This document shows, one piece after another, positions 1 through 64,000 of a stretch of DNA of 64,000 nt. Where the stretch lies: the NCBI GenBank assembly GCA_002420005.1, contig DIHE01000147.1:36006-100005 (forward strand). The letters run 5' to 3'. The DNA is from Holophagales bacterium UBA5704. GTDB taxonomy: Bacteria; Acidobacteriota; Thermoanaerobaculia; Multivoradales; UBA5704. The notes under the pieces are model-generated. The model was given only the letters and a program-made list of their open reading frames with translations, ran no database searches and was not told where the DNA came from. Positions within the stretch are counted from its first letter, which is position 1. Each line of letters begins with the position of its first letter. A program made the translations under genes and the position numbers.

Positions 1-7
1 GCGAGGC

Positions 8-805
8 TCAGACACGGGTTTGCTCCGCGGTCACGGTTCTCAGCTCCTTCAGGTGATGGCGGTACCAGTTGACGCCCGCCAGGTGCCGATTGCGGTCGGC
101 GAGGTCCGGCCGGGCGTCCAGCAGCTCCAGGATCTCCGGCAGCCGGAAGACCGGCCGCTCCGGCGACCACAGGACCTCGTAGACGGCGGTCACGAAGTCG
201 TAGTCCGCGGGCTCGTCGAGGGTGAAGCGGTGGCTCATCGAGAGATCGCGGCCGGTGTCCCAGGCCACGTTGCCCAGCCGGAAACGCTCCGGCCGCTCCC
301 AGAGGAACGGCGTCGTGTGCTCGCGCTCGAACAACCGGTCGGCCTCCCGCCAGGCGGTCTCCAGAACCGGCAGCGGGATGACCTCGACGTCGTTGCCGTC
401 CGGCCAGGTGGCCGGGTGGAGATTGCTCACGTAGTCGTAGCGCTCGGGGTCGGCGAGAAACGTGGCGAGAACGCGGTCGATCGCCTCCGGATCGATCAGC
501 GGGCAGTCCGAGGGGATCTTCACCACCACGTCCGCCTCATAGGCGCGGGCGGCCTCCATGTGGCGGTCGAGGAGGTCCGTCGGGTGCCCGGAGACGCAGG
601 GCACCCCGAGGCGGCGGCACAGCTCGCGGATCGGCTCGTCGAAGGAATACCGCGTGGTGGCGACGCACAGCTCGAACGGCGTGCGGGCCGCCTGGATGCG
701 CTCGATCTGCCGCTGCAGCAGCGGGGCGCCGAGCACCGGGAGCAGGACCTTGCCGGGGAGGCGGGTCGAGCCGGTGCGCGCCTGGACGACGACGAGGACC
801 CTCAT
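8..805 (-). CDS. CMP-sugar cytidylyltransferase (acylneuraminate cytidylyltransferase / SpsF-PseF-like), true start at internal Met
   Basis: C-terminal 265 aa of the 431-aa ORF begins MRVLVVVQARTGSTRLPGK (typical nucleotidyltransferase P-loop-like motif of CMP-KDO/NeuA family); GGAGGG RBS 5 nt upstream of ATG at 805; Arg-rich upstream extension is antisense artefact; 4-nt overlap with upstream gene. Confidence 0.6.
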   Translation of the reverse strand: MRVLVVVQARTGSTRLPGKVLLPVLGAPLLQRQIERIQAARTPFELCVATTRYSFDEPIRELCRRLGVPCVSGHPTDLLDRHMEAARAYEADVVVKIPSDCPLIDPEAIDRVLATFLADPERYDYVSNLHPATWPDGNDVEVIPLPVLETAWREADRLFEREHTTPFLWERPERFRLGNVAWDTGRDLSMSHRFTLDEPADYDFVTAVYEVLWSPERPVFRLPEILELLDARPDLADRNRHLAGVNWYRHHLKELRTVTAEQTRV

Positions 806-1848
806 TGCACCCTCCGCGGCAGGAGGGCGGGCCGGCGCCAACCGGCGGACGGCCGCTCGGCGGACGGCGCCCTCCGGGGCGCCGCCAGCAGCTCGCGGCA
901 GACCTCGGCGATGTTGCGGGCGGCCGAGCGGTTCTGCAACGGGAGGAGACGCCGCAGCTCCTCGCTCCCGTGATAGGAGTGGACCTCCTTGCCGAGCGCC
1001 AGGCCGACGAACGCCGTCGAGGACCATTGGGTGATGAGGACGTCGCAATTCGCGATCATGTGCTCGGCGATTCCTGTGGGATGGACGACCGCGCCGGGCG
1101 CATGCTCGCGGATCTCCCGGGTGGCGCGCTCGACGTTTTCGTTGGGGTGCAGCTTGAAGACCAGCGCCCGCCCGTCGGCGATCTCGACCGCCCGGCGCAG
1201 GAAGGCGGCGCGGTCGTCGCGTTTGAACGTCTCGCGGGCGTCCGAGGTGCAGACGAGGACGAAGCCGTGGAGAGGAAAATCGTTGGCCAGGTATTTCCGG
1301 CAATCGTCGAAGTTGGGGATGCCGGTGACCGCGATCCGCTCGGCCGGCACGCCGTGGGAGATGAAAAGATCGCGGTAGCCGTCGCTCGCCACGCAGAACT
1401 TCTCATACGCGAGGCTCAAACCGGTGGTGGTCGTCCCGGCCAGCCAGCGCGGCAGCAGGCGCAGGCGCCGGCAGAGATGGAACGGCCAGCTCACCGGATC
1501 GAGGATGCCTTCCTGCACCAGGACCACCCGCCGGTTCCGCAGATTGCGCGGGATGACGAGATCGGAGCAGGTGAGGACCAGATCGTAGGTGCCGTCGCGT
1601 CCGTGCGGGTCCACCGGCAGGCCATGGCGCGCCAGGTAGTCCTCACAACGGCGGCGCAGCTTGTCGCCCGCCACGGTGAACTCGGCCAGACCGACCTTGC
1701 GGCCGAGCTCGAGCCATCCATCCACGTAATAAGGAGTGAAAGCCGGCTCACATTCCGGCAGCTCGTCGGCGATCTGGTGCATCTGGGTCGTCTGATTGAT
1801 CGACCCGCCGATGAACAGGATGCGGGGACTGCGGCGTTCTCTTCGCAC
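802..1848 (-). CDS. GT-B-fold glycosyltransferase-like protein (MurG/PseG-like), polysaccharide/nonulosonic-acid pathway partner
   Basis: 348-aa ORF, LFIGGSINQTTQMHQIADEL N-terminal motif reminiscent of MurG/PseG-type GT-B enzymes; stop overlaps cytidylyltransferase start (operon). Confidence 0.4.
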   Translation of the reverse strand: MRRERRSPRILFIGGSINQTTQMHQIADELPECEPAFTPYYVDGWLELGRKVGLAEFTVAGDKLRRRCEDYLARHGLPVDPHGRDGTYDLVLTCSDLVIPRNLRNRRVVLVQEGILDPVSWPFHLCRRLRLLPRWLAGTTTTGLSLAYEKFCVASDGYRDLFISHGVPAERIAVTGIPNFDDCRKYLANDFPLHGFVLVCTSDARETFKRDDRAAFLRRAVEIADGRALVFKLHPNENVERATREIREHAPGAVVHPTGIAEHMIANCDVLITQWSSTAFVGLALGKEVHSYHGSEELRRLLPLQNRSAARNIAEVCRELLAAPRRAPSAERPSAGWRRPALLPRRVQ

Positions 1849-2005
1849 CCCGGCAGCATCGCCTGCCGGCGTGGCACCGCCGTGGCGGGTGCGTGAACAG
1901 ATGGAGACCTTGAGGCGCCCGGGGAAAACGTGACATCACCGCGACGCCGTCGCCACGAGGTTGCGCTTCCGCTCCCCTAAATTTTTCTGGCAAGGAGGAG
2001 CCACG

Positions 2006-3793
2006 GTGGCCCGAGCCGATCTGCACGTTCACAGCAAGCATTCGAACCAGCCGACCGAATGGCTCCTGCGCCAGGTCGGTGCTCCCGAGAGCTTCACCGA
2101 GCCCAAGGAGATCTACCGCCGGTGCCGCGAGCGGGGGATGGAGTTCGTCACCATCAGCGATCACGATTCGATCGCGGGCGCCCTGGAGATCCAGCATCTG
2201 CCCGGGACGTTTCTCTCCTGCGAGGTGACGGTCGAGTTTCCCGAAGACGGCTGCGAGATCCATCTCCTCGCCACCGGCATCGACGAGCGGCAGCACCGCG
2301 ACCTCCAGGAAATTCGCCGCAACGTCTACGAGGTGCGCGACTACGTCCGCGCGCAAGGCATCCTCCACTCCGTGGCCCATCCCCTGTTCCGGGTCAACGG
2401 CCGCCTGACCCTCGACCAGGTCGAGAAGCTGCTGGTGCTCTTCGACCGCTTCGAAGCGCGCAACGGCATGCACGACCGGCGGGCGAACGACCTGGTGCAC
2501 CGGATCTTCGGCTCCCTCACCCCGCAGATCATCGAGTCCCTCGCCGAGCGCCACCGGCTGGAGCCGTTCGGCTCCACGCCCTGGATCAAGAGCTTCACCG
2601 GCGGCAGCGACGACCACAGCGGGCTCTACCTCGGGACCACCTGGACCGAGACGCCGGAGGCCGCCACGGTCGAGGGCTTCCTCGGGCATCTGCGCGCCGG
2701 CCGCCACGCACCGGGCGGGGAGACCGGATCGAGCGCCCGCTTGTTGCAGAGCCTGTACACCATCACCTACGAGTTCTACCGCCGGCAGTTCCCCTTCGGT
2801 TGGGAGAGCCGCAAGGACCCCTTCTCCACCCTCCTGCGGGGGCTCGCCCTGCAAAGCCTGGAGACCCCGCCGCCCGCACCGGTGCCCGCCTGGCGCCGCC
2901 GTTTGTGGGGCTGGCGGGCGCCCCAGCCCCCCTGCCCGGCCGAGCGGGCCACCTTCGGCTCGGCGAGCCGGGCGAGCGAGAAGCACCTGACCCGGATGCT
3001 GCACGACTTCGTGCGCCATGCCCGCCGGGGGCGGCTGATGGAAGGTCTCGCCGCGGTCTCGCAGCTCGCCCCTCTCGCCTTGAGCATCGCGCCACATCTG
3101 GTGGCGGTGCATTCCCTCCACAAGGACGCCGACCTGCTCGACGCGGCCGGCGAGCGCTTTCTCGGTCACCGCCTCGAAGGGCGCGGCGGCAAGCGGGCCT
3201 GGTTCACCGACACGCTGACCACCGCCGGCGCCATGGCGCGGTTGCTCGCCGCGCTCCCCGGCCCGGTGCCCGGCGGGCGCGTCGACGCCGTCGAAGCGGT
3301 CACCTGCAGCCCGGCCGACGGCCGAGCCGCCCTGCCGGTCCATCGCTTCCGCACCCAGATGCGGGTGACCCTCCCCGGCTGGGAGCGCCGCAAGCTGCTT
3401 CTCCCTCCCCTCCTGGAGGTGATCGACCGCTGCGAGACCGAGCGCTATGCGGAGATCGTGATCAGCACACCGGGTCCTTTCGGCCTGCTCGGCGTCGCCG
3501 CCGGCAAGCTGCTCGGCATCCCGGTCACCGCGGTCTGGCAGGAGGACCTGCCGGCCCGCGTGCTCGCCGCCACCCGCAGCGAGACCCTGGAAGAGATGAC
3601 CTGGACCTACCTGCGCCGGCTGTTCGGCCAGGCCGGGCGGATCTGGGTGCCCAGCCGGCGGGAGCACGACGCCCTGGTCGCCCATGCGTTCGCTCCGGAG
3701 CGGATTTCCCTCCTGCCCGGACGCACGGCGCGCCCCGAGAGCGTCGTCCTTCCCCCCTCCTGGGACGGCGTCCGGGTCCAGGTGGCCGTCTGA
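2006..3793 (+). CDS. PHP-domain (polymerase/histidinol-phosphatase-like) protein fused to glycosyltransferase-4-like N-terminal domain
   Basis: HVHSKHS...ISDHDS...HPLF PHP metal-binding His motifs; C-terminal region resembles GT4 N-domain; AGGAGG RBS 6 nt upstream of GTG 2006 (track ORF begins at TTG 1961). Confidence 0.55.
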   Translation: MARADLHVHSKHSNQPTEWLLRQVGAPESFTEPKEIYRRCRERGMEFVTISDHDSIAGALEIQHLPGTFLSCEVTVEFPEDGCEIHLLATGIDERQHRDLQEIRRNVYEVRDYVRAQGILHSVAHPLFRVNGRLTLDQVEKLLVLFDRFEARNGMHDRRANDLVHRIFGSLTPQIIESLAERHRLEPFGSTPWIKSFTGGSDDHSGLYLGTTWTETPEAATVEGFLGHLRAGRHAPGGETGSSARLLQSLYTITYEFYRRQFPFGWESRKDPFSTLLRGLALQSLETPPPAPVPAWRRRLWGWRAPQPPCPAERATFGSASRASEKHLTRMLHDFVRHARRGRLMEGLAAVSQLAPLALSIAPHLVAVHSLHKDADLLDAAGERFLGHRLEGRGGKRAWFTDTLTTAGAMARLLAALPGPVPGGRVDAVEAVTCSPADGRAALPVHRFRTQMRVTLPGWERRKLLLPPLLEVIDRCETERYAEIVISTPGPFGLLGVAAGKLLGIPVTAVWQEDLPARVLAATRSETLEEMTWTYLRRLFGQAGRIWVPSRREHDALVAHAFAPERISLLPGRTARPESVVLPPSWDGVRVQVAV

Positions 3794-3821
3794 AGCCGGG
3801 CAGACCGACTAGAATGGCGAA

Positions 3822-5447
3822 GTGACGAAGCCGGTCGTGATCCAGCCCCTGACGTTCCCCTCTCTCCCCGCGGAGCCACCGCGCGACGAGGAGCCGGTAG
3901 GCCCCTCGGTGCCCGGGCGCCTCGCCGCGGTCGACATCGGGTCGAACTCGATCCACATGATCGTGGTCGCCCCCGAGCCCCAGGGGGGCTACCGCGTCCT
4001 CGGCCGCGAGCGCGACATGGTGCGGCTGGGCAAGACCGGCTTCCGCGGCACCTTCTCCGAAGCCGCCATCCGCGACGGGCTGGAAGCGCTGATCAAAATG
4101 ACCACGCTCGCCCGCTTCAAAGGTGCGGAGCGGGTGGTGGCGGTGGCCACCAGCGCGGTGCGCGAGGCCTCCAACGGCGCGGACTTCCTCGCCCGGGTGA
4201 AAGCGCAGACCGGGATCGACGTCCAGCTCCTCACCGGCGTCGAGGAGGGCCATCTGATCTACCGCGCCGTGCGCGAGGCGGTCGACCTGGGGCCCGGCCG
4301 GGCGGTGATCGTCGACGTGGGCGGCGGCAGCACCGAGTGGATCGCCACCCGCGCCGGCGAGGCGGAGCACGTGCTGAGCCTGGCGCTGGGATCGCTGCGC
4401 TGCGCCGCCGATCTGACCGGCGACCCGCCGACCGCCGCCACCCTCGACCGGCTGCGCCGCCGCATCCGCAAGGAGCTCGGCGCCAATGTCCCTGCGGAGA
4501 CCGCGGCCCGCCTCATCGCCACCTCGGGCACCGCCGCCTGCTGCGCCGACCTGGTCGACTTCTGGAGCGGTCGCGGCCCGCAGACCGTGGCCGGCGGCCT
4601 GCGCGAGGTCAAGCTGAAGGACCTCGCCCAGGTGGTCGAGCGCCTGCGCACCCTGCCGCGCGCCGCCATCGCCGATCTCCCGCCGGTGGGCGGCCCGCGC
4701 TCCGAGAGCCTGCTGGCGGGCGCCATCCTGCTCCAGGAGCTCGCCGCGCGCGCCGGCGCCGACCGCTTCCAGGTGAGCGACCGGGCGCTGCGCGAGGGCC
4801 TCGTCCTGGAAGCGCTCGGCCAACCGGCGCCGGCCGCCGCCCAGCCCGCGGACCTGCGCCGCCGCCAGGTCCTCCAGCTCGCCGAGCGCACCGAAGGCGT
4901 CTGGCGCCATGGCCAGCAGACCGCCCGCCTCGCCCTGCGCCTGTTCGACCTCACCACCTCGGTGCACGGCCTCGGCGAACGGGAGCGCGAATGGCTGGAG
5001 TATGCCGCCCTGCTCCACGACATCGGCTACGTCATCCAGTACCGCAACCACCACAAGCACGCCTACTACCTGATCACCAACGCCAGCCTGGACGCCTTCG
5101 ACCGGCGCGAGATCGAGATCGTCGCCCACGTCGCCCGCTACCACCGCGGGCCGACCCCGAAGGCGCACCGCCATCCCTCTCTCGCCGTGCTGGAGCCCTG
5201 GCAGCGCCGCACCATCCGCCAGCTCGCCGCCCTGCTCCGTCTCGCCGATGCCCTCGACCGCACCCATGCCTCCCGTGTCGACGAGCTGTTCTGCGCCATC
5301 CGCAAGAAACGGGTCACCCTGGAGGTCCTCTCGCGCTGGGACGTCGGCCTCGAGCTGGAGGCCGCCCGCGAGCGCGGCCGCTACTTCGCCAAGGTCTTCG
5401 ACTGCCGCCTGCGCCTGCGCCAAGGCCTGGAAACCGCCTCGTTGTAA
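3822..5447 (+). CDS. ppx: exopolyphosphatase / guanosine pentaphosphate phosphohydrolase (Ppx/GppA) with C-terminal HD domain
   Basis: AAVDIGSNSIHMIVV actin-like ATPase motif of Ppx/GppA family; HD-domain LLHDIGY; start codon uncertain (a GTG about 90 nt downstream is possible). Confidence 0.75.
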   Translation: MTKPVVIQPLTFPSLPAEPPRDEEPVGPSVPGRLAAVDIGSNSIHMIVVAPEPQGGYRVLGRERDMVRLGKTGFRGTFSEAAIRDGLEALIKMTTLARFKGAERVVAVATSAVREASNGADFLARVKAQTGIDVQLLTGVEEGHLIYRAVREAVDLGPGRAVIVDVGGGSTEWIATRAGEAEHVLSLALGSLRCAADLTGDPPTAATLDRLRRRIRKELGANVPAETAARLIATSGTAACCADLVDFWSGRGPQTVAGGLREVKLKDLAQVVERLRTLPRAAIADLPPVGGPRSESLLAGAILLQELAARAGADRFQVSDRALREGLVLEALGQPAPAAAQPADLRRRQVLQLAERTEGVWRHGQQTARLALRLFDLTTSVHGLGEREREWLEYAALLHDIGYVIQYRNHHKHAYYLITNASLDAFDRREIEIVAHVARYHRGPTPKAHRHPSLAVLEPWQRRTIRQLAALLRLADALDRTHASRVDELFCAIRKKRVTLEVLSRWDVGLELEAARERGRYFAKVFDCRLRLRQGLETASL

Positions 5448-5530
5448 GAAGGGGATGCCCCTCCTCCGCCGCCCTAAACCCCTCCGTCACAGAGAGTTAA
5501 CAGACATATCACAGGGAGTTGACAACCCTC

Positions 5531-5716
5531 CTGTGGAAAACTCTCCAGTCCCCCTTCCCCTCCGTCGGGGAACCCCCTTCGCAGACTTTGCAAACCCTGC
5601 CGAATCAGTGATTTGGCGATCTTGCACAATTCTCTGTTCAAAGCGGAGAAAGCAGCCTGGAACCAGGCTTCGGCGGACGGTTTCCGGGCGTTTTCCACAG
5701 AGTTTTCCACCTTCCC
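5531..5716. promoter_or_regulatory. Repeated TGTGGAAA-type operator motifs upstream of response-regulator gene
   Basis: GTGGAAAACTCT at 5533-5544 and its exact reverse complement AGAGTTTTCCAC at 5689-5700; perfect 9-bp inverted repeat TTTCCACAG(5682-5690)/CTGTGGAAA(5706-5714) 33 nt upstream of ATG 5749; TTGACA hexamer at 5519-5524. Confidence 0.35.
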
Positions 5717-5748
5717 TGTGGAAAGGCCATGGTACCCTCGGTGCCAAG

Positions 5749-6432
5749 ATGACACGTGAACGCATTCTGCTGATCGAAGACGAGCCGGACATTGCAGAGG
5801 TTTTGCAGTACAACCTCCAGAAGGAAGGCTTCCAGGTGGAGACGGCGCGCCGCGGTGACACCGGGCTGGAGGCGATCCGCCGCGATACGCCCGATCTTCT
5901 CCTGCTCGACCTCATGCTGCCCGGGATCGACGGCCTGGAGCTGACCCGCCTGCTGAAACGCGACAGCGCCACGGCGCGGCTGCCGATCGTGATGCTCACC
6001 GCGCGCGGCGAGGAGGTGGACCGCATCGTGGGCCTGGAGCTCGGCGCCGACGACTACATCAGCAAGCCGTTCAGCCCGCGCGAGGTGGTGTTGCGGGTCA
6101 AGGCGGTGCTGCGCCGCATCCAGCAGGAGGAAAGCGAGGCGGAGCGCCTGGAGGTCGGGGGCATCGAGCTCGACGTCTCCGGCCATCAGCTGCGGGTACG
6201 CGGCAAGGAGATTCCTCTGACCGCCACGGAGTTCCGCCTGTTGCGGCTGCTCCTCGAGCGCAGTGGCCGGGTGCAGACCCGCGGGCAGCTCCTTTCCGAC
6301 GTCTGGGGCTATGCGGAAGACATCGACAGCCGCACCGTGGACACCCACATCCGCCGCCTGCGCCGCAAGCTCGGGGCCGAGGCCGACCGGATCGAGACGG
6401 TCATCGGCGTCGGCTACCGGCTGAGGCCTTGA
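5749..6432 (+). CDS. OmpR/PhoB-family DNA-binding response regulator
   Basis: Receiver domain (LIEDEPDI...LLLLDLMLPGIDG...K) plus winged-helix trans_reg_C domain (TATEFRLLRLL...VIGVGYRL); next to ppx and a PhoR-like kinase. Confidence 0.88.
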   Translation: MTRERILLIEDEPDIAEVLQYNLQKEGFQVETARRGDTGLEAIRRDTPDLLLLDLMLPGIDGLELTRLLKRDSATARLPIVMLTARGEEVDRIVGLELGADDYISKPFSPREVVLRVKAVLRRIQQEESEAERLEVGGIELDVSGHQLRVRGKEIPLTATEFRLLRLLLERSGRVQTRGQLLSDVWGYAEDIDSRTVDTHIRRLRRKLGAEADRIETVIGVGYRLRP

Positions 6433-6433
6433 G

Positions 6434-8215
6434 GTGCGGCTCTTCCGGCTCCCTCCCAAGCTGCGCCTCGCCCCGCTCTGGCCGGCGCTGGCGGCGGTTC
6501 TCACCGCCACGGCGCTGCTCTGGGCGGTCCAGCCGAAGCTGCTGCAGAAAAGCGCCGAGGTTCAGCTCCTCGACACCCTGCGCACCCTGACCCCGGTCGT
6601 CGCCCAGGCACGCCTGCAACGGGCCGGCAGCGCCGATCCTCTGGCCCTCCAGCGCTGGGTCGAGAGCCTCTCCTCGCAAGGGGTCGAGACCGGATTGCGG
6701 ATCACCCTCGTCGAGAGCGACGGGCGGGTGATCGCCGACAGCTCACGCTCGGCCGCACAGATCGCAGCCATGGAAAATCACGCGGAGCGCGAGGAAATCC
6801 GCACCGCCTTCGCCACCGGAGAGGGCGTCGCCGTGCGCCGGAGCGCCACCACCGGGCGGCTGTACGTCTATGCCGCCCGCACGGCGACCGATCCGCAAGG
6901 CCGCCTTTTCGCGGTGCGCCTGGCCGAGCCCGTCGCGCATCTCGAGACGCTGCGCGGCCAGATCGCCGGGGCCATGCTGCTGGCGGCGCTGGCGGGAGGC
7001 CTGATCTCGCTCGTGATCTCCTGGTGGATCGACCGCAATGTGTTCCGGCCGTTCCGGCACCTGGTCGCCGGGGCCTCCGCCCTGGCAGACGGCCGGGAAC
7101 GGCGGGTCGAGATCCCGGAGGAGGAGGAGCTCGCCGCGCTGGCGCTCGCCTTGAATCGGCTCGCCGAGACCGCCGAAGCTCAGTTCGATGCCGTGCGCGC
7201 CGAGCGCGATCAGCTCAAGGCGATCCTCGCCAGCATGTCTGAAGGCGTGCTGGTGGTCGGCGGCAACGGCCGTGCGCTGCTCGCCAATCCCGCGTTTTCC
7301 TCGCTGTTCGACCTGCAAGGCGAGGTGACCGGGCAGACCGTTCTGGAGCTTCTCCGCCAACCGGAGCTGGTACGCCTGGTGGAGGACACCCTCCGGCTCG
7401 GCCGGCCGCAGAGCGGCCAGGTCGAGCTGGCCCCCGAGCGCCGCACCCTGCTCCTGGCGAGCGCCGCGCTGGCCGGCGGTGAACGGGGCGCCGTGGTGGT
7501 GGCGCGCGACATGACCGAGATGACCCGGGTGGCCGACATGCGGCGCGACTTCGTCGGCAACGTCTCGCACGAGCTCAAGACCCCGCTCGCCGCCATCCGC
7601 GGTTTCGCCGAAACCCTGCGCGACGGCGCGCTCGACGAGCCGGCCGTCGCCCAACGGTTCACCGAGCGCATCCTCGACCAATGCCGCCGCCTGCAGGCGC
7701 TGCTGGACGACCTGCTCACCCTGTCCCGCCTGGAGACGGTGGCCCTGCGCGAGCGCGAGCCGGTGCAGCTGGCCGACGTCGTGCGCCAGGCGGTCGAGAC
7801 CCTCACCCCCATGGCCCGGGAGAAGGACGTCCGGGTCGAAATCGCCGCCGGCGACATCCCGCCGGTGCCCGGAGAGACGGACGCCATCGAGCGGCTGGTG
7901 CTCAACCTGCTGGAGAACGGGATCAAGTACAACCGGCCCGGCGGACAGGTCACGGTGCACCTCGCCACCGCCGGAGCCTCGGTCCTCCTGGAGGTGAGCG
8001 ACTCCGGCATCGGGATCCCCGCCGAGGCGCTCCCCCGCATCTTCGAGCGCTTCTACCGCGTGGACAAAGGAAGGGCGCGCGAAGAAGGCGGGACCGGCCT
8101 CGGCCTCGCCATCGTCAAGCACGTGGCGCAGGCCCACGGCGGCCAGGTCGACGTCGAAAGCCGCCACGGCCGCGGCACCACCTTCCGGGTGCGGCTGCCG
8201 ATCCAGAAGAGCTGA
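6434..8215 (+). CDS. Sensor histidine kinase, PhoR-like (periplasmic sensor, HAMP, PAS, HisKA, HATPase_c)
   Basis: GTG 6434 two nt after RR stop; H-box FVGNVSHELKTPL, G-boxes GTGLGLAIVKHV; N-terminal TM segments. Confidence 0.85.
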   Translation: MRLFRLPPKLRLAPLWPALAAVLTATALLWAVQPKLLQKSAEVQLLDTLRTLTPVVAQARLQRAGSADPLALQRWVESLSSQGVETGLRITLVESDGRVIADSSRSAAQIAAMENHAEREEIRTAFATGEGVAVRRSATTGRLYVYAARTATDPQGRLFAVRLAEPVAHLETLRGQIAGAMLLAALAGGLISLVISWWIDRNVFRPFRHLVAGASALADGRERRVEIPEEEELAALALALNRLAETAEAQFDAVRAERDQLKAILASMSEGVLVVGGNGRALLANPAFSSLFDLQGEVTGQTVLELLRQPELVRLVEDTLRLGRPQSGQVELAPERRTLLLASAALAGGERGAVVVARDMTEMTRVADMRRDFVGNVSHELKTPLAAIRGFAETLRDGALDEPAVAQRFTERILDQCRRLQALLDDLLTLSRLETVALREREPVQLADVVRQAVETLTPMAREKDVRVEIAAGDIPPVPGETDAIERLVLNLLENGIKYNRPGGQVTVHLATAGASVLLEVSDSGIGIPAEALPRIFERFYRVDKGRAREEGGTGLGLAIVKHVAQAHGGQVDVESRHGRGTTFRVRLPIQKS

Positions 8216-8536
8216 GCCCTCTTCTTCGGGCGGACCTCGGGGTTGGCGAGCTGCCGCCCTGGGCGGGGAGCTACGGCGGGCTGGGCTGGCGCCGCGTCTG
8301 GCTGCTGCGGCGGCGCGAGTAGGCAGCCCGGGCCGTGGGGCCGCCCGGACCCGGAGCGTTCAACCGCTTCTCCTGCAACAGGTTGCGACGATTTTAGATT
8401 CTTTGAGGAGGTTTGAGGCGGGCAGTGAGGACATTGTAGAAGCCTTGCAGCTAATCTCCCCTTGTCGCGGGCGGAGGGGTTCCAAGGCTCGCCACTCTTT
8501 TTCTTTGATGTCTTGGTTCGGAGGGAAACAAGCGCA

Positions 8537-8574
8537 GGCCCGGAGAGGTGACTTTCCGGGCCTTCCGCTTTTCA
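8537..8574 (+). terminator. Putative intrinsic terminator (8-bp GC stem GGCCCGGA/TCCGGGCC + T-rich tail)
   Basis: Stem 8537-8544/8555-8562, loop 10 nt, followed by TTCCGCTTTTC. Confidence 0.35.
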
Positions 8575-8619
8575 GGCCAGGGTTTGCCCCTGCAGGTCCG
8601 TCTCGCCGTGCTTGTCGAG

Positions 8620-8660
8620 ACTATGCAGCAGGTACATAATGTTTCTGCTGCATAGTTTTC
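8620..8660. terminator. 12-bp perfect inverted repeat hairpin between convergent genes (bidirectional terminator-like)
   Basis: ACTATGCAGCAG(8620-8631)/CTGCTGCATAGT(8645-8656), AT-rich 13-nt loop, TTTC after stem on + strand. Confidence 0.4.
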
Positions 8661-8689
8661 CCAGCCCGGTGCCATGAAGCTCCCCTTTC

Positions 8690-10639
8690 TCACTCTCCCC
8701 GGAACCGGTAGATCCCTCCCTGCGAAGCGGCGAACAGAAGGTCCGGATCGCTTGGCGAGACGTTCAGGCCCATGAGCAGCGAAAAGGAGGTCGGCAGGCC
8801 GTCCTGGGACAGAGGAGCCCAGGAGGCTCCGGCGTCGGTGCTGCGATAGATCAGCCGCCCGAAGCCGGTGCCGTCGGAAAAGGCGTACAGGACGGAAGGG
8901 GCCGACGGCGCGGGCACGACGTTGAAGTCAGGACCGGCGGGCAACCCGGCCAGAGGGCTCCAGGTGACGCCGCCGTCCATGCTCCGGGAGGGGACGCTGC
9001 TCAGGCGGGCGTAGAGGACGTCCGGATCCTCGGAGGACACCGACAGCCCGGAGGCGAACGTCTGCCCCAGGTCCTTGACCACGTCCCAGGAAATCCCTCC
9101 GTCGACCGTCTTGAAGATCTGCTGGAAGGGGTAGCCGCCGAGGGCGTAGAGGGTTGACGGCTGCGAGGGCGCGATCCGGAGCGTACCCAGGTTCTGGGGA
9201 AGCCCCTGCATGCACGACCAGGTCGCCCCGTGGTCGGTGCTCTTGAGATGGTCGCAGACCGGGAGCGGCGCACACCCGATGACGAAGTCTCCGAGCGCGT
9301 AGAGATTCGCGGGCTCCTGCGGATCGATCACGACGTCCCTGATCCTCAGGCAGTCGAGGGTGGCCAGCTTCCGCCAGGTGGTGGCGGCGTCGCGGGTCTT
9401 CCAGAGGCCCCCGGCACCGGCGCCGAGAGCCACGCGGGGGAACTGCGGGTGCACCGCCAGCAGCTGGGCGGCGTGTCCGTCCCGCATCCAGGTGGCCCCG
9501 CCATCCAGGGAGTGCATCCCGACGCCGGTGGCATAGAGGACGTCCTGGGTGGCGGGGGCGAGGGTCAGGCTCTCGACACGGAGGGGAGGCAGGCCGCGGT
9601 TGGTTTCCTCCCAGGTGACGCCCCGATTCGTGCTCTTCAGGAGCCCCTGGCTGTCGGCGGCATGGATCACCGCGCCGCCGGCCGGGACGACGAGGAGCCG
9701 CGGAAAGCGCAGCGGCGTCGCCGCCGCCTGCCAGCGTCTCCCCTGGTTGGAACTGATGAACAGACCGTCCTCGGTGGCGGCATAGACGCGGGACGGCGAG
9801 ACGCCCGCCGCCAGGCCGAAGATCGTGCGGCCGCCGAGGCCTTTCGCCGCCGGCGACCAGGTCAGCCCACCGTCGAGGCTGCGGTACAGCGGCGCATCGT
9901 GGAGGCTGAGGATCTGCAGGAACAGGGCCGCCGGCGGGCCGGGCGCCATCGTCAAGCCGGTGAGCGGCGGCAGTGGCTCGGGTAGCCCGGAGTTGCGCGC
10001 GCTCCAGGTCGCGCCATCGTTCGTGCTCCGCAGGAAGCCCGCTTCGTCGTCGACGGCGTAGAGGGTTCCCGGCTTCCCGGGATGGAACCTGACCTCCGTC
10101 ACGTTGCTCCACCGCACAGTGCCCGCCTGGGCGCGCCAGGACGTTCCGCCGTCCGTGCTCTGGTAGATGCCGAGAACCGTGCCGGCGACGAGCCTCGCGG
10201 GGTTCCGCGGATCGATCGCGACGTCGTTCACCTGGCACGTGTCGAGACCGGTGAGGAGCTCCCAGGTCCGGCCGGCGTCGACCGTCCGGAACAGCCCGCC
10301 CACGGCCGGCTTGTCGTGGTACTCGGGATCGCAGACGACGGCGTAGGCCTTGGCGGGATTGCGCGGATCGACCTCCAGGTCGTCGACGGGCCGGCCGGCG
10401 GGAAAGTCGCCCGTCACCTCGCGCCAACCGGCTCCCGCGTCGACGCTCCGGAAGACCTTGCCGTCCCGGGTGCCGGCATAGAGGACCCGCGCGTTGCCCG
10501 GCGCCACCGTGAGCGCGCTCATCTCGGCGCCGAACGGTCCCAGGAGCTCCCAGCGGCCCTCCTGGGAGTGAGCCGGAGCCACGGCGGCCCCCAGAAGAAA
10601 GACCGCGGCGGCTGTACAAAGGATCGGTCGAGCGAACAT
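8690..10639 (-). CDS. Secreted BNR/Asp-box repeat beta-propeller protein (sortilin/Ycf48-like)
   Basis: Signal peptide MFARPILCTAAAVFLLGAAVAPAHS; multiple S-x-D-x-G-x-T-W BNR motifs (STDGGTSW, STNDGATW, SLDGGLTW, SMDGGVTW...); AAGGAG RBS. Confidence 0.8.
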   Translation of the reverse strand: MFARPILCTAAAVFLLGAAVAPAHSQEGRWELLGPFGAEMSALTVAPGNARVLYAGTRDGKVFRSVDAGAGWREVTGDFPAGRPVDDLEVDPRNPAKAYAVVCDPEYHDKPAVGGLFRTVDAGRTWELLTGLDTCQVNDVAIDPRNPARLVAGTVLGIYQSTDGGTSWRAQAGTVRWSNVTEVRFHPGKPGTLYAVDDEAGFLRSTNDGATWSARNSGLPEPLPPLTGLTMAPGPPAALFLQILSLHDAPLYRSLDGGLTWSPAAKGLGGRTIFGLAAGVSPSRVYAATEDGLFISSNQGRRWQAAATPLRFPRLLVVPAGGAVIHAADSQGLLKSTNRGVTWEETNRGLPPLRVESLTLAPATQDVLYATGVGMHSLDGGATWMRDGHAAQLLAVHPQFPRVALGAGAGGLWKTRDAATTWRKLATLDCLRIRDVVIDPQEPANLYALGDFVIGCAPLPVCDHLKSTDHGATWSCMQGLPQNLGTLRIAPSQPSTLYALGGYPFQQIFKTVDGGISWDVVKDLGQTFASGLSVSSEDPDVLYARLSSVPSRSMDGGVTWSPLAGLPAGPDFNVVPAPSAPSVLYAFSDGTGFGRLIYRSTDAGASWAPLSQDGLPTSFSLLMGLNVSPSDPDLLFAASQGGIYRFRGE

Positions 10640-10776
10640 TTCCAGCTCCTTCCAAGAGGAACCCGGGTGCCCCCGGTCTGTTGGAAGAGCGTACGGGCGG
10701 AGCTGGAACGACGTCTAGCGAGAACACTCCCGACTCTGCCGCCGGGCGATTCTGGCTGCCCGCTGTTCAGGCATGC

Positions 10777-12012
10777 TCAAGACACGGCCGCGGCGAGCGC
10801 CGGCTCTTCCAGCTCCGCCTCCTCCTCTTCGGCCACCGGCAGGGCGTCCGGAAAGCCCTTCCACCCGTCCGGCCCGAGGCGCATCTCGTCGTCGGTCAAC
10901 AGGCACTCCTCCAGCCGGCGGGTCAGCGCCTCCCGGTCCATGCCGATGCCGATCAGCACCAACTCCTGGCGCCGGTCGCCAAAGTCGGGGTGCCAGGTCT
11001 CCGCCAGCTCGCGGCGGAAATCCTCGTCCTCCGGCCAGTCCTCGGAGGGCATCGCGGCCCACCAGACGCCGCCGGGCGCCAGGGTCGAGCACCGGCCGGC
11101 GTGGGACCAGACGAAGATCTCGTCCATCCGCGAGGCCACCCACAGAAAACCCTTGGAGCGCACGACGCCGGGCCACTCCTCCAGGGCATACCGGCGGAAG
11201 CGCTCCGGATGGAACGGCCGCGCCGAGCGGAAGACGAAGCTCGCGATCCCGTACTCCTCGGTCTCGGGCACGTGCTCGCCGGCCAGCTCGCGCATCCAGC
11301 CCGCCGACGCGGAGGCCTTCTCCATGTCGAACAGACCGGTGTCGAAAATCGCCTCCAGCGGCACGCGCCCGTGCTCGCTGCGCACGATCCGCGCCGTCGG
11401 ATTGAGATGGCGCAGCAGACCCTCGATGCGGCCCAGCTCCTCCTCGGTCGCGAGATCCGCCTTGTTGAGCACCAGGACGTTGCTGAATTCGATCTGATCC
11501 ACCAGCAGATCGGCGATGGTCCGCTCATCCTCGGCGCCGGCGGTCAGTCCGCGCGCCAGGAGATCCTCGCCGCGCTCGATCTCGGCCAGGACGTTGGCCG
11601 CGTCCACCACCGTCACCAGGGTGTCCAGGCGGGCGAGGTCGCCCAGGCTCACGCCGTCGCCGTCGGTGAAGCTGAAGGTCATGGCCACCGGCAGAGGCTC
11701 GGAAATGCCGGTGGACTCGATGAGCAGGTAGTCGAAGCGCCCCTCGCGGGCCAGGCGGGACACCTCCAGCAACAGGTCTTCCCGCAAGGTGCAGCAGATG
11801 CAGCCGTTGGTCATCTCCACCAGCCGCTCCTCGGTGCGATCGAGACGGGCGTCGCCGTCGCGCACCAGCCGGGCGTCGATGTTGACCTCGCTCATGTCGT
11901 TGACGATCACCGCGACACGGCGCCCGCTGCGCTGGGCCAGGACATGGTTGAGAAGCGTCGTCTTCCCCGCGCCGAGGAAGCCGGAGAGGACGGTGACAGG
12001 GAGCTGGCTCAT
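10777..12012 (-). CDS. COG0523 G3E-family GTPase metallochaperone (CobW/ZigA/YjiA-like), putative zinc chaperone
   Basis: Walker [14 protein letters not shown] metal motif [10 protein letters not shown], His/acidic C-terminal region; AGGAGG RBS 9 nt upstream of ATG 12012; upstream part of track ORF is in-frame read-through. Confidence 0.85.
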
Positions 12013-12070
12013 GAGTGCGGTACCTCCTTCAAGTGAGAGGCCATTCTCAACAAGCCGACCCTGCCGGGTT

Positions 12071-12271
12071 GTGCGAAATCGCACCGCCCGAGGTCCCGCG
12101 GCGAGAGATGCTGGAGCCGCCAACGCCGCGCCCTCCGCGATAGGGCGCGGTGCCCATGATGCGTCCGCCGGGGCCAGAATCCCTCCGGCGGCGCCTTTTT
12201 TCCTTCAGCGCCCTGCACCCTCCCTCCTCCCTCGGAATTCTTTCTGTGCCTGTGCCGAATCGCACCGGTGC
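12071..12271. promoter_or_regulatory. Divergent promoter region with two copies of an imperfect-palindrome motif GTGC(C)GAA(A)TCGCAC and an 8-bp hairpin
   Basis: GTGCGAAATCGCAC 12071-12084; GTGCCGAATCGCACCGGTGC 12252-12271 (contains perfect palindrome GCACCGGTGC); CGCGCCCT-N7-AGGGCGCG 12127-12149; lies between divergent COG0523 gene and RiPP precursor. Confidence 0.3.
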
Positions 12272-12409
12272 AGGGGTGAAAAGCGGACAAACCGAACCGG
12301 CCGGGGCTCTCTATCCTCCCGCTCATTCGGCAGGCCTGCCGGAGACCCCGGTGCGGCGACGTGCCGCCGTGCCGATGCCGATCAACCCGTTTTCAGGAGG
12401 ATTACGCCC

Positions 12410-12553
12410 ATGGACTTCAAGAACGACATCTTCGAAGCCGTCTCCGCCACCCTCTCCGAGGATCCGGTCCACAGCAACACCCACAACCACGCTCTCGTCC
12501 ACAACCCCTTCGCCTGGGAAGAGGACGAGACCTCCACCCCCGACGCCGAGTAG
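12410..12553 (+). CDS. RiPP precursor peptide candidate (47 aa, Cys-free, His/Asn-rich): MDFKNDIFEAVSATLSEDPVHSNTHNHALVHNPFAWEEDETSTPDAE
   Basis: AGGAGG RBS 7 nt upstream of ATG; strong GC3 codon bias consistent with genuine coding; positioned immediately upstream of E1-like/YcaO/SagB operon; followed by stem-loop attenuator. Confidence 0.6.
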   Translation: MDFKNDIFEAVSATLSEDPVHSNTHNHALVHNPFAWEEDETSTPDAE

Positions 12554-12577
12554 CCCCACCCACGTCCTCGTTCCTCC

Positions 12578-12610
12578 GGGGGAGGCGGCACGTCGCCTCC
12601 CCCTTTCTTG
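12578..12610 (+). terminator. Stem-loop attenuator between precursor and modification genes (perfect 10-bp GC stem + TTTCTTG)
   Basis: GGGGGAGGCG(12578-12587) loop gcacgt CGCCTCCCCC(12594-12603) then TTTCTTG; typical of RiPP precursor-enzyme stoichiometry control. Confidence 0.5.
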
Positions 12611-12635
12611 CGACCTGGAGCTTGCAGGAGGCACC

Positions 12636-13460
12636 TTGAACGAAGCCCTGCGCGATGGTTGGCACCTTTGCCCCTCACCGGAGGGACGCTGGATGCTGGT
12701 CTCCCCCGAAGAGCGGTTCGTGCGGTTGCGCATCGAGCCGGAGCAGGCCGCCCGGCTGGCCCATCGGTTGACCGGCGGGACCACGGGCGGAGAGCCGGAG
12801 GGCGACCTGCTCCCGATCCTGGAGACGTTCGCGCAGCAGGGGCTGCTGGCCGACCGGCCGGCTGCGGTGTCCCCGCTCACCGGCCGCCATGTTCTGGTGC
12901 GCGGCGGCGGACCTGTCGCCGCCACGGTGACCCGCCTGCTGCGCGCGGCCGGCGTGGGACGGGTGACGGAACGCGACGCCGGAGCCCTTCCCGTCTCCAC
13001 GGTCGACGCGCCGCACGCGGTCATCGCCTGCGCCGGCTGGCTTCCCGATGCGGACTGGCTTCGGCTGGACGCCTGGTGCGCCGGGCACGGCATCGTCTGG
13101 ACCGGCTGCCACGCCGAGGGGCTGCGCTTTCATCTCGGCCCGCTGGCGATTCCCGGACGCACCGCGGGCTATGCCGATGTCCGCGCGCGGCGGCTCGCCG
13201 CGGCGCGCCATCCCGCGGAGCTCGAAGCCTGGTGGCGCCATCTGGACGGAGGCCGGGACGTTCCGGCGGTCCCCTGGCCGGAGCCGGCCGCCCTCGCCGC
13301 CCTCGCCGCCGCCCTCGCCGCCGACGTCCTGGCCTGGCTGAGCGGCAGGCCGCTCCCGCACGAAGGGGTGCAGCTCGCGTTCGATCCGGTGCGCTGGGAC
13401 TGGACGCGCCATCCGGTCCTGCCGGTGCCGCGCAACCTGATGCAGGAGCCCGCCGCATGA
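12636..13460 (+). CDS. E1-like (ThiF/MoeB-fold) YcaO partner protein with N-terminal RRE-like region (TOMM 'C'-type protein)
   Basis: Degenerate Rossmann HVLVRGGGPVAATVTRLLRAAGVGRV and ThiF-like HAVIACAGW..CAGHGIVW pattern, no catalytic CxxC; candidate starts TTG 12636 (AGGAGG upstream) or ATG 12693 (GGAGGG upstream); stop overlaps next start (ATGA). Confidence 0.55.
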   Translation: MNEALRDGWHLCPSPEGRWMLVSPEERFVRLRIEPEQAARLAHRLTGGTTGGEPEGDLLPILETFAQQGLLADRPAAVSPLTGRHVLVRGGGPVAATVTRLLRAAGVGRVTERDAGALPVSTVDAPHAVIACAGWLPDADWLRLDAWCAGHGIVWTGCHAEGLRFHLGPLAIPGRTAGYADVRARRLAAARHPAELEAWWRHLDGGRDVPAVPWPEPAALAALAAALAADVLAWLSGRPLPHEGVQLAFDPVRWDWTRHPVLPVPRNLMQEPAA

Positions 13461-14041
13461 ACGCCCAGGGACCGATCCTCGCCCTCTGCGGCAGCCTGCG
13501 CCACCCGTCGCGCACCCGCCAGGCCCTGGAACGCGCGCTCGCCGCAGCGGCGCGCCTGGGGGCCGCCACCGAGCTCCTCGCCGGGGAGCCGTTGCGCCTC
13601 CCCCTCTGCGACGGCCGCCCGGAGGCCGAGATCCCGCCCGCGGTGGCGGAGCTGCGGCACCGGGCGCGGGCCGCCGCGGCCCTGCTCCTCGGCTCGCCGG
13701 AGTACTGCGGCACCTACTCGGCGGTGATCAAGAACGTCGTCGAATGGCTCGGCCCCTCGATCCTGCAGGGCAAGGTGGTGGGCGTGGTCACCGTCGCCGA
13801 GGGGCCGAGCGCGCAGGGGTCCTTGCGCGCGCTGCGCGAGCTGTGCCTGCTCGAAGGTGCCTGGGTGGTGCCGGCCGCCGCGGCCATCCCGCTGGTCGAG
13901 CAGGTGTTCGCACAGCCGTCCGCGCCGCTGGCGGTCTCGGTGCTGCGCCACCTCGACGCCCTCGGCAAAGCCCTGCCGGGCGCCCTCCGCCGCCTGCACG
14001 GCCCTTCCGGCCGGCCTCCCGCGGAGGGTCTGCCGGCATGA
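13457..14041 (+). CDS. NAD(P)H-dependent FMN reductase (flavodoxin-like fold, SsuE/ArsH-like)
   Basis: ILALCGSLRHPSRT...LLLGSPEYCGTYSAVIKNVVEW motif of NADPH-dependent FMN reductase family; ATGA overlaps both neighbours. Confidence 0.7.
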   Translation: MNAQGPILALCGSLRHPSRTRQALERALAAAARLGAATELLAGEPLRLPLCDGRPEAEIPPAVAELRHRARAAAALLLGSPEYCGTYSAVIKNVVEWLGPSILQGKVVGVVTVAEGPSAQGSLRALRELCLLEGAWVVPAAAAIPLVEQVFAQPSAPLAVSVLRHLDALGKALPGALRRLHGPSGRPPAEGLPA

Positions 14042-15627
14042 GGGGGCGCAACGTCCCCTGCGTGCACGCCGGGCTCCGAGTGGAGGCGCCGGACGGGGTG
14101 CGGCTCGCGACGGACGTCTACCGGCCCGGCGCCGGACGGCCGGTGCCGGCGGTCCTGCTGCGCACCTACCTGGGCAAGGCGCGGCACCAGGAGGAGGCGC
14201 TGGCCTGGGTGCGCGAAGGCTTCGCCTGCGTGGTTCAGGACGTGCGGGGCCGCTACGACTCGGACGGCTCCTGGGAACCCTATGTCCACGAGCGGGCGGA
14301 TGGCGCCGCGGCGGCGCGCTGGACCGCCGGGCAGCCCTGGTGCGACGGCCGCGTGGTGGTGGCCGGCGGCTCGTATGGCGCCTTCACCGCCTGGGCGGCG
14401 GCCCTGGAGAGCCCGGTGGTGCGGGCGGCGGCGGTCTCCGTCCCCGCCATGCACCGGGTGAATTTCGCACCCGGCGGGGTGCTCAAGCTGCTCAATCACA
14501 CCGCCTGGTGGATGGCGCACGGAGACGCCCGCACCGAGCGGACCCGTCTGTTCGAGGCGATGTGCAGAGCCTGCCCGGATCTCCTCGCACGCCTGCCGGT
14601 CTGCGCTCTGCCACCGAATGTCTGGGCCGCGCTGCCCGGTTGGCTCCCCGCAGCCCTCGCCGGCCCCGGACGGCCCGCGGTCTCCGACGCGGATCTCGCC
14701 GGGCTCGCCCTGCCGGTGCTCCACATCGGAGGCTGGCACGATCCGTTCATCGCCCAGACGATCCACCAGCAGGCGACCGCCGGATCGGCCGTGGCGCCTC
14801 GGCCCATCCGCCGGATCATCGTCGGCCCCTGGACCCACGAGCTGCACAGCCACGTGCCCGCGGTCTATGGCGCGCGCACCTACGGGCCGGCCTCCCGCCT
14901 GCCGCTGGGGCGCCTGCAGGCCGAGTTCTTCCGCGGAGCCCTCGCGGATTGCACCGCGCCGGCGGCGCAGCTTTTTCTCACCGGTGCGAACCGCTGGCTC
15001 ACAGGGGACGGCTGGCCGCCGGTGCCGGTCGCGCCGTGCACCTGGTTTGCCTCCGCGGGCGGCGCTCTCGCTCCGGAGCCGCCCCGCGCCGGGGGCTCCG
15101 TCTCGTTCTCCTACGATCCCCTCTCCCCCTATCCCGGCCGCAACGGCCCGGTCGACCAGAGCGATCTGCTGCGCCGGCCGGACACCACCGCGTTCACCTC
15201 CCCACCGCTCGCCGCGCCGCTCACCTGGATCGGCGGACCGCGGGTGATCCTCCACGCCGCCACCGACGCCCCCGGCACCGACTGGGTCGCCCGCCTGCAT
15301 GAGGTCTTGCCGGATGGCCGCAGCCTCTACCTCGGCCATGGCCTGGTGGACGCGGCGCAGGAGCTCGCCCGCGACGGCGGAAAGCTCGTGCCGGGCGAGG
15401 CTCACCGGGTGGAGATCGACCTGCCCCCGCTCGCCATCACCCTCCCGGCAGGGCACCGGCTCCGCCTGGAGATCACCAGCAGCGACTTCCCGGCCCATGC
15501 GCGCAACCTGAACACCGGTGCCTGCCGCCTGACCACCTCGGCGACCCGGGTGGCGCGGCAGACGATCCTCCATGGACCCTCGGCTCCCACGGCCCTGGTG
15601 CTGCCGGTGGCACAGGAGCTCCCGTGA
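14038..15627 (+). CDS. CocE/NonD-family alpha/beta hydrolase (S15 X-Pro dipeptidyl-peptidase-like)
   Basis: Nucleophile elbow VVAGGSYGAF, S15-family N-terminal region (DGVRLATDVYRP), C-terminal beta-sandwich; translationally coupled within RiPP operon. Confidence 0.7.
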   Translation: MRGRNVPCVHAGLRVEAPDGVRLATDVYRPGAGRPVPAVLLRTYLGKARHQEEALAWVREGFACVVQDVRGRYDSDGSWEPYVHERADGAAAARWTAGQPWCDGRVVVAGGSYGAFTAWAAALESPVVRAAAVSVPAMHRVNFAPGGVLKLLNHTAWWMAHGDARTERTRLFEAMCRACPDLLARLPVCALPPNVWAALPGWLPAALAGPGRPAVSDADLAGLALPVLHIGGWHDPFIAQTIHQQATAGSAVAPRPIRRIIVGPWTHELHSHVPAVYGARTYGPASRLPLGRLQAEFFRGALADCTAPAAQLFLTGANRWLTGDGWPPVPVAPCTWFASAGGALAPEPPRAGGSVSFSYDPLSPYPGRNGPVDQSDLLRRPDTTAFTSPPLAAPLTWIGGPRVILHAATDAPGTDWVARLHEVLPDGRSLYLGHGLVDAAQELARDGGKLVPGEAHRVEIDLPPLAITLPAGHRLRLEITSSDFPAHARNLNTGACRLTTSATRVARQTILHGPSAPTALVLPVAQELP

Positions 15628-16988
15628 GCGATCCCCTGAAGCTCCTGGTCGATCCGCGCTTCGGCATCGTCACCGCGCTGGAGCGGCGCATGCATCCGCC
15701 GGAGGTGCCGCCGGCCCTGATCTCCTACACGGCACGGGTCGCCGACACCCGGCGGCTGGGTGCCTGGCAAGGGGACCGGGTGGCCCTCGGCTCCGCCTTC
15801 TGGGACGAGGACCGGGCGCGCCGCGCGGCGCTCGGCGAAGCGGTGGAACGCACCTGCGGCAACTTCGTCCCCGCCGGGCTGCTGCGCGCCTCGCACCGCG
15901 ACCTGCGCACGGCCGGCGAGCCGGCCCTCGATCCCGCCGCGATGGTGCTCTATGCGGACTCGCAGTACGACCACCGCGGCTTCCCCTTCGTCCGCTTCAC
16001 CGACGACCTGCGGGTGCTCTGGACGACCGGCCGCGATCTCGCGACCGGAGAGGCGGTGCGGGTGCCCGCGTCGTTCGTCTACATCAACTACTACGGCGGC
16101 GCCCTGGCCGGCGAGCCGAGGACGAACTTCGTCCTCTACTCCGGAATCGCCACCGGGCCGAATCGGGAGGCGGCGGAGGAGGCGGCCCTGGAGGAGCTCA
16201 TCGAGCGCGACGCCACCATGATCTGGTGGATGTCCGGCAGCCCGGCCGTCGGCATTCCTCTGGAAAGCGCACCGATGGTCCGCGCCGCTCTCGCCCATCC
16301 CGCCGACCACGGTACGCTGCACCATCACCTGATCCAGATCCGCACCCCTTTCGACGTGCCGGTGGTCGGCGCCCTGGTGCAGGACACGGAGCTGTCCCTG
16401 ATCGGGCTCGGCGTGGCCTGCCGCCCCGATCCCGGACAGGCCGCTCTCAAGGCGCTGGTCGAGGCGATCCACCTGCGCTGCTTCAGCCGCCAGATGCTCG
16501 ATCCCGGCGGCAGCGTCTGGCGCTCCATGCGCTCCGGAATCCTCGACCCCCGCGCCTACAAACCCTTCCGCGCCGACCGCGCCTACCGGGATGCGTACCG
16601 CGCCGACTTCCGCGACGTGACCGACCTCGGAGCCCAGTCGCAGATCTATCTCGACCCCCGGATGCACGTCCACGCCGACCGCATCCTCCACCCTGCCGCC
16701 TGGGCCCCCCTGGATCGGCTGCCCGCCGTCCCGGGCCGCGCCGCCTACCGGCAACGGCTCGCCGCGCGCGGCTTCCGGGCGATCTCGGTGGACGTCACCA
16801 CGCCGGACGTGCAGGCCGCCGGCTTGTGCGTCGTGCGGGTGATCGTCCCGGGGCTCTACCCGAACGCGCCCGCCGCCTTCCCGTTCCTCGGCGGGCGCCG
16901 GCTGTATGAAGAGCCGGCGGCGCTCGGCTGGCTCCCGGCGCCGCTCACCGAGGCCGACCTGGTCCGCGTCCCCCTGCCGCACACATGA
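15624..16988 (+). CDS. YcaO-domain cyclodehydratase (azoline-forming type, C-terminal Pro-rich motif)
   Basis: YcaO ATP-binding glutamate motifs (LGEAVERTCGN, LEELIERDA), C-terminal VRVPLPHT PxP motif; GTGA/ATGA overlaps. Confidence 0.85.
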   Translation: MSDPLKLLVDPRFGIVTALERRMHPPEVPPALISYTARVADTRRLGAWQGDRVALGSAFWDEDRARRAALGEAVERTCGNFVPAGLLRASHRDLRTAGEPALDPAAMVLYADSQYDHRGFPFVRFTDDLRVLWTTGRDLATGEAVRVPASFVYINYYGGALAGEPRTNFVLYSGIATGPNREAAEEAALEELIERDATMIWWMSGSPAVGIPLESAPMVRAALAHPADHGTLHHHLIQIRTPFDVPVVGALVQDTELSLIGLGVACRPDPGQAALKALVEAIHLRCFSRQMLDPGGSVWRSMRSGILDPRAYKPFRADRAYRDAYRADFRDVTDLGAQSQIYLDPRMHVHADRILHPAAWAPLDRLPAVPGRAAYRQRLAARGFRAISVDVTTPDVQAAGLCVVRVIVPGLYPNAPAAFPFLGGRRLYEEPAALGWLPAPLTEADLVRVPLPHT

Positions 16989-18292
16989 GCGAGCCGCCCG
17001 TCCTCGCCTACCACCGGCGGAGCAAGAACCGTCCGGGCCGCCCCGCCGCGGCACCCCGGAGGCTCGACCGCTCCATCGAGCCGGTCCCCTTCCGGCGCTA
17101 CCGCGGTGCCGCCCTGCTCCCCCTGCCGGAGATCCCGCCGGTGGACGGCCCGGCCTGGGGGGAGCTGTTCATCCCCGGCGCCGTCGCCCCTGCACCGCTC
17201 GACCGGGAGGCCGTGGCCCGCCTGTTCTTCGACTCCCTGGCGATCTCCGCCTGGCGCGAGGAGGCCGGCGCCCGCTTCTCGTTCCGGGTGAACCCCTCCG
17301 CCGGCAACCTCCATCCGACCGAGGCCTATCTCCTCGCCGGCCCCCTGCCCGGGCTGCACGACCGGGCCGCCCTCTACCACTACTCACCGTTCGACCACGC
17401 CCTGGAGATCCGCGCCGATCTGCCGGACGGCGGCGTGCCGCCCGGCACCCTCCTTCTCGGATTCACCTCGATCCTCTGGCGCACCGCCTGGAAATACGGC
17501 GAGCGCGCCTTCCGCCTCGCCCGGCTCGACGCGGGGCATGCCCTCGCCGCGGTCACCTGGGCCGCCGCGGCCCTGGGCTGGGAAGCGCGGCAGGTGGAGA
17601 TCGGCGACGCGGCGCTGGCGCGCCTGCTGGGTGTCGCCGCGCAGGAAGGGCCGGAACGCGAGGAACCGGTGGCCCTGCTCGCCCTCGGAGCCCCGCCCGA
17701 CGCCCGGCCCGGGGCGCCGGGGGACGGCGGCCGTCCGAACCGGATCAGCCCCGGCCACCGGAGCTGGCCGGCGCTCGACGCCGTCACCGCGGCCACCCGC
17801 CACCCGGGTGCGGAGCGGCAGGCCGCACCGGGTGCGGAGACGGCGCGCGCCGTCCTGCGCGGCCGGCGAAGCCCGGCGGCGTTCGCGGGCGCCTTGGGAG
17901 CGGAGGAAATTTCCCGGGTTTTTGCCGGTGGACTTTCTCGCCCGTTCGTGCAGCGGCCCCTGCTGCGGGTCGAACGTCTGCTCCCGGGCGACGGCGTGGA
18001 CCTTCGCCGCCTGGCCGGCCACCAGAGCTTCGCGGCCGGCGCCTCCTGCCTCGCGGTGCTGCTGGGTGACCTGGAGCCGGCGCTCGCCCCCGGCGGCGCC
18101 TGGCTCTACCGCCGGCTGCATGAGGAGGCCGGAGCGATCGGGCACGCGCTCTCCCTGGAGGCGGCGGCGCAGGGCCTGGGAGCGCGGGGCATCGGCGGAT
18201 TTCTCGACGACGAGGTTCTGGCCGCTCTCGGGTTGCCGGCGGAGGGCCGGTGGCAGGCCCTGTATCTGTTGGCGGTGGGGCGGCCGGCGTGA
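16985..18292 (+). CDS. SagB-type (McbC-like) FMN-dependent dehydrogenase, nitroreductase superfamily
   Basis: FSFRVNPSAGNLHPTEAYL signature of SagB/ThcOx dehydrogenases; two nitroreductase-like halves. Confidence 0.8.
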   Translation: MSEPPVLAYHRRSKNRPGRPAAAPRRLDRSIEPVPFRRYRGAALLPLPEIPPVDGPAWGELFIPGAVAPAPLDREAVARLFFDSLAISAWREEAGARFSFRVNPSAGNLHPTEAYLLAGPLPGLHDRAALYHYSPFDHALEIRADLPDGGVPPGTLLLGFTSILWRTAWKYGERAFRLARLDAGHALAAVTWAAAALGWEARQVEIGDAALARLLGVAAQEGPEREEPVALLALGAPPDARPGAPGDGGRPNRISPGHRSWPALDAVTAATRHPGAERQAAPGAETARAVLRGRRSPAAFAGALGAEEISRVFAGGLSRPFVQRPLLRVERLLPGDGVDLRRLAGHQSFAAGASCLAVLLGDLEPALAPGGAWLYRRLHEEAGAIGHALSLEAAAQGLGARGIGGFLDDEVLAALGLPAEGRWQALYLLAVGRPA

Positions 18293-19602
18293 AGGCCTTC
18301 GGTCGCCTCGTCGATCCCCGGCTGGGCCTCCTGCGCCGCCTCGCCCTGGAGCCGCTGCCGCCGCACCTCCCCCCCGGCCTCTGCCAGGCCCGCGCCGAGA
18401 TCGCCGACAGCCGCGCCTTCTCCCCCTGGACGAGCGACGCCGCCGCGGCCGGGCTCGCCTGGTGGAACGCGGAGGCGGCCCGCGCCGCGGCGGTTGGTGA
18501 GGCGGTCGAGCGCTATTGCGGCAACGTCGTGCCCACCGGGCTGCGGCGCGCTTCCTACGCCGAGCTCGCCGCCGGTGGTGGGGCGGCCCTCGATCCGGCG
18601 GATCTCGCCCTCTATGCCCCGGAGCAGTATCGCCGGCGCGGTTTCCCCTTTGTGCCGTTCACCCGCGACCTGCAGGTGCTGTGGACCACGGGCTTCGATC
18701 TGGCCACCGGGGACTCCGTGGCCGTCCCGGCCTCCTGGGTGTGGACCTCGTGGAGCACCGGGCCGGCGGCCGGCGAGCCGAAGACCCACGGCACGATCTA
18801 CGCAGGCATCGCGGCCGGCCCGTCCCGGGAGGAGGCCGAGCGCAGCGCTCTCGCGGAGCTCGTGGAACGCGATGCGGTCCACCTCGCCTGGACGGCCGGC
18901 GTCCCCCTCCCCCGGCTCACGCCACCGGCCTGGATGGAGCCCTTGCTCACCGCTGCGCGCGGGGCGGTCACCGCCGAGCTGTACCTCTTCCCCAACGCCT
19001 TCGGCCTGCCGGTCGTCGGCGCCCTCCTGCGCGACCGGGAGGCCGGCGTGGTGACCCTGGGCCAGGCCTGCCGCACCACACCCGTCGACGCGGCCCTCAA
19101 AGCGGTGGCCGAGGCCGCCCAGCTCAACCTGGTCGCCCGCGCCCTGGCCGACCCGCAAACCGGCCTCGCCGACCGCCTCGCCGCCGTCCCCGGCGCCGCG
19201 CTCCATCCCTGGCGGGCCGACCGCGGCTACGCCGCGCTCTACGGTCCCCTCTGGCGCGGCGCCCGCGATCTCCTGTGCCATCTCCAGCTCCATCTCGATC
19301 CGGCTCTGCACAAGCCCCTCGCCGATCGGCTCGCCACCGGAGGCACCCGGCCCCTGGCCGACCTCCCCGCCGCCGGCCCCGAAACCCGGGAGACCTACCT
19401 GACGCGCCTGCACGCCCGCGGCTTCCGCGCCGTCTCGGTCGACGTCACCACCTCCGACGTCGCCCCGACGGGCCTGCGCGTCGTCCGGGTCGTGGTCCCC
19501 GGGCTCTACGCCAATGCCCCCGCCGCCTTCCCCTATCTGGGAGGACGGCGGCTGGCGGAGGCGGGCGGGGTGCGCTGCACCCTGCCGCCTCCCTATGCGT
19601 GA
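18289..19602 (+). CDS. Second YcaO-domain protein, paralogue of 15624-16988
   Basis: GEAVERYCGN / LAELVERDA motifs; C-terminal block VSVDVTTSDVAPTGLRVVRVVVPGLYANAPAAFPYLGGRRL nearly identical to first YcaO; GTG 18289 overlaps SagB stop; ends LPPPYA. Confidence 0.85.
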   Translation: MKAFGRLVDPRLGLLRRLALEPLPPHLPPGLCQARAEIADSRAFSPWTSDAAAAGLAWWNAEAARAAAVGEAVERYCGNVVPTGLRRASYAELAAGGGAALDPADLALYAPEQYRRRGFPFVPFTRDLQVLWTTGFDLATGDSVAVPASWVWTSWSTGPAAGEPKTHGTIYAGIAAGPSREEAERSALAELVERDAVHLAWTAGVPLPRLTPPAWMEPLLTAARGAVTAELYLFPNAFGLPVVGALLRDREAGVVTLGQACRTTPVDAALKAVAEAAQLNLVARALADPQTGLADRLAAVPGAALHPWRADRGYAALYGPLWRGARDLLCHLQLHLDPALHKPLADRLATGGTRPLADLPAAGPETRETYLTRLHARGFRAVSVDVTTSDVAPTGLRVVRVVVPGLYANAPAAFPYLGGRRLAEAGGVRCTLPPPYA

Positions 19603-19676
19603 GGTGGACCACGCTAGAGCAGGAGCGCCGCGGGGTCGCTTGCGTGCCGTAGGTGCGTGAGTGCGATGACTCAGCT

Positions 19677-19706
19677 GCGGGAGCTTACTGTATAATAGGG
19701 GAGAAT
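19677..19706 (+). promoter_or_regulatory. Putative sigma70-type promoter (TGACTC-N18-TATAAT) for island genes
   Basis: Perfect TATAAT at 19701-19706 in locally AT-rich DNA, 150 nt upstream of lipoprotein ATG. Confidence 0.35.
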
Positions 19707-19857
19707 GAAATCGCTCCTGAAGGGCACCCTACCAACTCCCAAGCTCTCGGAGGGGCGTTCTGATACAGGAGTGTAGCCAGAGCCTTCTTCTCGCCGCAAA
19801 TAGAACTCGGCGAAGCCTGGGCAATGCTGGGCGTCGCCACCATGAGGGAGAAACGCT

Positions 19858-20277
19858 ATGCGTAAATCGTTGGCACTGATCCCCATCCTGGCCATCCTGG
19901 AAGCACTCAGCTCGTGCGCAAGTGCAAACTTCACGCCTGCTCAACAGGCTTGGATGGCCAAGAGAGACCAGCAGCCGCTGAGCTTCGTCGTCCCCGCCGC
20001 CGAGGCCAATGCCGCTTGGGCGCGAGCACAAGAGTGGATTGCACGGTTCGGCCAACTGCCGATTCTCACTACCAACGAGAGTGTAATCCAAACACAGCAA
20101 CCCGAGTATCCCGCTGCTGAGGTAGGAATGAAAGCCGTTCGGAGTCAGCTTCCGAACGGGGACTATCAGTTTTATGTCGACGCACTGAGTGCCAACGTCT
20201 TCTCGCGACCTCAGATGATGCGAATGGCTCAAGCCTGTGCCTATTACATTGCGAGCGGAATTCCCTATCCCGAATGA
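19858..20277 (+). CDS. Small lipoprotein of unknown function (lipobox ALSSC)
   Basis: Signal peptide MRKSLALIPILAILEALSSC; GAGGGAG RBS; lower-GC codon usage than flanks. Confidence 0.55.
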   Translation: MRKSLALIPILAILEALSSCASANFTPAQQAWMAKRDQQPLSFVVPAAEANAAWARAQEWIARFGQLPILTTNESVIQTQQPEYPAAEVGMKAVRSQLPNGDYQFYVDALSANVFSRPQMMRMAQACAYYIASGIPYPE

Positions 20278-20389
20278 CCCCGCTGAGCCTGGCAAGGGCG
20301 GTGCCCCCCATTCATCACAGGCGCGAGGTTCGCCCCTCCGGGAAGACTTCTCGCGGAGAACGGTCGCTCACACTCAAGGGGTTCTTGGA

Positions 20390-21205
20390 ATGAAGACGCA
20401 CCTTGGAATTCTACTCGGCCTTGCGTACATTGCTGGATTTCTTTCTGTTCAGGTTCACCTGCTCCGCTTTGGTATCCTGGAGATTTCTGCCCTTCAGGCC
20501 TACTACATTCTCGTGGGTTTCTGGTTCCTTCTGTGCATAGCGCCCGCACTGGCGACCATCCTCGCCTTGGAGTACGCGCTTTCGCCTTCGGACTCGCGGC
20601 GAGTCAGGGTCCTTGTCGTGCTCACCGGAGGTACAATTGCCGCAGCCGCAATCGCGGGAGGAAGCCGATTCGCTGCTCATCAGATGATTCTTAACTTCAA
20701 CGCCTATCCATACCCTTCTTGGTATGCAGTTGCAAACCTCGCAAATATGAATTTTTCCCTGGTTTTAGTCTGGGTTCTATCATTCGCCTACTCCAGGTTT
20801 ACGGGCTCCAAGAGAACAGCACGAAAGATTGGAGCCGCAGCCGGGGCGATCGCCTTATCTAGTGCAATTATATTCTTTGGTCGCACCATCTATCCTGCAT
20901 TGGATCATGGCGTGGGTGGAGGGGCGCCGCAGTTCGTCGAAATCATGGAAGACAACGGCCACCGCCGCATCGCGATGCAGATCCACGCTGGCGAAAATTA
21001 TCTCTACCTTCTAGAGCTTACGGCACTACCGGCGAAATTCGAGAGTCGCTTAGCCATAACGCAGTTCACAACAGATTCAGGTGGCCCCGTCTTCCGCGCC
21101 CTCGCCGACAACCAGATTCTTAAACTGAGAAACAGTCGCATAGATATTGTTAGAATCTTCGGACTCAGTCAGAGAGGAACCATTGGTAGCTACCTCGGCA
21201 AGTGA
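20390..21205 (+). CDS. Polytopic inner-membrane protein of unknown function
   Basis: Start MKTHLGILLGLAYIAGFLSV; at least 6 hydrophobic segments; located in lower-GC island. Confidence 0.5.
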   Translation: MKTHLGILLGLAYIAGFLSVQVHLLRFGILEISALQAYYILVGFWFLLCIAPALATILALEYALSPSDSRRVRVLVVLTGGTIAAAAIAGGSRFAAHQMILNFNAYPYPSWYAVANLANMNFSLVLVWVLSFAYSRFTGSKRTARKIGAAAGAIALSSAIIFFGRTIYPALDHGVGGGAPQFVEIMEDNGHRRIAMQIHAGENYLYLLELTALPAKFESRLAITQFTTDSGGPVFRALADNQILKLRNSRIDIVRIFGLSQRGTIGSYLGK

Positions 21206-21550
21206 AACACTTACCCTACCTCAGGCACGCCACCGAGCGGAGAGCCCCGCGTTGTTCTCCAGCTGGCGCCGTGAATAGGAATGGTCCGAGGGATCGGTAG
21301 ATCGGCCCAAGCGAGAGAAGATCGGCGAGACCGCCTGGCGGGTGGATAATCCGGACCTTGGACCGTAGGGTCCTGCCTTGCGTTCCAGCGACTCCCGCCC
21401 ACATGTGCCTGCCGGACCTTGATCTGAGTGAGGCTCGCCACCCAAGGACCGGGAGCCTCCGCCCGCGGGCGGGGTACCCCCGCATCTCGGGTATTGGCGC
21501 TATACTTCCGTGCGTCCAGCCCTTCTTGCGGGCTGGCAGAGGAGTTTTGA

Positions 21551-21790
21551 ATGTACGCTGTCTACACGCTCCGTGCCGAAGAGCTCGACCTGCGCTTTCT
21601 CGAGACACTCAAGAGTCAGTTCCGTGATCGTGAAATCGAGATCGCGATCTGTGAGGTCGCAGGGCGGGCCGAGGATGAGACCGCCTACCTCCTCCGCTCC
21701 CCCGCCAATCGGGAGCGCCTCCTGGACGCCATCGAGAACGTGAGCCAAGGCAGGGAGATCGTGACCCTCGACCCCGCCGAGCTTCGATGA
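21551..21790 (+). CDS. yefM: YefM/Phd-family antitoxin
   Basis: C-terminal [25 protein letters not shown] closely matches E. coli YefM [31 protein letters not shown] RBS. Confidence 0.85.
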   Translation: [79 protein letters not shown]

Positions 21791-22044
21791 AGAAGATCGC
21801 TTTCGAGCGGCGCGCCTTCGAGGACTTCACCGACTGGGCAACTACCGATCGGCAGACCCACAAACGCATCGTCGCCCTCATCGCCGACATTCTGCGAGAG
21901 CCTTTTTCGGGCCTGGGAAAGCCTGAGCCCTTGCGCCATGAGATGCAGGGGTACTGGTCCCGCCGGATCGACCAGGAGCATCGACTGGTCTACAGAGTGG
22001 ATCCGGACGCGGTGACCATCATCGCCTGCAAGTACCACTACTGA
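21787..22044 (+). CDS. yoeB: YoeB/Txe-family mRNA interferase toxin (RelE superfamily)
   Basis: PFSGLGKPEPLRHEMQGYWSRRIDQEHRLVYRVD...IIACKYHY matches YoeB catalytic C-terminus (RYHY); ATGA overlap with yefM. Confidence 0.88.
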   Translation: MKKIAFERRAFEDFTDWATTDRQTHKRIVALIADILREPFSGLGKPEPLRHEMQGYWSRRIDQEHRLVYRVDPDAVTIIACKYHY

Positions 22045-22080
22045 CTCCTCGAACGGCGGACGGCGCCCGGGGCCGGTGCC

Positions 22081-22827
22081 TCAGTGCCGGACGCAGAACC
22101 GCTCCCCGCCCGGGGTGCGCACCACGCTGAGCACGCCCCGGCGGCGGAGCTGGCTGAGCAGGCGGGTGACGGTGGCCCGGGTGCCTCCGACCGCCGAGGC
22201 GATCTGCGCGTGGGTCAGCCGGACGTCGAGCAGCAGGCCGCGGGGATGCGGCCGGCCGAAGGGCTCGGCGAGCAGATGGAGGATGCCCAGCACCCGCTGC
22301 TCCATGTGCGGCCGGGCCTGCATGGAGGCCCAGGCCTCCATCTGCCGCAGCCGGTACCGCAGCCGCTCGGCCAGCTCGGGCTGACGGATCGCCTCGACCC
22401 AGGTGTGGGTGCGGACCTCGACCTCGGTGTGGGCGGTCAGCTCGAGGGCGCAGCCATGGGCCGGATGCCCCGGCAGAAGCCGGCCGGGGCCGAACAGGCC
22501 CAGCAGGACCTCCGCGCCGTCCGCATGCAGCGCGGTAAGCGCCACCACCCCCTCCTTCACTTCGAGAACCGCGTCGTCCGGCAACGAGATGAGCTGCCCC
22601 TGGCGATAGCGGTGCCGGCGGTGGGCCGCCGGGGCCGGAGCGGGGGGCGGCGGGGCCGGCGCCACGGCCGGGCCGGCGGCCATCGACGACAGCACGCTGC
22701 GCACCGTGCGTTCCATCTGATCCGGCGGCAGGTCGTCCGACACGAGGGTGATGCAGCACTCGCCGCCGAGCAGGCCGGCGAGATCGGTGGCGCGTTCTTT
22801 CGGGCCGAGAAACACCAGATGATGCAT
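22081..22827 (-). CDS. Crp/Fnr-family transcriptional regulator with ~60-aa N-terminal extension
   Basis: cNMP-binding beta-roll region followed by HTH THAQIASAVGGTRATVTRLLSQLRRRGVL; GAGGAG RBS. Confidence 0.75.
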   Translation of the reverse strand: MHHLVFLGPKERATDLAGLLGGECCITLVSDDLPPDQMERTVRSVLSSMAAGPAVAPAPPPPAPAPAAHRRHRYRQGQLISLPDDAVLEVKEGVVALTALHADGAEVLLGLFGPGRLLPGHPAHGCALELTAHTEVEVRTHTWVEAIRQPELAERLRYRLRQMEAWASMQARPHMEQRVLGILHLLAEPFGRPHPRGLLLDVRLTHAQIASAVGGTRATVTRLLSQLRRRGVLSVVRTPGGERFCVRH

Positions 22828-22839
22828 GACGACATCTCC

Positions 22840-25278
22840 TCACTCGTTGCGCAGGGCGACCTGGGGGTCCACCCGCATCGCCCGTCGCGCCGGCACCCAG
22901 CCGGCGACGAGAGCCACCGCGGCCAGCAGGCACGCCACCGCGGCGAAGGTCCATGGATCGACCGGCTGCACGCCGTAGAGCAGCCCCGCCAGGGTCCGGG
23001 AGAGCAACAACGCTCCCAGCCCACCGGCCACCAGGCCCACACCGGTGAGCCGCAGGGCCTCGCCCAGCACCTCGCGCCGGACCTCCCCCGGCGCCGCGCC
23101 GAGGGCCATGCGGACACCGATCTCCCGCGTCCTCCGCCCCACCGAGAAGGCCAGGACGCCGTAGAGGCCGGTCGCCGCCAGAGCCAGGGCGAGAAGGGCG
23201 AAGCCGCCAAACAGAAGGCCCGCGAGACGCTGCCGCCAGACCGTGTCCAGCACCCGCCGGCGCAGGGTGCGGAAGTCGTCGACCGGCTGGTCGGGATCGA
23301 CCGCGGCCACGGCGCGGCGCACCGGCTCGATCAGCGCCTCCGGCCTCCCCGCGCCCGGACGCAGGCGCACCGCCACGTGAAACCAGCCGTCCGGCACCTG
23401 CCGCGCCGAGAGGTACACGGCGTACCCCGGCGGCTGCAGCAGATCGTCGTGGCGCACGTCGCCCGCGATCCCGACCACCGTCAGCCAGGGCGACTCCTCC
23501 ACCCGGCCGTCGATCCGGCGCAGCCGGCGGCCCAGAGCGGAGCCGTCCGGCCAGAGGAGGCGGGCCAGCCGGTGACCGATCACGGCGGTGCGCGGCGCCC
23601 CCTCGCGGTCCTCCTCGCCGAGCGGACGCCCGCTCTCCAGAGGGATGCGCAGCGTGGCGAAGTAGCCCGGGGTGACGGTCTGGAAATGCACATAGGGGTT
23701 GCGGGTCCCGGCCTCCGCAGGCTGCCCTTCGGCCAGAACCAGCCCGCGGTCGGGCCGGTCGGCGCCGGCCAGGGGGAGGTTGGTGTTGAGCGCCGCCGAG
23801 GCGACTCCGGGAAGCGCTTCGACCTTCGCCAGCAGGTCACGCTGGAAGGGGACGATCCGCTCCTCCGGGTAGGTCCAGGGCAACGCCAGGCGGAAGGTGA
23901 GCACGCCGTCGGGATCGAAGCCCGCCGGCACCTGCCAGATCGCCACAAAGGTCCGCGTCAGGAGGCCGGCTCCCACCAGAAGCATCAAGGAGAGCGCCAC
24001 CTCGACGACGACCAGGGCGGCGCGCAGCCGGCGGTGCTCCACGCCGCCGACGGCCCCCTTGGCCGTACCCGCCTGGAGGGCGGCCAGCAGCCGCCCGGAG
24101 CCGGCGCGGACGGCCGGGAGAAGCCCGGCTCCGAGACCCACCAGAAACGCCACCAGGAAGGTGAACGCCACCACCCGACCATCCAGGCGGGCCTCCATCC
24201 AGAGAGGAAGGTCGAGGCGCACGGCCGCGGCGATCCCGCGCAAGCACCCGAAGGCGACCAGGAGGCCCAAGGCGCCGCCGAGGAACGAGAGCAACAGGCT
24301 CTCCGCCAGGAGCTGCCGGAGCACCGCGCCCCGCCCTGCGCCGAGCGCAAAGCGCAGCGCGATCTCCCGCTCCCGCTCCAGAGCCCGGGCCAGCAGGAGG
24401 TTCGCCACGTTGACGCAGGCGATCAGCAGAACCAGCAGAACCGCCCCGGCGATCAGCAGCAGATACGGCCGGATCGGCCCGACAGAGCTCTCGCGCAGAG
24501 AGAGGAGCCGCAGCTCCACCCCGCCATTGGTGGCCGGCTCGGTGCGCTGCAACGTCTTGCCCAGCGCCGCCACGGCGGCGGCGGCCTGCTCCAGCGAGAC
24601 GCCGGGGCGCAACCGCGCCAACACCACCACCCGGCGCACCGAGCGGTCCTCCAGGTTGGGGAAGAACCGGCTGATGTAGAGCGAGCGGTAGAGGTCGGTC
24701 TGCGCCGGCAGCTCGATGCCCTCGGGAAGGACGCCGAACACGGTATAGGACGGGCGCTGTGCCGGCGAGGCGTCGAGGGTCACCGTACGCCCCACCACTG
24801 CGGGATCGCCGCCGAGCTTCCGCTTCCAGACACGATGGCTGAGCACGATGCCGAAGTTGCGGGAGCGGTCGAACTCCTCCGGCCAGGGGCCGCCGTGGAG
24901 AAACGAGACGCCGAGCACCCGGAAGAGGTTCTGGCTCGCCACGATGGCCGGGAGCTTCTCGGGATCGCCCGCGCCGGAGAGCGTATAGGCCGAGTCGGGA
25001 ACGTAGGCCGCCACCTCGGTGAACACGGAGGTCCGCTCGCGCAGGTCGAGCACCTCGCGCATCGCGAGCGGCCCGCGCTCGCCACCGCGCACCGTCTCCA
25101 GCCGCACCAGCCGGTCGGGGTCGCGAAAGGGCGGAGGCTGAAGCAGGACGGCGTCGATCACACTGAACACGGCGGCGTTCGCGCCGATCCCCAGGCCGAG
25201 CGTGACGAGGATCAAGGCGGTGACCGCCGGCCGCCGGGCCAGGGATCGCCAGGCGGCCCGCAGCAGCGGCGGGGTCAT
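22840..25278 (-). CDS. ABC transporter permease, FtsX/MacB-like, duplicated FtsX (4+4 TM) with large periplasmic domains
   Basis: 813 aa; two MacB_PCD/FtsX modules (LLARALEREREIALRFALGA..., VGRRTREIGVRMALGAAPG...); ATG 25278 overlaps upstream ATPase stop. Confidence 0.8.
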   Translation of the reverse strand: MTPPLLRAAWRSLARRPAVTALILVTLGLGIGANAAVFSVIDAVLLQPPPFRDPDRLVRLETVRGGERGPLAMREVLDLRERTSVFTEVAAYVPDSAYTLSGAGDPEKLPAIVASQNLFRVLGVSFLHGGPWPEEFDRSRNFGIVLSHRVWKRKLGGDPAVVGRTVTLDASPAQRPSYTVFGVLPEGIELPAQTDLYRSLYISRFFPNLEDRSVRRVVVLARLRPGVSLEQAAAAVAALGKTLQRTEPATNGGVELRLLSLRESSVGPIRPYLLLIAGAVLLVLLIACVNVANLLLARALEREREIALRFALGAGRGAVLRQLLAESLLLSFLGGALGLLVAFGCLRGIAAAVRLDLPLWMEARLDGRVVAFTFLVAFLVGLGAGLLPAVRAGSGRLLAALQAGTAKGAVGGVEHRRLRAALVVVEVALSLMLLVGAGLLTRTFVAIWQVPAGFDPDGVLTFRLALPWTYPEERIVPFQRDLLAKVEALPGVASAALNTNLPLAGADRPDRGLVLAEGQPAEAGTRNPYVHFQTVTPGYFATLRIPLESGRPLGEEDREGAPRTAVIGHRLARLLWPDGSALGRRLRRIDGRVEESPWLTVVGIAGDVRHDDLLQPPGYAVYLSARQVPDGWFHVAVRLRPGAGRPEALIEPVRRAVAAVDPDQPVDDFRTLRRRVLDTVWRQRLAGLLFGGFALLALALAATGLYGVLAFSVGRRTREIGVRMALGAAPGEVRREVLGEALRLTGVGLVAGGLGALLLSRTLAGLLYGVQPVDPWTFAAVACLLAAVALVAGWVPARRAMRVDPQVALRNE

Positions 25279-26063
25279 GACACCCTCCCGGGCAGGGCGA
25301 CCATCTCGGCCACCGCGGAGCCGAACGTCCGCTCGAAGACGCCGGACTCGATCAGCTCCCCGGCGCCGCCGGCCACCAGCGGCCCTCCCTTGGGCAGCAG
25401 CCAGAGGCGGTCGGCGTTGCGCAGGGCCAGCTCCAGATCGTGGGTCGACAGGAGGACGGCCTTGCCTTCGTCGTGCGCCAGCCGGCGCAGGATGCGCAGA
25501 ACCTCCACCCGGTGCGGCAGGTCGAGGAACGCCGTCACCTCGTCGAGGAGCAGCACCTCCGGCTCCTGCGCCAGGGCGCGCGCGATCATCACCTTTTGCC
25601 GCTCGCCGTCCGACAGCTCGGCGACGCTGCGGCCGGCCAGGTCCTGCGCTCCCACGGCGGCGAGGGACCGTTGGACGATCGCGTGATCGGCCGCGGCGAG
25701 CCGCCCCGACCAACCGGTGTACGGGTAGCGGCCGAGCTCCACCAGGGCGGTGGCGGTGAGCGCCTCGACGACGATGCGGTCGGTGAGCACCACGGCGAGA
25801 TGGCGGGCCAGCCGCCGCGGCCCCAGCTCCCGCAGATCCTCGCCGGCGACCACCACCCGCCCGGCGAGCGGCGGCTGCATGCCGGCCAGCGTGCGCAGCA
25901 AGGTGGACTTGCCGGCGCCGTTCGGCCCCAGGAAACAGACGAGCTCGCCGCGGCGCAGCACCGTCTCGATACCCTCCAGCACCGGCCGCGGCCGGCGATG
26001 CCGGACATAGCCGACCGCAAGCCCTTCGACGCGGAGCGGGGGCCGGTTTGCGTCGTCTCTCAT
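25275..26063 (-). CDS. ABC transporter ATP-binding protein (FepC/FecE/BtuD-like)
   Basis: Walker A GPNGAGKST, signature LSDGERQKV, Walker B LLLDEVT; ATGA overlaps on both sides. Confidence 0.85.
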   Translation of the reverse strand: MRDDANRPPLRVEGLAVGYVRHRRPRPVLEGIETVLRRGELVCFLGPNGAGKSTLLRTLAGMQPPLAGRVVVAGEDLRELGPRRLARHLAVVLTDRIVVEALTATALVELGRYPYTGWSGRLAAADHAIVQRSLAAVGAQDLAGRSVAELSDGERQKVMIARALAQEPEVLLLDEVTAFLDLPHRVEVLRILRRLAHDEGKAVLLSTHDLELALRNADRLWLLPKGGPLVAGGAGELIESGVFERTFGSAVAEMVALPGRVS

Positions 26064-27091
26064 AGCTCCAGGGCCCTCCCGCGGCGTTGGCGCAGGATCA
26101 CCCAGAGGACGACCGGCGCTCCGACCAGCGCGTTGACGGCGTTCAGATGCAGAAAATGGCGGTCCCAGGGGAGATGGACGATCAGGTCCGCGCCCAGGGC
26201 GAGGAGCGCCCCCAGGAGAGCCACCCCCGGCACCAGCCGCCGGTGGTCCGAGGTGCGCAGCAGGCCCCGGCCGAGATGGGGGACGGCGATGTCGAGAAAC
26301 GCGATGGCCCCGCAATACGCCGTCACGGTGCCGGCGAGGACGACCGTCCCCAGGAGCGCCGCGGTGCGCACGCCACCCACCGCGGCCCCCAGCGACCGCG
26401 CGTAGCGCTCGCCGAGCAGGAGCGCATTGAGCGGCTTCACCAGGAGCACCGCACCGAGGAGACCCGCCAGCAGAGCGGGGACGAGCACCCCCAGCCGCGC
26501 CGGGGTGACGCCGCCGAAGCTGCCATCCAGCCAGTTGGAGAAGATCCGGCTCTGGGTCTCGGTGGTGAAGTGGAGGACCAGGCTGACCAGACCCTGCGAC
26601 AAATACCCGAACATCAACCCGACGATGAGCAAGGTGACCGCGCTCACCTGCCGCGCAGCCGCGGTGACCGCCAGCAGCACCAGAGACGCACCGAGGAAGG
26701 CCCCGGCGGTCAGCGACAGCTCGCCGAGCCAGGCGAGGCGCGCCAGGAGCTCCGAGCCCACCGCCGCCGCCGCGGTCACCACCAGGGCCACGCCGAGCTG
26801 CGCCCCGGCCGTGACGCCGAGCGCCCAGGGGCCGGCGAGGGGATTGCGGAAGAGTGTCTGCATCTGGAGCCCCGCGACCGCCAGGGCGGCGCCGGACAAC
26901 GCCGCCGCCAACGCCCGCGGCAGGCGCAGCTCGAAGAGGATGGTCGACCAGGTGGCCTTCGCCGCCGCACCGCCACCGAGAAGGGAGAGCACGTCGCGCA
27001 GCGGAATGGCCACCGAGCCGATCGACAGGCTGAGCAGAAACAGGGCCACCACCGCGACGGCCAACAGCAGGAGCAAGGCGCCGGATCGCAT
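26060..27091 (-). CDS. FecCD-family iron-siderophore/cobalamin ABC permease
   Basis: ~10 TM segments, BtuC/FhuB-like motifs; ATG overlapping SBP stop. Confidence 0.8.
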   Translation of the reverse strand: MRSGALLLLLAVAVVALFLLSLSIGSVAIPLRDVLSLLGGGAAAKATWSTILFELRLPRALAAALSGAALAVAGLQMQTLFRNPLAGPWALGVTAGAQLGVALVVTAAAAVGSELLARLAWLGELSLTAGAFLGASLVLLAVTAAARQVSAVTLLIVGLMFGYLSQGLVSLVLHFTTETQSRIFSNWLDGSFGGVTPARLGVLVPALLAGLLGAVLLVKPLNALLLGERYARSLGAAVGGVRTAALLGTVVLAGTVTAYCGAIAFLDIAVPHLGRGLLRTSDHRRLVPGVALLGALLALGADLIVHLPWDRHFLHLNAVNALVGAPVVLWVILRQRRGRALEL

Positions 27092-28293
27092 CACCCTCTC
27101 TCCACCGCGGCGAAGAACAACGGCCGATGGCCGGGCAGCAGGTCCGGATGGAGCACCGCCACCAGATCGGCCAGCACCAGGTCCGGCCGCACCAGGGCGG
27201 TCTCGTTCCAGTCGTAGGCCCCGGTGGCGAGATCGACCCGCCGGTGGTAGTGCCAGGCGCGTCCCTCGCGCCAGGCGCGCAGCGCGTTCAGATCGAACCG
27301 GGCGTTCCACTCCCGCTCGCTCCGCGCGTTGGTGATCCACACCTCGGCGCTCCCCGCCCGATCGAGCAGGGCTCCGGTGTCCAGCGCCGCCCAGGGGCCG
27401 GCCGTGGGGTCGGCGAGCACGTTCACCGCCCCCGCCTCGGCGAGCAGCCGCGCCTCCGGCCCGCTGCGCTCCACCCACCAGCGGTCGCCGTCCGTGGGAC
27501 CGCCCCAGAAGGCCGTCCGCGGGGCCGGCACGGTGCGCGCCGTCTCCGCCAGCTCCTGATAGCGGCTTTCCACGCCGGCATAGAAGCGCTCCGCCGCGGC
27601 CTCCGCATTGAAGAAGAGGGCGACATATTTCACCCATTCCGCCTGGGCGAGCACGTCCGACTCCGACCACGCATAGGTGGGCGCGGCGGCGAGACCCAGC
27701 GCGCGGAGCCGCCGTGGCCCTTCGGCGCGGGCCGGATCGGCCGCGAAGAGAAGCGTCAGGTCCGGCCGCAGCTCGACGAGCGTCTCGTAGTTGGGTGCCC
27801 CGTGCGAGGCGTCGCCGATCAGCGGCAGCTCCCCCGCCTCCCAACGCCGCCGCAGAACCGGATCGAAGATCTTCTCGCTGCCCAGGGCGACGATCCGCTC
27901 CGCCAGCCCCAGGGCCGTGAGCCGGGCCGCGTCGCTCGGCGCCCCCACCGCCACCGTCCGCGCCGGCACCTCGACCACCGACGCCCCGGCGAGCTCTCCG
28001 GTGAGCGGCGGCGCCGGCGTGCCGCATTGGACCAGGACCAGCGTCTCCTCGCCGCGCCCTCCGCCGTGCCCGTCGCGCGCCCGCAGCCGCACCACCTTGT
28101 AGTGGCCGGCATAAGTCACCGAGAAGTGGGCCGCGTGGCGAATCTCCACCTTGTCCGGGAAGAGATCGGCTCCCACCTCGAACCGCTCGACACACCCCGC
28201 CCGGATCGGCTCCGCCGCGGGAGCACCCACAACACCGCCCCGGCCGCAACCGGCCAACGCGAGGGTCCCCAGCACCAGGAGGGCACGCCTCAT
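27091..28293 (-). CDS. Periplasmic substrate-binding lipoprotein (TroA/BtuF-like class III SBP)
   Basis: Lipobox LALAGCG; conserved PBP fold residues; start ATG 28293 (MRRALLVLG) overlapping TBDR stop. Confidence 0.7.
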   Translation of the reverse strand: MRRALLVLGTLALAGCGRGGVVGAPAAEPIRAGCVERFEVGADLFPDKVEIRHAAHFSVTYAGHYKVVRLRARDGHGGGRGEETLVLVQCGTPAPPLTGELAGASVVEVPARTVAVGAPSDAARLTALGLAERIVALGSEKIFDPVLRRRWEAGELPLIGDASHGAPNYETLVELRPDLTLLFAADPARAEGPRRLRALGLAAAPTYAWSESDVLAQAEWVKYVALFFNAEAAAERFYAGVESRYQELAETARTVPAPRTAFWGGPTDGDRWWVERSGPEARLLAEAGAVNVLADPTAGPWAALDTGALLDRAGSAEVWITNARSEREWNARFDLNALRAWREGRAWHYHRRVDLATGAYDWNETALVRPDLVLADLVAVLHPDLLPGHRPLFFAAVERG

Positions 28294-30347
28294 GGGCGCG
28301 GCCCCATCTGCCAACGGACACCGCCGAAGATCTGGCGCGGCGCACCGAGCGTCCGGCCGCCGAACGTGCCGATGGCGTAGCGCTCCCCCGCCAGGTTCTC
28401 GACGAGCGCGAACAGCTCGAGCCCGTGCCCCACGGGAACCGAGGCGAACAGGTCGACCACCTGGTGGGCGTCGAGCGCCGTGCGGTTCTGACCGTCGACG
28501 AACCGCTCGCCGAGATGGCGACCGCGCACCGTCACGCCGCCCCCCCGGGCGGGGGCATAGCGCAGCGAGAGCGACGCGGCCTCCTCGGAGACGCCGGGAA
28601 GCCTCTTCCCTTCGAGCGTCCGGTTCACCGGGTTCTCCCGGATCACCGCATCCGTCCAGGTGTAGGAGGCCGTCGCCGACCAGGACTCGCCGAAGCGCAG
28701 GTCGAGCATCGTCTCCACCCCGTCGCTGCGGCTGCGGTCGACGTTCTGCGCCTCCAGCGTGAAGACCGGGACGAAGCGGGTGGCCACGTAGGTGATCCGA
28801 TCGCCCACCTCGTTGCGGAAGGCGTTGACCTGCGCGCGCAGCGGGCCGGCTGTGAGGTCGATCCCCACCTCGGCGCCTTCCAGGATCTCGGGCTTCAGGT
28901 CCGGATTGGCCAGCAGCTCCGAGCCGGTGAGCGAGGTGGACCGGTAGAGCTCATCCAGATTGGGGGCACGAAACGCCCGGTAGGCGGAGCCCCGCAGGGC
29001 GAACCCGGGCCGAAGCTGCCAGCGCAGGGCCAGACGCGGATTGACCTCCGTGGCGGTCTGGTCCGGAAAGCGGATCGAGCCCCCCGGACGCAGCGTCTGC
29101 TGGCCGTCACGGTTGCGCCAATGGTCGAGCCGGGCACCCAGAAGGATTTCAAAAGTGGCAGCAGGGAAGACGCTCACCTCGGCGAACAGACCCGCGGACT
29201 CCTGCGTGCCACCGCCGATCTGGAGCCGGTCGAACACCCCCGGGGCCTTGAAGTTGCGCGACCGGTCCTCGCCTTCGATACGGCGCAGGTCGACGCCGGC
29301 CACCACCGAAGAGACGCGGGGACCCGGCGCTCCGGTCCACACCGCCGAGAGGCCCGCGTCCCGGCTCGGCGTCACGTGCGCGTTCGACACGTACTCGCTC
29401 GTCCGGCCCCCGAAGAACGGCACCTCCACGTTGTCCGTCCGCATCTCACGGTCGCGGAAGAAGAAGCGGGCGTCGAGCAGCCCGTCCTCCCCCAAGCGGC
29501 TCCGACCGCCGGCCGCGAGGTCCCAACCCTCCCGGGAGTGGCGGCTCAAACGGGTACCGGCATTCCCCTCCTGGTCGAGCGCCCCGCCCCGCACGAACCA
29601 GCTCAGAGAGGGCGTCGCCTGGCCCTCCACCCGAACCTGAAGATCCAGCGCCTCGGAACGCGACGGCACGTCGATCGGTCCGCGCGCCGCGGGCTCCAGG
29701 GTCAGATAGCCGTCGGTGTCGGAGCGGTTTGCGTTGACGCTCCAGCCGAGGTCGTCGCGCAGCCTCCGGGCTCCGTAGAGGTTGAGCTGCGACGTCCCGT
29801 GCGAGCCGTAGAGCGCCCGTGCGGTGAGCGCCCGGCCGGCGATGGGACGGGTGAGCAGCTGGATGGTCCCGCCCAGGGCATAGCTGCCGTACAGGCTGGA
29901 GCCGCCACCGCGCGCCACCTCCACCCGGTCCAGCGCTTCGAGCGGAGCGGCATCGAACGCGGTGAATCCGAAAAACGGATCGTTCATCGGCTCGCCGTCG
30001 AGCAGCACCAGGGCACGCCCGCCGCCCAGACCGCGCATCGAGACGAAGCTCGCGAGCGGATGGAGCACCACACTGCTGCCGAGCGGCAGGCTCACCCCCG
30101 CCACCGTGCGCAACAGGCCGTCCGTGGTGAGCGCCGGAGCGGTTTCGATGTCCTCGCGGCCGATCACCGACACGCTCACCGGCACCGTCTCGGCCGACCG
30201 TTCGCTGCGCGTCGCCGTCACCGTGATCTCCTCGCGCAGCTCTCCTTGCGGCTCTCTGCGCGGCTCCTGTGCAAAAGCCCCGGCCGCCAACAGCAACCCC
30301 ACGCCGGCCGCGAGGCGGCCGGCCCTCCACGTTCTGCTTTTCGTCAT
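28290..30347 (-). CDS. TonB-dependent outer-membrane receptor
   Basis: Signal peptide, TonB box-like EEITVTATR, plug domain then beta-barrel repeats; heads the ABC importer operon. Confidence 0.85.
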   Translation of the reverse strand: MTKSRTWRAGRLAAGVGLLLAAGAFAQEPRREPQGELREEITVTATRSERSAETVPVSVSVIGREDIETAPALTTDGLLRTVAGVSLPLGSSVVLHPLASFVSMRGLGGGRALVLLDGEPMNDPFFGFTAFDAAPLEALDRVEVARGGGSSLYGSYALGGTIQLLTRPIAGRALTARALYGSHGTSQLNLYGARRLRDDLGWSVNANRSDTDGYLTLEPAARGPIDVPSRSEALDLQVRVEGQATPSLSWFVRGGALDQEGNAGTRLSRHSREGWDLAAGGRSRLGEDGLLDARFFFRDREMRTDNVEVPFFGGRTSEYVSNAHVTPSRDAGLSAVWTGAPGPRVSSVVAGVDLRRIEGEDRSRNFKAPGVFDRLQIGGGTQESAGLFAEVSVFPAATFEILLGARLDHWRNRDGQQTLRPGGSIRFPDQTATEVNPRLALRWQLRPGFALRGSAYRAFRAPNLDELYRSTSLTGSELLANPDLKPEILEGAEVGIDLTAGPLRAQVNAFRNEVGDRITYVATRFVPVFTLEAQNVDRSRSDGVETMLDLRFGESWSATASYTWTDAVIRENPVNRTLEGKRLPGVSEEAASLSLRYAPARGGGVTVRGRHLGERFVDGQNRTALDAHQVVDLFASVPVGHGLELFALVENLAGERYAIGTFGGRTLGAPRQIFGGVRWQMGPRP

Positions 30348-30507
30348 GACCCCATCCTCGTGAGCGAAACGTTCTTTCGATCACGGCGGGCAGGCACACC
30401 TCGGCCCTGGACGCGAACGCCCTTTTCAGCGCGCAGCTTGACCAGGCGGGCGCAAAGCTCCGCCATCGCCGTGCCAACGGCACCACCAACGAAACGTTTT
30501 TATCGGG

Positions 30508-30891
30508 TCAAACGAGCAGAGAGGGGGGACCGCGGGAGGCGAGGAGCCCAACGGCGCCGGGGGAAGGGCGCAGCTCTCCGCCCAACAGGAGAACGCCGAC
30601 GGGAGCGATCCGCGGCGCCAACGCAGCCGGTGCCGCTTGTGTACCGATCGAGCGGAGCAGATGGAGGCAGGCCGGGCAGGGGTGCGCGTGCGAGGCGACC
30701 CCCGCCTCTTCCAGGTGCAGCGGCGCAAAGGGATGCGCCGCCGCGGCAAACACTTCCTGCCGTCCGGAGAGCGACTCCGTCTGGAACGGGTGGTCGCTGT
30801 GCCGGTCGATCCCTCCGAGCAGCGACACCACCGCGATCACCAGCGCCAAGCTGGCTCGCATCGCAGAGTGGAGTCGGAACGGAGACGACAT
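30508..30891 (-). CDS. Hypothetical small secreted His-rich protein
   Basis: Predicted signal peptide MRASLALVIAVVSLLGG, His-rich HSDHPF / AAAHPFAPLHLEE / SHAHPCPAC; GC3 bias decays toward 3' end so partly uncertain. Confidence 0.3.
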   Translation of the reverse strand: MSSPFRLHSAMRASLALVIAVVSLLGGIDRHSDHPFQTESLSGRQEVFAAAAHPFAPLHLEEAGVASHAHPCPACLHLLRSIGTQAAPAALAPRIAPVGVLLLGGELRPSPGAVGLLASRGPPSLLV

Positions 30892-30975
30892 AGCCCTTTT
30901 TGATACCACGGGGCCGGAGGAATGTCAACGTTTTGCCGGCCTCCGGCATCCCTTTCTAAAAACCCCCGAACGCTT

Positions 30976-32376
30976 CTAGGGGCAGCTCGGCACGCCGGCG
31001 GTCGGCTTCACGCCGTTGCCGCCCAGCAGGTCGTCGCTGCCGGCGAAGGCCAGAAAGTCGATCTGGTACGCCTGGACCGCCGGCTCCCCCTCGCAAACGT
31101 TCTGCTGCAACAGGTCATAACCGTTCTGAGCCGTCCACGTCGTCCCCTGGAAGGCGGCATCCACCCGCAGCTTGAACAGGCTCAGGTGTCCGCCGTCCGC
31201 GGCCCCGCCCTCGGAGTGGAGGTCCCAGAAGAAGCGCAGCCAGTCGAGCTCCGTGCCCTCATTGTCGGCGGTGTCGTCGCACACCCGCTGGGCGAACCGG
31301 TTGGACTCGTAAGGCGCCACCATGTTGAAAGCGGTCTGCCCCTCGAGGCGGATGTCGCGGGGAAAGCCGAGGTCGTCCTTGTAGTAGGTGAACCGCCCCG
31401 TGGCCTGGTTGTGGTCGTTGTAGGCGTCCGCGGAAAGGAAGTGTCCGAAGCCCTCCATGATCGCGTCGCTGGTGTACTCCAGCGAGGTCAACGCATGGAG
31501 CTCGCCGGCGCTGTCGCAGGCGGCGCCCCCGCCGGCCAGGGTGTAGGCCGCCAGGCCCCCGTGAAGGTACTTCTTCGTGCCGAACGTGGCGAACTGGTGG
31601 CTCTCCTCCAGAGTATGCCCCACCTCGTGACCGACCAGGAACTTCTGCCGGTACTTATGCTCGGTCGTGTCGTCGATGTTGACCAGGATCTCGTCGCCGC
31701 CCAGATTCGGGTGCCAGCCGGCGTTCGAGCACGGCGTGTCCAAGGTGGGGCAACCGTCCGCATGGCGCACGGTGACCGTGAAGTCGTGGTCGAGCGCCGC
31801 CGGGTCGAAGTGGTGCCACCAGTAGAGCGGATAGGCGGCCAGGGCCTGGAGGGTTACCTCGGCCGCGGCGCAGGGGATGTCGAAGTATTTCTTGCCAGGC
31901 CCCGAGAGCACGCCGCTCAGGCCGGTGCAGACGATCGGCTTGCAGTAGTCGGCCTCCCCGCTGTGATCGGCGAACGGATCGTCGTTGCAGCTCGTCGGCG
32001 TGCCGCTGCGGGTGCGCACCCGGATGTGGTCCAGGATCAGCGAGTCCAGGTAGAACGCGATCGCCACCTTGCCACCGGCGGGGACGTCCGCCTCGGGCAG
32101 CAGGAAGCAGCCGTTGAGGTTGCTGGCGTAGCCCTGCTGGATGACGTCCATCGTGTCGGGATCGAGCACCTGGTACGCCGCCCCGCGGGCCTTCCAGTAG
32201 GGCCAGACCTCGTCGTTGACGGCGTAGTAGTCCTCGAAGTCGACGCCCAGGCCGCTGTCGACCGTCTCCACCGGATAGCGCAGGCAGACCTCCTGATCGG
32301 CCGCCTGGGCCGCGACCGCCGAAGCGAGCAGGGTGATCGCCGCTCCCAAGAGCGCCTTCCTCGTTCGATCTCTCAT
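30976..32376 (-). CDS. Secreted zinc metalloprotease-like protein (HExxH zincin motif)
   Basis: Signal peptide ending AQA; FLVGHEVGHTLEE zincin motif; many Cys (probable disulfides); GGAGGG RBS. Confidence 0.65.
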   Translation of the reverse strand: MRDRTRKALLGAAITLLASAVAAQAADQEVCLRYPVETVDSGLGVDFEDYYAVNDEVWPYWKARGAAYQVLDPDTMDVIQQGYASNLNGCFLLPEADVPAGGKVAIAFYLDSLILDHIRVRTRSGTPTSCNDDPFADHSGEADYCKPIVCTGLSGVLSGPGKKYFDIPCAAAEVTLQALAAYPLYWWHHFDPAALDHDFTVTVRHADGCPTLDTPCSNAGWHPNLGGDEILVNIDDTTEHKYRQKFLVGHEVGHTLEESHQFATFGTKKYLHGGLAAYTLAGGGAACDSAGELHALTSLEYTSDAIMEGFGHFLSADAYNDHNQATGRFTYYKDDLGFPRDIRLEGQTAFNMVAPYESNRFAQRVCDDTADNEGTELDWLRFFWDLHSEGGAADGGHLSLFKLRVDAAFQGTTWTAQNGYDLLQQNVCEGEPAVQAYQIDFLAFAGSDDLLGGNGVKPTAGVPSCP

Positions 32377-33041
32377 GGAATGGTTCCCTCCTGCGGACCG
32401 CCGTCGTTGTCGGTGAGCGCCAGCCCGGCACCGAGGCTGCCGACGCCGCCCAGCCGCAGCCCCCGGGCGGTGGCCCAGCGGCGCAGCGCGACGGCCCGGC
32501 CGGCGAAATCTCCGGCACCGAACTGATCGAGAAAGGCGCCGGTTCGGTAGACCGCGATCCCGCCCCCCTGCGGGTGCAGGTAGGCATGGGGCGAATAGGC
32601 GACATGGGCGACCGGTCCTGTGCTCTCCCGCCGGGCGATGCCCTTGGCCACCAGCCGGCCGGCGAGCTGCAGCGAGGTGAAGCTGTACTGGAAGGCCGCG
32701 AGGTTCACGGTCACGACCGCGGTCGATTTCGCCTTGACGACGACCTCACCCGCATCGATCGTCTTGCGAACCGCGTCGAGGGCGCCGCCGACCCGCACCC
32801 GCACCCGCAGGGTGGCCTTCGTGTTGTTGGTGACGGCGAGATGGACGAGCGGCACCGAGAGGTTGACGATCGAGGCCTCGCTCGGCAGCTCCTGCCAGGT
32901 GAGCCCGAGCGGAGGCGTTCCGGTCCCCTCGTTGCAGGCCGCTCCGGACGCTCCGGCCGTGAGCTGCCCCTGCGCCGAACCGGCGGGCAGGAAGGCGAGG
33001 AGCCCTGTCAGGAAAAGGGTTGGGATTCTGGGCGTTTTCAT
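32373..33041 (-). CDS. Secreted hypothetical protein co-transcribed with metalloprotease
   Basis: Signal peptide MKTPRIPTLFLTGLLAFLPAGSAQG; ATGA overlap with downstream metalloprotease gene. Confidence 0.5.
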   Translation of the reverse strand: MKTPRIPTLFLTGLLAFLPAGSAQGQLTAGASGAACNEGTGTPPLGLTWQELPSEASIVNLSVPLVHLAVTNNTKATLRVRVRVGGALDAVRKTIDAGEVVVKAKSTAVVTVNLAAFQYSFTSLQLAGRLVAKGIARRESTGPVAHVAYSPHAYLHPQGGGIAVYRTGAFLDQFGAGDFAGRAVALRRWATARGLRLGGVGSLGAGLALTDNDGGPQEGTIP

Positions 33042-33061
33042 GCCCAGTCAGGCGATTGACC

Positions 33062-33073
33062 ACGAACGTTCGT
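33062..33073. promoter_or_regulatory. Perfect 12-bp palindrome ACGAACGTTCGT in promoter/5'UTR of secreted-protein/metalloprotease operon
   Basis: Self-complementary 12-mer about 20-30 nt upstream of ATG 33041 (minus strand), adjacent TTGACC. Confidence 0.3.
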
Positions 33074-33085
33074 TACTTGCCGGCC

Positions 33086-35662
33086 TCAGCCCTCACCCTT
33101 CACCGCAATCCCCTGCCCCCGCCGCCGGTCATAGCCCCAGCTCAGCAGGGCCGGCAACAGGGTGATCGCCACGAGCGAGGTCGCGAGGGCACCCAGGATC
33201 GCGGCCTTGCCGGTCGTCTGCAACCCGGGATAATGCGAGAAGGTGATCGAGCCGAAGCCCACGATGGTCGAGAGCGCCGCCGCCACCACCGCCTTGCCGG
33301 TCTCCAGCATGCCTTTCTCAAAACCCTCGCGCGGCAGATCGCGCACCTCGCGGTAGCGGTGCAGGACGTGGACGCCGTAGTCCACGCCGATGCCGATGAT
33401 CATGGTGGTGACAAAAATGTTGATGAAGTTCATCGGCGTGCCGATCGCCACCAGACCGCCCACCATCCAGAGAATGCCGACGGTGAGCGGTGCCAGGGCC
33501 ATGAAGGTCAGGCGCAGGTTGCGAAAATCGACCTGGAGGATGGCGGCGACCAGGAAGAAACCCAGGATGCCGGCGATCCAGGCGTCGCGCAGCACCAGCT
33601 CGCGAACCCGCTGGTTGACCACGTTCGTCCCGGCCAGCGCCGCCCGAGGCCCAAGCTCCTCCGCCAGCCGCAGGACCTCCGGCGGTGCCTCGCGCCGCCA
33701 GCGGTTGTCCGGCGGATACAGGTAGACGACCGCCTTCCAGCCGCGCGCCGTCTTGCGGAGGTAGCGGTCGAGCAACAGGCGGGTCTGCTCGTTCCCCTGG
33801 AAGTCCTGATAGCCGATGGGACCCGGCAGGCTCACCGCGTCCGCCAGAAGATCCAGCCCCGGCGCGAAGGCCTCCGGGCGCAAACCCTCCGCCTGCGCTG
33901 CCTGGTTGAAGGTGGTGCGGATGCGCTCCAGGTCGAGCGCCCCCCGGCGCTGCCGTTCCAGCCAGGCGAGCGCCTCGCGCTGCTGCGCCGGCGGAGGAAT
34001 GATCGAGGTCACCCCGCTGAAGCCGTAGAGCGTGCCGGTCTCGACCAGGCGGTGCGCCCCTTCCGCAGCCTTCGCCGCCAGATCGAGCGCCGCTTCGGGA
34101 GTGTCGCCGGTCGCCACCAGCATCATCGAGTCGAAGCCGGAGCCGAAGGCCTTGCCCACCTCCTCCGCCACGTCGATGCCCCGGTTGCCCTTCGGCCGCA
34201 TGGTCTTCATGCTCTCGTCGAACTCGAGGTGGACGGCGAGCCCGAGCGCCGCCGCGGTGATCGCTGCGCCGGCGAGAAGGGCGATGCGCCGGTGCTGCAT
34301 GCACAGGCGCATCAGGCGGTCGGAGCCGAAGCTGTGGATGTAGAGGTTCGGCTCGGTCTGCCGCTTCCGGTGGTGGTCCTCGCTCCAGGCGAGCAGCGCC
34401 GGCAGCAGGAACACCACGGCCAGGGCACAGAAAAGAATGCCGGTCCCGGTGAGCAGGCCCATCTGCCGCAAACCGGTGAAATCCGTGAAGGTGAAGGCCC
34501 AGAAGGTCGCCGTCGTGGTCACCGCCCCCACCAGAACCGCCCGGCCCGAGGAGCCGGACATCGCCATCAGCGCCTCCTCCAGCGTCGCACCGGCTCGCCG
34601 TTCTTCGACGAAACGGCCATAGCCGACGATGGCGAAATCGATCCCCAGGCCCACCAGGAGAGCCGCCACGATGCTGGTCGCCGAGCTCAGGGAGCCGACG
34701 GTCACCTTGGCGAAGCCGAAGGTGAGGATCAGGCCGGAGAGGAGCGGCAGGAATGTATAGGCCAGCGCAGCGGGGCGCCGGAACGCCACCAGGATGAGGA
34801 TCAGGACGCCGAGCAACGAGGTCACGATGTTGACCAGCATGTCGTTGCGGATGAGCGACGCATCCCCCAGAGCCGTGTGGTACGCACCGCCCACCACCAC
34901 CTGCGGCGCCGCGCCTCCCTGGGGTCCCGCCAGCTCGCCCCACTCGGCCACCGAGGCCGCGATCTCACGGTCCACCGCGGCGGCGAGCCGCTCGTTGAAC
35001 TTGATGTCCTGCGGCGGTTTCACCGGCTCGGCCAGGAGGAGCAGCAGGCGGTGGTCGACCGAGAGGTAATACCCGCTCGCCCAATCGACCTTGAGAGCAC
35101 CGCGCGAGCTCTGCACCCGGCCGAGGAAGACATCCGACAGACCCAGCGGATCGACGACGAGCAGGTTCTTCGCCGCCATCCCTTGCAGCGTGCCCGCCTG
35201 GAGGCGCAGCTCGCGCACCCTTGCACGGAGCGCTTCGTCGGTCAGCCGCTCTTCCAGCCGCCGCCGGCCCTCGTCATCGAGAAAGAGGACCGACTTGGGA
35301 AAGAACGTGTGCATCAGCTCTTCGGGATCGCCGAACCGATGCTGCACGCTCTTCAGCTCGGGCAGGCGGGAGAGCCGCCCGGCCAGCCGATCCGCCAGCG
35401 TCTCGTACGGGTCGATCACCGCCCCCTCGGGGATGCGGATCGCGACCAGGAGGTAGGTGTTGCTGCCGAAGTCCTCCAGCGTCTCGACATAGGCGCGCAC
35501 CGCCTTGTCGCTCTGCGGCAGCAGGCTCAGCATGTCGTTGTTGAAGGTGAGCAGCAGAGTGAGGATCAGCGACAGGGCCACCAGGGCCGCGACCACGGTG
35601 AACACCAACCGGTAGCGGTGCCGCGCGAAGAGCGCGATCCGCTGCAGCAAGGACATCTGCAT
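33086..35662 (-). CDS. RND-superfamily MMPL transporter (HpnN-like lipid/hopanoid exporter)
   Basis: 858 aa, two 6-TM bundles each followed by periplasmic domain, MMPL motifs (GIDFAIVGYGRF..., GIGVDYGVHVLHRY). Confidence 0.75.
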   Translation of the reverse strand: MQMSLLQRIALFARHRYRLVFTVVAALVALSLILTLLLTFNNDMLSLLPQSDKAVRAYVETLEDFGSNTYLLVAIRIPEGAVIDPYETLADRLAGRLSRLPELKSVQHRFGDPEELMHTFFPKSVLFLDDEGRRRLEERLTDEALRARVRELRLQAGTLQGMAAKNLLVVDPLGLSDVFLGRVQSSRGALKVDWASGYYLSVDHRLLLLLAEPVKPPQDIKFNERLAAAVDREIAASVAEWGELAGPQGGAAPQVVVGGAYHTALGDASLIRNDMLVNIVTSLLGVLILILVAFRRPAALAYTFLPLLSGLILTFGFAKVTVGSLSSATSIVAALLVGLGIDFAIVGYGRFVEERRAGATLEEALMAMSGSSGRAVLVGAVTTTATFWAFTFTDFTGLRQMGLLTGTGILFCALAVVFLLPALLAWSEDHHRKRQTEPNLYIHSFGSDRLMRLCMQHRRIALLAGAAITAAALGLAVHLEFDESMKTMRPKGNRGIDVAEEVGKAFGSGFDSMMLVATGDTPEAALDLAAKAAEGAHRLVETGTLYGFSGVTSIIPPPAQQREALAWLERQRRGALDLERIRTTFNQAAQAEGLRPEAFAPGLDLLADAVSLPGPIGYQDFQGNEQTRLLLDRYLRKTARGWKAVVYLYPPDNRWRREAPPEVLRLAEELGPRAALAGTNVVNQRVRELVLRDAWIAGILGFFLVAAILQVDFRNLRLTFMALAPLTVGILWMVGGLVAIGTPMNFINIFVTTMIIGIGVDYGVHVLHRYREVRDLPREGFEKGMLETGKAVVAAALSTIVGFGSITFSHYPGLQTTGKAAILGALATSLVAITLLPALLSWGYDRRRGQGIAVKGEG

Positions 35663-36285
35663 CAGGACCTCGGAGAGGACGGAGGGGACGAGTCAGGGTC
35701 CGGCGCGGCCAGCGACGCCGGCACCTCTCCCAGCAGGATCAGGCGGCCGAACCGCACGAAGTACTCAATGCCGGAGTAGACCGTGATGAGCATCGCCACC
35801 CAGAGCGAGAGCGGCGCCAGGTGCTGAAACGGGGCCAGGTGCTGCAGCTCCGCGAGCTTGTTGTGGATGATGATCAGCGAGATCGAGACGATCTGGACCG
35901 TTGTCTTGACCTTGCCCGAGAGGCCGGCAGGGATCACCAGGGTCTCGGCCGCCGCGAAGCTGCGCAGCGACCCGACGGCGAACTCGCGGGCGATGATCAC
36001 CACCACCATCCAGGACGGCACCACGTGCGGGTTCTGCTCGACCAGCGAGATGAACGCCGCCGAGATGAGGATCTTGTCCGCCGCGGGATCGAGCAGGGTG
36101 CCGAGCCGCGTCACCTGCTTGCGGCGCCGCGCCAGGTAGCCGTCGAGGAAGTCCATCAGGGCCGCCAGCAGAAACAGGGCGAGCCCCCACCACTCCTTGT
36201 CCTCAAACTTGGTGAGCAGTACCACCACCAAGGGAGGGACCAGGAGGATCCGGAAGATCGAGAGAAGGTTCGGCAGATTCAGCAT
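35662..36285 (-). CDS. pgsA: CDP-alcohol phosphatidyltransferase (CDP-diacylglycerol--glycerol-3-phosphate 3-phosphatidyltransferase-like)
   Basis: CDP-OH_P_transf motif DFLDGYLARRRKQVTRLGTLLDPAADK; 4-nt overlap with MMPL gene. Confidence 0.7.
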   Translation of the reverse strand: MLNLPNLLSIFRILLVPPLVVVLLTKFEDKEWWGLALFLLAALMDFLDGYLARRRKQVTRLGTLLDPAADKILISAAFISLVEQNPHVVPSWMVVVIIAREFAVGSLRSFAAAETLVIPAGLSGKVKTTVQIVSISLIIIHNKLAELQHLAPFQHLAPLSLWVAMLITVYSGIEYFVRFGRLILLGEVPASLAAPDPDSSPPSSPRS

Positions 36286-36360
36286 CGGCGATGTCCGGCC
36301 CGGTTCAGGCTCGGCGCATTGTATGACAGACCGGGGCCGGCGGGCGTACGCGCTCCTCAC

Positions 36361-36403
36361 AACAAAACGGCCGGCCCGGGGGAGCACCCCGCAGCCGGCC
36401 GCC
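36361..36403 (-). terminator. Rho-independent terminator downstream of groEL
   Basis: GC-rich nested stem (GGCCGGC/GCCGGCC) followed on minus strand by GTTTTGTT. Confidence 0.5.
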
Positions 36404-36432
36404 GAATCCTCAGAGCGAGGACGCGGGTGGGA

Positions 36433-38127
<1,695 letters not shown>

Positions 38128-38160
38128 TCAGTCGTTCAGGGACGGGGGATGCGGCAGGGG

Positions 38161-38457
38161 TCACTTGCCGACGACGGCGAGGATCTCGTCCTCGCGCAGG
38201 ATCACGTAGTCCTGGTCGTTCAGCTTGATCTCGCTCCCGGAGTACTTGCCCATCAAGACGCGGTCGCCCGCCTTGACGTCCATCGGGGAACGCTTGCCGT
38301 CCTCGAGGAGCTTGCCGGGACCGACGGCGATGACTTCCGCTTCCTGCGGCTTCTCTTTGGCGGTGTCCGGGATGATGATGCCCCCACGGACCTGCTCCTG
38401 GGCCTCGATGCGCTTCACCAGCACCCGATCGTGCAGCGGACGAATGTCAATGCTCAC
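38161..38457 (-). CDS. groS: Co-chaperonin GroES (10 kDa)
   Basis: [12 protein letters not shown]...[21 protein letters not shown] canonical. Confidence 0.95.
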
Positions 38458-38513
38458 GGCTCTCTACCTCCTTGAAGGCGTTTGGGAAAAAGTCGGGGTC
38501 GGCATCGCCGTTG

Positions 38514-38540
38514 TTAGCACTCGGCGGCGATGACTGCTAA
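38514..38540. promoter_or_regulatory. CIRCE element (HrcA operator) upstream of groES
   Basis: TTAGCACTC-ggcggcgat-GACTGCTAA vs consensus TTAGCACTC-N9-GAGTGCTAA (one mismatch). Confidence 0.8.
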
Positions 38541-38654
38541 CAGTCTAGGAAGGCGGCGGCGGGTTGTCAAGCGGGGGCTACCGAAGGGGGCCGGGTCTGT
38601 CGTAGGATGCCCGCGTATCCATTGCATCCGTTCCCATCCTGGAGGAGAGAGGCG

Positions 38655-39065
38655 ATGCCCGAGATTCATCGTATCGGTGCACACATCACCTGGATCGAAG
38701 AACCCGACCTGATCGTCCTGCGGTTGTCCGGCGACGTGTCGGTCGAAGACGCCGAGGCGATCAACGTCCGGCACTTCGCGCTGATCGAGGACCGTGCCCA
38801 CATCTTCATGCTCGTCGACATGGCCGGCCTGCGCACGGACACCCCGGCCGGCCGCAAGCTCACGTCCGAGGCGCTGACCCGCATGCCGCTGCACGGCCTC
38901 GCGATCAGCCATGCCCATCTCGAAGCCCGGGTGATGGCCAAGATGGTCATCACCGGCTCCGAGCTGTTCAAGACCGAAGACAGCGGGAAGTTCCCCGTCA
39001 AGTTTTTTGACGACGAGCCGGCGGCCCGCGCCTGGATCGCGGAACGCCGCCAGGCCCTCGCCTGA
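38655..39065 (+). CDS. STAS-domain protein (anti-sigma-factor-antagonist-like)
   Basis: LRLSGDVSVEDAEAI...IFMLVDMAGL STAS pattern; GGAGGAG RBS; paralogue of 39722-40141. Confidence 0.55.
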   Translation: MPEIHRIGAHITWIEEPDLIVLRLSGDVSVEDAEAINVRHFALIEDRAHIFMLVDMAGLRTDTPAGRKLTSEALTRMPLHGLAISHAHLEARVMAKMVITGSELFKTEDSGKFPVKFFDDEPAARAWIAERRQALA

Positions 39066-39078
39066 AGGAGAGACCCCG

Positions 39079-39609
39079 ATGACCCTCCCGGCCCTGCTCT
39101 GCGCCGCCGCCCTGCTCGCCACCAACCCGGCCCCGGCAGCCGAGCCGGCAGCACCCCCGCCGATCCCTCCGGCCTCGGTCACCGTGGCCGATCTCGCCTG
39201 GCTGACCGGCACCTGGCAGGGCGACGTGGAGGGCGACTTCGCCGAGGACCAATGGAGCGAGCCGGTGGGCGGGGTGATGATGGGGATGTTCCGCTGGGTG
39301 GCGGGCGGCCGGGAGGGCAAGCTCGCGCTCTATGAATTCCTCGCCCTGGAGCCGAGCCCCGAAGGCCCCGTTCTCTGGCTCCGCCATTTCGGCAACCGGC
39401 TCGTCGCCCGCGAAGACAAGGACGGCGCCCTCGCCTTCCACCTCGCCTCCTACCGGCCGGGAGCGGCCACCTTCGACAACCGGGACCCCGCCAATCCCCT
39501 GCTCCTCTCCTACCGCCGCGAAGGAGACGACCGCCTCATCGCCACCCTCGAGCGGGTCGAGAACGGCAAGAAGGTGGTCACCGACTTCGTGTACACACGG
39601 CGGAGGTAG
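39079..39609 (+). CDS. Secreted hypothetical protein (lipocalin/beta-barrel-like DUF)
   Basis: Signal peptide MTLPALLCAAALLATNPAPAAEP; AAGGAG RBS. Confidence 0.5.
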   Translation: MTLPALLCAAALLATNPAPAAEPAAPPPIPPASVTVADLAWLTGTWQGDVEGDFAEDQWSEPVGGVMMGMFRWVAGGREGKLALYEFLALEPSPEGPVLWLRHFGNRLVAREDKDGALAFHLASYRPGAATFDNRDPANPLLLSYRREGDDRLIATLERVENGKKVVTDFVYTRRR

Positions 39610-39721
39610 GCCCCTCCTCCGTAATCGACTTCGCAACACATCGCACCGAAAATACCGGAAACCACCGGCCGGCTCGGAAAACGCGGCGGACCACCGGCCG
39701 ACCACGATGGGGAGGGACGCC

Positions 39722-40141
39722 ATGTCCGAGGTCTTCCGGTACGGAGCCCAGAGCACCTGGTTCGAGGAGCCCGATGTGATCGGCCTGAAGATGGTCGGCG
39801 TCGTCAGCGCGGAGGAATCGCGCGACTTTCATGCCAAACAGGTGGAGCTGAGCCAGGGCCGCAAGCATGTCTTCCTGCTGGTCGACATGTCCGACTTCTC
39901 CTCGGTCTCCTCCGCGGGCCGCAAATACGCCTCGGAAGGCCTGCACCAGACGCCCATCCGCGGCATCGCCGTCCACCAGGCGGGTATCACGGCCCGCGTG
40001 CTCGGCAAGCTGGTGGTCGCCGGTGTCCAACTCTTCACCAAGGACGAGACCAAGCACTTTCCCCTGGAGTTCTTTCCGACGGAGGCGGAGGCGCGGGCCT
40101 GGATCGACCAACGCCGCCGGGAGCTCACCTCCGCGGCGTGA
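39722..40141 (+). CDS. STAS-domain protein, paralogue of 38655-39065
   Basis: Shares WIEEPD.I.L, FLLVDMSDFS and C-terminal FFxxExEARAWIDQRRR with first copy; GGGAGGG RBS. Confidence 0.55.
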   Translation: MSEVFRYGAQSTWFEEPDVIGLKMVGVVSAEESRDFHAKQVELSQGRKHVFLLVDMSDFSSVSSAGRKYASEGLHQTPIRGIAVHQAGITARVLGKLVVAGVQLFTKDETKHFPLEFFPTEAEARAWIDQRRRELTSAA

Positions 40142-40194
40142 GCCGGCCCGAGGGCTCCGAGGCCGGGGTGGGAACCCCCGGCCCCCTGAGGAGA

Positions 40195-41622
40195 TCAGCC
40201 CGCGCTCGGTGCCGGCGCCGCTTTCGCAGGGGGCGGCGACGCAACCACCACCGTCTGCCCGGCCAGCGTGGCCTGCCCCTTGCGGGAGAAGTCGAGCGAC
40301 TCGGCCAGGATGCGCGCCGCTTCCTGCGGCGCATGGAAGCCCATGGAGTTCTCCGCCTCGATGAAGTCGAGATAGAACTGGGCCTTGCGCTGGAAGTCGC
40401 GCGCCTGGGCGAGCTTCTCGGCCGAGGCACCGGCGGCCTGGGCGGCCTGGATGTCCCGGATCAGGGCGATCACCGCATCGAGCGCCAGACCGCGCAGCTT
40501 GTGCGTCCGCTCCTGGATCGTCTCGATCCGCGCCTTGAGCTCCTCCTCCGGCCACTTGTGGCAGGTCTGGCAGGCGTTGTTGATGTTGAGCACGGGGCTC
40601 CGCACGTGATGGTCGCTGATCTTCATCGCCCCGACCCGCTGGTAGGGCATGTGGCAGTCCGCACAGGTCACCCCCGAACGGGCGTGGATGCCCTGGTTCC
40701 ACAGCTCGAACTCGGGGTGCTGCGCCTTGAGCGCCGGCGCGCCGCTGTCGGCATGCTCCCAGTCCTTGAAGCCTTCTTCGTCGTAATAGGCCAGCATGTC
40801 CTCGACCTTGAGGCCGTTCTTCCAGGGATAGGTCAGCCGCTTCTCCTTCCCCTTGAAGTGATACTCCACGTGGCACTGGCCGCAGACGAAGGCGCGCATC
40901 TCCTGGCGGGTGGCCATGGCGTTCACGTCGTAGTCCGGGATGCCCTGCGAGGCCTTGAGCGCGCGGATGCCTTCGATGAAACCGGGGCGCGTCACGCGCA
41001 GCTGCATCGTCTCCGGGTCGTGGCAATCGATGCAGGACACCGGATGCTCGACCAGCTTGCGGGCCTCGAAGAAGGGCATGGGGTTCATCGTCTCGAACCC
41101 TTTGATCAGGTCGCCGTTGCCCGCCTTCTTGTAGGGGACGTAGACCGAGGCGTGGCAATGCAGACAGGTGCCCGGTTGCGGTTTGTACTGCTGCCGGCCG
41201 GTGAAGGTCTGGTCGTCGAGCATGTAGGCATGGCCGCGCTCCTCGCGGAAGTCGAAGGCGAAGGCATAGCCGTTCCACAAGGTCTTGAGGCGCGGGTCCT
41301 CCTCCAGGCGGGAGGCGGCCACGATCGAACGCGGATCGGCCGAGGTCGGCGTGCGGGGCACGGCTTCGCTGCCGCCGAAGCGGGTGCGGACCTGATCGAC
41401 CGTACGCTTGTAACCGTCGTACTGAAGAGGGAAGTTCTTGCCCCAGACCGCCGGGTCGACCGTGGTGTCGTCGATCTCCACCACCCGGTAGAAGGTGTTG
41501 CGGGCCTCCTGCTTGTGCTCGAAGATGTTGACCAGGAGGGCGGTGACCCCCGCGGCGGCCAGGGCGGCGATGCCGGCCGCGGCGGCGATCAGCTTCCAGC
41601 CGGATTTCGTTTCATTGCTCAT
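40195..41622 (-). CDS. nrfA: Pentahaem cytochrome c nitrite reductase NrfA (all-CXXCH variant)
   Basis: Five CXXCH motifs (CLHCH, CIDCH, CGQCH, CADCH, CQTCH), N-terminal TM/signal anchor, NrfA-type Ca-site residues; GAGGTG RBS. Confidence 0.85.
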   Translation of the reverse strand: MSNETKSGWKLIAAAAGIAALAAAGVTALLVNIFEHKQEARNTFYRVVEIDDTTVDPAVWGKNFPLQYDGYKRTVDQVRTRFGGSEAVPRTPTSADPRSIVAASRLEEDPRLKTLWNGYAFAFDFREERGHAYMLDDQTFTGRQQYKPQPGTCLHCHASVYVPYKKAGNGDLIKGFETMNPMPFFEARKLVEHPVSCIDCHDPETMQLRVTRPGFIEGIRALKASQGIPDYDVNAMATRQEMRAFVCGQCHVEYHFKGKEKRLTYPWKNGLKVEDMLAYYDEEGFKDWEHADSGAPALKAQHPEFELWNQGIHARSGVTCADCHMPYQRVGAMKISDHHVRSPVLNINNACQTCHKWPEEELKARIETIQERTHKLRGLALDAVIALIRDIQAAQAAGASAEKLAQARDFQRKAQFYLDFIEAENSMGFHAPQEAARILAESLDFSRKGQATLAGQTVVVASPPPAKAAPAPSAG

Positions 41623-41627
41623 CGCAT

Positions 41628-42092
41628 TCACCTCGTCGGATGTCCCACGTCGGAATGGCAGCGCAGGCAGGAGGTCTCCTGACCGGCCCGGTGCGGCCCT
41701 TCGGGCCCTTCGATCGCCAGGACCAGGTCCTGGTGGCATTTGCGGCATGACTGCTCGGTGACCCGTTCATTGCGCCCCTTGATCCGGATCGGCTCCTTGA
41801 AATCACCGGTGGTGAAGGCATAGGAGTGCCAGAACCCGTTGAGCGCCTTGGTGGTGTACTTGGGGAGGAAGCCCGGGGGCGTGTGGCAGTCGTTGCACAC
41901 CGCGACCGACCGGTGGGGCCCGGTGAGCCAGCCGTCGTACTCGGCCTGCATGACGTGACAATTGGCACAGGCCGCCGGATCGTTGGTCAGATAGGCGGCC
42001 CCCCGGGCATAGACGAACGTGTAGAGACCGATCCCGACGGTGAGCCCGAGGAGCGTTCCGAGAAAGATGAAGCCGGCTGTCCGGTTGCGCAT
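41628..42092 (-). CDS. nrfH: NapC/NirT-family tetrahaem membrane quinol dehydrogenase NrfH
   Basis: N-terminal TM helix then four CXXCH (CANCH, CNDCH, CRKCH, CLRCH); immediately upstream of nrfA. Confidence 0.8.
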   Translation of the reverse strand: MRNRTAGFIFLGTLLGLTVGIGLYTFVYARGAAYLTNDPAACANCHVMQAEYDGWLTGPHRSVAVCNDCHTPPGFLPKYTTKALNGFWHSYAFTTGDFKEPIRIKGRNERVTEQSCRKCHQDLVLAIEGPEGPHRAGQETSCLRCHSDVGHPTR

Positions 42093-42209
42093 ACGTGGGG
42101 AGATCTCCACCCCGCGGGCCGGCAAAGGTCGTCCCGCGGGGTCCGGGAAGGCTACCGCAGGCAAGGCCGAGGATCGCCTACCCGGCGGGGTGGGTCGATG
42201 GCGGGAGGG

Positions 42210-43247
42210 TCACACGCCCTTGCGCTGCAGCTCGTCGTCGATCACTTCGGTGATCTGCTCGAGCGGCACGGCGCCGTTGATGAAGCGACCATTGATGAAC
42301 AGGGCCGGCGTGCCGCTCACGCCCGCAGCCGTCCCCGCCTCCATGTCCTCCGAGACCTTGGAGGCGTACTTGCCGGAGTCGAGGCAGGTGTTGAACGCCT
42401 CCGCGTTCAGCCCCAGCTCCGTCGCCTTGGCCTTGAGGGCGTCCACGGCGAGCTGCTGCTGGTTCTTGAACATGGAGTCGTGCATCTCCCAGAACTTGCC
42501 CTGGTCATTGGCGCAGAGAGAGGCCTCGGCGGCCTTCTGGGCGTTGGCGTGCATGCCGAGCGGGAACTGGCGGAACACGAGCCGCACCTTGTCGCCGTAC
42601 TTGGCCTTGACCTGGTCGAGGGTCGGGATCAGGCGGGCACAGAACGGGCACTCGAAGTCGGAGAACTCGACGATGGTCACAGGCGCACCCTCGGGTCCCT
42701 TGGCCGGGCCGACCGCCGCGACCTCGGTGCGCATCGGCTCGAGCTTCATCTCGACCTTGTACTTGCTCTCCAGGCCCTTGAAGAAGCTCTCGCGCGCCTC
42801 GAACTGCCCCTTCTGCTCCAGATACTGCCGAATCTGCCCGGCGATCTGGTCCTTGGGCTGCGGGATGCGCGCCTTGTTCTCTTCATAGAAGGCATCGATG
42901 GCCGCATCGGTCACCGCAGCCGGCTTGATGTCGGCGAGGAGCTGCTCCTTGGTGACGCCCTTGGCCGCGGCCTCGGTGTCCAGGAGGCGATCCTGGACCG
43001 CCTGCTGCAGCTGCCCCTGGAGGAGCTGGTACTTCTGCATCTCGTAGTCGCGCTCCAGCTGCTTGAACTGGGCGGCGCTGCTGGCCCGCACGTCCGCCTC
43101 GGTGATGGGCTTGCCGTTGACCACGGCGAGGACGTTGTCCTCCGGCTTGGCCTTGGCCTGGTCGGCGCACGCCGGCAGCCAGACGCCCAGGCCGAGCGCC
43201 AGGGCCAGAAAGCCCGGGAAGGTGCGGTGACGAAAGATCGATTTCAT
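42210..43247 (-). CDS. DsbA-family thiol:disulfide oxidoreductase lipoprotein with coiled-coil N-domain
   Basis: Lipobox LPAC; thioredoxin active site FECPFC; AAGGAG RBS. Confidence 0.75.
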   Translation of the reverse strand: MKSIFRHRTFPGFLALALGLGVWLPACADQAKAKPEDNVLAVVNGKPITEADVRASSAAQFKQLERDYEMQKYQLLQGQLQQAVQDRLLDTEAAAKGVTKEQLLADIKPAAVTDAAIDAFYEENKARIPQPKDQIAGQIRQYLEQKGQFEARESFFKGLESKYKVEMKLEPMRTEVAAVGPAKGPEGAPVTIVEFSDFECPFCARLIPTLDQVKAKYGDKVRLVFRQFPLGMHANAQKAAEASLCANDQGKFWEMHDSMFKNQQQLAVDALKAKATELGLNAEAFNTCLDSGKYASKVSEDMEAGTAAGVSGTPALFINGRFINGAVPLEQITEVIDDELQRKGV

Positions 43248-43358
43248 CGGTTCAAACTCCTTTTCGCTGTGTCCCTGCGGATGAGCCAAACGCATCGAAG
43301 GGCTCCAAAAACAAGGGGAAACTTTAGCACAGGGGTACGTCCCCCAGAGAGAAGGTGC

Positions 43359-44222
43359 TCACGGGGCCAGAAAGCGCGCCACCAGCCCTTCGAGGATGCG
43401 ATCCGCCGGCACCGATCGCAGGCGCAGGGCGGGCCCGCCGAGCAGCGCCTCGGCGAGCGCCAGGCGCGCCTGCCGGGCCGGGGCCGCCGCGGGAGGATCG
43501 AGATCCAGGGAACGGACGACGGCCGCCGCCACGGTGGCCCAGGGGCGCGCCGCGCGCGGGTCCTCCCAGCCTCCGGCGCGCGACAGGGCGTCCGCCGCAG
43601 CCAGCAGGTAGATGGCGGCACCGCTCTGCACCCAGCCGGACGCCGCAGCATGGAAGGCGCGCGCCAGCGGCTCCACCGCCGCCGCGTCCACCGGCTCGGC
43701 CGGGCCGAGGAAGACGGCCAGGGACCTGCTGCGCAAGGTGCGCAGCAGGTCGTGGGCCGAGGGGGCGAGGAGGAAGAAGTGGCGCGGCGCCGAGACGTGC
43801 GGCTCCTCCAGGGTCTTGAGCAGCGCGTTCGCCGCCTCGCCGGAGAGGGTCTCGGCGCTGGCGACCGCGAACACCTGGCCACGCGCCTCGAAAGGGGAGA
43901 CCTGGGCGGTGCGAAGGAGCTCGCGCGTGGCCTCCACCGAGGTGGCGGTCTTGAGATCGCGCTCCAGGACCTGGAAGTCCGGGTGGAAGGGCGCCTCCCC
44001 TTTCGCCTTGGCGCCGGCCTCCGCAGCGTCGGGCCAGACGATCCGACGGCAATGGCGGCAGACGCCGCACGGGCGGTCCTGCGCCACCACGGCCTCGCAG
44101 AGCAGGGTGCGGGCGAGCTCCAGGGCCGCCTGCTGCCGCGCCGGGGCGTCCCGGCCGTGCAGGATGACCGACGGATAGAGCCGGCCCGCCCGGGCCGACC
44201 GCAGGGCCACCGCGTAGCTCAC
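43359..44222 (-). CDS. holB: DNA polymerase III delta-prime subunit
   Basis: AAA+-like clamp-loader motifs, Zn-module CGVCRHCRR; GTG start overlapping tmk stop (GTGA). Confidence 0.7.
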   Translation of the reverse strand: MSYAVALRSARAGRLYPSVILHGRDAPARQQAALELARTLLCEAVVAQDRPCGVCRHCRRIVWPDAAEAGAKAKGEAPFHPDFQVLERDLKTATSVEATRELLRTAQVSPFEARGQVFAVASAETLSGEAANALLKTLEEPHVSAPRHFFLLAPSAHDLLRTLRSRSLAVFLGPAEPVDAAAVEPLARAFHAAASGWVQSGAAIYLLAAADALSRAGGWEDPRAARPWATVAAAVVRSLDLDPPAAAPARQARLALAEALLGGPALRLRSVPADRILEGLVARFLAP

Positions 44223-44875
44223 GCCTCCTCCTCCAGGCCGAGCCAGCGGGCCAGCTCGGCGCGCACCCGGGCCTGGGTCTCCTCGAAGGCTCCGGAGGAA
44301 TCCACCTGGCGGAAGCGCCCGGCCTCCGCGCGGGCCACCTCCTGGAAGCCGTGGCGCACCCGCTCGTAGAAGGCGAGGCCCTCGGCGTCCAGGCGATCCG
44401 CCGCGCCGCGCTCGCGGCGCGAGGGCGAGTGGCCGCGCGTGCGGGCCTCGCCGGCGGGAAGGTCGAACAGCAGGGTGTGGTCGGGCGTGCGCCCGCCGGT
44501 CGCCACCCGGTTCACCTGCTCGATCAGCGGCAGGGGCACGCCCCGGCCGTAGCCCTGGTAGGCGCGGGTCGAATCGGTGAACCGGTCGCACAGCACGTGG
44601 CGGCCGGCGGCGAGCGCCGGCTCGATGACCTCCAGCAGATGCTGGCGGCGGCTGGCGAAAACCAGGAGAAGCTCCACCGTCCCATCCATCGCGCCGCGGC
44701 TCGGGTCGAGAAAGATGGCGCGCAGCGCATCGCCGAGCGGCGTCCCGCCCGGCTCATGGGTCACGAGGTGGGGGACCCGGTGCTCCTCCAGCCAGGCGGA
44801 GGCACGCCGCAGGTGGGTCGACTTGCCGCTGCCGTCGAGTCCCTCGAAGGTGATGAAGAGGGGGGGTGGAGCCAT
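44219..44875 (-). CDS. tmk: Thymidylate kinase
   Basis: P-loop FEGLDGSGKST, DRF motif LCDRFTDSTRAYQG. Confidence 0.9.
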   Translation of the reverse strand: MAPPPLFITFEGLDGSGKSTHLRRASAWLEEHRVPHLVTHEPGGTPLGDALRAIFLDPSRGAMDGTVELLLVFASRRQHLLEVIEPALAAGRHVLCDRFTDSTRAYQGYGRGVPLPLIEQVNRVATGGRTPDHTLLFDLPAGEARTRGHSPSRRERGAADRLDAEGLAFYERVRHGFQEVARAEAGRFRQVDSSGAFEETQARVRAELARWLGLEEEA

Positions 44876-45012
44876 GGCGGTGAAAGTTAGCACGAGCCGG
44901 GTGTGAACCCATCCCTTGCGGCGAGGCGGGCGGATGTGCAAGTGTCAGGGAAATGTCGGCGAACACCCGCGCCGGCAGTCTTATCCCAACTTCGAAGAGG
45001 AGAGCACATCAC

Positions 45013-45300
45013 ATGGCCGACAAGAAGACCGCGAAGACCAGCACGAAGCCGTCCGAAGGAGGATTCTCGGCCCCCATGAAGCCGGACGCCATCCTCGCCG
45101 CGGTGATCGGCTCCGACCCGATGCCGCGCACCGAGGTGACCAAGCGCATCTGGGATTACGTCAAGAAGAACAACCTCCAGGACCCGGCGGACAAGCGGAC
45201 CATCCGTGCCGACGCCAAGCTGAAGCCGGTGTTCGGCGGCAAGGATGCGGTCAGCATGTTCGAGATGACCAAGCTGGTCAACGGCCACCTCAAGAAGTAG
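45013..45300 (+). CDS. SWIB/MDM2-domain protein
   Basis: PMKPDAILAAVIGSDPMPRTEVTKRIWDYVKKNNLQDP...KLKPVFGG classic SWIB; GAGGAG RBS. Confidence 0.8.
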   Translation: MADKKTAKTSTKPSEGGFSAPMKPDAILAAVIGSDPMPRTEVTKRIWDYVKKNNLQDPADKRTIRADAKLKPVFGGKDAVSMFEMTKLVNGHLKK

Positions 45301-45448
45301 CGGGCGGCCCGCCGAGCCCCCGCCCGTCCGGCCGGGCGGGGTGCCTCTCACAGCAGCCGGTCCTTCCCACCCCCCGGCGCCCCGCGCATTCGGTTAGACT
45401 TCGCCAGCCCGGATCCATCATGACGTCCGGGATAAAGGACGAACCCGC

Positions 45449-46486
45449 ATGGAAACGCTCGGCACACCCCTGCAATGGGGTGCCTTTCTGGCCCTCGTCT
45501 TCGGCCTGCTGGCCCTGGACCTGGGAGTGTTCAACCGCAAGGCGCACCGGGTGGAGCTGCGCGAAGCCGTCTTCTGGAGCATCTTCTGGACGATTCTGGC
45601 GTTGATCTTCAACGCCTGGGTCTATTGGCGCGGCGGCTCCCAGCCGGGCCTCGAGTTCCTCACCGGCTATGTCATCGAACGCTCCCTGAGCTTCGACAAC
45701 ATCTTTGTCTTCATCGTGATCTTCAATTACTTCGCCGTCCCGGCGGAGTACCAGCACCGGGTCCTGTTCTGGGGCATCCTCGGTGCGCTCATCTCGCGCG
45801 GCCTCTTCATCTGGATGGGGACGGCCCTGCTGACGCGCTTCGAGTGGCTGATCCTGGTCTTCGGCGCCTTCCTCGTGTACACCGGCGTGAAGATTCTGCT
45901 CCAGAAGGAAACCGAGGTGCATCCGGAGAAGAATCCGGTGCTGCGCCTCTTCCAGCGGCTCGTCCCGCTGACCACCCGCTACCACGGCACGCGCTTCTTC
46001 GTGCGCGAGGACGCCCGCTGGGTGGCGACCCCGCTGATGCTGGTGCTGGTGGTGGTGGAGGCGACCGACGTGGTGTTCGCGGTGGATTCGATCCCCGCCG
46101 TCTTCGGCGTCACCCGCGACCCGTTCATCGTGTTCACCTCGAACATCTTCGCGATCCTCGGCCTGCGCGCCCTGTACTTCCTGCTCGCCGGCCTGATGCA
46201 CAAGTTCCATTACCTGGGGTTCGGCCTCGGCCTGGTGCTGGTCTTCGTCGGTTCCAAGATGCTGCTCCACGAGTGGGTGCCCATCCCCACCAACTGGTCG
46301 CTCGGCATCGTCATGGCGATTCTCACCGTGGCCATCGCCGCCTCGCTGCTGCGCCCGATTCCTCCCGAAGAGCTGGCAGGCACCGGCGTGGCCCCGGGGG
46401 ATTTCGTCCATTCCCCGGCGGCGCACGACCTGCACCTCGACACCACCACAACCAACGAACCGGCCTCCGGCGAGCCGGGGGCCTGA
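45449..46486 (+). CDS. TerC-family integral membrane protein
   Basis: SLSFDNIFVFIVIF and duplicated TerC motifs with DSIPAV. Confidence 0.85.
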   Translation: METLGTPLQWGAFLALVFGLLALDLGVFNRKAHRVELREAVFWSIFWTILALIFNAWVYWRGGSQPGLEFLTGYVIERSLSFDNIFVFIVIFNYFAVPAEYQHRVLFWGILGALISRGLFIWMGTALLTRFEWLILVFGAFLVYTGVKILLQKETEVHPEKNPVLRLFQRLVPLTTRYHGTRFFVREDARWVATPLMLVLVVVEATDVVFAVDSIPAVFGVTRDPFIVFTSNIFAILGLRALYFLLAGLMHKFHYLGFGLGLVLVFVGSKMLLHEWVPIPTNWSLGIVMAILTVAIAASLLRPIPPEELAGTGVAPGDFVHSPAAHDLHLDTTTTNEPASGEPGA

Positions 46487-46510
46487 ACCGCCGAACGGCG
46501 GAGGCGACCG

Positions 46511-47638
46511 ATGCCGAACGTCTTCATTCCCCGCGAACAACGGCCCGGCGAAACGCGCGTGGCCGCCACCCCCGAGACCGTCAAGCGCATGACGAAGGCC
46601 GGTCTCACCGTCACCCTCGAGCGCGGCGCCGGCGCCGCCGCGTTCTTTCCCGACAGCGAGTACGAGGCGGCGGGAGCCCGCCTGGAGGACGACGCCGCCC
46701 GCGGCTGGAGCGGTGCGGACGCCGTCCTCGCCGTCACCCCGCCCTCCCCGGAGGCCGTGGCCGGGCTGCGCAAGGACGCCCTGCTGGTGAGCTTCCTGGC
46801 GCCCCACCGCGAGACCGGGCTGGTGCGCGCCCTGGCCGCCGGAGGCGCGTCCTCGCTCGCCATGGAGCTCATCCCGCGCATCACCCGCGCGCAGTCGATG
46901 GATGCGCTGTCGTCGCAGGCCAACATCGCCGGCTACAAGGCGGTGCTCCTGGCGGCGGTCCACCTGCCCAAGTACTGCCCACTGCTGATGACCGCCGCGG
47001 GCACCGTCAAGCCGGCGCGCTTCGTGATCATGGGCGCCGGGGTGGCCGGGCTGCAGGCGATCGCCACGGCGCGGCGCCTCGGCGCCATCGTCGAGGTCTC
47101 GGACATCCGGCCGGCGGTCAAGGAGCAGGTGCAGTCGCTCGGCGCCCGCTTCATCGACCTGCCCACCGCGGAGAGCGGCGAGGGGACCGGCGGCTATGCC
47201 CGCGAGATGGGCGAGGACTTCCTGCGCCGGCAGCGGGAGATCGTGCTGCAGCACGTCTCCCAGGCGGACGCGGTGATCACCACCGCCCTCATCCCCGGCA
47301 AGCCGGCCCCACGGCTGGTGACGCGGGAGATGGTGGAGGCGATGCGCCCCGGCTCGGTGATCGTCGATCTCGCGGTCGAGCAGGGGGGCAACTGCGAGCT
47401 GTCCAAGGCGGGGGAGGACGTGGTGCACGGCGGCGTCACCCTCCTGGGACCGGCGAACCTGGCGGCCACCCTGCCGCACGATGCGAGCGCGCTCTATGCG
47501 CGCAACGTCTGGGCCCTTCTTCAGCTGCTCTGGAAGGACGGCCAGCTGGTGGTGGACACGGCCGACGAGGTGATCGCCGGATGCCTCCTCACCCATGAGG
47601 GACGTGTGGTGCACGGACCGACCGCCGAGCGGTTGTGA
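46511..47638 (+). CDS. pntAA: NAD(P) transhydrogenase alpha subunit part 1 (dI domain), PntAA
   Basis: AMELIPRITRAQSMDALSSQANIAGYKAV and GAGVAGLQAIATARRLGA Rossmann match PntAA rather than alanine dehydrogenase; no pntAB/pntB seen downstream. Confidence 0.75.
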   Translation: MPNVFIPREQRPGETRVAATPETVKRMTKAGLTVTLERGAGAAAFFPDSEYEAAGARLEDDAARGWSGADAVLAVTPPSPEAVAGLRKDALLVSFLAPHRETGLVRALAAGGASSLAMELIPRITRAQSMDALSSQANIAGYKAVLLAAVHLPKYCPLLMTAAGTVKPARFVIMGAGVAGLQAIATARRLGAIVEVSDIRPAVKEQVQSLGARFIDLPTAESGEGTGGYAREMGEDFLRRQREIVLQHVSQADAVITTALIPGKPAPRLVTREMVEAMRPGSVIVDLAVEQGGNCELSKAGEDVVHGGVTLLGPANLAATLPHDASALYARNVWALLQLLWKDGQLVVDTADEVIAGCLLTHEGRVVHGPTAERL

Positions 47639-47652
47639 GCCGTCGGTCTTAG

Positions 47653-48396
47653 ATGGAGGTCCCTCTTTTCCGTCCGCGCGGCACCTTGGAGAAAGGAACG
47701 ACGCGGATGAATGGAGGACGGAAAATAACCGAGCCCGGAGACTCGGCGCTCACCGCCTGCCTGACCGCCCCACCGGGTGACGGGCACGGCGGAGAAGCCT
47801 TCCCCTGGGAAGGACAGCTCCTCGCCAGCCTGCAGCAGGCGCGGGAGAGCCTCGCCCGCGAGCGCGAGGAGGCGCCCGGTCTCTGTGCGGAGCTGTTCGC
47901 CCTGGCTCCGGAAGCCCGCGCCGCCCGCATCCGGGGCGACGCCCGTTTCCGGACCTGGGGCGTCTGCGAAGAGCTGCTGCACCGCGGCGGCCGGGAGGTG
48001 GAGGCCGCCCGGGCCGGCCACCTCGCGGCGCTCGCCCTCGCCGCCGCCGACGGGCTCGCGGAGGTCCACCAGCCCCCTCTGGTCCAGGATCTTTCGGCGC
48101 GCGCCTGGGCCGCCCTGGGCACCGCCCGGCTCCGCACCGGGAATCTGGCCGGAGCCGAGGAAGCGCTCCGCGCCGCCGCCTTCCGCCTGGAAACGGGGAC
48201 CGGCGACCTGCTCGTCGATGCGACCCTGCTAGAATTCGAGGCGGAGGTCTGCGAGGCCCGCGGCGATCTGCGCGAAGCCGCCAGCCTGCTGTCCCAGGCC
48301 GAGGTCCGCTACCGGGAGGTCGGTGAAAGCGTCTACTGTGCCCGCGCCGGGCAGAGGCGCGAGCGCATCCGCAGCGCCCTCAACCGGTCGCGGTGA
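47653..48396 (+). CDS. Hypothetical protein (helical/TPR-like); start possibly ATG 47707
   Basis: Consistent GC3 bias, no recognisable domain. Confidence 0.35.
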   Translation: MEVPLFRPRGTLEKGTTRMNGGRKITEPGDSALTACLTAPPGDGHGGEAFPWEGQLLASLQQARESLAREREEAPGLCAELFALAPEARAARIRGDARFRTWGVCEELLHRGGREVEAARAGHLAALALAAADGLAEVHQPPLVQDLSARAWAALGTARLRTGNLAGAEEALRAAAFRLETGTGDLLVDATLLEFEAEVCEARGDLREAASLLSQAEVRYREVGESVYCARAGQRRERIRSALNRSR

Positions 48397-48441
48397 TCCG
48401 GCCGATCCCGTCTTTTTTCTTGTTCCTGGAGGTTTTGCAGC

Positions 48442-48732
48442 ATGTCCAAAGAGGCGATGGTCCTTTCCCGCAGCTCGTCCGATGCCCCCCCGGCGGTCCA
48501 GGAGTGGCTCCACCTGGCCCTTTCCGCCCCCGTCCGGCGCCGCGCCCTCAGGTACGTCCTCATCGTGGGGGCCATCCTGATCACGATCAATCACGGCGAC
48601 GCCCTGCTGCATGGCGACGTCTCCACCGGGCGGTTGATCCGGATCGGGTTGACCCTGCTGGTCCCCTATCTCGTGTCCACGTTCTCCAGCGTCGCCGCGA
48701 TGCTGGAGGCGCAGCGTCCCAAGGGAGAGTAG
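48442..48732 (+). CDS. Small two-TM membrane protein of unknown function
   Basis: GGAGG RBS; hydrophobic segments YVLIVGAILITI and LIRIGLTLLVPYLV. Confidence 0.5.
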   Translation: MSKEAMVLSRSSSDAPPAVQEWLHLALSAPVRRRALRYVLIVGAILITINHGDALLHGDVSTGRLIRIGLTLLVPYLVSTFSSVAAMLEAQRPKGE

Positions 48733-48735
48733 CGG

Positions 48736-50469
48736 ATGCGAACCCCGCCGCGGTTTCTGCCACGCCTTCTGCAAGGTCTTCTGATGATCACCTCCCTGCT
48801 TTCGTCGTTCCCCGTCGGAGCCGCCTCGACGCCGGCGCCGATCGGCACCGGGGGCGCCGTCGCCTCCGGGGACGCCGCCGCCACCGAGGCGGGGCTCGCG
48901 ATCCTGCGCGCGGGAGGCAATGCGGTGGACGCCGCGGTGGCCACCGCCCTCGCCCTCGCGGTGACCTATCCGGAGGCGGGCAACCTGGGCGGCGGCGGTT
49001 TCGCCGTGGTCAAGCTCGGCGACCGCGTGCTCACCCTCGACTTCCGGGAGGTCGCCCCGGCCGCGGCGTACCACGACATGTTCCTCGACGCCCAGGGGAA
49101 CCCGGTGCCGGGCGCCTCGGTGGCGGGACCGCTCGCCGCGGGGGTCCCCGGCTCGCCGGCCGGCCTCTGGGAGCTGCACCGCACGCTCGGCCGCCTGCCC
49201 TGGGAGCGGGTGGTCGCCCCGGCCCGCCAGCTGGCCGCCGACGGGTTCCGGGTGGATCGCCATCTTCACGAGCTGCTCGACGCGGAGGAGACCCGCAAGC
49301 TCCTCCTGCGTTTCCCGGAGACCGCGGAGACCTGGTACCCGGGGGGCGCGCCGCCCGCCATCGGCACCGTGCTGCGCCTGCCCACCCTGGCGGCGACCCT
49401 CGCCCGCTACGCCGAGCAGGGGCCCGCCGGCATCGCCTCCGGCCCGGCCGCCGCCGCCATCGAGGCCGCCTCCGTGCGCCATGGCGGCGTGCTCAAGGCG
49501 TCCGACCTCGCCGCCTACCGGCCGGAGTGGCGCGAGCCGCTGCGCCTGGAGGCCTTCGGCTGGCAGATCGCCTCCATGCCCCTCCCCTCGTCGGGCGGCA
49601 TCCTGCTCGGCCTGACGCTCGGGCAGCTCGAACGCCGTGGATGGAAGGACCTGCCGCGCTTCGGCGCCGAGCGCAGCCATCTGCTCACCGAGGCCTTCCG
49701 CAACGCCTACGCCGACCGCTTCCAGCTCGGCGATCCGGCCACCACCCAGGCCACCGCGGCCCAGCTTCTCGCGCCGGACTGGATCGCCCGCCGGGCCGGC
49801 GAGATCGACGCCGCCAAGGCCACCCCGTCGCCGAAGGTCCGGCCCTGGCCGGGCGACAAGGAGCTGCAGCTCCCCGGCTCCGGCGAGACGACGCACCTCT
49901 CCACGATCGACGCGGACGGCAACCTGGTCGCCTTGACCACCACGCTCAACGGACTGTTCGGCTGCGGCCTGTATGTGCCCGAGGCCGGGTTCTTCCTGAA
50001 CAACGAGATGGATGACTTCGCCGCCGCTCCGGGCCGGCCGAACATGTTCGGCCTGGTGCAGGGAGAGGCGAACGCCGTCGCCCCCGGCAAGCGGATGCTC
50101 TCGTCGATGACGCCCACCCTCGCCTGGAAGGGGGAGGAGGCGATCGCCCTGGGCGGGCGCGGCGGCTCGCGCATCCCCACGAACACCATCGCCGTCCTGC
50201 TGAACCTGATCGTCGACGGCGATCCGCTGCAGACCGCGCTCGACCGCCCGCGCCTCCACCACCAGTGGATGCCGGATCAGCTGGAGGTCGAGCCCGACAC
50301 GCTCTCCCCCGAGACCCGCACCGCCCTGGAGCAGCGCGGCCATCTGATCAAGGTGAACACCCTGACCGCCAAGGTGCACGCCGTGCGCCGCCGCGCCGAC
50401 GGCCGCGTCGAGGCCGGCTCCGACCCCCGCGGCACGGGACGGGGCGGGATTGTGAATCCGGAAGGGTAG
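48736..50469 (+). CDS. ggt: Gamma-glutamyltranspeptidase
   Basis: Signal peptide; autoprocessing Thr nucleophile region GETTHLSTIDADGNLVALTTTLNGLFG; small-subunit GG motif. Confidence 0.9.
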   Translation: MRTPPRFLPRLLQGLLMITSLLSSFPVGAASTPAPIGTGGAVASGDAAATEAGLAILRAGGNAVDAAVATALALAVTYPEAGNLGGGGFAVVKLGDRVLTLDFREVAPAAAYHDMFLDAQGNPVPGASVAGPLAAGVPGSPAGLWELHRTLGRLPWERVVAPARQLAADGFRVDRHLHELLDAEETRKLLLRFPETAETWYPGGAPPAIGTVLRLPTLAATLARYAEQGPAGIASGPAAAAIEAASVRHGGVLKASDLAAYRPEWREPLRLEAFGWQIASMPLPSSGGILLGLTLGQLERRGWKDLPRFGAERSHLLTEAFRNAYADRFQLGDPATTQATAAQLLAPDWIARRAGEIDAAKATPSPKVRPWPGDKELQLPGSGETTHLSTIDADGNLVALTTTLNGLFGCGLYVPEAGFFLNNEMDDFAAAPGRPNMFGLVQGEANAVAPGKRMLSSMTPTLAWKGEEAIALGGRGGSRIPTNTIAVLLNLIVDGDPLQTALDRPRLHHQWMPDQLEVEPDTLSPETRTALEQRGHLIKVNTLTAKVHAVRRRADGRVEAGSDPRGTGRGGIVNPEG

Positions 50470-50646
50470 AGGGGGCCAGGCAGGCATCGGACGGATCCGA
50501 CCGATCGGACGGATCTGGCGGATCACCTGTCTGCTTTGGCATACACCCGGTGTCCGGTGCCGACGACAGCTCCTCCTCCTCCCTTCTCCCGCTTGCGGGG
50601 GAAGGGAGGAGGAAGGCCGGGCACGCACCTTGCCTTCACGGGCTTC

Positions 50647-52134
50647 ATGCGCCTGCGCTTCGCCGCCCTCGCCCTTCTCGTTCCCGCCGCCCTCACCCTC
50701 GCCCAGGAGACTCCTCCCCGGGAGACCTTCACGGAGGAGATGGAGGTGCGCGAGGTCGGCCTTCTCGTCGAGCCTCCGGGCTCCCTCTTGAAGCAGGTCG
50801 GCCTCGATTCGCAGGATCTCCTGGTGAGCGTGGACGGCCTGTTGCGGCCGGTCACCCGCCTCTCCGGCGAAGCCGCCGAGGATTGGACGGTGGCGGTGTA
50901 CGTCGATCGGGTCCTCGCCCCTCCGGAGACGGTGTTCCTCGCCTCCCTGGCTCTCGCGAAGCGCGCGGAGTCCCTCGCCGGGCTGGGCTCCGTCGAGGTG
51001 ACGGTGGCCGATCCCGCGCCGTGGGCCGAGCTGGCGGCGAGCCGCGAGCCGATCCGCATCCGCCAGGTGTTGTCGGAGATCGCCGCCCGCGCACGCCCGG
51101 AGCGCGGCGGCGCTCCCCCCACCGCCTCGTTTCCCGAGGCCGCCCTGCTGCGCCGGCAGTGCGACCGCCTCCTCGCCTGGGCCACGGCGCCCCGCCCGCC
51201 CGGCCCACGGGTGCTCTTCCTGGTGATCGACGGCTTCCCGCTGACCCCCGACGAGCAGAAGGACCTGGCGACCGAAGGGGGCGAGGGCGTGCAGGAACGC
51301 ACCGCCGTGCTCCGCGAGACCGCCCGGCTGCTCGCCGCCTACGGCTGGATCACCATCCCGCTCCCGCTGCGCGAAACTCGGGAGGCTCTCGGCAGCGATC
51401 CTGCGCGGCCCGACAGTGATCTCGACCGCTTCCGGGTCGATCACCAGGCAGGCGGCAAGTACAACATCAACGTTCCTCACCTCCTCCCGTTTCTCAAGCG
51501 GAGCTCTCCCTTCCGGGGGGAGGCCGCGGTGACCCTCCAGGTCGCGCCGGACCTCGCTCCCCTGCGCGCCCTGCTCGATCCCTCCGGCGGCAAGCTGGTG
51601 GGGATCGAGGCGCTGCTCGACCCGGTGATCGAAAGCCTCGATGGCCGCTGGCAGGTCTGGTTTCAAGCCTCCGAGCCTCACGAAGGGCGGTTGCGTCCGG
51701 TCGAGGTCCGGCTGCGCGACGGCACGGCGCTGCGCACGCGGGCCTGGCTGCGCTCCTCGACGCCCGTGGATGCCGCGGCGGCCCGCGTCCGCGCCCTCCT
51801 CCTCGGCGCCACCGGACGCCCCGAGGGGACCCTGCCGGTGCGCATCGAGGCCGTCCGCACCGAGGGCGACGCGATCGCCCTCCGCCTCACCGTGGCGCCG
51901 TTCACCGATCCGGTGCCGGTCCAGCCCGCTCCTCTGCGCCTCTCCTGGGCCTTCGCGGGCGACGGGACCCCCGTGGTCCGCCATCAGCTCCTGCCCGGCA
52001 ACCCGCAGCCGGACCTGGGCTGGAGCACCACCCTGCCCCTCCCCGCGGTCCCGGCCGGCCACCGGATGGCGGTCGCCGTCGACGATCTGGCGCGCGAAAG
52101 GTGGAGCGGAATCGTCCTGAATCTGCCAAAATAG
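50647..52134 (+). CDS. Secreted hypothetical protein
   Basis: Signal peptide MRLRFAALALLVPAALTLAQE; no confidently recognised domain (possible VWA-like fold). Confidence 0.5.
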   Translation: MRLRFAALALLVPAALTLAQETPPRETFTEEMEVREVGLLVEPPGSLLKQVGLDSQDLLVSVDGLLRPVTRLSGEAAEDWTVAVYVDRVLAPPETVFLASLALAKRAESLAGLGSVEVTVADPAPWAELAASREPIRIRQVLSEIAARARPERGGAPPTASFPEAALLRRQCDRLLAWATAPRPPGPRVLFLVIDGFPLTPDEQKDLATEGGEGVQERTAVLRETARLLAAYGWITIPLPLRETREALGSDPARPDSDLDRFRVDHQAGGKYNINVPHLLPFLKRSSPFRGEAAVTLQVAPDLAPLRALLDPSGGKLVGIEALLDPVIESLDGRWQVWFQASEPHEGRLRPVEVRLRDGTALRTRAWLRSSTPVDAAAARVRALLLGATGRPEGTLPVRIEAVRTEGDAIALRLTVAPFTDPVPVQPAPLRLSWAFAGDGTPVVRHQLLPGNPQPDLGWSTTLPLPAVPAGHRMAVAVDDLARERWSGIVLNLPK

Positions 52135-52160
52135 AGCGCTTCCAGGAAGGACACGCTCGC

Positions 52161-52523
52161 ATGCCCATGACGTTTCACGATCGCACCGGGAAACCGGCCG
52201 CCTATACCGAGGACGATGTTCACATCTTCTTCTATTCCGGGGCTCCCGCAGGGTATTCCTTCGACGGCGCCGTCTACACCTACCCGGGGCGCCACCTGGG
52301 GACGATCCGCACCGGCTGGGTACGCGACCACGACGGCCGCTGCGTCTTCTTCACCGACGAGGCGCTGAACAGCAGCCTGCCGCAGCCCGAGAAGCTCGCC
52401 AAGCCCCCCAAGCTGATCAAGAAGCCGAAGCCGGCCAAAGGCCGCCGCGAGACGCCGCCCCCCCGGCCCGCGGACCTGGATGAGTGGTCGGAGCTGTCGG
52501 GGGAGGGGTTCTTCAAGCCTTGA
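52161..52523 (+). CDS. 4-fold beta-flower domain protein with Lys/Pro-rich C-terminal tail
   Basis: HIFFYSGAPAGY...GRHLGTIRTGWVRDHDGRCVFFTDEA matches 4-fold beta flower family pattern. Confidence 0.5.
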   Translation: MPMTFHDRTGKPAAYTEDDVHIFFYSGAPAGYSFDGAVYTYPGRHLGTIRTGWVRDHDGRCVFFTDEALNSSLPQPEKLAKPPKLIKKPKPAKGRRETPPPRPADLDEWSELSGEGFFKP

Positions 52524-52610
52524 GGACAAGGACTTCAAGGACAACAGGGACAACCAGGACGCGCGTCCTTTTGTCCTTGCAGACCTTGGCGTCCTTGGTG
52601 TCCTCTTCTT

Positions 52611-55600
52611 CTAGCCCACCACCCGATCCGCCCGCAGAAACCACAGCTCGAACCGCGGCGGCTGCGGCAGCTCCAGGGCCTCCTGGAGGGCCCGCACGTA
52701 GATGGCGCCCTGGGGGGCGTAGACGGCGGCGCGGCGGGCGAGGTCTTCCGGATCGTCGACCTCGTCGGTCTTGTAGTCGGCGATCACCAGATGGCCGGTC
52801 TCCGGGTCCCGGTAGACCAGATCGACGGCTCCGGTGACCACGCCGACCGGGGCATGGTCGCCGTCGCGCGGCGGCAAGAGGACCGGGAGCTCGCGGGCGA
52901 CCAGGTGGCCGGCGAGGCCGCGCAGGCGCTCCAGGAGGCGGCCGGCGGCGAAGCGGTCGAGCAGCTCCTCGGCGCGCGGCAGAGTGCGCTCCACCACCTC
53001 GCCGCGGGCGAGGGGCGCGAGGTAAGCCGGCAGATGGATGCGCTGGCGCGCCAGCTCCTCGCGCGGATCGGCGGCCAGGTCCCACTCCTCCAACGCCCTG
53101 TGCACCGCTCCCCCGAGGGCCATCGCCGCCTCGCGATCGATCTCATTTCCCCCGCCGGGTGCGGGGCGCCCGCGCCGCGGCTCCTCGTCACCCTCGGCCA
53201 GACGGCGGGCGGCCAGCTCTTCGCGTAGACGCTCGTGCGCCTCCTCCGACGCGGCGCCTCCCCAGGTGCGGTCCATGCGGCGGCCGGCCGCGGCCTGGTG
53301 CTCACGCAGCCGGATCGAGGCGCGGGCGATCTCCTCCACGGCGGGCGGCTCGGCCTCCCCGCGCTCGGCCTCACCGGCCGCGGCCTCCGTCCCGCCCCGG
53401 AGGGCCGGAAACGTCCACAGGGCACCCGTCGCATCCAGCACCCCTGCTCCCCCCGACGCCTCGGCGGCGGCCCACAGCTCCACCAGAGGGGCCTCCGGCC
53501 GCTCCGGCCGCCAGGCGAGGAGCTCCAGGTGGGTGCGCGCCTGCTCCGGCGGGCGCGGCGCGGCGCCGCCGTCCGGCCAGTTGCCGAGCAGGACCAGGCG
53601 GTCCTTGGCGCGCGTCATCGCCACGTAGAGGGTGCGCACCCGCTCGGCGGCCTCGACGGCGCGGCGCTCCGCCTCCACCCGGTCGAAGCCGAGCGTCGGC
53701 ACCCCGAAGAGGCGCATCTCGAACCGTCCCTCCGCCAGCCGGCCCACCTCGGTGCCGAGGCCGCCCTCCCCGCCCGGCGGCTTGTGGAGCTGCAGCAGGT
53801 AGACATGGCCGAAGTCGAGCCCCTTGGCGCCGTGGATCGTCATCACCTGCACCGCGTCCTCGGCGCCGTCCTTCGGACGTCCCTCCTCCGCCTCGCGCGA
53901 CTCGGCGACGCTGCGGCGCAGGGCGCGCAGGATGGCGGTGGGGTCGCCACCCCCCTCTTCGAGCGCGGCCGAGAGCTGGCGGAAGAAGCGGTCGAGGTTG
54001 GCCAGCCGGTACGGCCCTAGGTAGCGCGCCGCCTCCAGCGCCTCGGGCAGGAACAGCCTTCGCAGGCGCTCGATGAAGACGTCGGCGGCCTCGCTCTCGA
54101 AAGCGATGCGCAGGACGGCCAGATGCTCCATCGCGGCGAGCAGCCCGGCCTCCCAGCCGCGCAAGCCGTCGAGCCCCGGAACGTCCCCCGGCAGCTCGGC
54201 GGCGGCGGCTTCGATGCGGCTCTTCAGCTCGGCCAGCCGCTCCCCCCGCTGCTCCCCGTCGAGGCGCGCCGGGGTCAGGTCCGTCATCAACCCGGGGAAG
54301 CCGTGCCGCCAAAGCGGGATCAGCGCCGCATCCGGCACCCCGACCAGCACCGAGCGCAGGACGGTCAGCAGGGCCAGATGATCGCCCGGATCGAGCACGG
54401 CGCGCACCAGGGCCGCGGCTTCGATGACCTCGCGGCGGCGGTAGTAGTGCTTGTCGCGGCCGACGACGAAGGGGATGCGCGCCCGCCGCAGGGCTTCGAG
54501 ATAGAGGTCGAGATCACCGGTGCCGCGCAGGAGGAGCACGGCCTCCTTCCAGGCGACCCCCTCCTCGTCGTGGAGCGCGCGCAGGTCCGCGGCGAGCGCC
54601 GCCGCCTCCAGCTCCGCCGCCTCGACGGCCGCGGTCTTGCCGTCCGGCCGCCGCCAGGAGACCCAGTGCTCCACCGCGGCCCGGCCGGCGCGGACGAAAC
54701 CCGGATCGCCCTGGCGCCGCTCGCAGGCGAGGAGCGGCTCGAACGGGGGCTGGAGGCCCGGCGTCTCCTGCATGACCGGTGCGATGACCCGCGCCACCTC
54801 GGCGAGGATCGAGGGGACGGAGCGGAAGTTTTCCACCAGCCGCTCGACCGCGCCGCCCTGCTTGCGCGCCAGGTCCACGAACCCGTCGTAGGCGCGCAGG
54901 TCGGCGCTGCGCCAGCCGTAGATCGATTGTTTGGGATCTCCGACCAGGAAGAGGCCGGGCCGCTCGTCGCGCGGGCCGTCCAGGGCGAGCCAGCGCAGCA
55001 GCTCGCACTGCACGCGGTCGGTGTCCTGGAACTCGTCCACCAGGAGCTGGTCGATCTGCCGCCGGATGCGCGCCCGCACCTCCGGATGCCGGGCGAGGAG
55101 CGCCTCGGCGCCGGCGAGCAGGGCGTCGAAGGTGGCGATGCCGCGCGCCCGCAGCTCGCGCTCGACCGCGGCGAGCAGCGGGGCCAGGGCGCGCCGCGCC
55201 GCCTCCAGGAGGACGGTATCGATCCGCCGCAGGTGCGCGACCAGCCGCGCGAGCGCGCCGGCCTGGACCCCCAGCTCGCCGCCGACCTCGCCGAACAGGC
55301 TCGTCTCGGTGGCGCCGAGCTGTCCCTTCTCCCACTTGCCGAGGTGCGCCACGAGCTTCTCCGGCAGCGCCTCGTCGACCCACTGGCGCAGCGTCTCCAG
55401 ATCGGGGCCGTCGTCGATCTCGCGCAGGCGGTCGAGCAGGAGGCCCAGGCCTTTTTCGAGCGAACGGGCATTCGGCGCCCGCCCGCCGCGCAGGCGCGGC
55501 ATGATCAGGTCGAAGACGCCGGTCGCCGCCGTGGTGAGCCGGTCGAGGAAGGCGCGCAGCGGTGCCGGACCCAGCGGGTCCTCGTCGAGCGCGCGCGCCG

Positions 55601-56297
55601 GCAGGCCGGAGGTGGCGAGGACGGCCAGGGCTTCGATGATCTCCTGCGGCCCGAACCCGCGCACGGCGAGCGCCAGCAGATGCGGATCGCCCGGCGCGCC
55701 GTACCCCTCCCGCAGCGCCACCTCCACGGTCTCGCGCACCACCTCTTCGAGCAGGCGGCCGTCGGCGTCCACGGTCAGCCGCGGGTGGACGCCGGCCTCC
55801 AGCGGATGGCTCGCCAGGAGACCCAGACAGAAGGCATGGATGGTGCGTACCTGCAGATGGTCCAGCGCCCCGAGCAGGGCGCGGGCGCGCGCGGCGGTCT
55901 CCTCCGGCGGGGGCAGGACCTCCGGGTCGAGCCAGTCCGGCCGGGCCGCGCCGCGCGCCAGCGCCTCCAGCTCCTTGGCGGTGCGGCCGGCCATCTCCGC
56001 CGCCGCGGCTTCGGTGAAGGTGATGGCCACGACGCCGCGCAGCACGTCCGCCGCGGTGCGCTCCGGAGAGCCTTCACCCTCGGGCCGCAGCACCGGCCGC
56101 GCGGCAGGGCGGGCGGCGCGGCGCGCGCGGGCCAGCTCCCAGCCGGCCCCCAGGCTCCAGGCGAGGAGGCGCGCCACCAGCGTCGTGGTCTTGCCGGTCC
56201 CGGCGCCCGCCTGGAGCACCAGCGGGCGGTCGAACCGCCGCTGCGCCTCCTTGCGCGCGGCGCGGTCGGCGGCGCGCAGGATCTCGTCGCTCGGCAT
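52611..56297 (-). CDS. addA: ATP-dependent helicase/nuclease subunit A (AddA; UvrD-type SF1 helicase + C-terminal PD-(D/E)XK nuclease)
   Basis: Walker A AGAGTGKTT, helicase motifs, C-terminal nuclease DLVYRD...IADYKTD; true ATG 56297 (Gly/Arg-rich extension upstream is artefact). Confidence 0.8.
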   Translation of the reverse strand: MPSDEILRAADRAARKEAQRRFDRPLVLQAGAGTGKTTTLVARLLAWSLGAGWELARARRAARPAARPVLRPEGEGSPERTAADVLRGVVAITFTEAAAAEMAGRTAKELEALARGAARPDWLDPEVLPPPEETAARARALLGALDHLQVRTIHAFCLGLLASHPLEAGVHPRLTVDADGRLLEEVVRETVEVALREGYGAPGDPHLLALAVRGFGPQEIIEALAVLATSGLPARALDEDPLGPAPLRAFLDRLTTAATGVFDLIMPRLRGGRAPNARSLEKGLGLLLDRLREIDDGPDLETLRQWVDEALPEKLVAHLGKWEKGQLGATETSLFGEVGGELGVQAGALARLVAHLRRIDTVLLEAARRALAPLLAAVERELRARGIATFDALLAGAEALLARHPEVRARIRRQIDQLLVDEFQDTDRVQCELLRWLALDGPRDERPGLFLVGDPKQSIYGWRSADLRAYDGFVDLARKQGGAVERLVENFRSVPSILAEVARVIAPVMQETPGLQPPFEPLLACERRQGDPGFVRAGRAAVEHWVSWRRPDGKTAAVEAAELEAAALAADLRALHDEEGVAWKEAVLLLRGTGDLDLYLEALRRARIPFVVGRDKHYYRRREVIEAAALVRAVLDPGDHLALLTVLRSVLVGVPDAALIPLWRHGFPGLMTDLTPARLDGEQRGERLAELKSRIEAAAAELPGDVPGLDGLRGWEAGLLAAMEHLAVLRIAFESEAADVFIERLRRLFLPEALEAARYLGPYRLANLDRFFRQLSAALEEGGGDPTAILRALRRSVAESREAEEGRPKDGAEDAVQVMTIHGAKGLDFGHVYLLQLHKPPGGEGGLGTEVGRLAEGRFEMRLFGVPTLGFDRVEAERRAVEAAERVRTLYVAMTRAKDRLVLLGNWPDGGAAPRPPEQARTHLELLAWRPERPEAPLVELWAAAEASGGAGVLDATGALWTFPALRGGTEAAAGEAERGEAEPPAVEEIARASIRLREHQAAAGRRMDRTWGGAASEEAHERLREELAARRLAEGDEEPRRGRPAPGGGNEIDREAAMALGGAVHRALEEWDLAADPREELARQRIHLPAYLAPLARGEVVERTLPRAEELLDRFAAGRLLERLRGLAGHLVARELPVLLPPRDGDHAPVGVVTGAVDLVYRDPETGHLVIADYKTDEVDDPEDLARRAAVYAPQGAIYVRALQEALELPQPPRFELWFLRADRVVG

Positions 56298-56326
56298 GCC
56301 GAAGCGCCCCAGGACCAGCCGTCCGC

Positions 56327-59300
56327 TCACGGCTCCTCCTCCTCTTCCCGCTCCTCCTTGGCCGCCAGACGCCAGACGCCCAGGAGCGCCTCCTCCGCCG
56401 CCCCGGCCGGCGGAGCCTCGCGCGCCCGCCCGGCCCATTCGAACAGGCGCAGGCGGGCGCCCGAATCACCGCGCAGGCAGGCCTCCGCGACCGCGCAGTA
56501 GCTGCAACGAGGCGGCTCGTTGCGCCCGGCCGGATCGACCACCCGCGGAAAGAACGCGCCGGCATCCCACACCGCCAGGGTCGCGCCCACCGCGTGCGCG
56601 AACGCCGCCGTGGCCTCGCGGTCGTCGGTGGTCACCGCGTGCTCGCGCGCCGCGGGATCGTCGATCTCCGGCTTCAGATACAGGTAGCGCCCCAGCGCCG
56701 GCGCCCCCCCGGCGGCGAGCAGATAGGCGGCGGCCTGGAGGAGCGTCCCCTGCCGCAGGCGCTCCAGGAAATGCCGGCGGCGCACCTCCGGCTTGCGGGC
56801 GGAGGACAACGGCCGGCCGGTCTTGTAATCGGTGAAACGGAGCCCCTCCGGCAGGGAGTCGACGCGGTCGGAGCGGAAGCGCAGGCTCCGCGGACGCCCC
56901 GTGGCGTCGAGCACCTCGACGGTGTCCACCGTCTCGGCGTGGAGCACGGGCACCGCGGCGCCGCCCGGCCAGTCCATCTCCGCGGCCACGGCGAGAAACG
57001 GCCGCGCACGCTCGGCGAGCGCCCGGGTGAGCCCCGGCAGGGTGATCCCTTCCAGGGCCAGGAGCCGCCGCGACTCCGCGAGCAGCAGCTCCTCCAGGCG
57101 CCCGGCGGCCGGCCAGGTGACGGCCGCCGGCTCCGCGGCCTCGCGGACGATCCGTTCCAGCACCGCGTGGATCACGTTGCCGAGCAGGAGCGGATCGGTC
57201 CCGGGGAGGGCGGCGAGCGGATCGGGCGTCGGCTCCAGCCGCAGGACCCGGCCGAGGAAGACCTGCCAGGGGCAGCTCGCCAGATTCTCCAGGTGGGTCA
57301 CGTAGAGGTCCCGGTGGACGCCCCCGAGGCCGCCGACGAACCCGTAGTACGGCCCCAGCCGTGCGCGCACCGCCCGCCCCTCGGGCAGGCGCAGGTCGGG
57401 GTCCATCTCGTCGAGGACGGCGATGCGGACCTCGGCCAGGCGTTGCGGATCGAGATCGAACGCCCCCGCCAGCTCCGCGCGCGCCTCGCCGAGCGCCACC
57501 GCGAGCACCCGGCCGAACGCCCGGCGCGGCGCCTGCAGCGCGGCGATCACCGCCTGCTCGTCCGCCGGGCGCAGGGCGTCCGTCCCCGCCCACAGCGAGG
57601 GAGCGCGCTGCACCTCGCGCGGGCCGCGCAGGAGCGGCGACGGCGACCGCGGCTTGCCCTCCTCGTCCGCCATCTGCCACGACAGGGTGACCGCCGGGCT
57701 TCCCGACAGGAGCCAGGCGAACAGATACCGCTCCTCGTCGAACCCGGCGCGTTTGATCGGCACGTCGGGCAGCACCCGCCGCAGCACCTGGCGCAGGTCG
57801 TCCGGCAGCAGCGGGTCCTCGCGGATGCCGCGCGGAAAGACGTCGCGGTTGAGGCCGAGGACGAACAGATGGTCGAACGTGCGACCGCGCGCCTCGGTGA
57901 CGTTCAACACCTGGGCGCCGCCGCCCGAGCCGCCGAGCGGGGAGAGGCCCACCGCGCCGCACGCCCGCACCACCAGCGGGCGCAGCTCCTCGCGGGTGAG
58001 CGGAAAATCCTCCGGCACCTCCCGCTCCAGCTCGGCCAGCGCGGCGAGGACCGCCCCGGTGTCCGCCGCCTCGCGGTCCCACCCGAGGTCGCTCACCAGC
58101 AGCGCGCGCAGCAGCCGGAAGTGCTCGTCCGCCCGCGCCTCCTCGGGCCAGGAGGCCAGCCGCTCGCGCACCCGTCCGGCCGTGCGCACCGCGGCGCGGA
58201 TCTGCGCCCCGTCCACCCGTCGGCGGGCCGCATAGGTCTCCCCTTCGTCGCCCCCCTCCTCCGCAGCGGCGGCGGTGCGCAGGCCCTGGCGGATCGGCAA
58301 GGCATAGCGGTCCTCGCGCAGAAACGCCGCGGGATCGAGATCCGCCACGTCGCGCAGCCGGCCGGCACCGAGGGAGTAGAACGCCAAGCGCAGATCGACC
58401 AGCAGACCGGCCATCGGACGCCGCCGGGCTCCCGCGGGGCCGGGCAGGCCGAGCGCGGCGACCGTGTCGAGCCAGCGGTCGGCGGGGACCTCCTCGCCGC
58501 GGCGCAGCAGCTCGAGAAACGCGCGGGCGCGCCGGCCCGCGGGCTCCAAGGAGCCGGTGGCCGCGACGCCCGAAAACGGCACCCCGAGCCGGCCGAGGTG
58601 GCGGCGCAGGGCGAGCGCATACGGCGCGAGATCGCGCCCGACGATCCCGATCCCCTCCGCCCGCGCTCCGCCGTCGAGCAGGGCGCGCACCCGGCGGGCC
58701 ACCTCGCGCGCCTCCGCCTCCGCCCCCACCGCCTCCACCCGCTCGATCCGCGGCGGCGGCGGGTCCGTCTCGCGCGGCGGCGGGGCCGGCACGAACCGGG
58801 AGACCATGGCCAGCCGCTCCGCGAACCTCTCGGTGAACGCGCGCTCCATCCCGCCGGTCGAGGACCCCGGAGCCGGCGGATGGTCGAGGATCAGGCGCGC
58901 CCCCTGGCGCAGCAGCTCCTGGAGGAAATCGGTGGCCACCCCGGTGGCGTCGGAAAAGCCGTAGATGAAGAGGGCGCGGTACGGCAGGACCCGTGCGGGA
59001 TCGGCGGCGAACAGCTCGGTGGCCCGCCGCAGCAGGGTCGACGCCCGGCCGAGCCCGAGCGCCGGGGCGAGCGCCTCGGTGCGGGCGGCGACGCGGACCA
59101 GGGCACGGGCGCGCTCCACCTCGGCCTTGGAGGCCACGCGCGGGCCGTCGGTCGCCAGCGCCTCGTCGATGGCCTCGGCCAGGTCGAGCTCCAGCCCGGC
59201 ATCGAGCAGGTCGCGCACCGTGCCGGCCACCGCGCCGTAGCCGTCCACCAGATCGTCGAGCCCCTTGCGCAGCACCGGCTCGAAGCGGGCGAGGCGCTGG

Positions 59301-59641
59301 GCGAGCACGTCGAAGAGGGGAGTCCCGCGCGGCACCGTCTCGCCGGCCCGCTCCAGGATCTCGCAGGCCAGCGCGTGCAGCGTCTGCACCGTCACCCCGG
59401 CGACCGACCGCCCCCGCCGCCGCACCAGCGCCGCCCCCAGATGCGCCCGCAAGCTGCGCGACGGCACCAGCAGACGCACCGGCCGCGCGAGCAGCCCCGG
59501 ATTCTTGCGCGCCTCGGCGAGCAGGGCATCGACCCGCGTCCACAGCAGAGCCTCGGCCGCCCGCGCCCCCCGCGCCACCCACACCTCCCCCGGGGCGCGC
59601 GGCGGCTCAGGGGCTTCGAACAGGCGGAGCTGCTGGGACAC
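56327..59641 (-). CDS. addB: ATP-dependent helicase/nuclease subunit B (AddB; inactivated helicase-like + PD-(D/E)XK nuclease with Fe-S Cys cluster)
   Basis: C-terminal FTDYKTG nuclease motif and CSYCAVAEAC Cys cluster; GTG start just downstream of ABC exporter stop; upstream part of track ORF overlaps neighbouring gene. Confidence 0.7.
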   Translation of the reverse strand: MSQQLRLFEAPEPPRAPGEVWVARGARAAEALLWTRVDALLAEARKNPGLLARPVRLLVPSRSLRAHLGAALVRRRGRSVAGVTVQTLHALACEILERAGETVPRGTPLFDVLAQRLARFEPVLRKGLDDLVDGYGAVAGTVRDLLDAGLELDLAEAIDEALATDGPRVASKAEVERARALVRVAARTEALAPALGLGRASTLLRRATELFAADPARVLPYRALFIYGFSDATGVATDFLQELLRQGARLILDHPPAPGSSTGGMERAFTERFAERLAMVSRFVPAPPPRETDPPPPRIERVEAVGAEAEAREVARRVRALLDGGARAEGIGIVGRDLAPYALALRRHLGRLGVPFSGVAATGSLEPAGRRARAFLELLRRGEEVPADRWLDTVAALGLPGPAGARRRPMAGLLVDLRLAFYSLGAGRLRDVADLDPAAFLREDRYALPIRQGLRTAAAAEEGGDEGETYAARRRVDGAQIRAAVRTAGRVRERLASWPEEARADEHFRLLRALLVSDLGWDREAADTGAVLAALAELEREVPEDFPLTREELRPLVVRACGAVGLSPLGGSGGGAQVLNVTEARGRTFDHLFVLGLNRDVFPRGIREDPLLPDDLRQVLRRVLPDVPIKRAGFDEERYLFAWLLSGSPAVTLSWQMADEEGKPRSPSPLLRGPREVQRAPSLWAGTDALRPADEQAVIAALQAPRRAFGRVLAVALGEARAELAGAFDLDPQRLAEVRIAVLDEMDPDLRLPEGRAVRARLGPYYGFVGGLGGVHRDLYVTHLENLASCPWQVFLGRVLRLEPTPDPLAALPGTDPLLLGNVIHAVLERIVREAAEPAAVTWPAAGRLEELLLAESRRLLALEGITLPGLTRALAERARPFLAVAAEMDWPGGAAVPVLHAETVDTVEVLDATGRPRSLRFRSDRVDSLPEGLRFTDYKTGRPLSSARKPEVRRRHFLERLRQGTLLQAAAYLLAAGGAPALGRYLYLKPEIDDPAAREHAVTTDDREATAAFAHAVGATLAVWDAGAFFPRVVDPAGRNEPPRCSYCAVAEACLRGDSGARLRLFEWAGRAREAPPAGAAEEALLGVWRLAAKEEREEEEEP

Positions 59642-59658
59642 GCCGAGCCTCTGAGCGG

Positions 59659-61563
59659 CTACACGTTCACCGTCAACGACGGATGCGGCTTCTCGCGCCG
59701 CTCCATCTCCTGGTCCTTGTACTGGAGGAGATAGAGGCGGTAGTAGATGCCGCGCAGGGCGAGCAGCTCCTGGTGGGTGCCGATCTCGCGGATCTCCCCT
59801 TTGTGCAGGACGAGGATGCGATCGGCCTTCTGGATGGTCGAGAGGCGGTGGGCGATGACGATGCTGGTGCGGCCTTCGAGCAGCCGGTCGAGGGCTTGCT
59901 GGATGAGCTGCTCGGTCTCGGTGTCGATCGACGAGGTCGCCTCGTCGAGGATGAGGATCCTGGGATCGAAGGCGAGGGCACGGGCGAAGGCGATGAGCTG
60001 CTTCTGGCCCACCGAGAGACCGGCGCCGCGCTCGCGCACCGGGGCGCCCAGGCCTCCCGGGAGGCGCTCGATGAACGGCAGGGCGTTCACCTCCGCCGCC
60101 GCCCAGCGCACGCGCGCGTCGTCGATGTCCGGATCGCCGAGCCGGATGTTGCCTTCGATCGTGCCGGCGAACAGGAAGACGTCCTGGAGGACCATGGCGA
60201 TGCTGCGCCGCAACCGCGCCAGATCCCACTCCCGCACGTCGACGCCGTCCACCTTCACCGCGCCCGCGTCCACGTCATAGAAGCGCAGCAGGAGATTCGC
60301 CAGGGTGCTCTTGCCGGCGCCGGTGTGGCCCACCACGGCCAGGGTCTCGCCCGGCTTCAGGTGGAACGAGACCCCGCGCAGCACCGGCTCCCCTTCCTTG
60401 TAGCTGAAACGCACCTGGTCGAGCTCGATCTCGCCGCGCACCTCGGCCGGCCGCCAGGCGTTCTCGGGGGAGGCCAGGCTCACCGGCGTGTCGAGAAGCT
60501 TGAACACCCGCTCCGAGCTCGCCATCGCCTGCTGCAGAAGGTTGTACTTCTCGGACAGGTCCGCGAGCGGCTGGTAGAAGCGCTGGGCATACTGGAGGAA
60601 GGCGATCAGCGCACCGACCGAGATCGCCTGCCCGATGACCTCCCGGCCGCCGACCCAGAGGATCAGGCCGAGGCCGATGGAGGTAATCAGCTCGACGCCG
60701 GGGAAGAACACCGCGTAGTAGAAGATGCCGCGCACGTTGGCGTCGCGGTGGTCGGCGTTGATCCCGTCGAACTCCTGGAACGCCCGGGCCTCCCGGTTGA
60801 ACAGCTGGACGACCGGCATGCCGGTCACGTGCTCCTGGAGAAAGGCGTTGATGCGGGCGATCTTCACCCGCACCTCGCGAAAGCTGTCGCGGACCTTGCG
60901 CTTGAACCAGAAGGTCAGCAGGAGGAGCAGGGGCACGATCGAGAACGCGGTCACGGCGAGGCGCCAGTCGAGCCAGAAGAGGACGCCCACGATGCCGGTG
61001 AGGAGCAGGACGTCGCCGAAGATCGTCACCACGCCGGAGGAGAGCATCTCGTTGAGCGCATCCACGTCCGTGGTCACCCGGGTCACCAGGCGGCCGATCG
61101 GGTTGCGGTCGTAGAACGAGACGGGCAGCCGCAGCAGGTGGCCGAAGATCTGCTGGCGCATGTCGTTCATCACGTACTGCCCCATGAGCTGCATGACATA
61201 GCCCTGGACGTACAGCACGATGAAAGTGAGAACGAGGGCGGCGAAGAAGATCCCGGAGACCACACCCAGGCCTTCCATGCGCACCGCCACCGGATCGATG
61301 CCACGCGCCAGCAGGGCGTCGCGGACCTGCACGCTCACCCGCGAGAGCTGCCCTTCGGCGCCCGCGGGGCGGATGAACAGGTCGAGCGCCACCGCCATGG
61401 TGAGCGGCCCGACGAGCTGCAGCAGGGAGGAGAGGAGGATCAGCGCCAGGGCGCCGGCCGTCATCCCCCGGTACGGGCGCAGATAGGCCAGCAGGCGGCG
61501 CATCAGCCGGCCGTCGTACGCCTTGCCCAGCGCCTCCTCTTCCTGATGGGACGGTTCGCTCAT
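59659..61563 (-). CDS. ABC exporter, fused 6-TM permease + ATPase (MsbA/type I exporter family)
   Basis: TMD then Walker A GHTGAGKST, signature LSVGQKQLIA, Walker B ILILDEATS. Confidence 0.9.
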   Translation of the reverse strand: MSEPSHQEEEALGKAYDGRLMRRLLAYLRPYRGMTAGALALILLSSLLQLVGPLTMAVALDLFIRPAGAEGQLSRVSVQVRDALLARGIDPVAVRMEGLGVVSGIFFAALVLTFIVLYVQGYVMQLMGQYVMNDMRQQIFGHLLRLPVSFYDRNPIGRLVTRVTTDVDALNEMLSSGVVTIFGDVLLLTGIVGVLFWLDWRLAVTAFSIVPLLLLLTFWFKRKVRDSFREVRVKIARINAFLQEHVTGMPVVQLFNREARAFQEFDGINADHRDANVRGIFYYAVFFPGVELITSIGLGLILWVGGREVIGQAISVGALIAFLQYAQRFYQPLADLSEKYNLLQQAMASSERVFKLLDTPVSLASPENAWRPAEVRGEIELDQVRFSYKEGEPVLRGVSFHLKPGETLAVVGHTGAGKSTLANLLLRFYDVDAGAVKVDGVDVREWDLARLRRSIAMVLQDVFLFAGTIEGNIRLGDPDIDDARVRWAAAEVNALPFIERLPGGLGAPVRERGAGLSVGQKQLIAFARALAFDPRILILDEATSSIDTETEQLIQQALDRLLEGRTSIVIAHRLSTIQKADRILVLHKGEIREIGTHQELLALRGIYYRLYLLQYKDQEMERREKPHPSLTVNV

Positions 61564-61666
61564 CGGGCTACGATATCAAAGGGCGGGGTCCCCCTGCTTA
61601 TGCCCTTTCATCTATTCCGCACAACGGTGTAGACTACGCCCCAGTTTTCAACTCGGGAGTCCGTGC

Positions 61667-62791
61667 ATGCCGCCGACACTGAACCAGCTCCTCAAGGAAA
61701 TGGTCACCCAGGGAGGGTCCGACCTCCACCTCACCACCAACTCGCCGCCGCAGATCCGGGTGCACGGCCACTTGAAGCCGCTCGACGGGGTCAATCCCCT
61801 CACCCCGGCGGAGACCAAGCAGCTCGCCTACTCGATCCTGACGGACAACCAGAAGCACCGCCTGGAAGAGGACCTGGAGATCGACCTGTCGTTCGGGATC
61901 AAGGGGCTCGCCCGGTTCCGCGCCAACATCTTTCACCAGCGCGGCGCGATCGCCGGGGTGTTCCGGCAGATCCCGTTCGAGATCAAGGGGTTCAAGGAGC
62001 TGAACCTGCCGGCGGTGGTCGAGAAGCTGTGCGAGAAGCCGCGCGGCCTGATCCTGGTCACCGGGCCGACCGGCTCGGGCAAGTCGACGACGCTCGCCTC
62101 GATGCTCGACAAGATCAACCGCGAGCGGGCGGAGCACATGATCACCATCGAGGACCCGGTCGAGTTCCTGCACTCGCACAAGAAGTGCCTGGTCAACCAG
62201 CGCGAGGTGCACGCCGACACCCATGGTTTCTCGGCCGCCCTGCGATCGGCCTTGCGGCAAGACCCGGACGTGGTGCTGATCGGCGAGATGCGGGACCTGG
62301 AGACGATCGAGTCGGCCCTGCGCATCGCCGAGACGGGCCACTTGACGTTCGCCACCCTGCACACCAACTCGGCGGCGCAGTCGATCAACCGCATCATCGA
62401 CGTCTTCCCCGCCCACCAGCAGGGGCAGATCCGCGCCCAGCTCTCCATGGTGCTGGAGGGGATCCTTTGCCAGGCGCTGCTGCCCAAGGCGGACGGCAAG
62501 GGCCGGGTGATGGCGATGGAGATCCTGGTGCCGACCTCGGCCATCCGCAACCTGATCCGCGAGGACAAGGTGCACCAGATCTACGGCATGATGCAGACCG
62601 GCCAGGCGAAGTACGGGATGCAGACGTTCAATCAGACCCTGGCCTCGCTCTACTTCAAGCGGCTGATCACCTTGGAGACCGCGATCACCCGCTCCTCGCT
62701 GCCCGATGAGCTGCAGGAGATCATCAACCGGGGACCGGCCGCCCTGAACCCCACCGTGGGAGGAGCCCCGAGCGCCCCGGGGAGGAGTTGA
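61667..62791 (+). CDS. pilT: Type IV pilus retraction ATPase PilT
   Basis: Walker A GPTGSGKSTT, Asp box, His box HLTFATLHTN, near-identical to PilT over full length. Confidence 0.93.
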   Translation: MPPTLNQLLKEMVTQGGSDLHLTTNSPPQIRVHGHLKPLDGVNPLTPAETKQLAYSILTDNQKHRLEEDLEIDLSFGIKGLARFRANIFHQRGAIAGVFRQIPFEIKGFKELNLPAVVEKLCEKPRGLILVTGPTGSGKSTTLASMLDKINRERAEHMITIEDPVEFLHSHKKCLVNQREVHADTHGFSAALRSALRQDPDVVLIGEMRDLETIESALRIAETGHLTFATLHTNSAAQSINRIIDVFPAHQQGQIRAQLSMVLEGILCQALLPKADGKGRVMAMEILVPTSAIRNLIREDKVHQIYGMMQTGQAKYGMQTFNQTLASLYFKRLITLETAITRSSLPDELQEIINRGPAALNPTVGGAPSAPGRS

Positions 62792-62794
62792 GAC

Positions 62795-64000
62795 ATGCCC
62801 AGCTTCGAATGGAAAGGCCGCACCCGCGCCGGCAGCACCCAAGAGGGGGTCCTCCTCGCGGACAACCGCGACGCCGCCCTCTCCGTGCTGCGCCGGCAGC
62901 AGATCCAGGTCACCAACATCCGGGAGAAGGGGCGGGAGATCAAGCTGATCCCGCGGCTCGGCGGCTCGGTCAACCGCAAGCGCATCTCCATCTTCACCCG
63001 CCAGTTTTCGGTGATGCTGGACGCCGGCCTGCCCCTCGTGCAGTGCCTGGAGATCCTCGGCGGCCAGGAGGAGAACAAGACCTTCGCCGCGATCATCAAC
63101 GACGTGCGCAGCGACGTGGAGTCCGGCGCCACCATCGCCGACTCGATGCGCAAGCATCCGAAGGCGTTCGACAACCTCTACACCAACATGGTGGCGGCCG
63201 GCGAGGCCGGCGGTATCCTCGACATCATCCTGCAGCGCCTCTCGACCTACATCGAGAAGATCGTCAAGCTGAACAGCCAGGTGAAGTCGGCCCTGATCTA
63301 CCCGGTGGCGGTCATCGTCATCGCCGCCCTGGTGGTCTTCATCATCTTGTGGAAGGTCATCCCGGTGTTCGCCCAGCTTTTCGCCGGCCTCGGCGGCGAG
63401 ATGCCGCTCTTGACCCGGCTGGTCATCGGCGCCAGCAACTTCGTCGCCCGCTACTTCATCTTCGTGCTGATCGTCCTCGTCGCCGGCTTCTTCGCGATCG
63501 GCCGCTACCACCAGACCTACCGCGGCCGGCGGGTGCTGGACGGGCTGATGCTCAAGGTCCCGGTCATCGGCATGCTGCTGCGCAAGATCGCCGTGGCGCG
63601 GTTCTGCCGCACGCTGTCGACCTTGACCGCCTCGGGCGTGCCGATCCTCGACGGCCTGGAGATCACGGCGAAGACGGCCGGCAACGCGATCATCGAAGAC
63701 GCCGTGATGGCCGTGCGCAAGAGCGTCGAGGAAGGCCGGACGGTCAGCGAGCCGCTCGCCGAAACCAAAGTGTTTCCGGCCATGGTGGTGCAGATGATCA
63801 ACGTCGGTGAGCAGACCGGCGCCCTCGATCAGATGCTGTCGAAGATCGCCGACTTCTATGAAGAGGAGGTCGATACCGCGGTGGCCGGCCTCATGAAGCT
63901 GATCGAGCCGTTGATGATCTCCATCCTGGGCGTGGTCATCGGCACGATCGTGGCCGCCATGTACCTCCCCCTGTACTCGATCCTCACCAAGATCGGGTAG
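62795..64000 (+). CDS. pilC: Type IV pilus inner-membrane platform protein PilC (GspF family)
   Basis: Two GspF repeats, conserved motifs LDAGLPLVQCLEIL and TGALDQMLSKIADFYEEEVD; complete with TAG at 63998-64000. Confidence 0.92.
   Translation: MPSFEWKGRTRAGSTQEGVLLADNRDAALSVLRRQQIQVTNIREKGREIKLIPRLGGSVNRKRISIFTRQFSVMLDAGLPLVQCLEILGGQEENKTFAAIINDVRSDVESGATIADSMRKHPKAFDNLYTNMVAAGEAGGILDIILQRLSTYIEKIVKLNSQVKSALIYPVAVIVIAALVVFIILWKVIPVFAQLFAGLGGEMPLLTRLVIGASNFVARYFIFVLIVLVAGFFAIGRYHQTYRGRRVLDGLMLKVPVIGMLLRKIAVARFCRTLSTLTASGVPILDGLEITAKTAGNAIIEDAVMAVRKSVEEGRTVSEPLAETKVFPAMVVQMINVGEQTGALDQMLSKIADFYEEEVDTAVAGLMKLIEPLMISILGVVIGTIVAAMYLPLYSILTKIG

What the first reader, a model, noticed from the sequence alone, without database searches (positions are those of the whole stretch)
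13457..15627. Unusual tailoring pair inside the RiPP operon: NADPH-FMN reductase and S15 CocE/NonD peptidase
SagB-type dehydrogenases carry their own FMN and oxidise azolines to azoles, so a co-transcribed NAD(P)H:FMN reductase is unexpected. It may supply reduced flavin for a reductive step such as azoline to azolidine, or for another redox modification. The S15 (X-Pro dipeptidyl-peptidase / CocE-NonD) alpha/beta hydrolase is a plausible leader- or follower-peptidase. Known YcaO RiPP clusters use different enzymes for this step: C39 or S8 proteases in many TOMMs, M17 aminopeptidase and amidohydrolases in bottromycin, and a different alpha/beta hydrolase there. Both genes sit in the middle of the coupled operon, so they are not chance neighbours.
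Basis: partly seen in the sequence, partly recalled or inferred. Interest (0 to 1): 0.55.

Follow-up and report, generated by a model that had tools for sequence, protein, structure and literature searches.

The report
Streptamidine-type RiPP cluster with extra reductase
The two genes are real and belong to a streptamidine-type peptide gene cluster in an Acidobacteriota genome: the "S15 peptidase" is the already known and essential AmiC-type hydrolase of that family, while the small flavin reductase is a rare, cluster-specific add-on whose chemical role is still unknown.

Summary
Both genes exist exactly as described: FMN_red at 13457-14041 and the S15 CocE/NonD hydrolase at 14038-15627. Both are ATGA-coupled inside a + strand operon. 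The operon is not a new kind of YcaO cluster. It is a member of the published streptamidine (ami) family (Russell et al. 2021, PMC8442711). The gene order is amiA-amiB-[FMN_red]-amiC-amiD-amiE-[second YcaO], and the precursor carries the family's ALVxNPF signature.

The S15 hydrolase is the AmiC equivalent. AmiC is PF02129, is genetically essential, and is predicted to remove the leader.

The FMN reductase is not described in that paper. It forms a very small subfamily: only 2 of 1.84 billion representatives reach E<=1e-30. In all 10 distinct clusters found it lies immediately after amiB. At least six of these lack any SagB/AmiE-like gene within the sequence recovered, so it is not a SagB helper. 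It is kept even in minimal clusters made of precursor, AmiB, FMN_red and one YcaO.

Its closest solved relatives are YhdA and ChrR-type reductases. LanJB shows that this protein family can reduce peptides directly. Its substrate here is inferred, not shown.

Verdict: new variant of a known kind, moderate interest.

The parts
12410..12553 (+). Precursor peptide (AmiA-like, 47 aa): MDFKNDIFEAVSATLSEDPVHSNTHNHALVHNPFAWEEDETSTPDAE. The predicted core is V20-H25 (nt 12467-12484), followed by an ALVHNPFAW follower and an acidic tail.
   Evidence: An AGGAGG ribosome-binding site lies upstream. The identical 47-aa product is called on public contigs. The ALVxNPF signature is shared with published Network-1 peptides and with precursors in L001, L013-L018, L081-L083 and L090. 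The core was assigned by aligning to the streptamidine core HLSATH, which sits at -8 to -3 from ALV; this assignment is an inference.
12578..12603 (+). Strong hairpin (11 pairs, 9 of them G-C) plus a T-rich tract, between the precursor gene and amiB. It is a likely partial terminator or attenuator that sets the ratio of precursor to enzyme transcripts.
   Evidence: The function is inferred.
12636..13460 (+). AmiB-like E1-like / leader-binding partner of YcaO. The start is TTG 12636 with a GCAGGAGG ribosome-binding site; public gene calls use ATG 12693 instead.
   Evidence: No Pfam hit, as published for AmiB. Weak TIGR03882 hit. 38-60% identical to the gene in the same position in L081, L013, L014, L015, L083 and L087.
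13457..14041 (+). [quoted passage not shown]
   Evidence: PF03358, E=2.4e-28. The flavin-binding motifs GSLRxxSxT and PEYCG are conserved across the clade. Nearest solved relatives are YhdA, azoreductases, ChrR and YieF. The clade is found only in ami-type clusters.
14038..15627 (+). AmiC-type S15 / CocE-NonD serine hydrolase (529 aa), with no N-terminal hydrophobic stretch.
   Evidence: PF02129 + PF08530 and TIGR00976. CocE match at E=1.4e-53. The triad segments GGSYG, GGWHD and GPWTH are invariant in 7 orthologues. 44% identical to the hydrolase of the published C. arvum cluster.
15624..16988 (+). YcaO-1 (in the AmiD position), SagD-type with a Pro-rich C-terminus.
   Evidence: PF02624, E=1.9e-54; TIGR03604, 278 bits. 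Orthologues at 48-80% identity.
16985..18292 (+). SagB/AmiE-like flavin dehydrogenase (435 aa) with the WKYGERAFR Lys-Tyr motif.
   Evidence: PF00881, E=3.9e-15; TIGR03605, 73 bits, just under the cutoff of 78. The motif is conserved in L081 and L013. Its length and position match AmiE.
18250..19602 (+). YcaO-2, the second YcaO, as in the published two-YcaO subset.
   Evidence: PF02624, E=1.3e-54; TIGR03604, 245 bits. Published two-YcaO subset.
12070..12265 (.). Two Crp/Fnr-type palindromes (TGTGCGAAATCGCAC at 12070, TGTGCCGAATCGCAC at 12251) in the ZigA-precursor intergenic region. They are candidate operators.
   Evidence: The same or a similar motif lies upstream of the precursor in L081, L083, L017, L001/L015 and L082. 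The function is inferred.
22081..22827 (-). Crp-family regulator that recurs beside the reductase-containing clusters.
   Evidence: HTH_Crp_2 and Crp. It recurs in L015, L016, L081, L082 and L088.
22840..30347 (-). Translationally coupled transport operon. TonB-dependent receptor 28290-30347; Peripla_BP_2 27091-28314; FecCD 26060-27094; ABC ATPase 25275-26063; MacB-type permease 22840-25278. This is the amiF-like import set adapted to a diderm cell.
   Evidence: Pfam hits; start and stop overlaps. Boundaries are approximate.
10777..12012 (-). ZigA zinc metallochaperone GTPase, transcribed divergently from the precursor. It is an associated neighbour, not shown to be part of the pathway.
   Evidence: NF038288, 604 bits against a cutoff of 600.

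Best explanation
The two genes are components of a streptamidine-family (ami-type) YcaO RiPP cluster in an Acidobacteriota genome.

The S15 / CocE-NonD gene is the AmiC equivalent. It is a cytoplasmic Ser-Asp-His hydrolase that trims the 47-aa precursor. It removes the leader to expose the N-terminal amine of the core (predicted VHSNTH). The AmiB/YcaO machinery needs that free amine to close a six-membered amidine ring. The hydrolase probably also removes the ALVHNPFAW-acidic follower.

The FMN_red gene is a lineage-specific insertion between amiB and amiC. It encodes a dedicated NAD(P)H oxidoreductase, probably with bound FMN, that works with the AmiB/YcaO core on the peptide itself. The likely reaction is hydride transfer to, or a cryptic redox step at, a YcaO-generated C=N heterocycle. 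It acts independently of the SagB/AmiE-like dehydrogenase.

What is shown: family membership, gene order, intact catalytic motifs, and the strict, position-conserved linkage of this reductase clade to ami-type clusters. What rests on published work: AmiC is essential. What is inferred: the cleavage sites, the amidine product and the reductase substrate.
For: Family membership:
- The precursor has the ALV/NPF signature of published Network 1. It aligns core-to-core with streptamidine (HLSATH against VHSNTH, with Ser3, Thr5 and His6 kept).
- Gene order and sizes match Table S8 of PMC8442711 (AmiA 44, AmiB 281 with no Pfam hit, AmiC 508 PF02129, AmiD 455, AmiE 435), apart from two insertions.
- The C. 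arvum locus L087 carries a precursor identical to the published one. Its AmiB, S15, YcaO and YcaO are 38, 44, 48 and 45% identical to the window's, in the same order.
- An amiF-like import set is present.

S15 hydrolase:
- Deleting amiC abolishes all products, and AmiC is predicted to free the His1 amine.
- The triad segments align to the CocE catalytic segments and are invariant in 7 orthologues.
- S15 is present in all nine clusters with acidic-tailed or multi-repeat precursors. It is absent only from the minimal clusters with 31-aa precursors.

Reductase:
- All 10 distinct clusters carrying a clade member (53% identity or more) are ami-type, and the gene always follows amiB.
- The ATGA overlap with the downstream gene is kept in 7 of 7 loci checked, whether that gene is S15 or YcaO.
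- None of 61 more distant FMN_red loci (23 of them 15 kb or longer) has a YcaO or E1 gene nearby.
- Only 2 representatives among 1.84 billion reach E<=1e-30.
- The gene is kept in minimal clusters of precursor + AmiB + FMN_red + one YcaO.
- The flavin-binding motifs are conserved.
- The nearest solved relatives are YhdA, AzoR, ChrR and YieF; SsuE is about 1e-8.
- LanJB shows that the FMN_red family can reduce RiPP peptides directly.
Against: - No biochemical data exist for any member of this reductase clade. No mass or structure is known for any product of a reductase-containing cluster.
- Reduction of an azoline or amidine C=N bond by an FMN_red enzyme has no precedent that I could find.
- The presence of the reductase does not track any one core-sequence feature. 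L013 has almost the same core (VHTNSH) without it.
- Streptamidine-family clusters in actinomycetes work without it, so it is not needed for the basic chemistry.
- I could not align AmiC from S. albidoflavus directly. The link rests on the same Pfam family, the same position and coupling, and the C. arvum cluster from the same published family.
- The cleavage sites are predicted by alignment only.
Confidence: 0.6

Rival explanations
1. Metal release rather than tailoring. The product would be a metallophore that is re-imported through the TonB-dependent receptor and FecBCD-type system. The FMN_red protein would reduce the bound metal (for example Fe(III)), and the S15 hydrolase would degrade the imported peptide to release it, as reductase and esterase pairs do in siderophore systems.
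For: - Every cluster is embedded in siderophore-type import and export genes.
- FMN_red relatives include chromate and ferric reductases (ChrR 4hs4, YieF 3svl, 3u7r).
- Zinc-homeostasis genes are neighbours in three unrelated genomes (ZigA; ZnuABC).
- The core is rich in His.
Against: - The reductase always sits between amiB and the next biosynthetic gene with a 4-bp overlap, never among the transport genes.
- Deleting amiC abolishes production, which is a biosynthetic phenotype rather than a utilisation phenotype.
- Streptamidine showed no binding of Fe, Co, Cu, Mg, Mn, Ni or Zn, and the null mutant had no metal-starvation phenotype.
Confidence: 0.15
2. Cryptic oxidation-reduction pair. The AmiE-like dehydrogenase would oxidise an intermediate and the FMN_red would reduce it again. 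The result would be reversal or stereo-inversion with no net redox change. This is option (b) that the streptamidine authors raised to explain why AmiE is essential.
For: - The window and L081 encode both enzymes in one coupled operon.
- AmiE is essential although streptamidine is not oxidised, and the authors explicitly propose a reversing reductase.
- The SagB-like protein keeps the Lys-Tyr motif.
Against: - At least six of the ten reductase-containing clusters show no AmiE-like gene in the sequence recovered.
- The actinomycete clusters where AmiE is essential have no FMN_red (0 hits for FMN or NADPH in the paper's supplements).
- This could therefore hold only for the window/L081 subtype.
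Confidence: 0.12
3. Flavin supplier. The FMN_red would be a two-component flavin reductase that hands free FMNH2 to the SagB-like protein or to another flavoenzyme.
For: The family name, plus weak NCBIfam similarity to MsuE and SsuE (far below the cutoffs).
Against: - SsuE-type enzymes are distant (about 1e-8), whereas YhdA and ChrR types are at 1e-24 to 1e-16. By general knowledge, the YhdA and ChrR types keep FMN bound.
- Most clusters contain no candidate acceptor flavoenzyme or monooxygenase.
Confidence: 0.07
4. Chance neighbour or recent insertion of a housekeeping reductase with no role in the pathway.
For: The gene is absent from the characterised actinomycete clusters and from L013, L014 and L087.
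Against: The position and the coupling are conserved in 10 distinct clusters from at least three phyla or orders. The subfamily is discrete and very small, and it is never found outside such clusters.
Confidence: 0.02

Closest known systems
Streptamidine (ami) biosynthetic gene cluster family, Streptomyces albidoflavus J1074 and 'Network 1' (Russell, Vior, Hems, Lacret, Truman 2021, PMC8442711)
   Same: - Precursor with the ALV(x)NPF signature and a short His/Ser/Thr core just upstream.
- AmiB-like E1 protein with no Pfam hit.
- PF02129 hydrolase translationally coupled to a YcaO.
- Flavin dehydrogenase of 435 aa after the YcaO.
- FecBCD-type import genes.
- The two-YcaO arrangement is also a published subset.
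   Different: - An FMN_red gene is inserted between amiB and amiC; it is not mentioned in the paper or its supplements.
- A second YcaO occurs together with an AmiE-like gene. The published two-YcaO subset generally lacks amiE.
- The host is Acidobacteriota, with relatives in Chloroflexota and Xanthomonadales. The paper covers only Actinobacteria and six Firmicutes.
- Import goes through a TonB-dependent receptor.
- The regulator is Crp-family rather than MarR.
- A MacB-type transporter replaces the AmiT1/T2-type exporters.
AmiC (streptamidine hydrolase) and CocE/NonD S15 hydrolases such as Rhodococcus cocaine esterase CocE
   Same: Same Pfam domains (PF02129 + PF08530). The Ser-Asp-His segments are conserved. 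The position is the same, directly upstream of and coupled to the YcaO gene.
   Different: No direct sequence comparison with S. albidoflavus AmiC was possible here. The nearest published-family member compared (C. arvum) is 44% identical. No AmiC-type enzyme has had its substrate or cleavage sites determined biochemically.
LanJB (CrnJ-type) lanthipeptide reductases
   Same: [quoted passage not shown]
   Different: LanJB reduces dehydroalanine and dehydrobutyrine made by lanthipeptide dehydratases, and no dehydratase is present here. Any substrate here would be a product of YcaO chemistry. Sequence relatedness to LanJB was not tested.
YhdA / AzoR / ChrR / YieF NAD(P)H:FMN oxidoreductases
   Same: These are the closest solved structures by sequence (E 4e-24 to 3e-16). 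The FMN-binding motifs are shared.
   Different: They are stand-alone detoxification or general reductases acting on azo dyes, quinones and chromate. The clade here has its own invariant features (LPxCDG, PEYCG) and occurs only inside ami-type operons.
TOMM 'BCD' synthetases (SagBCD, McbBCD)
   Same: An E1-like partner, a YcaO and a flavoprotein are encoded together. The minimal clusters (AmiB + FMN_red + YcaO) mimic this trio.
   Different: The flavoprotein in the minimal clusters has the flavodoxin-like FMN_red fold, not the nitroreductase-fold SagB/McbC dehydrogenase. The cores are not rich in Cys, Ser or Thr.

Membership tests
Streptamidine-like (ami / Network 1) RiPP cluster | Short precursor with the conserved ALV tripeptide (motif A or B), within 8 kb of a YcaO gene | tested here: met
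   The window precursor carries HNHALVHNPFAW. Compare the published ...SNALVENPFD...HHHALVHNPFVWEEE and ...TTHALVQNPFAWDEEK.
Streptamidine-like (ami / Network 1) RiPP cluster | AmiB: E1-like partner of about 280 aa with no Pfam match, directly after the precursor | tested here: met
   255-274 aa with no Pfam hit, a weak TIGR03882 hit, and 38% identity to the C. arvum counterpart. The fold was not modelled.
Streptamidine-like (ami / Network 1) RiPP cluster | AmiC: PF02129 hydrolase translationally coupled to the YcaO gene | tested here: met
   PF02129, E=2.1e-39; GTGA overlap with YcaO-1.
Streptamidine-like (ami / Network 1) RiPP cluster | AmiD-clade YcaO with a Pro-rich C-terminus | tested here: inconclusive
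   Both YcaO proteins end Pro-rich (VPLPHT, LPPPYA). They are 48% and 45% identical to the C. arvum pair. No phylogeny against the published AmiD clade was built.
Streptamidine-like (ami / Network 1) RiPP cluster | FecBCDE-like import genes adjacent (amiF1-F4) | tested here: met
   Peripla_BP_2, FecCD and an ABC ATPase, plus a TonB-dependent receptor, lie at 25275-30347 on the minus strand.
Streptamidine-like (ami / Network 1) RiPP cluster | Product carries an N-terminal six-membered amidine ring | not testable with these tools
   This needs LC-MS and NMR on the product.
S15 / CocE-NonD serine hydrolase | Alpha/beta-hydrolase domain plus PepX_C domain, with a Ser-Asp-His triad | tested here: met
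   TIGR00976, 280 bits. GGSYG, GGWHD and GPWTH align to the CocE catalytic segments and are invariant in 7 orthologues. The CocE residue numbers S117, D259 and H287 are from my own knowledge.
[quoted passage not shown] | Flavodoxin-like domain with the GSxRxxSxT phosphate loop and the PEY(N/C/H)G loop | tested here: met
   99 bits against a cutoff of 24. The motifs are invariant in the 18-sequence clade alignment. Flavin binding and NAD(P)H use were not tested.
LanJB-type RiPP reductase | FMN_red enzyme co-encoded with a lanthipeptide dehydratase, reducing Dha/Dhb | tested here: not met
   No LanB, LanM, LanKC or LanL gene occurs in the window cluster or in any related locus. The resemblance is in mechanism only.
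SagB-type azoline dehydrogenase (for the neighbouring 16985-18292 gene) | Nitroreductase fold with a conserved Lys-Tyr motif, scoring above the TIGR03605 cutoff | tested here: inconclusive
   The WKYGERAFR motif is present. TIGR03605 scores 73.3 bits, just under the cutoff of 78.4.

The most novel reading that the evidence does not exclude
The FMN_red clade would be a new kind of RiPP tailoring enzyme: a flavodoxin-fold flavoprotein that takes the place of the SagB-type 'B' subunit beside the E1-like and YcaO pair. It would reduce a YcaO-installed C=N bond (azoline to azolidine, or the cyclic amidine). The product would be the first ribosomal peptide with a reduced heterocycle of the pyochelin or yersiniabactin type, and it would serve as a zinc or iron metallophore imported through a TonB-dependent receptor in Acidobacteria and other phyla.
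Probability: 0.15. Interest if true: 0.75.

Novelty: new variant of a known kind. Interest (0 to 1): 0.4.

Why it matters
Streptamidine-type clusters are among the most widespread YcaO RiPP families, yet their biological role is unknown. The published pathway also contains an unexplained redox puzzle: the dehydrogenase AmiE is essential although the product is not oxidised.

This window shows three things. First, the family extends into diderm phyla, with TonB-dependent import. Second, a dedicated reductase has been recruited into the core of the operon. Third, natural variants exist with reductase and dehydrogenase together, with the reductase alone, and with neither. This gives a ready-made comparative series for testing the cryptic redox step.

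It also corrects the idea that the S15 hydrolase is unusual. It is the family's signature peptidase.

Tried and rejected
- My first Pfam and NCBIfam query for the precursor used 12411-12553, which is one base out of frame. The correct gene is 12410-12553. The empty result for that entry therefore means nothing.
- The genome scan with YcaO-1 returned 11 loci with only an E1-YcaO pair. They have no ALV-type precursor and no S15. They belong to other YcaO families and were set aside.
- The idea that the reductase replaces AmiE one-for-one was rejected. The window and L081 have both, and L014 and L087 have neither.
- The idea that reductase presence tracks the core sequence was rejected. L013 has a near-identical core without the reductase.
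- The search with the precursor found only 7 close relatives. It did not reach S. albidoflavus, so AmiC, AmiD and AmiE themselves could not be aligned.
- Literature searches for YcaO with FMN reductase, metallophore, siderophore or thiazolidine found no description of this reductase.
- I did not run structure prediction. The sequence matches to solved structures were already unambiguous, and model coordinates are not returned, so distances such as Cys51 to Cys84 could not have been measured.
- No sigma-70-like promoter was found in 11900-20400. This is uninformative for an Acidobacteriota genome.


Full report
**1. Observation**

The window has about 70% G+C, so raw ORF lists are crowded. A GC3 frame plot resolves a run of + strand genes from about 12.4 to 19.6 kb, with a frame switch near 14000.

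Reading the sequence gives these genes:
- A 47-aa ORF at 12410-12553, preceded by AGGAGG.
- A gene ending at 13460.
- An ATG at 13457 that overlaps that stop (ATGA).
- A stop at 14041 that overlaps the next ATG at 14038 (ATGA).
- A stop at 15627 that overlaps the GTG at 15624.

Pfam and NCBIfam assign them as follows:

| Coordinates | Assignment | Score |
|---|---|---|
| 13457-14041 | FMN_red (PF03358) | E=2.4e-28 |
| 14038-15627 | Peptidase_S15 + PepX_C / TIGR00976 CocE-NonD | E=4.7e-83 |
| 15624-16988 | SagD-type YcaO | 278 bits |
| 16985-18292 | Nitroreductase / SagB-like | 73 bits |
| 18250-19602 | SagD-type YcaO | 245 bits |

The gene before the reductase has no Pfam hit and a weak hit to the TOMM leader-binding model. 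Public gene calls on the identical contig (GCA_036724675.1, an Acidobacteriota MAG) agree.

**2. What the cluster is**

A genome scan with YcaO-1 and tblastn mapping found one close locus, a Roseiflexaceae MAG (L001). Its order is precursor, E1-like, FMN_red, S15, YcaO, YcaO, and it sits among FecCD, Peripla_BP_2, ABC-exporter and MFS_3 genes.

Searches with the two proteins and context look-ups showed a recurrent architecture in Acidobacteriota, Chloroflexota, Xanthomonadales and many actinomycetes.

The precursors share (A/G)LVx(N/T/S)(P/T)F followed by an aromatic residue. This is the signature of the published streptamidine family (Russell et al. 2021, PMC8442711). That paper reports:
- 'ALV' is conserved between its motif A and motif B precursors.
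- The conserved gene set is amiF1-F4 (FecBCDE-like), amiA, amiB (E1-like, no Pfam hit), amiC (hydrolase), amiD (YcaO), amiE (flavin dehydrogenase) and amiT1/T2.
- A subset has two YcaO genes.

Table S8 of the paper gives AmiC as PF02129, 508 aa, and the methods call the YcaO and hydrolase genes translationally coupled.

Published precursors such as ...FAVDPHHHALVHNPFVWEEEKDNEEN (Bacillus) and ...TTHALVQNPFAWDEEK (Frankia) are plainly homologous to the window's ...VHSNTHNHALVHNPFAWEEDE....

As a direct tie, the S15 homologue P0072 lies in Cryptosporangium arvum next to a precursor identical to the published one. The four enzymes there are 38-48% identical to the window's, in the same order.

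The window also carries the import set on the opposite strand: a TonB-dependent receptor, Peripla_BP_2, FecCD and an ABC ATPase, followed by a MacB-type permease and a Crp-family regulator.

The window's order is therefore amiA-amiB-[FMN_red]-amiC-amiD-amiE-[YcaO-2].

**3. The S15 hydrolase**

This is the AmiC equivalent, not an unusual addition.
- Deleting amiC abolishes all pathway products. The authors assign it leader removal, which frees the His1 amine needed for amidine formation.
- The window protein matches cocaine esterase over its full length (E=1.4e-53). Its GGSYG, GGWHD and GPWTH segments align with the CocE segments that hold the Ser-Asp-His triad.
- These segments are invariant in seven orthologues, including C. 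arvum.
- There is no N-terminal hydrophobic stretch, so the enzyme is probably cytoplasmic.

Aligning on ALV places the streptamidine core HLSATH opposite V20-H25 (VHSNTH) of the window peptide, with Ser3, Thr5 and His6 conserved. I therefore predict cleavage at P19|V20 and H25|N26. This is an inference.

S15 is present in every cluster whose precursor has an acidic tail or repeated cores. It is missing only in the minimal clusters with 31-aa precursors. That fits a trimming role.

**4. The reductase**

This is the new element. Neither 'FMN' nor 'NADPH' occurs in the paper's supplements.

The protein keeps the FMN-binding motifs of its family. Its clade also has invariant features of its own, LPxCDG and PEYCG.

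All ten distinct clusters that carry a clade member (53% identity or more) are ami-type, and the gene always directly follows amiB. The ten are:
- window (with L085/L086)
- L081
- L090
- L001/L015
- L017
- L018/L019
- L082
- L083
- L016
- L088/L089

The 4-bp ATGA overlap with the downstream gene is conserved in 7 of 7 loci examined, whether that gene is S15 or YcaO.

In contrast, none of 61 loci encoding more distant FMN_red relatives (44% identity or less; 23 loci of 15 kb or longer) has a YcaO or E1-like gene. One member at 43% identity sits in an unrelated context.

An exhaustive HMMER search of 1.84 billion representatives finds only two at E<=1e-30. The subfamily is therefore rare, discrete and dedicated to these operons. 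It is not a chance neighbour.

**5. What the reductase is not**

- **Not a SagB helper.** Only the window and L081 were found to combine it with an AmiE-like gene. L001/L015, L017, L082, L083, L016 and L088/L089 show none in the sequence recovered. L018/L019 and L090 are truncated, so they cannot be scored.
- **Not a one-for-one AmiE replacement.** L014 and L087 have neither gene.
- **Probably not a free-flavin supplier.** The nearest solved relatives are YhdA, AzoR, ChrR, YieF and ArsH (E 4e-24 to 5e-16), while SsuE is at about 1e-8. Most clusters also have no acceptor flavoenzyme.

The AmiE-like gene, not the reductase, tracks the core type. It is present with xHSxTH-type cores (window, L081, L013, S. 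albidoflavus). It is absent with APCNH cores and with cores that have no heterocyclisable residue.

**6. Most likely mechanism**

The gene sits between, and is coupled to, the AmiB/YcaO machinery. It also survives in minimal clusters of precursor + AmiB + FMN_red + one YcaO. This points to a biosynthetic role on the peptide, comparable to the flavoprotein of a BCD-type synthetase.

LanJB enzymes show that FMN_red-family proteins can transfer hydride to an sp2 centre of a RiPP peptide. I therefore favour a direct redox step on a YcaO-generated C=N heterocycle, or a cryptic redox role. The substrate is inferred.

The streptamidine authors' own suggestion, that 'a reductase reverses' AmiE, could apply to the window/L081 subtype only.

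A metal-release role is a real rival, because of the uptake genes, the family's chromate and ferric reductase members, and the zinc-related neighbours. Against it stand the operon position, the biosynthetic phenotype of the amiC deletion, and the lack of metal binding by streptamidine.

**7. Comparison and novelty**

The cluster is a member of a known family.
- The hydrolase half of the finding is already known.
- New here: the reductase, the combination of two YcaO genes with an AmiE-like gene, the diderm-type import, the Crp-family regulation, and the spread to Acidobacteriota, Chloroflexota and Xanthomonadales.
- Not new: the basic chemistry and architecture.

I rate it a new variant of a known kind, with moderate interest. 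The main reason is that it offers natural variants for testing the unexplained redox requirement of streptamidine biosynthesis.

Noticed in passing
window 12070-12084 and 12251-12265; L081:43, L083:6672/6697/12813, L017:578, L001:6621, L082:8698: A Crp/Fnr-type palindrome, TGTGCGAAATCGCAC or a close variant, lies 130-340 bp upstream of the precursor gene in most reductase-containing clusters. It is absent upstream of the precursor in the reductase-lacking L013 and L014. A Crp-family regulator gene recurs beside the same clusters (window 22081-22827). This is a likely dedicated regulator-operator pair.
   Followed up: partly
window 12578-12603: A strong G+C-rich hairpin with a T-rich tail lies between the precursor gene and amiB. 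It looks like a partial terminator that would make the precursor transcript more abundant than the enzyme transcripts.
   Followed up: no
window 10777-12012 (-); L014:18080-21519; L087:12888-16131: Zinc-homeostasis genes sit next to ami-type clusters in three unrelated genomes: ZigA (divergent from the precursor) in the window, ZnuABC with an ArsR/MarR-type regulator in Dactylosporangium, and ZnuABC with a Fur-family regulator in Cryptosporangium. This hints at a zinc link for the family, although streptamidine showed no zinc binding in the published assays.
   Followed up: partly
L016:3391-9322; L088:1293-7796; L089: A minimal variant of the cluster occurs in Xanthomonadales-type contigs: a 31-aa precursor (M[IL]QQLVNAKNLPVYNALSNHGLVHN[TP]F[AT]FKK), AmiB-like, FMN_red and a single YcaO, flanked by a Crp-like regulator and a TonB-dependent receptor. 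It has no S15, no second YcaO and no AmiE-like gene.
   Followed up: partly
window 16985-18292; L081:5635-7014; L013:13269-14915: The presence of the SagB/AmiE-like gene tracks the core type. It is present with xH(S/T)N(T/S)H cores, as with streptamidine's HLSATH. It is absent with APCNH (Cys) cores and with the QGPGTN motif-B cores. All three copies keep the WKYGERAFR Lys-Tyr motif.
   Followed up: partly
window 19700-22050: A low-G+C stretch (0.58 against about 0.73) lies between YcaO-2 and the Crp-like gene. It holds a YoeB toxin and antitoxin pair (21551-22044) and small ORFs with no family hit. Its content differs between two otherwise identical public contigs (L085 and L086), so it looks like a variable insertion that splits the biosynthetic operon from the transport operon.
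   Followed up: no
L082:10549-12193: The S15 gene of this cluster is called as two ORFs, Peptidase_S15 and PepX_C separately. This is either a frameshift (pseudogene) or an assembly error.
   Followed up: no
L013:8434-9309 and 12097-13272; L081:3435-4271: Some relatives carry further tailoring genes that the window lacks. A SAM-dependent methyltransferase lies between S15 and YcaO-1 in L013 and L081, and a DegT/DnrJ-type aminotransferase lies in L013. The family's chemistry therefore varies beyond the reductase.
   Followed up: no
L002-L012: Eleven loci from actinomycetes, Holophagae and Chloroflexaceae have an E1-like and YcaO pair at 40-45% identity to YcaO-1. They have no ALV-type precursor, no S15 and no reductase. 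They are related cyclodehydratases from other, unidentified RiPP families.
   Followed up: no

Follow-up and report, generated by a model that had tools for sequence, protein, structure and literature searches.

Positions 12410-19602 (plus strand) of the 64-kb stretch of DNA analysed here (the window) hold a translationally coupled seven-gene RiPP operon of an Acidobacteriota MAG, which belongs to the streptamidine (ami) family and encodes two YcaO proteins. Judged from their sequences, YcaO-1 and YcaO-2 represent two ancient orthologous groups inherited as a pair, with the YcaO-2 group being the faster-evolving of the two. The reading favoured here, and a reasonably probable one, is that both members of this ancient pair are active and divide the work on a single precursor.

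Table 1. Features of the operon and of the regions flanking it
Feature	Position	Strand	Basis
Divergent promoter region, cobW-like gene/precursor	12071..12265	.	two copies of palindrome GTGCGAAATCGCAC
Precursor gene, 47 aa	12410..12553	+	MDFKNDIFEAVSATLSEDP-VHSNTH-NHALVHNPFAWEEDETSTPDAE
RRE and E1-like partner (AmiB/TOMM 'C protein' type), 274 aa	12636..13460	+	TIGR03882, hhalign, AF2/Foldseek
NADPH-dependent FMN reductase, 194 aa	13457..14041	+	PF03358, E=3e-28
CocE/NonD (peptidase S15) hydrolase, 529 aa	14038..15627	+	PF02129, PF08530, TIGR00976
YcaO-1, 454 aa, AmiD-type clade	15624..16988	+	PF02624, TIGR03604 278 bits
SagB-type FMN dehydrogenase, 435 aa, two nitroreductase halves	16985..18292	+	PF00881
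YcaO-2, 437 aa from GTG 18289	18289..19602	+	PF02624, TIGR03604 245 bits
Convergent regulator and transport genes	22081..30347	-	Pfam
Crp-family regulator	22081-22827	-	Pfam
MacB/FtsX permease	22840-25278	-	Pfam
ABC ATPase	25275-26063	-	Pfam
FecCD permease	26060-27100	-	Pfam
FecB-like binding protein	27091-28314	-	Pfam
TonB-dependent receptor	28290-30347	-	Pfam

The operon runs in the order precursor, RRE/E1-like protein, FMN reductase, CocE/NonD (S15) hydrolase, YcaO-1, SagB-type dehydrogenase and YcaO-2, with five gene junctions each formed by an ATGA or GTGA overlap. Its precursor, AmiB-like, hydrolase, YcaO and flavin dehydrogenase genes and the Fec transporter parallel amiA-F. The placement in the streptamidine family is based on the precursor (...VHSNTH-NH-ALVHNPFAWEE...), which is also called as a gene by the MAG annotation and has AGGAGG 8 nt upstream of its ATG. 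It possesses the ALV motif and a follower NPFAW, and gives gapless alignments with both the motif A (...A-HLSATH-SNALVENPFD) and the motif B (APQGPGTNALVHNPFAF) precursors in the supplement of PMC8442711, along with a weak match (24 bits, under the cut-off of 45) to NF040715, 'streptamidine-related RiPP repeat protein'. Orthologues are present in loci L085-L088, L007, L004, L053, and L065. The division of the precursor into leader, core and follower is predicted by homology to streptamidine AmiA.

One of the nearest known relatives is the streptamidine cluster of Streptomyces albidoflavus J1074 (Russell et al., 2021; PMC8442711). The window shares with it a precursor whose His/Ser/Thr core and ALV-NPF follower can be aligned without gaps (HLSATH-SN-ALV vs VHSNTH-NH-ALV), an AmiB-like RRE/E1 protein lacking a Pfam match, an AmiC-type hydrolase (of the S15 family in the window), a YcaO of the same clade (YcaO-1), a nitroreductase-superfamily dehydrogenase, and linked Fec-type and ABC transporters. 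Unlike it, the window has a second YcaO and an FMN reductase, its follower motif is of the B type (HNPFAW, not ENPFD), and it comes from a MAG of the diderm Acidobacteriota that has a TonB-dependent receptor; the streptamidine family as reported in PMC8442711 comprised Actinobacteria and Firmicutes only. A two-YcaO subset with motif B precursors was already stated for Frankia, Rhodococcus and Clavibacter (Russell et al., 2021; PMC8442711), and it shares with the window two standalone YcaOs, an E1-like protein, an S15 hydrolase and a follower of the form ALV(H/Q)NPFA(F/W). However, the YcaOs of that subset abut, usually with no SagB-type gene between them, whereas a Lys-Tyr-intact SagB lies between those of the window. 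Most of its precursors are built from two APQGPGTNALVHNPFAF repeats and lack a His-rich core; in the window a single repeat goes with a core resembling that of motif A, and an FMN reductase is also present. No product or biochemical data for two-YcaO members were found in the literature searched. The tandem YcaOs singled out in the initial annotation are real, and both seem catalytically intact, but they are an old and widely conserved pair from a known streptamidine-like pathway (PMC8442711).

Upstream of the precursor, the palindrome GTGCGAAATCGCAC occurs at 12071-12084 and 12252-12265, with three matches in the window against 0.59 expected, and in L085, L086, L004, L053, and L088 it recurs at a distance of 130-182 nt ahead of the precursor's ATG. 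The convergent regulator and transport genes correspond to streptamidine amiF1-F4 and amiT (PMC8442711), and linkage to genes of the Crp, FecCD or TonB type recurs in L085, L086, L087, L007, and L053.

As first noted, a single E1-like partner is encoded; no further YcaO or E1-like genes were found within the 64-kb window, and the predicted fold supports the assignment. Its gene starts at TTG 12636, preceded by AGGAGG, and begins at 12693 in the MAG annotation. A Pfam search of the protein gave no match and TIGR03882 a weak one under its cut-off (E=3e-7), while hhalign aligned it with residues 59-310 of a 777-aa fused E1-YcaO (96.6% probability). The AF2 model (pLDDT 91.8) has LynD (5e-14) and TruD as top Foldseek matches, in both cases over the N-terminal RRE/E1 domains, followed by MccB, McbB, PaaA, and UBA5. 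The FMN reductase gene, which joins the E1-like gene by an ATGA overlap, is shared with L004, L006, L053, L065, and L085. The S15 hydrolase passes the cut-off of TIGR00976 (280 bits, cut-off 66) and its homologues adjoin YcaO in 45 related loci, motif A loci among them; it is the candidate leader peptidase of AmiC type.

The YcaOs, which lie in one operon, are confirmed as paralogues by BLASTP (E=1e-94, with 48% of residues identical across about 408 aa). Both are matched by PF02624 (E about 1e-54) and score above the 219 bits required by TIGR03604. The reading frame of YcaO-2 extends back to 18250 (18250-19602), but translation more likely begins at GTG 18289, where a GTGA overlap with the stop codon of SagB is formed. 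The N-terminal motifs first quoted for the two proteins (LVDPRFGIV and LVDPRLGLL) are present, but the N-terminal regions are not divergent as had been claimed. A sliding-window comparison gives 50-72% identity at aa 41-200, 28-38% at aa 200-360 and 61-75% at aa 359-436; similarity is full-length and lowest in the middle, and the divergence therefore lies there and in the extreme C-terminal tail, where YcaO-2 is 12 residues shorter. The C-terminal block described as near-identical exists (32 of 41 residues identical), but it is not specially shared by these two, as orthologues in other phyla conserve it to the same degree and no block is more conserved across the whole family. Third-codon identity in the block is 0.50 compared to 0.53 overall, indicating that it is kept by selection; with third-codon identity at background, recent duplication or gene conversion as its source was ruled out.

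YcaO-1 has residues E72, E75, R76, E191, E194, R195, K276, and E280, all of which are 90-100% conserved in both clades, as are R316, R319, Q340, D344, T392, R405 and the terminal PxP. An alignment of 48 sequences built around YcaO-2 shows no variation at the ATP/Mg residues. Residues E191, E194, R195, K276, and E280 align with E199, E202, R203, R286, and E290 of Ec-YcaO, where E202 is an ATP-site residue in experimental use (PMC13063428). The initial annotation had taken loss of ATP-binding residues as the mark of a pseudoenzyme, and on inspection neither YcaO lacks its ATP/Mg residues. YcaO-2 retains the terminal PxP, the K/E pair and each Glu and Arg that binds ATP/Mg. Sequence and predicted fold thus show two competent ATP-dependent backbone-amide-activating enzymes, which are served by one RRE/E1-like protein. 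The AF2 model of YcaO-2 (pLDDT 95.4, pTM 0.94, with the tail included at pLDDT 95-96) retrieved LynD (3e-21), MusD, TruD, archaeal YcaOs, Ec-YcaO, and McbD with Foldseek.

Among solved structures, both YcaOs and the E1-like protein are matched best by LynD, TruD and MusD, which are single fused polypeptides, whereas in the window these domains are split over separate genes. YcaO-1, whose PDB sequence matches to MusD, TruD and LynD align the tail as well, has a full LynD-like (cyanobactin-heterocyclase-like) tail (...RLYEEPAALGWLPAPLTEADLVRVPLPHT) and has in common with these enzymes the tail RLY-x-P-x-x-LGW...PLTE...P-x-P and the WW motif. YcaO-2 is without their LGW...LTE segment, its tail being shortened (...RLAEAGGVRCTLPPPYA) with about 12 aa missing, always and clade-wide. 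Its group has also lost W201, E164, E190 and W299, and partly N414 and R426, which are invariant in the YcaO-1 clade.

Two adjacent YcaOs are present in about 45 of 80 genome loci, and the clades were compared in 39 two-YcaO loci from Actinomycetota, Chloroflexota and Acidobacteriota. In an NJ tree (midpoint-rooted, without bootstrap support and with the YcaO-2 clade appearing as a grade), the upstream YcaOs group in one clade and the downstream ones in another, with single-YcaO loci placed alongside the upstream copy; the YcaO-1-type clade includes single-YcaO (AmiD-like) and E1-fused members. YcaO-1 and YcaO-2 of the window are orthologous to the upstream and downstream YcaOs, respectively, of the two-YcaO motif B loci. 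Co-inheritance of the two is strong (Mantel r=0.92, reached by 0 of 2000 permutations). Mean identity is 0.49 among upstream YcaOs, 0.425 among downstream YcaOs and 0.377 within a locus, with the downstream YcaO more diverged than the upstream in 90% of pairs. The local duplication kept within one operon, as first supposed, thus gives way to old groups co-inherited across phyla. It is very improbable, and already disfavoured, that the pair are redundant isozymes or that YcaO-2 is a decaying pseudoenzyme. Its faster evolution and partly lost tail would agree with this, but the pair is kept in at least 45 loci from several phyla, as separate clades of congruent divergence, its catalytic residues are invariant, the predicted fold of YcaO-2 is confident with its tail included (pLDDT 95-96), and the ORF is intact and translationally coupled.

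YcaO enzymes are dimers as a rule. An obligate hetero-oligomer with one modification type, which would have arisen when the duplicated pair became a heterodimer and in which YcaO-1 contacts the E1/RRE and YcaO-2 is the second protomer, is possible though rather unlikely; YcaO-2 would bind ATP but be specialised, for example as an allosteric subunit or with one face active, and the pair would install the same amidine/azoline chemistry as AmiD alone. The YcaO pair is strictly co-inherited and mostly adjacent or overlapping, there is a single E1-like partner, and the YcaO-2 clade never occurs alone within the loci analysed, all of which fit such a complex, as do the faster evolution of YcaO-2, its short tail and its relaxed conservation at N80, D196, W201, R267, N414, and R426, which are invariant in YcaO-1. 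However, 90-100% retention of the ATP/Mg residues and PxP by YcaO-2 across phyla would be needless for a purely structural subunit, and in single-YcaO relatives one enzyme suffices. YcaO-2 also has clade-specific conserved L, Y, C and L residues (alignment columns 436, 449, 477, and 496), a sign of a distinct role and not of degeneration. In the favoured division of labour between two active YcaOs, a hetero-oligomer of both may well form during catalysis.

There is soft evidence that the two YcaOs may have different partners. E1 fusions are found in the YcaO-1-type clade only, and partial correlations (from non-independent pairs, with no valid significance test) of E1-like distances are 0.43 with YcaO-1 vs 0.13 with YcaO-2, while those of S15 hydrolase distances are 0.51 with YcaO-2 vs 0.18 with YcaO-1. 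The E1-like distances are the sole hint, a weak one, of a partner-free YcaO. The earlier suggestion that one YcaO acts without a partner, for which the bottromycin enzymes would be an example, is otherwise unsupported, both copies keeping the proline-rich terminus. Dunbar and colleagues are said to have implicated this terminus of TOMM enzymes in E1-like protein recognition in 2014, and with its presence in both YcaOs a partner-independent YcaO-2 is not favoured.

The gene between the YcaOs was correctly taken to be a dehydrogenase; it is of the nitroreductase/SagB type and is the AmiE counterpart at superfamily level. It scores slightly below the cut-off of TIGR03605 (73.3 bits, cut-off 78.4), a fragment of it carries the NCBI name 'SagB-type dehydrogenase', and it matches PDB entry 3eo7 (E=2.5e-28). 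The FMN motif and the Lys-Tyr pair are invariant (RVxPSAGNLHP and WKYGERAFR in six SagB orthologues). A linked nitroreductase is present in only 10 of 46 two-YcaO loci, and in the nearest relatives the dehydrogenase is either between the YcaOs or downstream of YcaO-2. The separation of the YcaOs by this gene, to which meaning had been attached, is an incidental gene-order variant, as they abut in most loci.

In the pathway proposed here, the E1-like protein would use its RRE to bind the leader, in which an (I/V)F-E motif is conserved. In the predicted core V-H-S-N-T-H, which fits x-x-S-x-T-H of the streptamidine core HLSATH, the conserved Ser/Thr would undergo cyclodehydration by YcaO-1 together with E1. 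The S15 hydrolase would cut off the leader so that a six-membered N-terminal amidine can form, as in streptamidine. YcaO-2 would provide a second amide activation, candidates being azoline formation at the second Ser/Thr followed by oxidation through the SagB dehydrogenase, whose Lys-Tyr pair is intact; ring closure to the amidine once the peptide has been cleaved; or removal of the follower. As one YcaO suffices for streptamidine and the role of its dehydrogenase is cryptic, the substrate position of YcaO-2 is a guess. Many two-YcaO loci have no linked nitroreductase, and since their motif B cores have just one Thr (APQGPGTN), forming a second azole cannot be what YcaO-2 does in general.

An improbable alternative is that YcaO-2 catalyses a non-heterocycle reaction, either MusD/muscoride-like ATP-dependent excision of the follower ((NH)ALVHNPFAWEE...) or backbone thioamidation. 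Release of a streptamidine-like hexapeptide needs the follower off, and the operon has only a single hydrolase gene; two-YcaO loci keep NPF-x-(W/F) as a follower motif, and YcaO-2 distances follow those of the hydrolase. However, the likeness to MusD is generic to cyanobactin-type YcaO domains, with YcaO-2 no closer than YcaO-1, and FxW-containing followers are found in single-YcaO loci too (L034, L041, L065, and L077). Against thioamidation, the operon is without a TfuA or sulfur-transfer gene, and TIGR03266 is matched at just 53-56 bits vs a cut-off of 365.

Like klebsazolicin (KlpBCD) and microcin B17 (McbBCD), the operon follows the logic of an RRE/E1 protein, a YcaO and an FMN dehydrogenase, and for microcin B17 the E1-like model matches McbB and the YcaO-2 model McbD. 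In klebsazolicin a lone YcaO forms azoles and an N-terminal six-membered amidine, the latter after leader removal. Both of these systems have one YcaO, Cys/Ser-rich cores and no S15 hydrolase, whereas the window has a second YcaO and an S15 hydrolase. Two YcaOs in one RiPP pathway are known from bottromycin, where of BotC/BotCD one forms the thiazoline and the other the macroamidine, with no E1-like partner needed (PMC8442711). Unlike bottromycin, the window encodes an E1-like protein, and its precursor and accessory genes are unrelated. Bottromycin provides a precedent for a pair of YcaO paralogues that activate the backbone in two different ways, one of them giving an amidine, on one precursor with a follower peptide.

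The genes of the operon and its surroundings are compiled in the table below. From the 274-amino-acid (aa) gene onward all five junctions have ATGA or GTGA overlaps, and so the genes are translationally coupled. For YcaO-2, the public MAG annotation uses the GTG at 18250, which results in a 43-nt overlap with the SagB-type gene, while the GTG at 18289 gives a GTGA start/stop overlap as at the other four junctions and an N-terminus of the same length as that of YcaO-1. By tblastn, the 64-kb window (G+C 66-75%) has no YcaO, E1-like, hydrolase, SagB or precursor gene beyond those of the operon, and its remaining genes are housekeeping genes (GroEL, cytochrome c552, gamma-glutamyltranspeptidase, UvrD-like helicase). 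The deposited proteins of an "Acidobacteria bacterium" MAG include a near-identical YcaO-1 fragment and a SagB fragment, and contig DAIMFI010000002.1 of GCA_036724675.1 carries the same 21-kb stretch. An island of low GC (0.58 vs. ~0.73) separates the biosynthetic operon from the genes for regulator and transporter; it has a YefM-like/YoeB toxin-antitoxin pair and otherwise hypothetical ORFs with no Pfam match. Other toxin-antitoxin-like genes occupy this position in relatives (UPF0175 in L085 and a PIN-domain gene in L087, L numbers denoting related loci in other genomes or metagenomes).

Coordinates of the operon, of neighbouring features and of methyltransferase genes at related loci
Feature	Locus	Position	Strand	Remark
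CobW/COG0523-type GTPase gene	window	10777-12123	-	diverges from precursor promoter
14-bp palindrome, first copy	window	12071-12084
14-bp palindrome, second copy	window	12252-12265
Precursor ORF	window	12410-12553	+	47 aa; perfect AGGAGG ribosome-binding site
274-aa protein	window	12636-13460	+	RRE/E1-like; no Pfam match
FMN reductase	window	13457-14041	+
CocE/NonD S15 hydrolase	window	14038-15627	+
YcaO-1	window	15624-16988	+
Two-domain nitroreductase/SagB-type protein	window	16985-18292	+
YcaO-2	window	18289 or 18250 to 19602	+
Low-GC island	window	19700-22050
YefM-like/YoeB toxin-antitoxin pair	window	21551-21790, 21787-22044
Crp/FNR-family regulator	window	22081-22827
TonB-dependent receptor, FecB-like binding protein, FecCD permease, ABC ATPase	window	26060-30347	-	converging on operon
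Class I SAM-dependent methyltransferase	L085	3435-4271
Class I SAM-dependent methyltransferase	L086	4866-5705
Class I SAM-dependent methyltransferase	L087	6832-7695
Class I SAM-dependent methyltransferase	L088	5314-6189

The streptamidine-like family has been described, in PMC8442711, as more than 230 clusters of Actinobacteria and Firmicutes around a standalone YcaO, and two YcaOs in one such cluster were already noted there in 2021. [quoted passage not shown] Streptamidine itself is HLSATH, with a six-membered amidine joining the His1 amine and the Leu2 carbonyl (PMC8442711). Two precursor types appear in the supplementary tables (PMC8442711), namely motif A (…EQLA-HLSATH-SNALVENPFD), the layout of which places the core upstream of ALV and makes ALV-NPF the follower, and motif B (…APQGPGTNALVHNPFAF), usually in two copies.

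The window precursor, MDFKNDIFEAVSATLSEDPVHSNTHNHALVHNPFAWEEDETSTPDAE, aligns gap-free to the motif A and motif B precursors in those tables (PMC8442711). With VHSNTH-NH-ALVHNPFAW set against HLSATH-SN-ALVENPFD, Ser(-6), Thr(-4) and His(-3) are kept, while in comparison with motif B (…QGPGTNALVHNPFAF…) the follower half ALVHNPFAW agrees and VHSNTHNH is nearer to HLSATHSN than to QGPGTN. The nearest relatives have the same core, the corresponding regions reading PVHSNTHNH (L085), IVHTNTHNH (L086), PVHTNTHNH (L087), TVHTNSHNH (L007) and TVHSNTHCN (L088). The ALV motif of "Network 1" precursors is present in the window peptide as HNHALVHNPFAWEE. Model NF040715 ("streptamidine-related RiPP repeat protein"), which describes two-repeat precursors where that of the window has a single repeat, scored 24.1 bits (cut-off 45) and matched residues 27-38 only. 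In a neighbour-joining (NJ) tree without support values, YcaO-1 clusters with YcaOs beside motif A (L073, L076, L078, L079, L082) and motif B precursors. The ami accessory set was also found at the window, comprising the E1-like fold, S15 hydrolase, nitroreductase-family gene, FecB, FecCD and ABC ATPase, and homologs of the S15 hydrolase occur in motif A loci as well. Judged from its sequence, the window belongs to the streptamidine family, in the branch with two YcaOs, and its precursor apparently combines features of motif A and motif B.

In other two-YcaO subclades the precursors have the form …L-HSSNH-A…(F/V)AW(R/K). Those of a third two-YcaO subclade (L008, L010, L015, L016, L019, L021-L023, L027, L033, L042) are short and lack ALV (…L-HSSNH-A-x(6-8)-(F/V/I)AW(R/K)-stop), and the YcaO-2 tails of this subclade have a distinctive DPLP insertion. 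No precursor feature was found that strictly divides two-YcaO from one-YcaO loci, FxW followers being present in both. In two-repeat precursors (L009, L013, L020, L032 and others) the follower of the first repeat, …NPFAF-EEL…, echoes the leader, …LAF-EEL…, and the leader DIFEAV and follower PFAWEED of the window precursor are alike in the same manner. The follower may consequently be imagined to double as a second recognition sequence.

YcaO-1 and YcaO-2 are clearly paralogous, as the initial annotation had proposed, with 48% identity over 408 aa (E-value 1e-94), and the N- and C-terminal motifs which it quoted are found in both. Its picture of a near-identical C-terminal block joined to divergent N-terminal regions did not hold, however. 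In 40-aa windows the identity is 50-72% at aa 41-200, falls to its lowest at aa 200-360 (28-38%) and is 61-75% at aa 359-436, while at the extreme tail YcaO-2 is 12 residues short of YcaO-1. The block (xVDxTTxDVxxxGLxVVRVVVPGLxxNAPAAFPxLGGxRL) and the N-terminal LVDxRxG motif are family-wide features kept in other phyla, and their counterparts in LynD, TruD and MusD lie at the end and start of the YcaO domain, respectively. Third-codon identity is 0.50 in the C-terminal block compared to 0.53 overall; with no local excess of synonymous codon matches, the block is maintained by selection, and an origin by recent duplication or gene conversion is excluded. A recent duplication of the genes is likewise rejected, as YcaO-2 is 47-50% identical to YcaO-1 orthologs of other genomes, the same as to its own neighbor. 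Rather than a duplication kept within this one operon, as had been supposed, the pair is old and co-inherited.

When a single genome was scanned for each species, 80 related loci were obtained. About 45 of these have two YcaO genes, usually directly adjacent, with the same E1-like protein and S15 hydrolase ahead of them. Their hosts are Streptomyces, Frankia, Rhodococcus fascians, Amycolatopsis, Pseudonocardia, Egibacteraceae, Anaerolineae, Dehalococcoidia and Thermoanaerobaculia. In the NJ tree, again without support values, the upstream (p1) and downstream (p2) copies fall in separate groups, YcaO-1 being of the p1 and YcaO-2 of the p2 type, and the YcaOs of single-YcaO loci and those fused to an E1 domain group with p1. 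Across 38 loci, the pairwise identities among p1 copies correlate strongly with those among p2 copies (Mantel r = 0.92, reached by 0 of 2000 permutations), and so the two copies have been inherited together. Mean identity is 0.49 among p1, 0.425 among p2 and 0.377 between p1 and p2 of the same locus, and p2 has diverged further than p1 in 90% of comparisons. A p1 gene adjoins each of the metagenomic YcaO-2 relatives (L085-L089). Two loci, L006 (Lysobacteraceae MAG) and L065 (Paenibacillus oralis), have close YcaO-1 relatives and an FMN reductase with no detectable YcaO-2 nearby. The precursor of L065 (…DPHHHALVHNPFVWEDQE) has a motif-B-type follower, and therefore the second YcaO can be missing despite such a follower. 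Another multi-YcaO architecture of the wider family is seen in L059, L062 and L063 (Holophagae, Acanthopleuribacter, Chloroflexales), each with two to three tandem E1-fused YcaO genes of ~750-780 aa.

Both proteins are recognized as YcaOs by PF02624 (185.6 and 186.1 bits, cut-off 25.7) and TIGR03604 (278 bits for YcaO-1 and 244.8 for YcaO-2, cut-off 219.25). The ATP/Mg2+ residues of Ec-YcaO reportedly listed by Dunbar and colleagues in 2014 are E75/E78, E199/E202/R203 and R286/E290. In an hhalign comparison with the family profile, E199, E202, R203, R286 and E290 correspond to E191, E194, R195, K276 and E280 of YcaO-1, while the second Glu pair (E72/E75, Ec-YcaO E75/E78) was matched by motif only, as GEAVER. 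E202 is an ATP-site residue of Ec-YcaO, and E202A has been used as a knock-out (PMC13063428). Conservation of the ATP/Mg residues is 97-100% in both clades (39 p1 and 39 p2 sequences), the range being 90-100% when R316, R319, Q340, D344, T392 and R405 are included, and the ATP/Mg residues are invariant in an alignment of 48 sequences centered on YcaO-2. The C-termini end in …VPLPHT (YcaO-1) and …LPPPYA (YcaO-2) with two Pro columns 100% conserved in both clades, and both copies thereby have the proline-rich (PxPxP-like) terminus of azoline-forming YcaOs. The AlphaFold2 model of YcaO-2 (pLDDT 95.4, pTM 0.94, tail 95-96) matches the folds of LynD (E-value 3e-21), MusD, TruD, archaeal thioamidating YcaOs, Ec-YcaO and McbD. 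No TfuA-like ORF is present in the operon, and both YcaOs score just 53-56 bits with the thioamidation model TIGR03266 (cut-off 365). Loss of ATP-binding residues in one copy, the finding by which the idea of two active YcaOs could have fallen, was thus not seen, and both active sites are predicted to be catalytically intact.

The clades nevertheless differ. Among the residues invariant in p1, W201, E164, E190, W299 and G305 are lost or relaxed in p2, and N80, D196, R267, N414 and R426 partly so, W201 belonging to a WW motif common to p1, LynD, TruD and MusD. In turn, p2 has conserved residues of its own (alignment columns 436, 449, 477 and 496). The segment Y-x-x-P-x-x-LGW-x-x-x-PLTE-x-DL, which precedes the terminal PLPH in p1, AmiD-type YcaOs, LynD, TruD and MusD, is absent from every p2; in YcaO-1 the 12-aa tail segment with no YcaO-2 counterpart is YEEPAALGWLPAPLTEADL. 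Taken together, these residue changes, the private conserved positions and the tail loss look like specialization and not decay. The view that the copies are redundant, or that one is a pseudoenzyme, is disfavored, the pseudoenzyme being rejected because the residues are conserved.

The 274-aa protein has a sub-threshold match to TIGR03882 ("TOMM precursor leader peptide-binding protein", E-value 3e-7), and a profile search against PDB sequences gave no match even at E ≤ 1. Its profile does align, with a probability of 96.6%, to residues 59-310 of a fused protein of 777 aa, in which a TruD/LynD-like YcaO domain makes up the C-terminal half. In an AlphaFold2 model from 21 homologs (pLDDT 91.8), a small strand-and-helix region at the N-terminus leads into an alpha/beta domain, and the best fold matches of the model are the N-terminal part of LynD (E-value 5e-14) and TruD, then MccB, McbB, PaaA and UBA5. 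The fold match confirms the single E1-like partner of the initial annotation, with no second in the 64 kb, while the accompanying suggestion that one YcaO may act without a partner is disfavored, both copies having kept the proline-rich terminus. In encoding an E1-like/RRE partner the window differs from the bottromycin-type YcaO pair, the cluster of which has none.

The SagB-type protein carries the FMN motif RVNPSAGNLHP and W-K-Y-GERAFR, and RVxPSAGNLHP and W-K-Y-GERAFR including the Lys-Tyr pair are invariant in six orthologs. Work on BcerB is said to have found the Lys-Tyr pair important. The KY of McbC is likewise described as important in PMC8442711. The protein is recognized by PF00881, falls short of the TIGR03605 cut-off (73.3 vs. 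78.4 bits) and matches the two-domain nitroreductase 3eo7 (E-value 2.5e-28). The gene has no conserved position: in the window, L085 and L086 it separates the two YcaOs, whereas in L007, L087, L088 and L089 it follows YcaO-2. An HMM from eight seeds, which replaced a phmmer search with SagB too insensitive for AmiE-type nitroreductases, linked nitroreductase-family genes to 10 of 46 two-YcaO genome loci compared to all five motif A loci; at one of the latter, L078, a Pfam scan of the surrounding ORFs was uninformative as to AmiE. FMN reductase is limited to a few loci. In the closest relatives a class I SAM-dependent methyltransferase separates the S15 hydrolase from YcaO-1, a gene missing from the window, where the hydrolase stop overlaps the YcaO-1 start.

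The operon of the window is of the ami type and encodes two intact YcaOs that diverged anciently, a single RRE/E1 protein, a leader-type hydrolase and a dehydrogenase with an intact Lys-Tyr pair. By analogy with streptamidine and klebsazolicin, the RRE would bind the leader, all leaders having an (I/V)F-E motif in common, and YcaO-1 with the E1 protein would activate the amide before the conserved core Ser/Thr. The S15 hydrolase would then free the N-terminus, the amidine would close, and YcaO-2 would carry out a second activation. A second azole was rejected as the general role of YcaO-2, as most two-YcaO loci have no dehydrogenase and cores with a single Thr. E1 fusions are confined to the p1-type clade. 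In mirror-tree comparisons, in which pairs are non-independent and allow no valid test, E1 distances follow p1 (partial r 0.43) more than p2 (0.13), and hydrolase distances follow p2 (0.51) more than p1 (0.18). Along with the tail difference, this soft evidence suggests different partners for YcaO-1 and YcaO-2. The main rival explanation is an obligate hetero-oligomer, in which both YcaOs make one modification together. A further possibility, by analogy with MusD, is that YcaO-2 would excise the follower (PMC10885120).

The divergent promoter between the cobW-like gene and the precursor has two copies of the 14-bp palindrome GTGCGAAATCGCAC and the rest of the window none, with three matches counted where 0.59 are expected. 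In L085, L086, L004, L053 and L088, loci of different lineages, it also precedes the precursor ATG by 130-182 nt, and it is probably an operator at which the Crp/FNR-family regulator found with these clusters acts. Another conserved element, GTGACGTGCC, begins the list of features nearer to the gene: it lies ~55 nt before the precursor ATG and is common to the window, L085, L086 and L004, the window reading …TCATTCGGCAGGCCTGCCGGA…GCGACGTGCCGCC… at ~12320-12370, and a GC-rich inverted repeat, GGCAGGCCTGCC, is common to the window and L085. The element or repeat may be a 5′-UTR structure or a second operator; an Rfam scan of the conserved 5′ region gave no family and one sub-threshold chance match.

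CobW/COG0523 proteins are metallochaperones. Besides the CobW and TonB/Fec genes flanking the operon, a TonB receptor adjoins the precursor in L086, and the predicted cores of the window subclade are His-rich (VHSNTHNH, CNHNH, HHH, HGH). The CobW and TonB/Fec genes and the His-rich cores hint at a metallophore-like or re-imported product. For streptamidine no metal binding was found, according to PMC8442711, and an iModulon preprint contains nothing relevant on metal regulation of the ami cluster.

A joint reading, tentative and rather doubtful, would make the YcaO-2 clade a dedicated second catalyst, with a chemistry unlike that of AmiD-type YcaOs, in a natural two-YcaO relay with His-rich products that are re-imported. 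Candidate roles for YcaO-2 in such a relay are leader-independent N-terminal amidine closure on the S15-released peptide or MusD-like ATP-dependent excision of ALVHNPFAW. In diderm hosts the VHSNTHNH, CNHNH and HHH products would re-enter as metallophore-like compounds via the adjacent TonB-dependent receptor and Fec system.

In the literature searched, no later characterized product of two-YcaO or motif B clusters was found. What is new here is that the pair goes back to two old groups of orthologs whose sites are intact, with a tail deletion diagnostic of the second, that the family extends beyond Actinobacteria and Firmicutes to Acidobacteriota and Chloroflexota, and that a hybrid precursor and a YcaO-SagB-YcaO arrangement with FMN reductase occur together with TonB/Fec uptake genes. 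To a specialist the two YcaOs are unsurprising, yet they offer a compact system for an open question. Amidine-containing ribosomal peptides are a rare class (bottromycin, klebsazolicin and streptamidine), and this subclade joins a streptamidine-like core, a motif B follower, a SagB dehydrogenase with intact Lys-Tyr and TonB/Fec uptake genes. With seven genes it is a compact test of what a second YcaO adds to amidine/azoline chemistry, and it could also reveal a link of these peptides to metal uptake.
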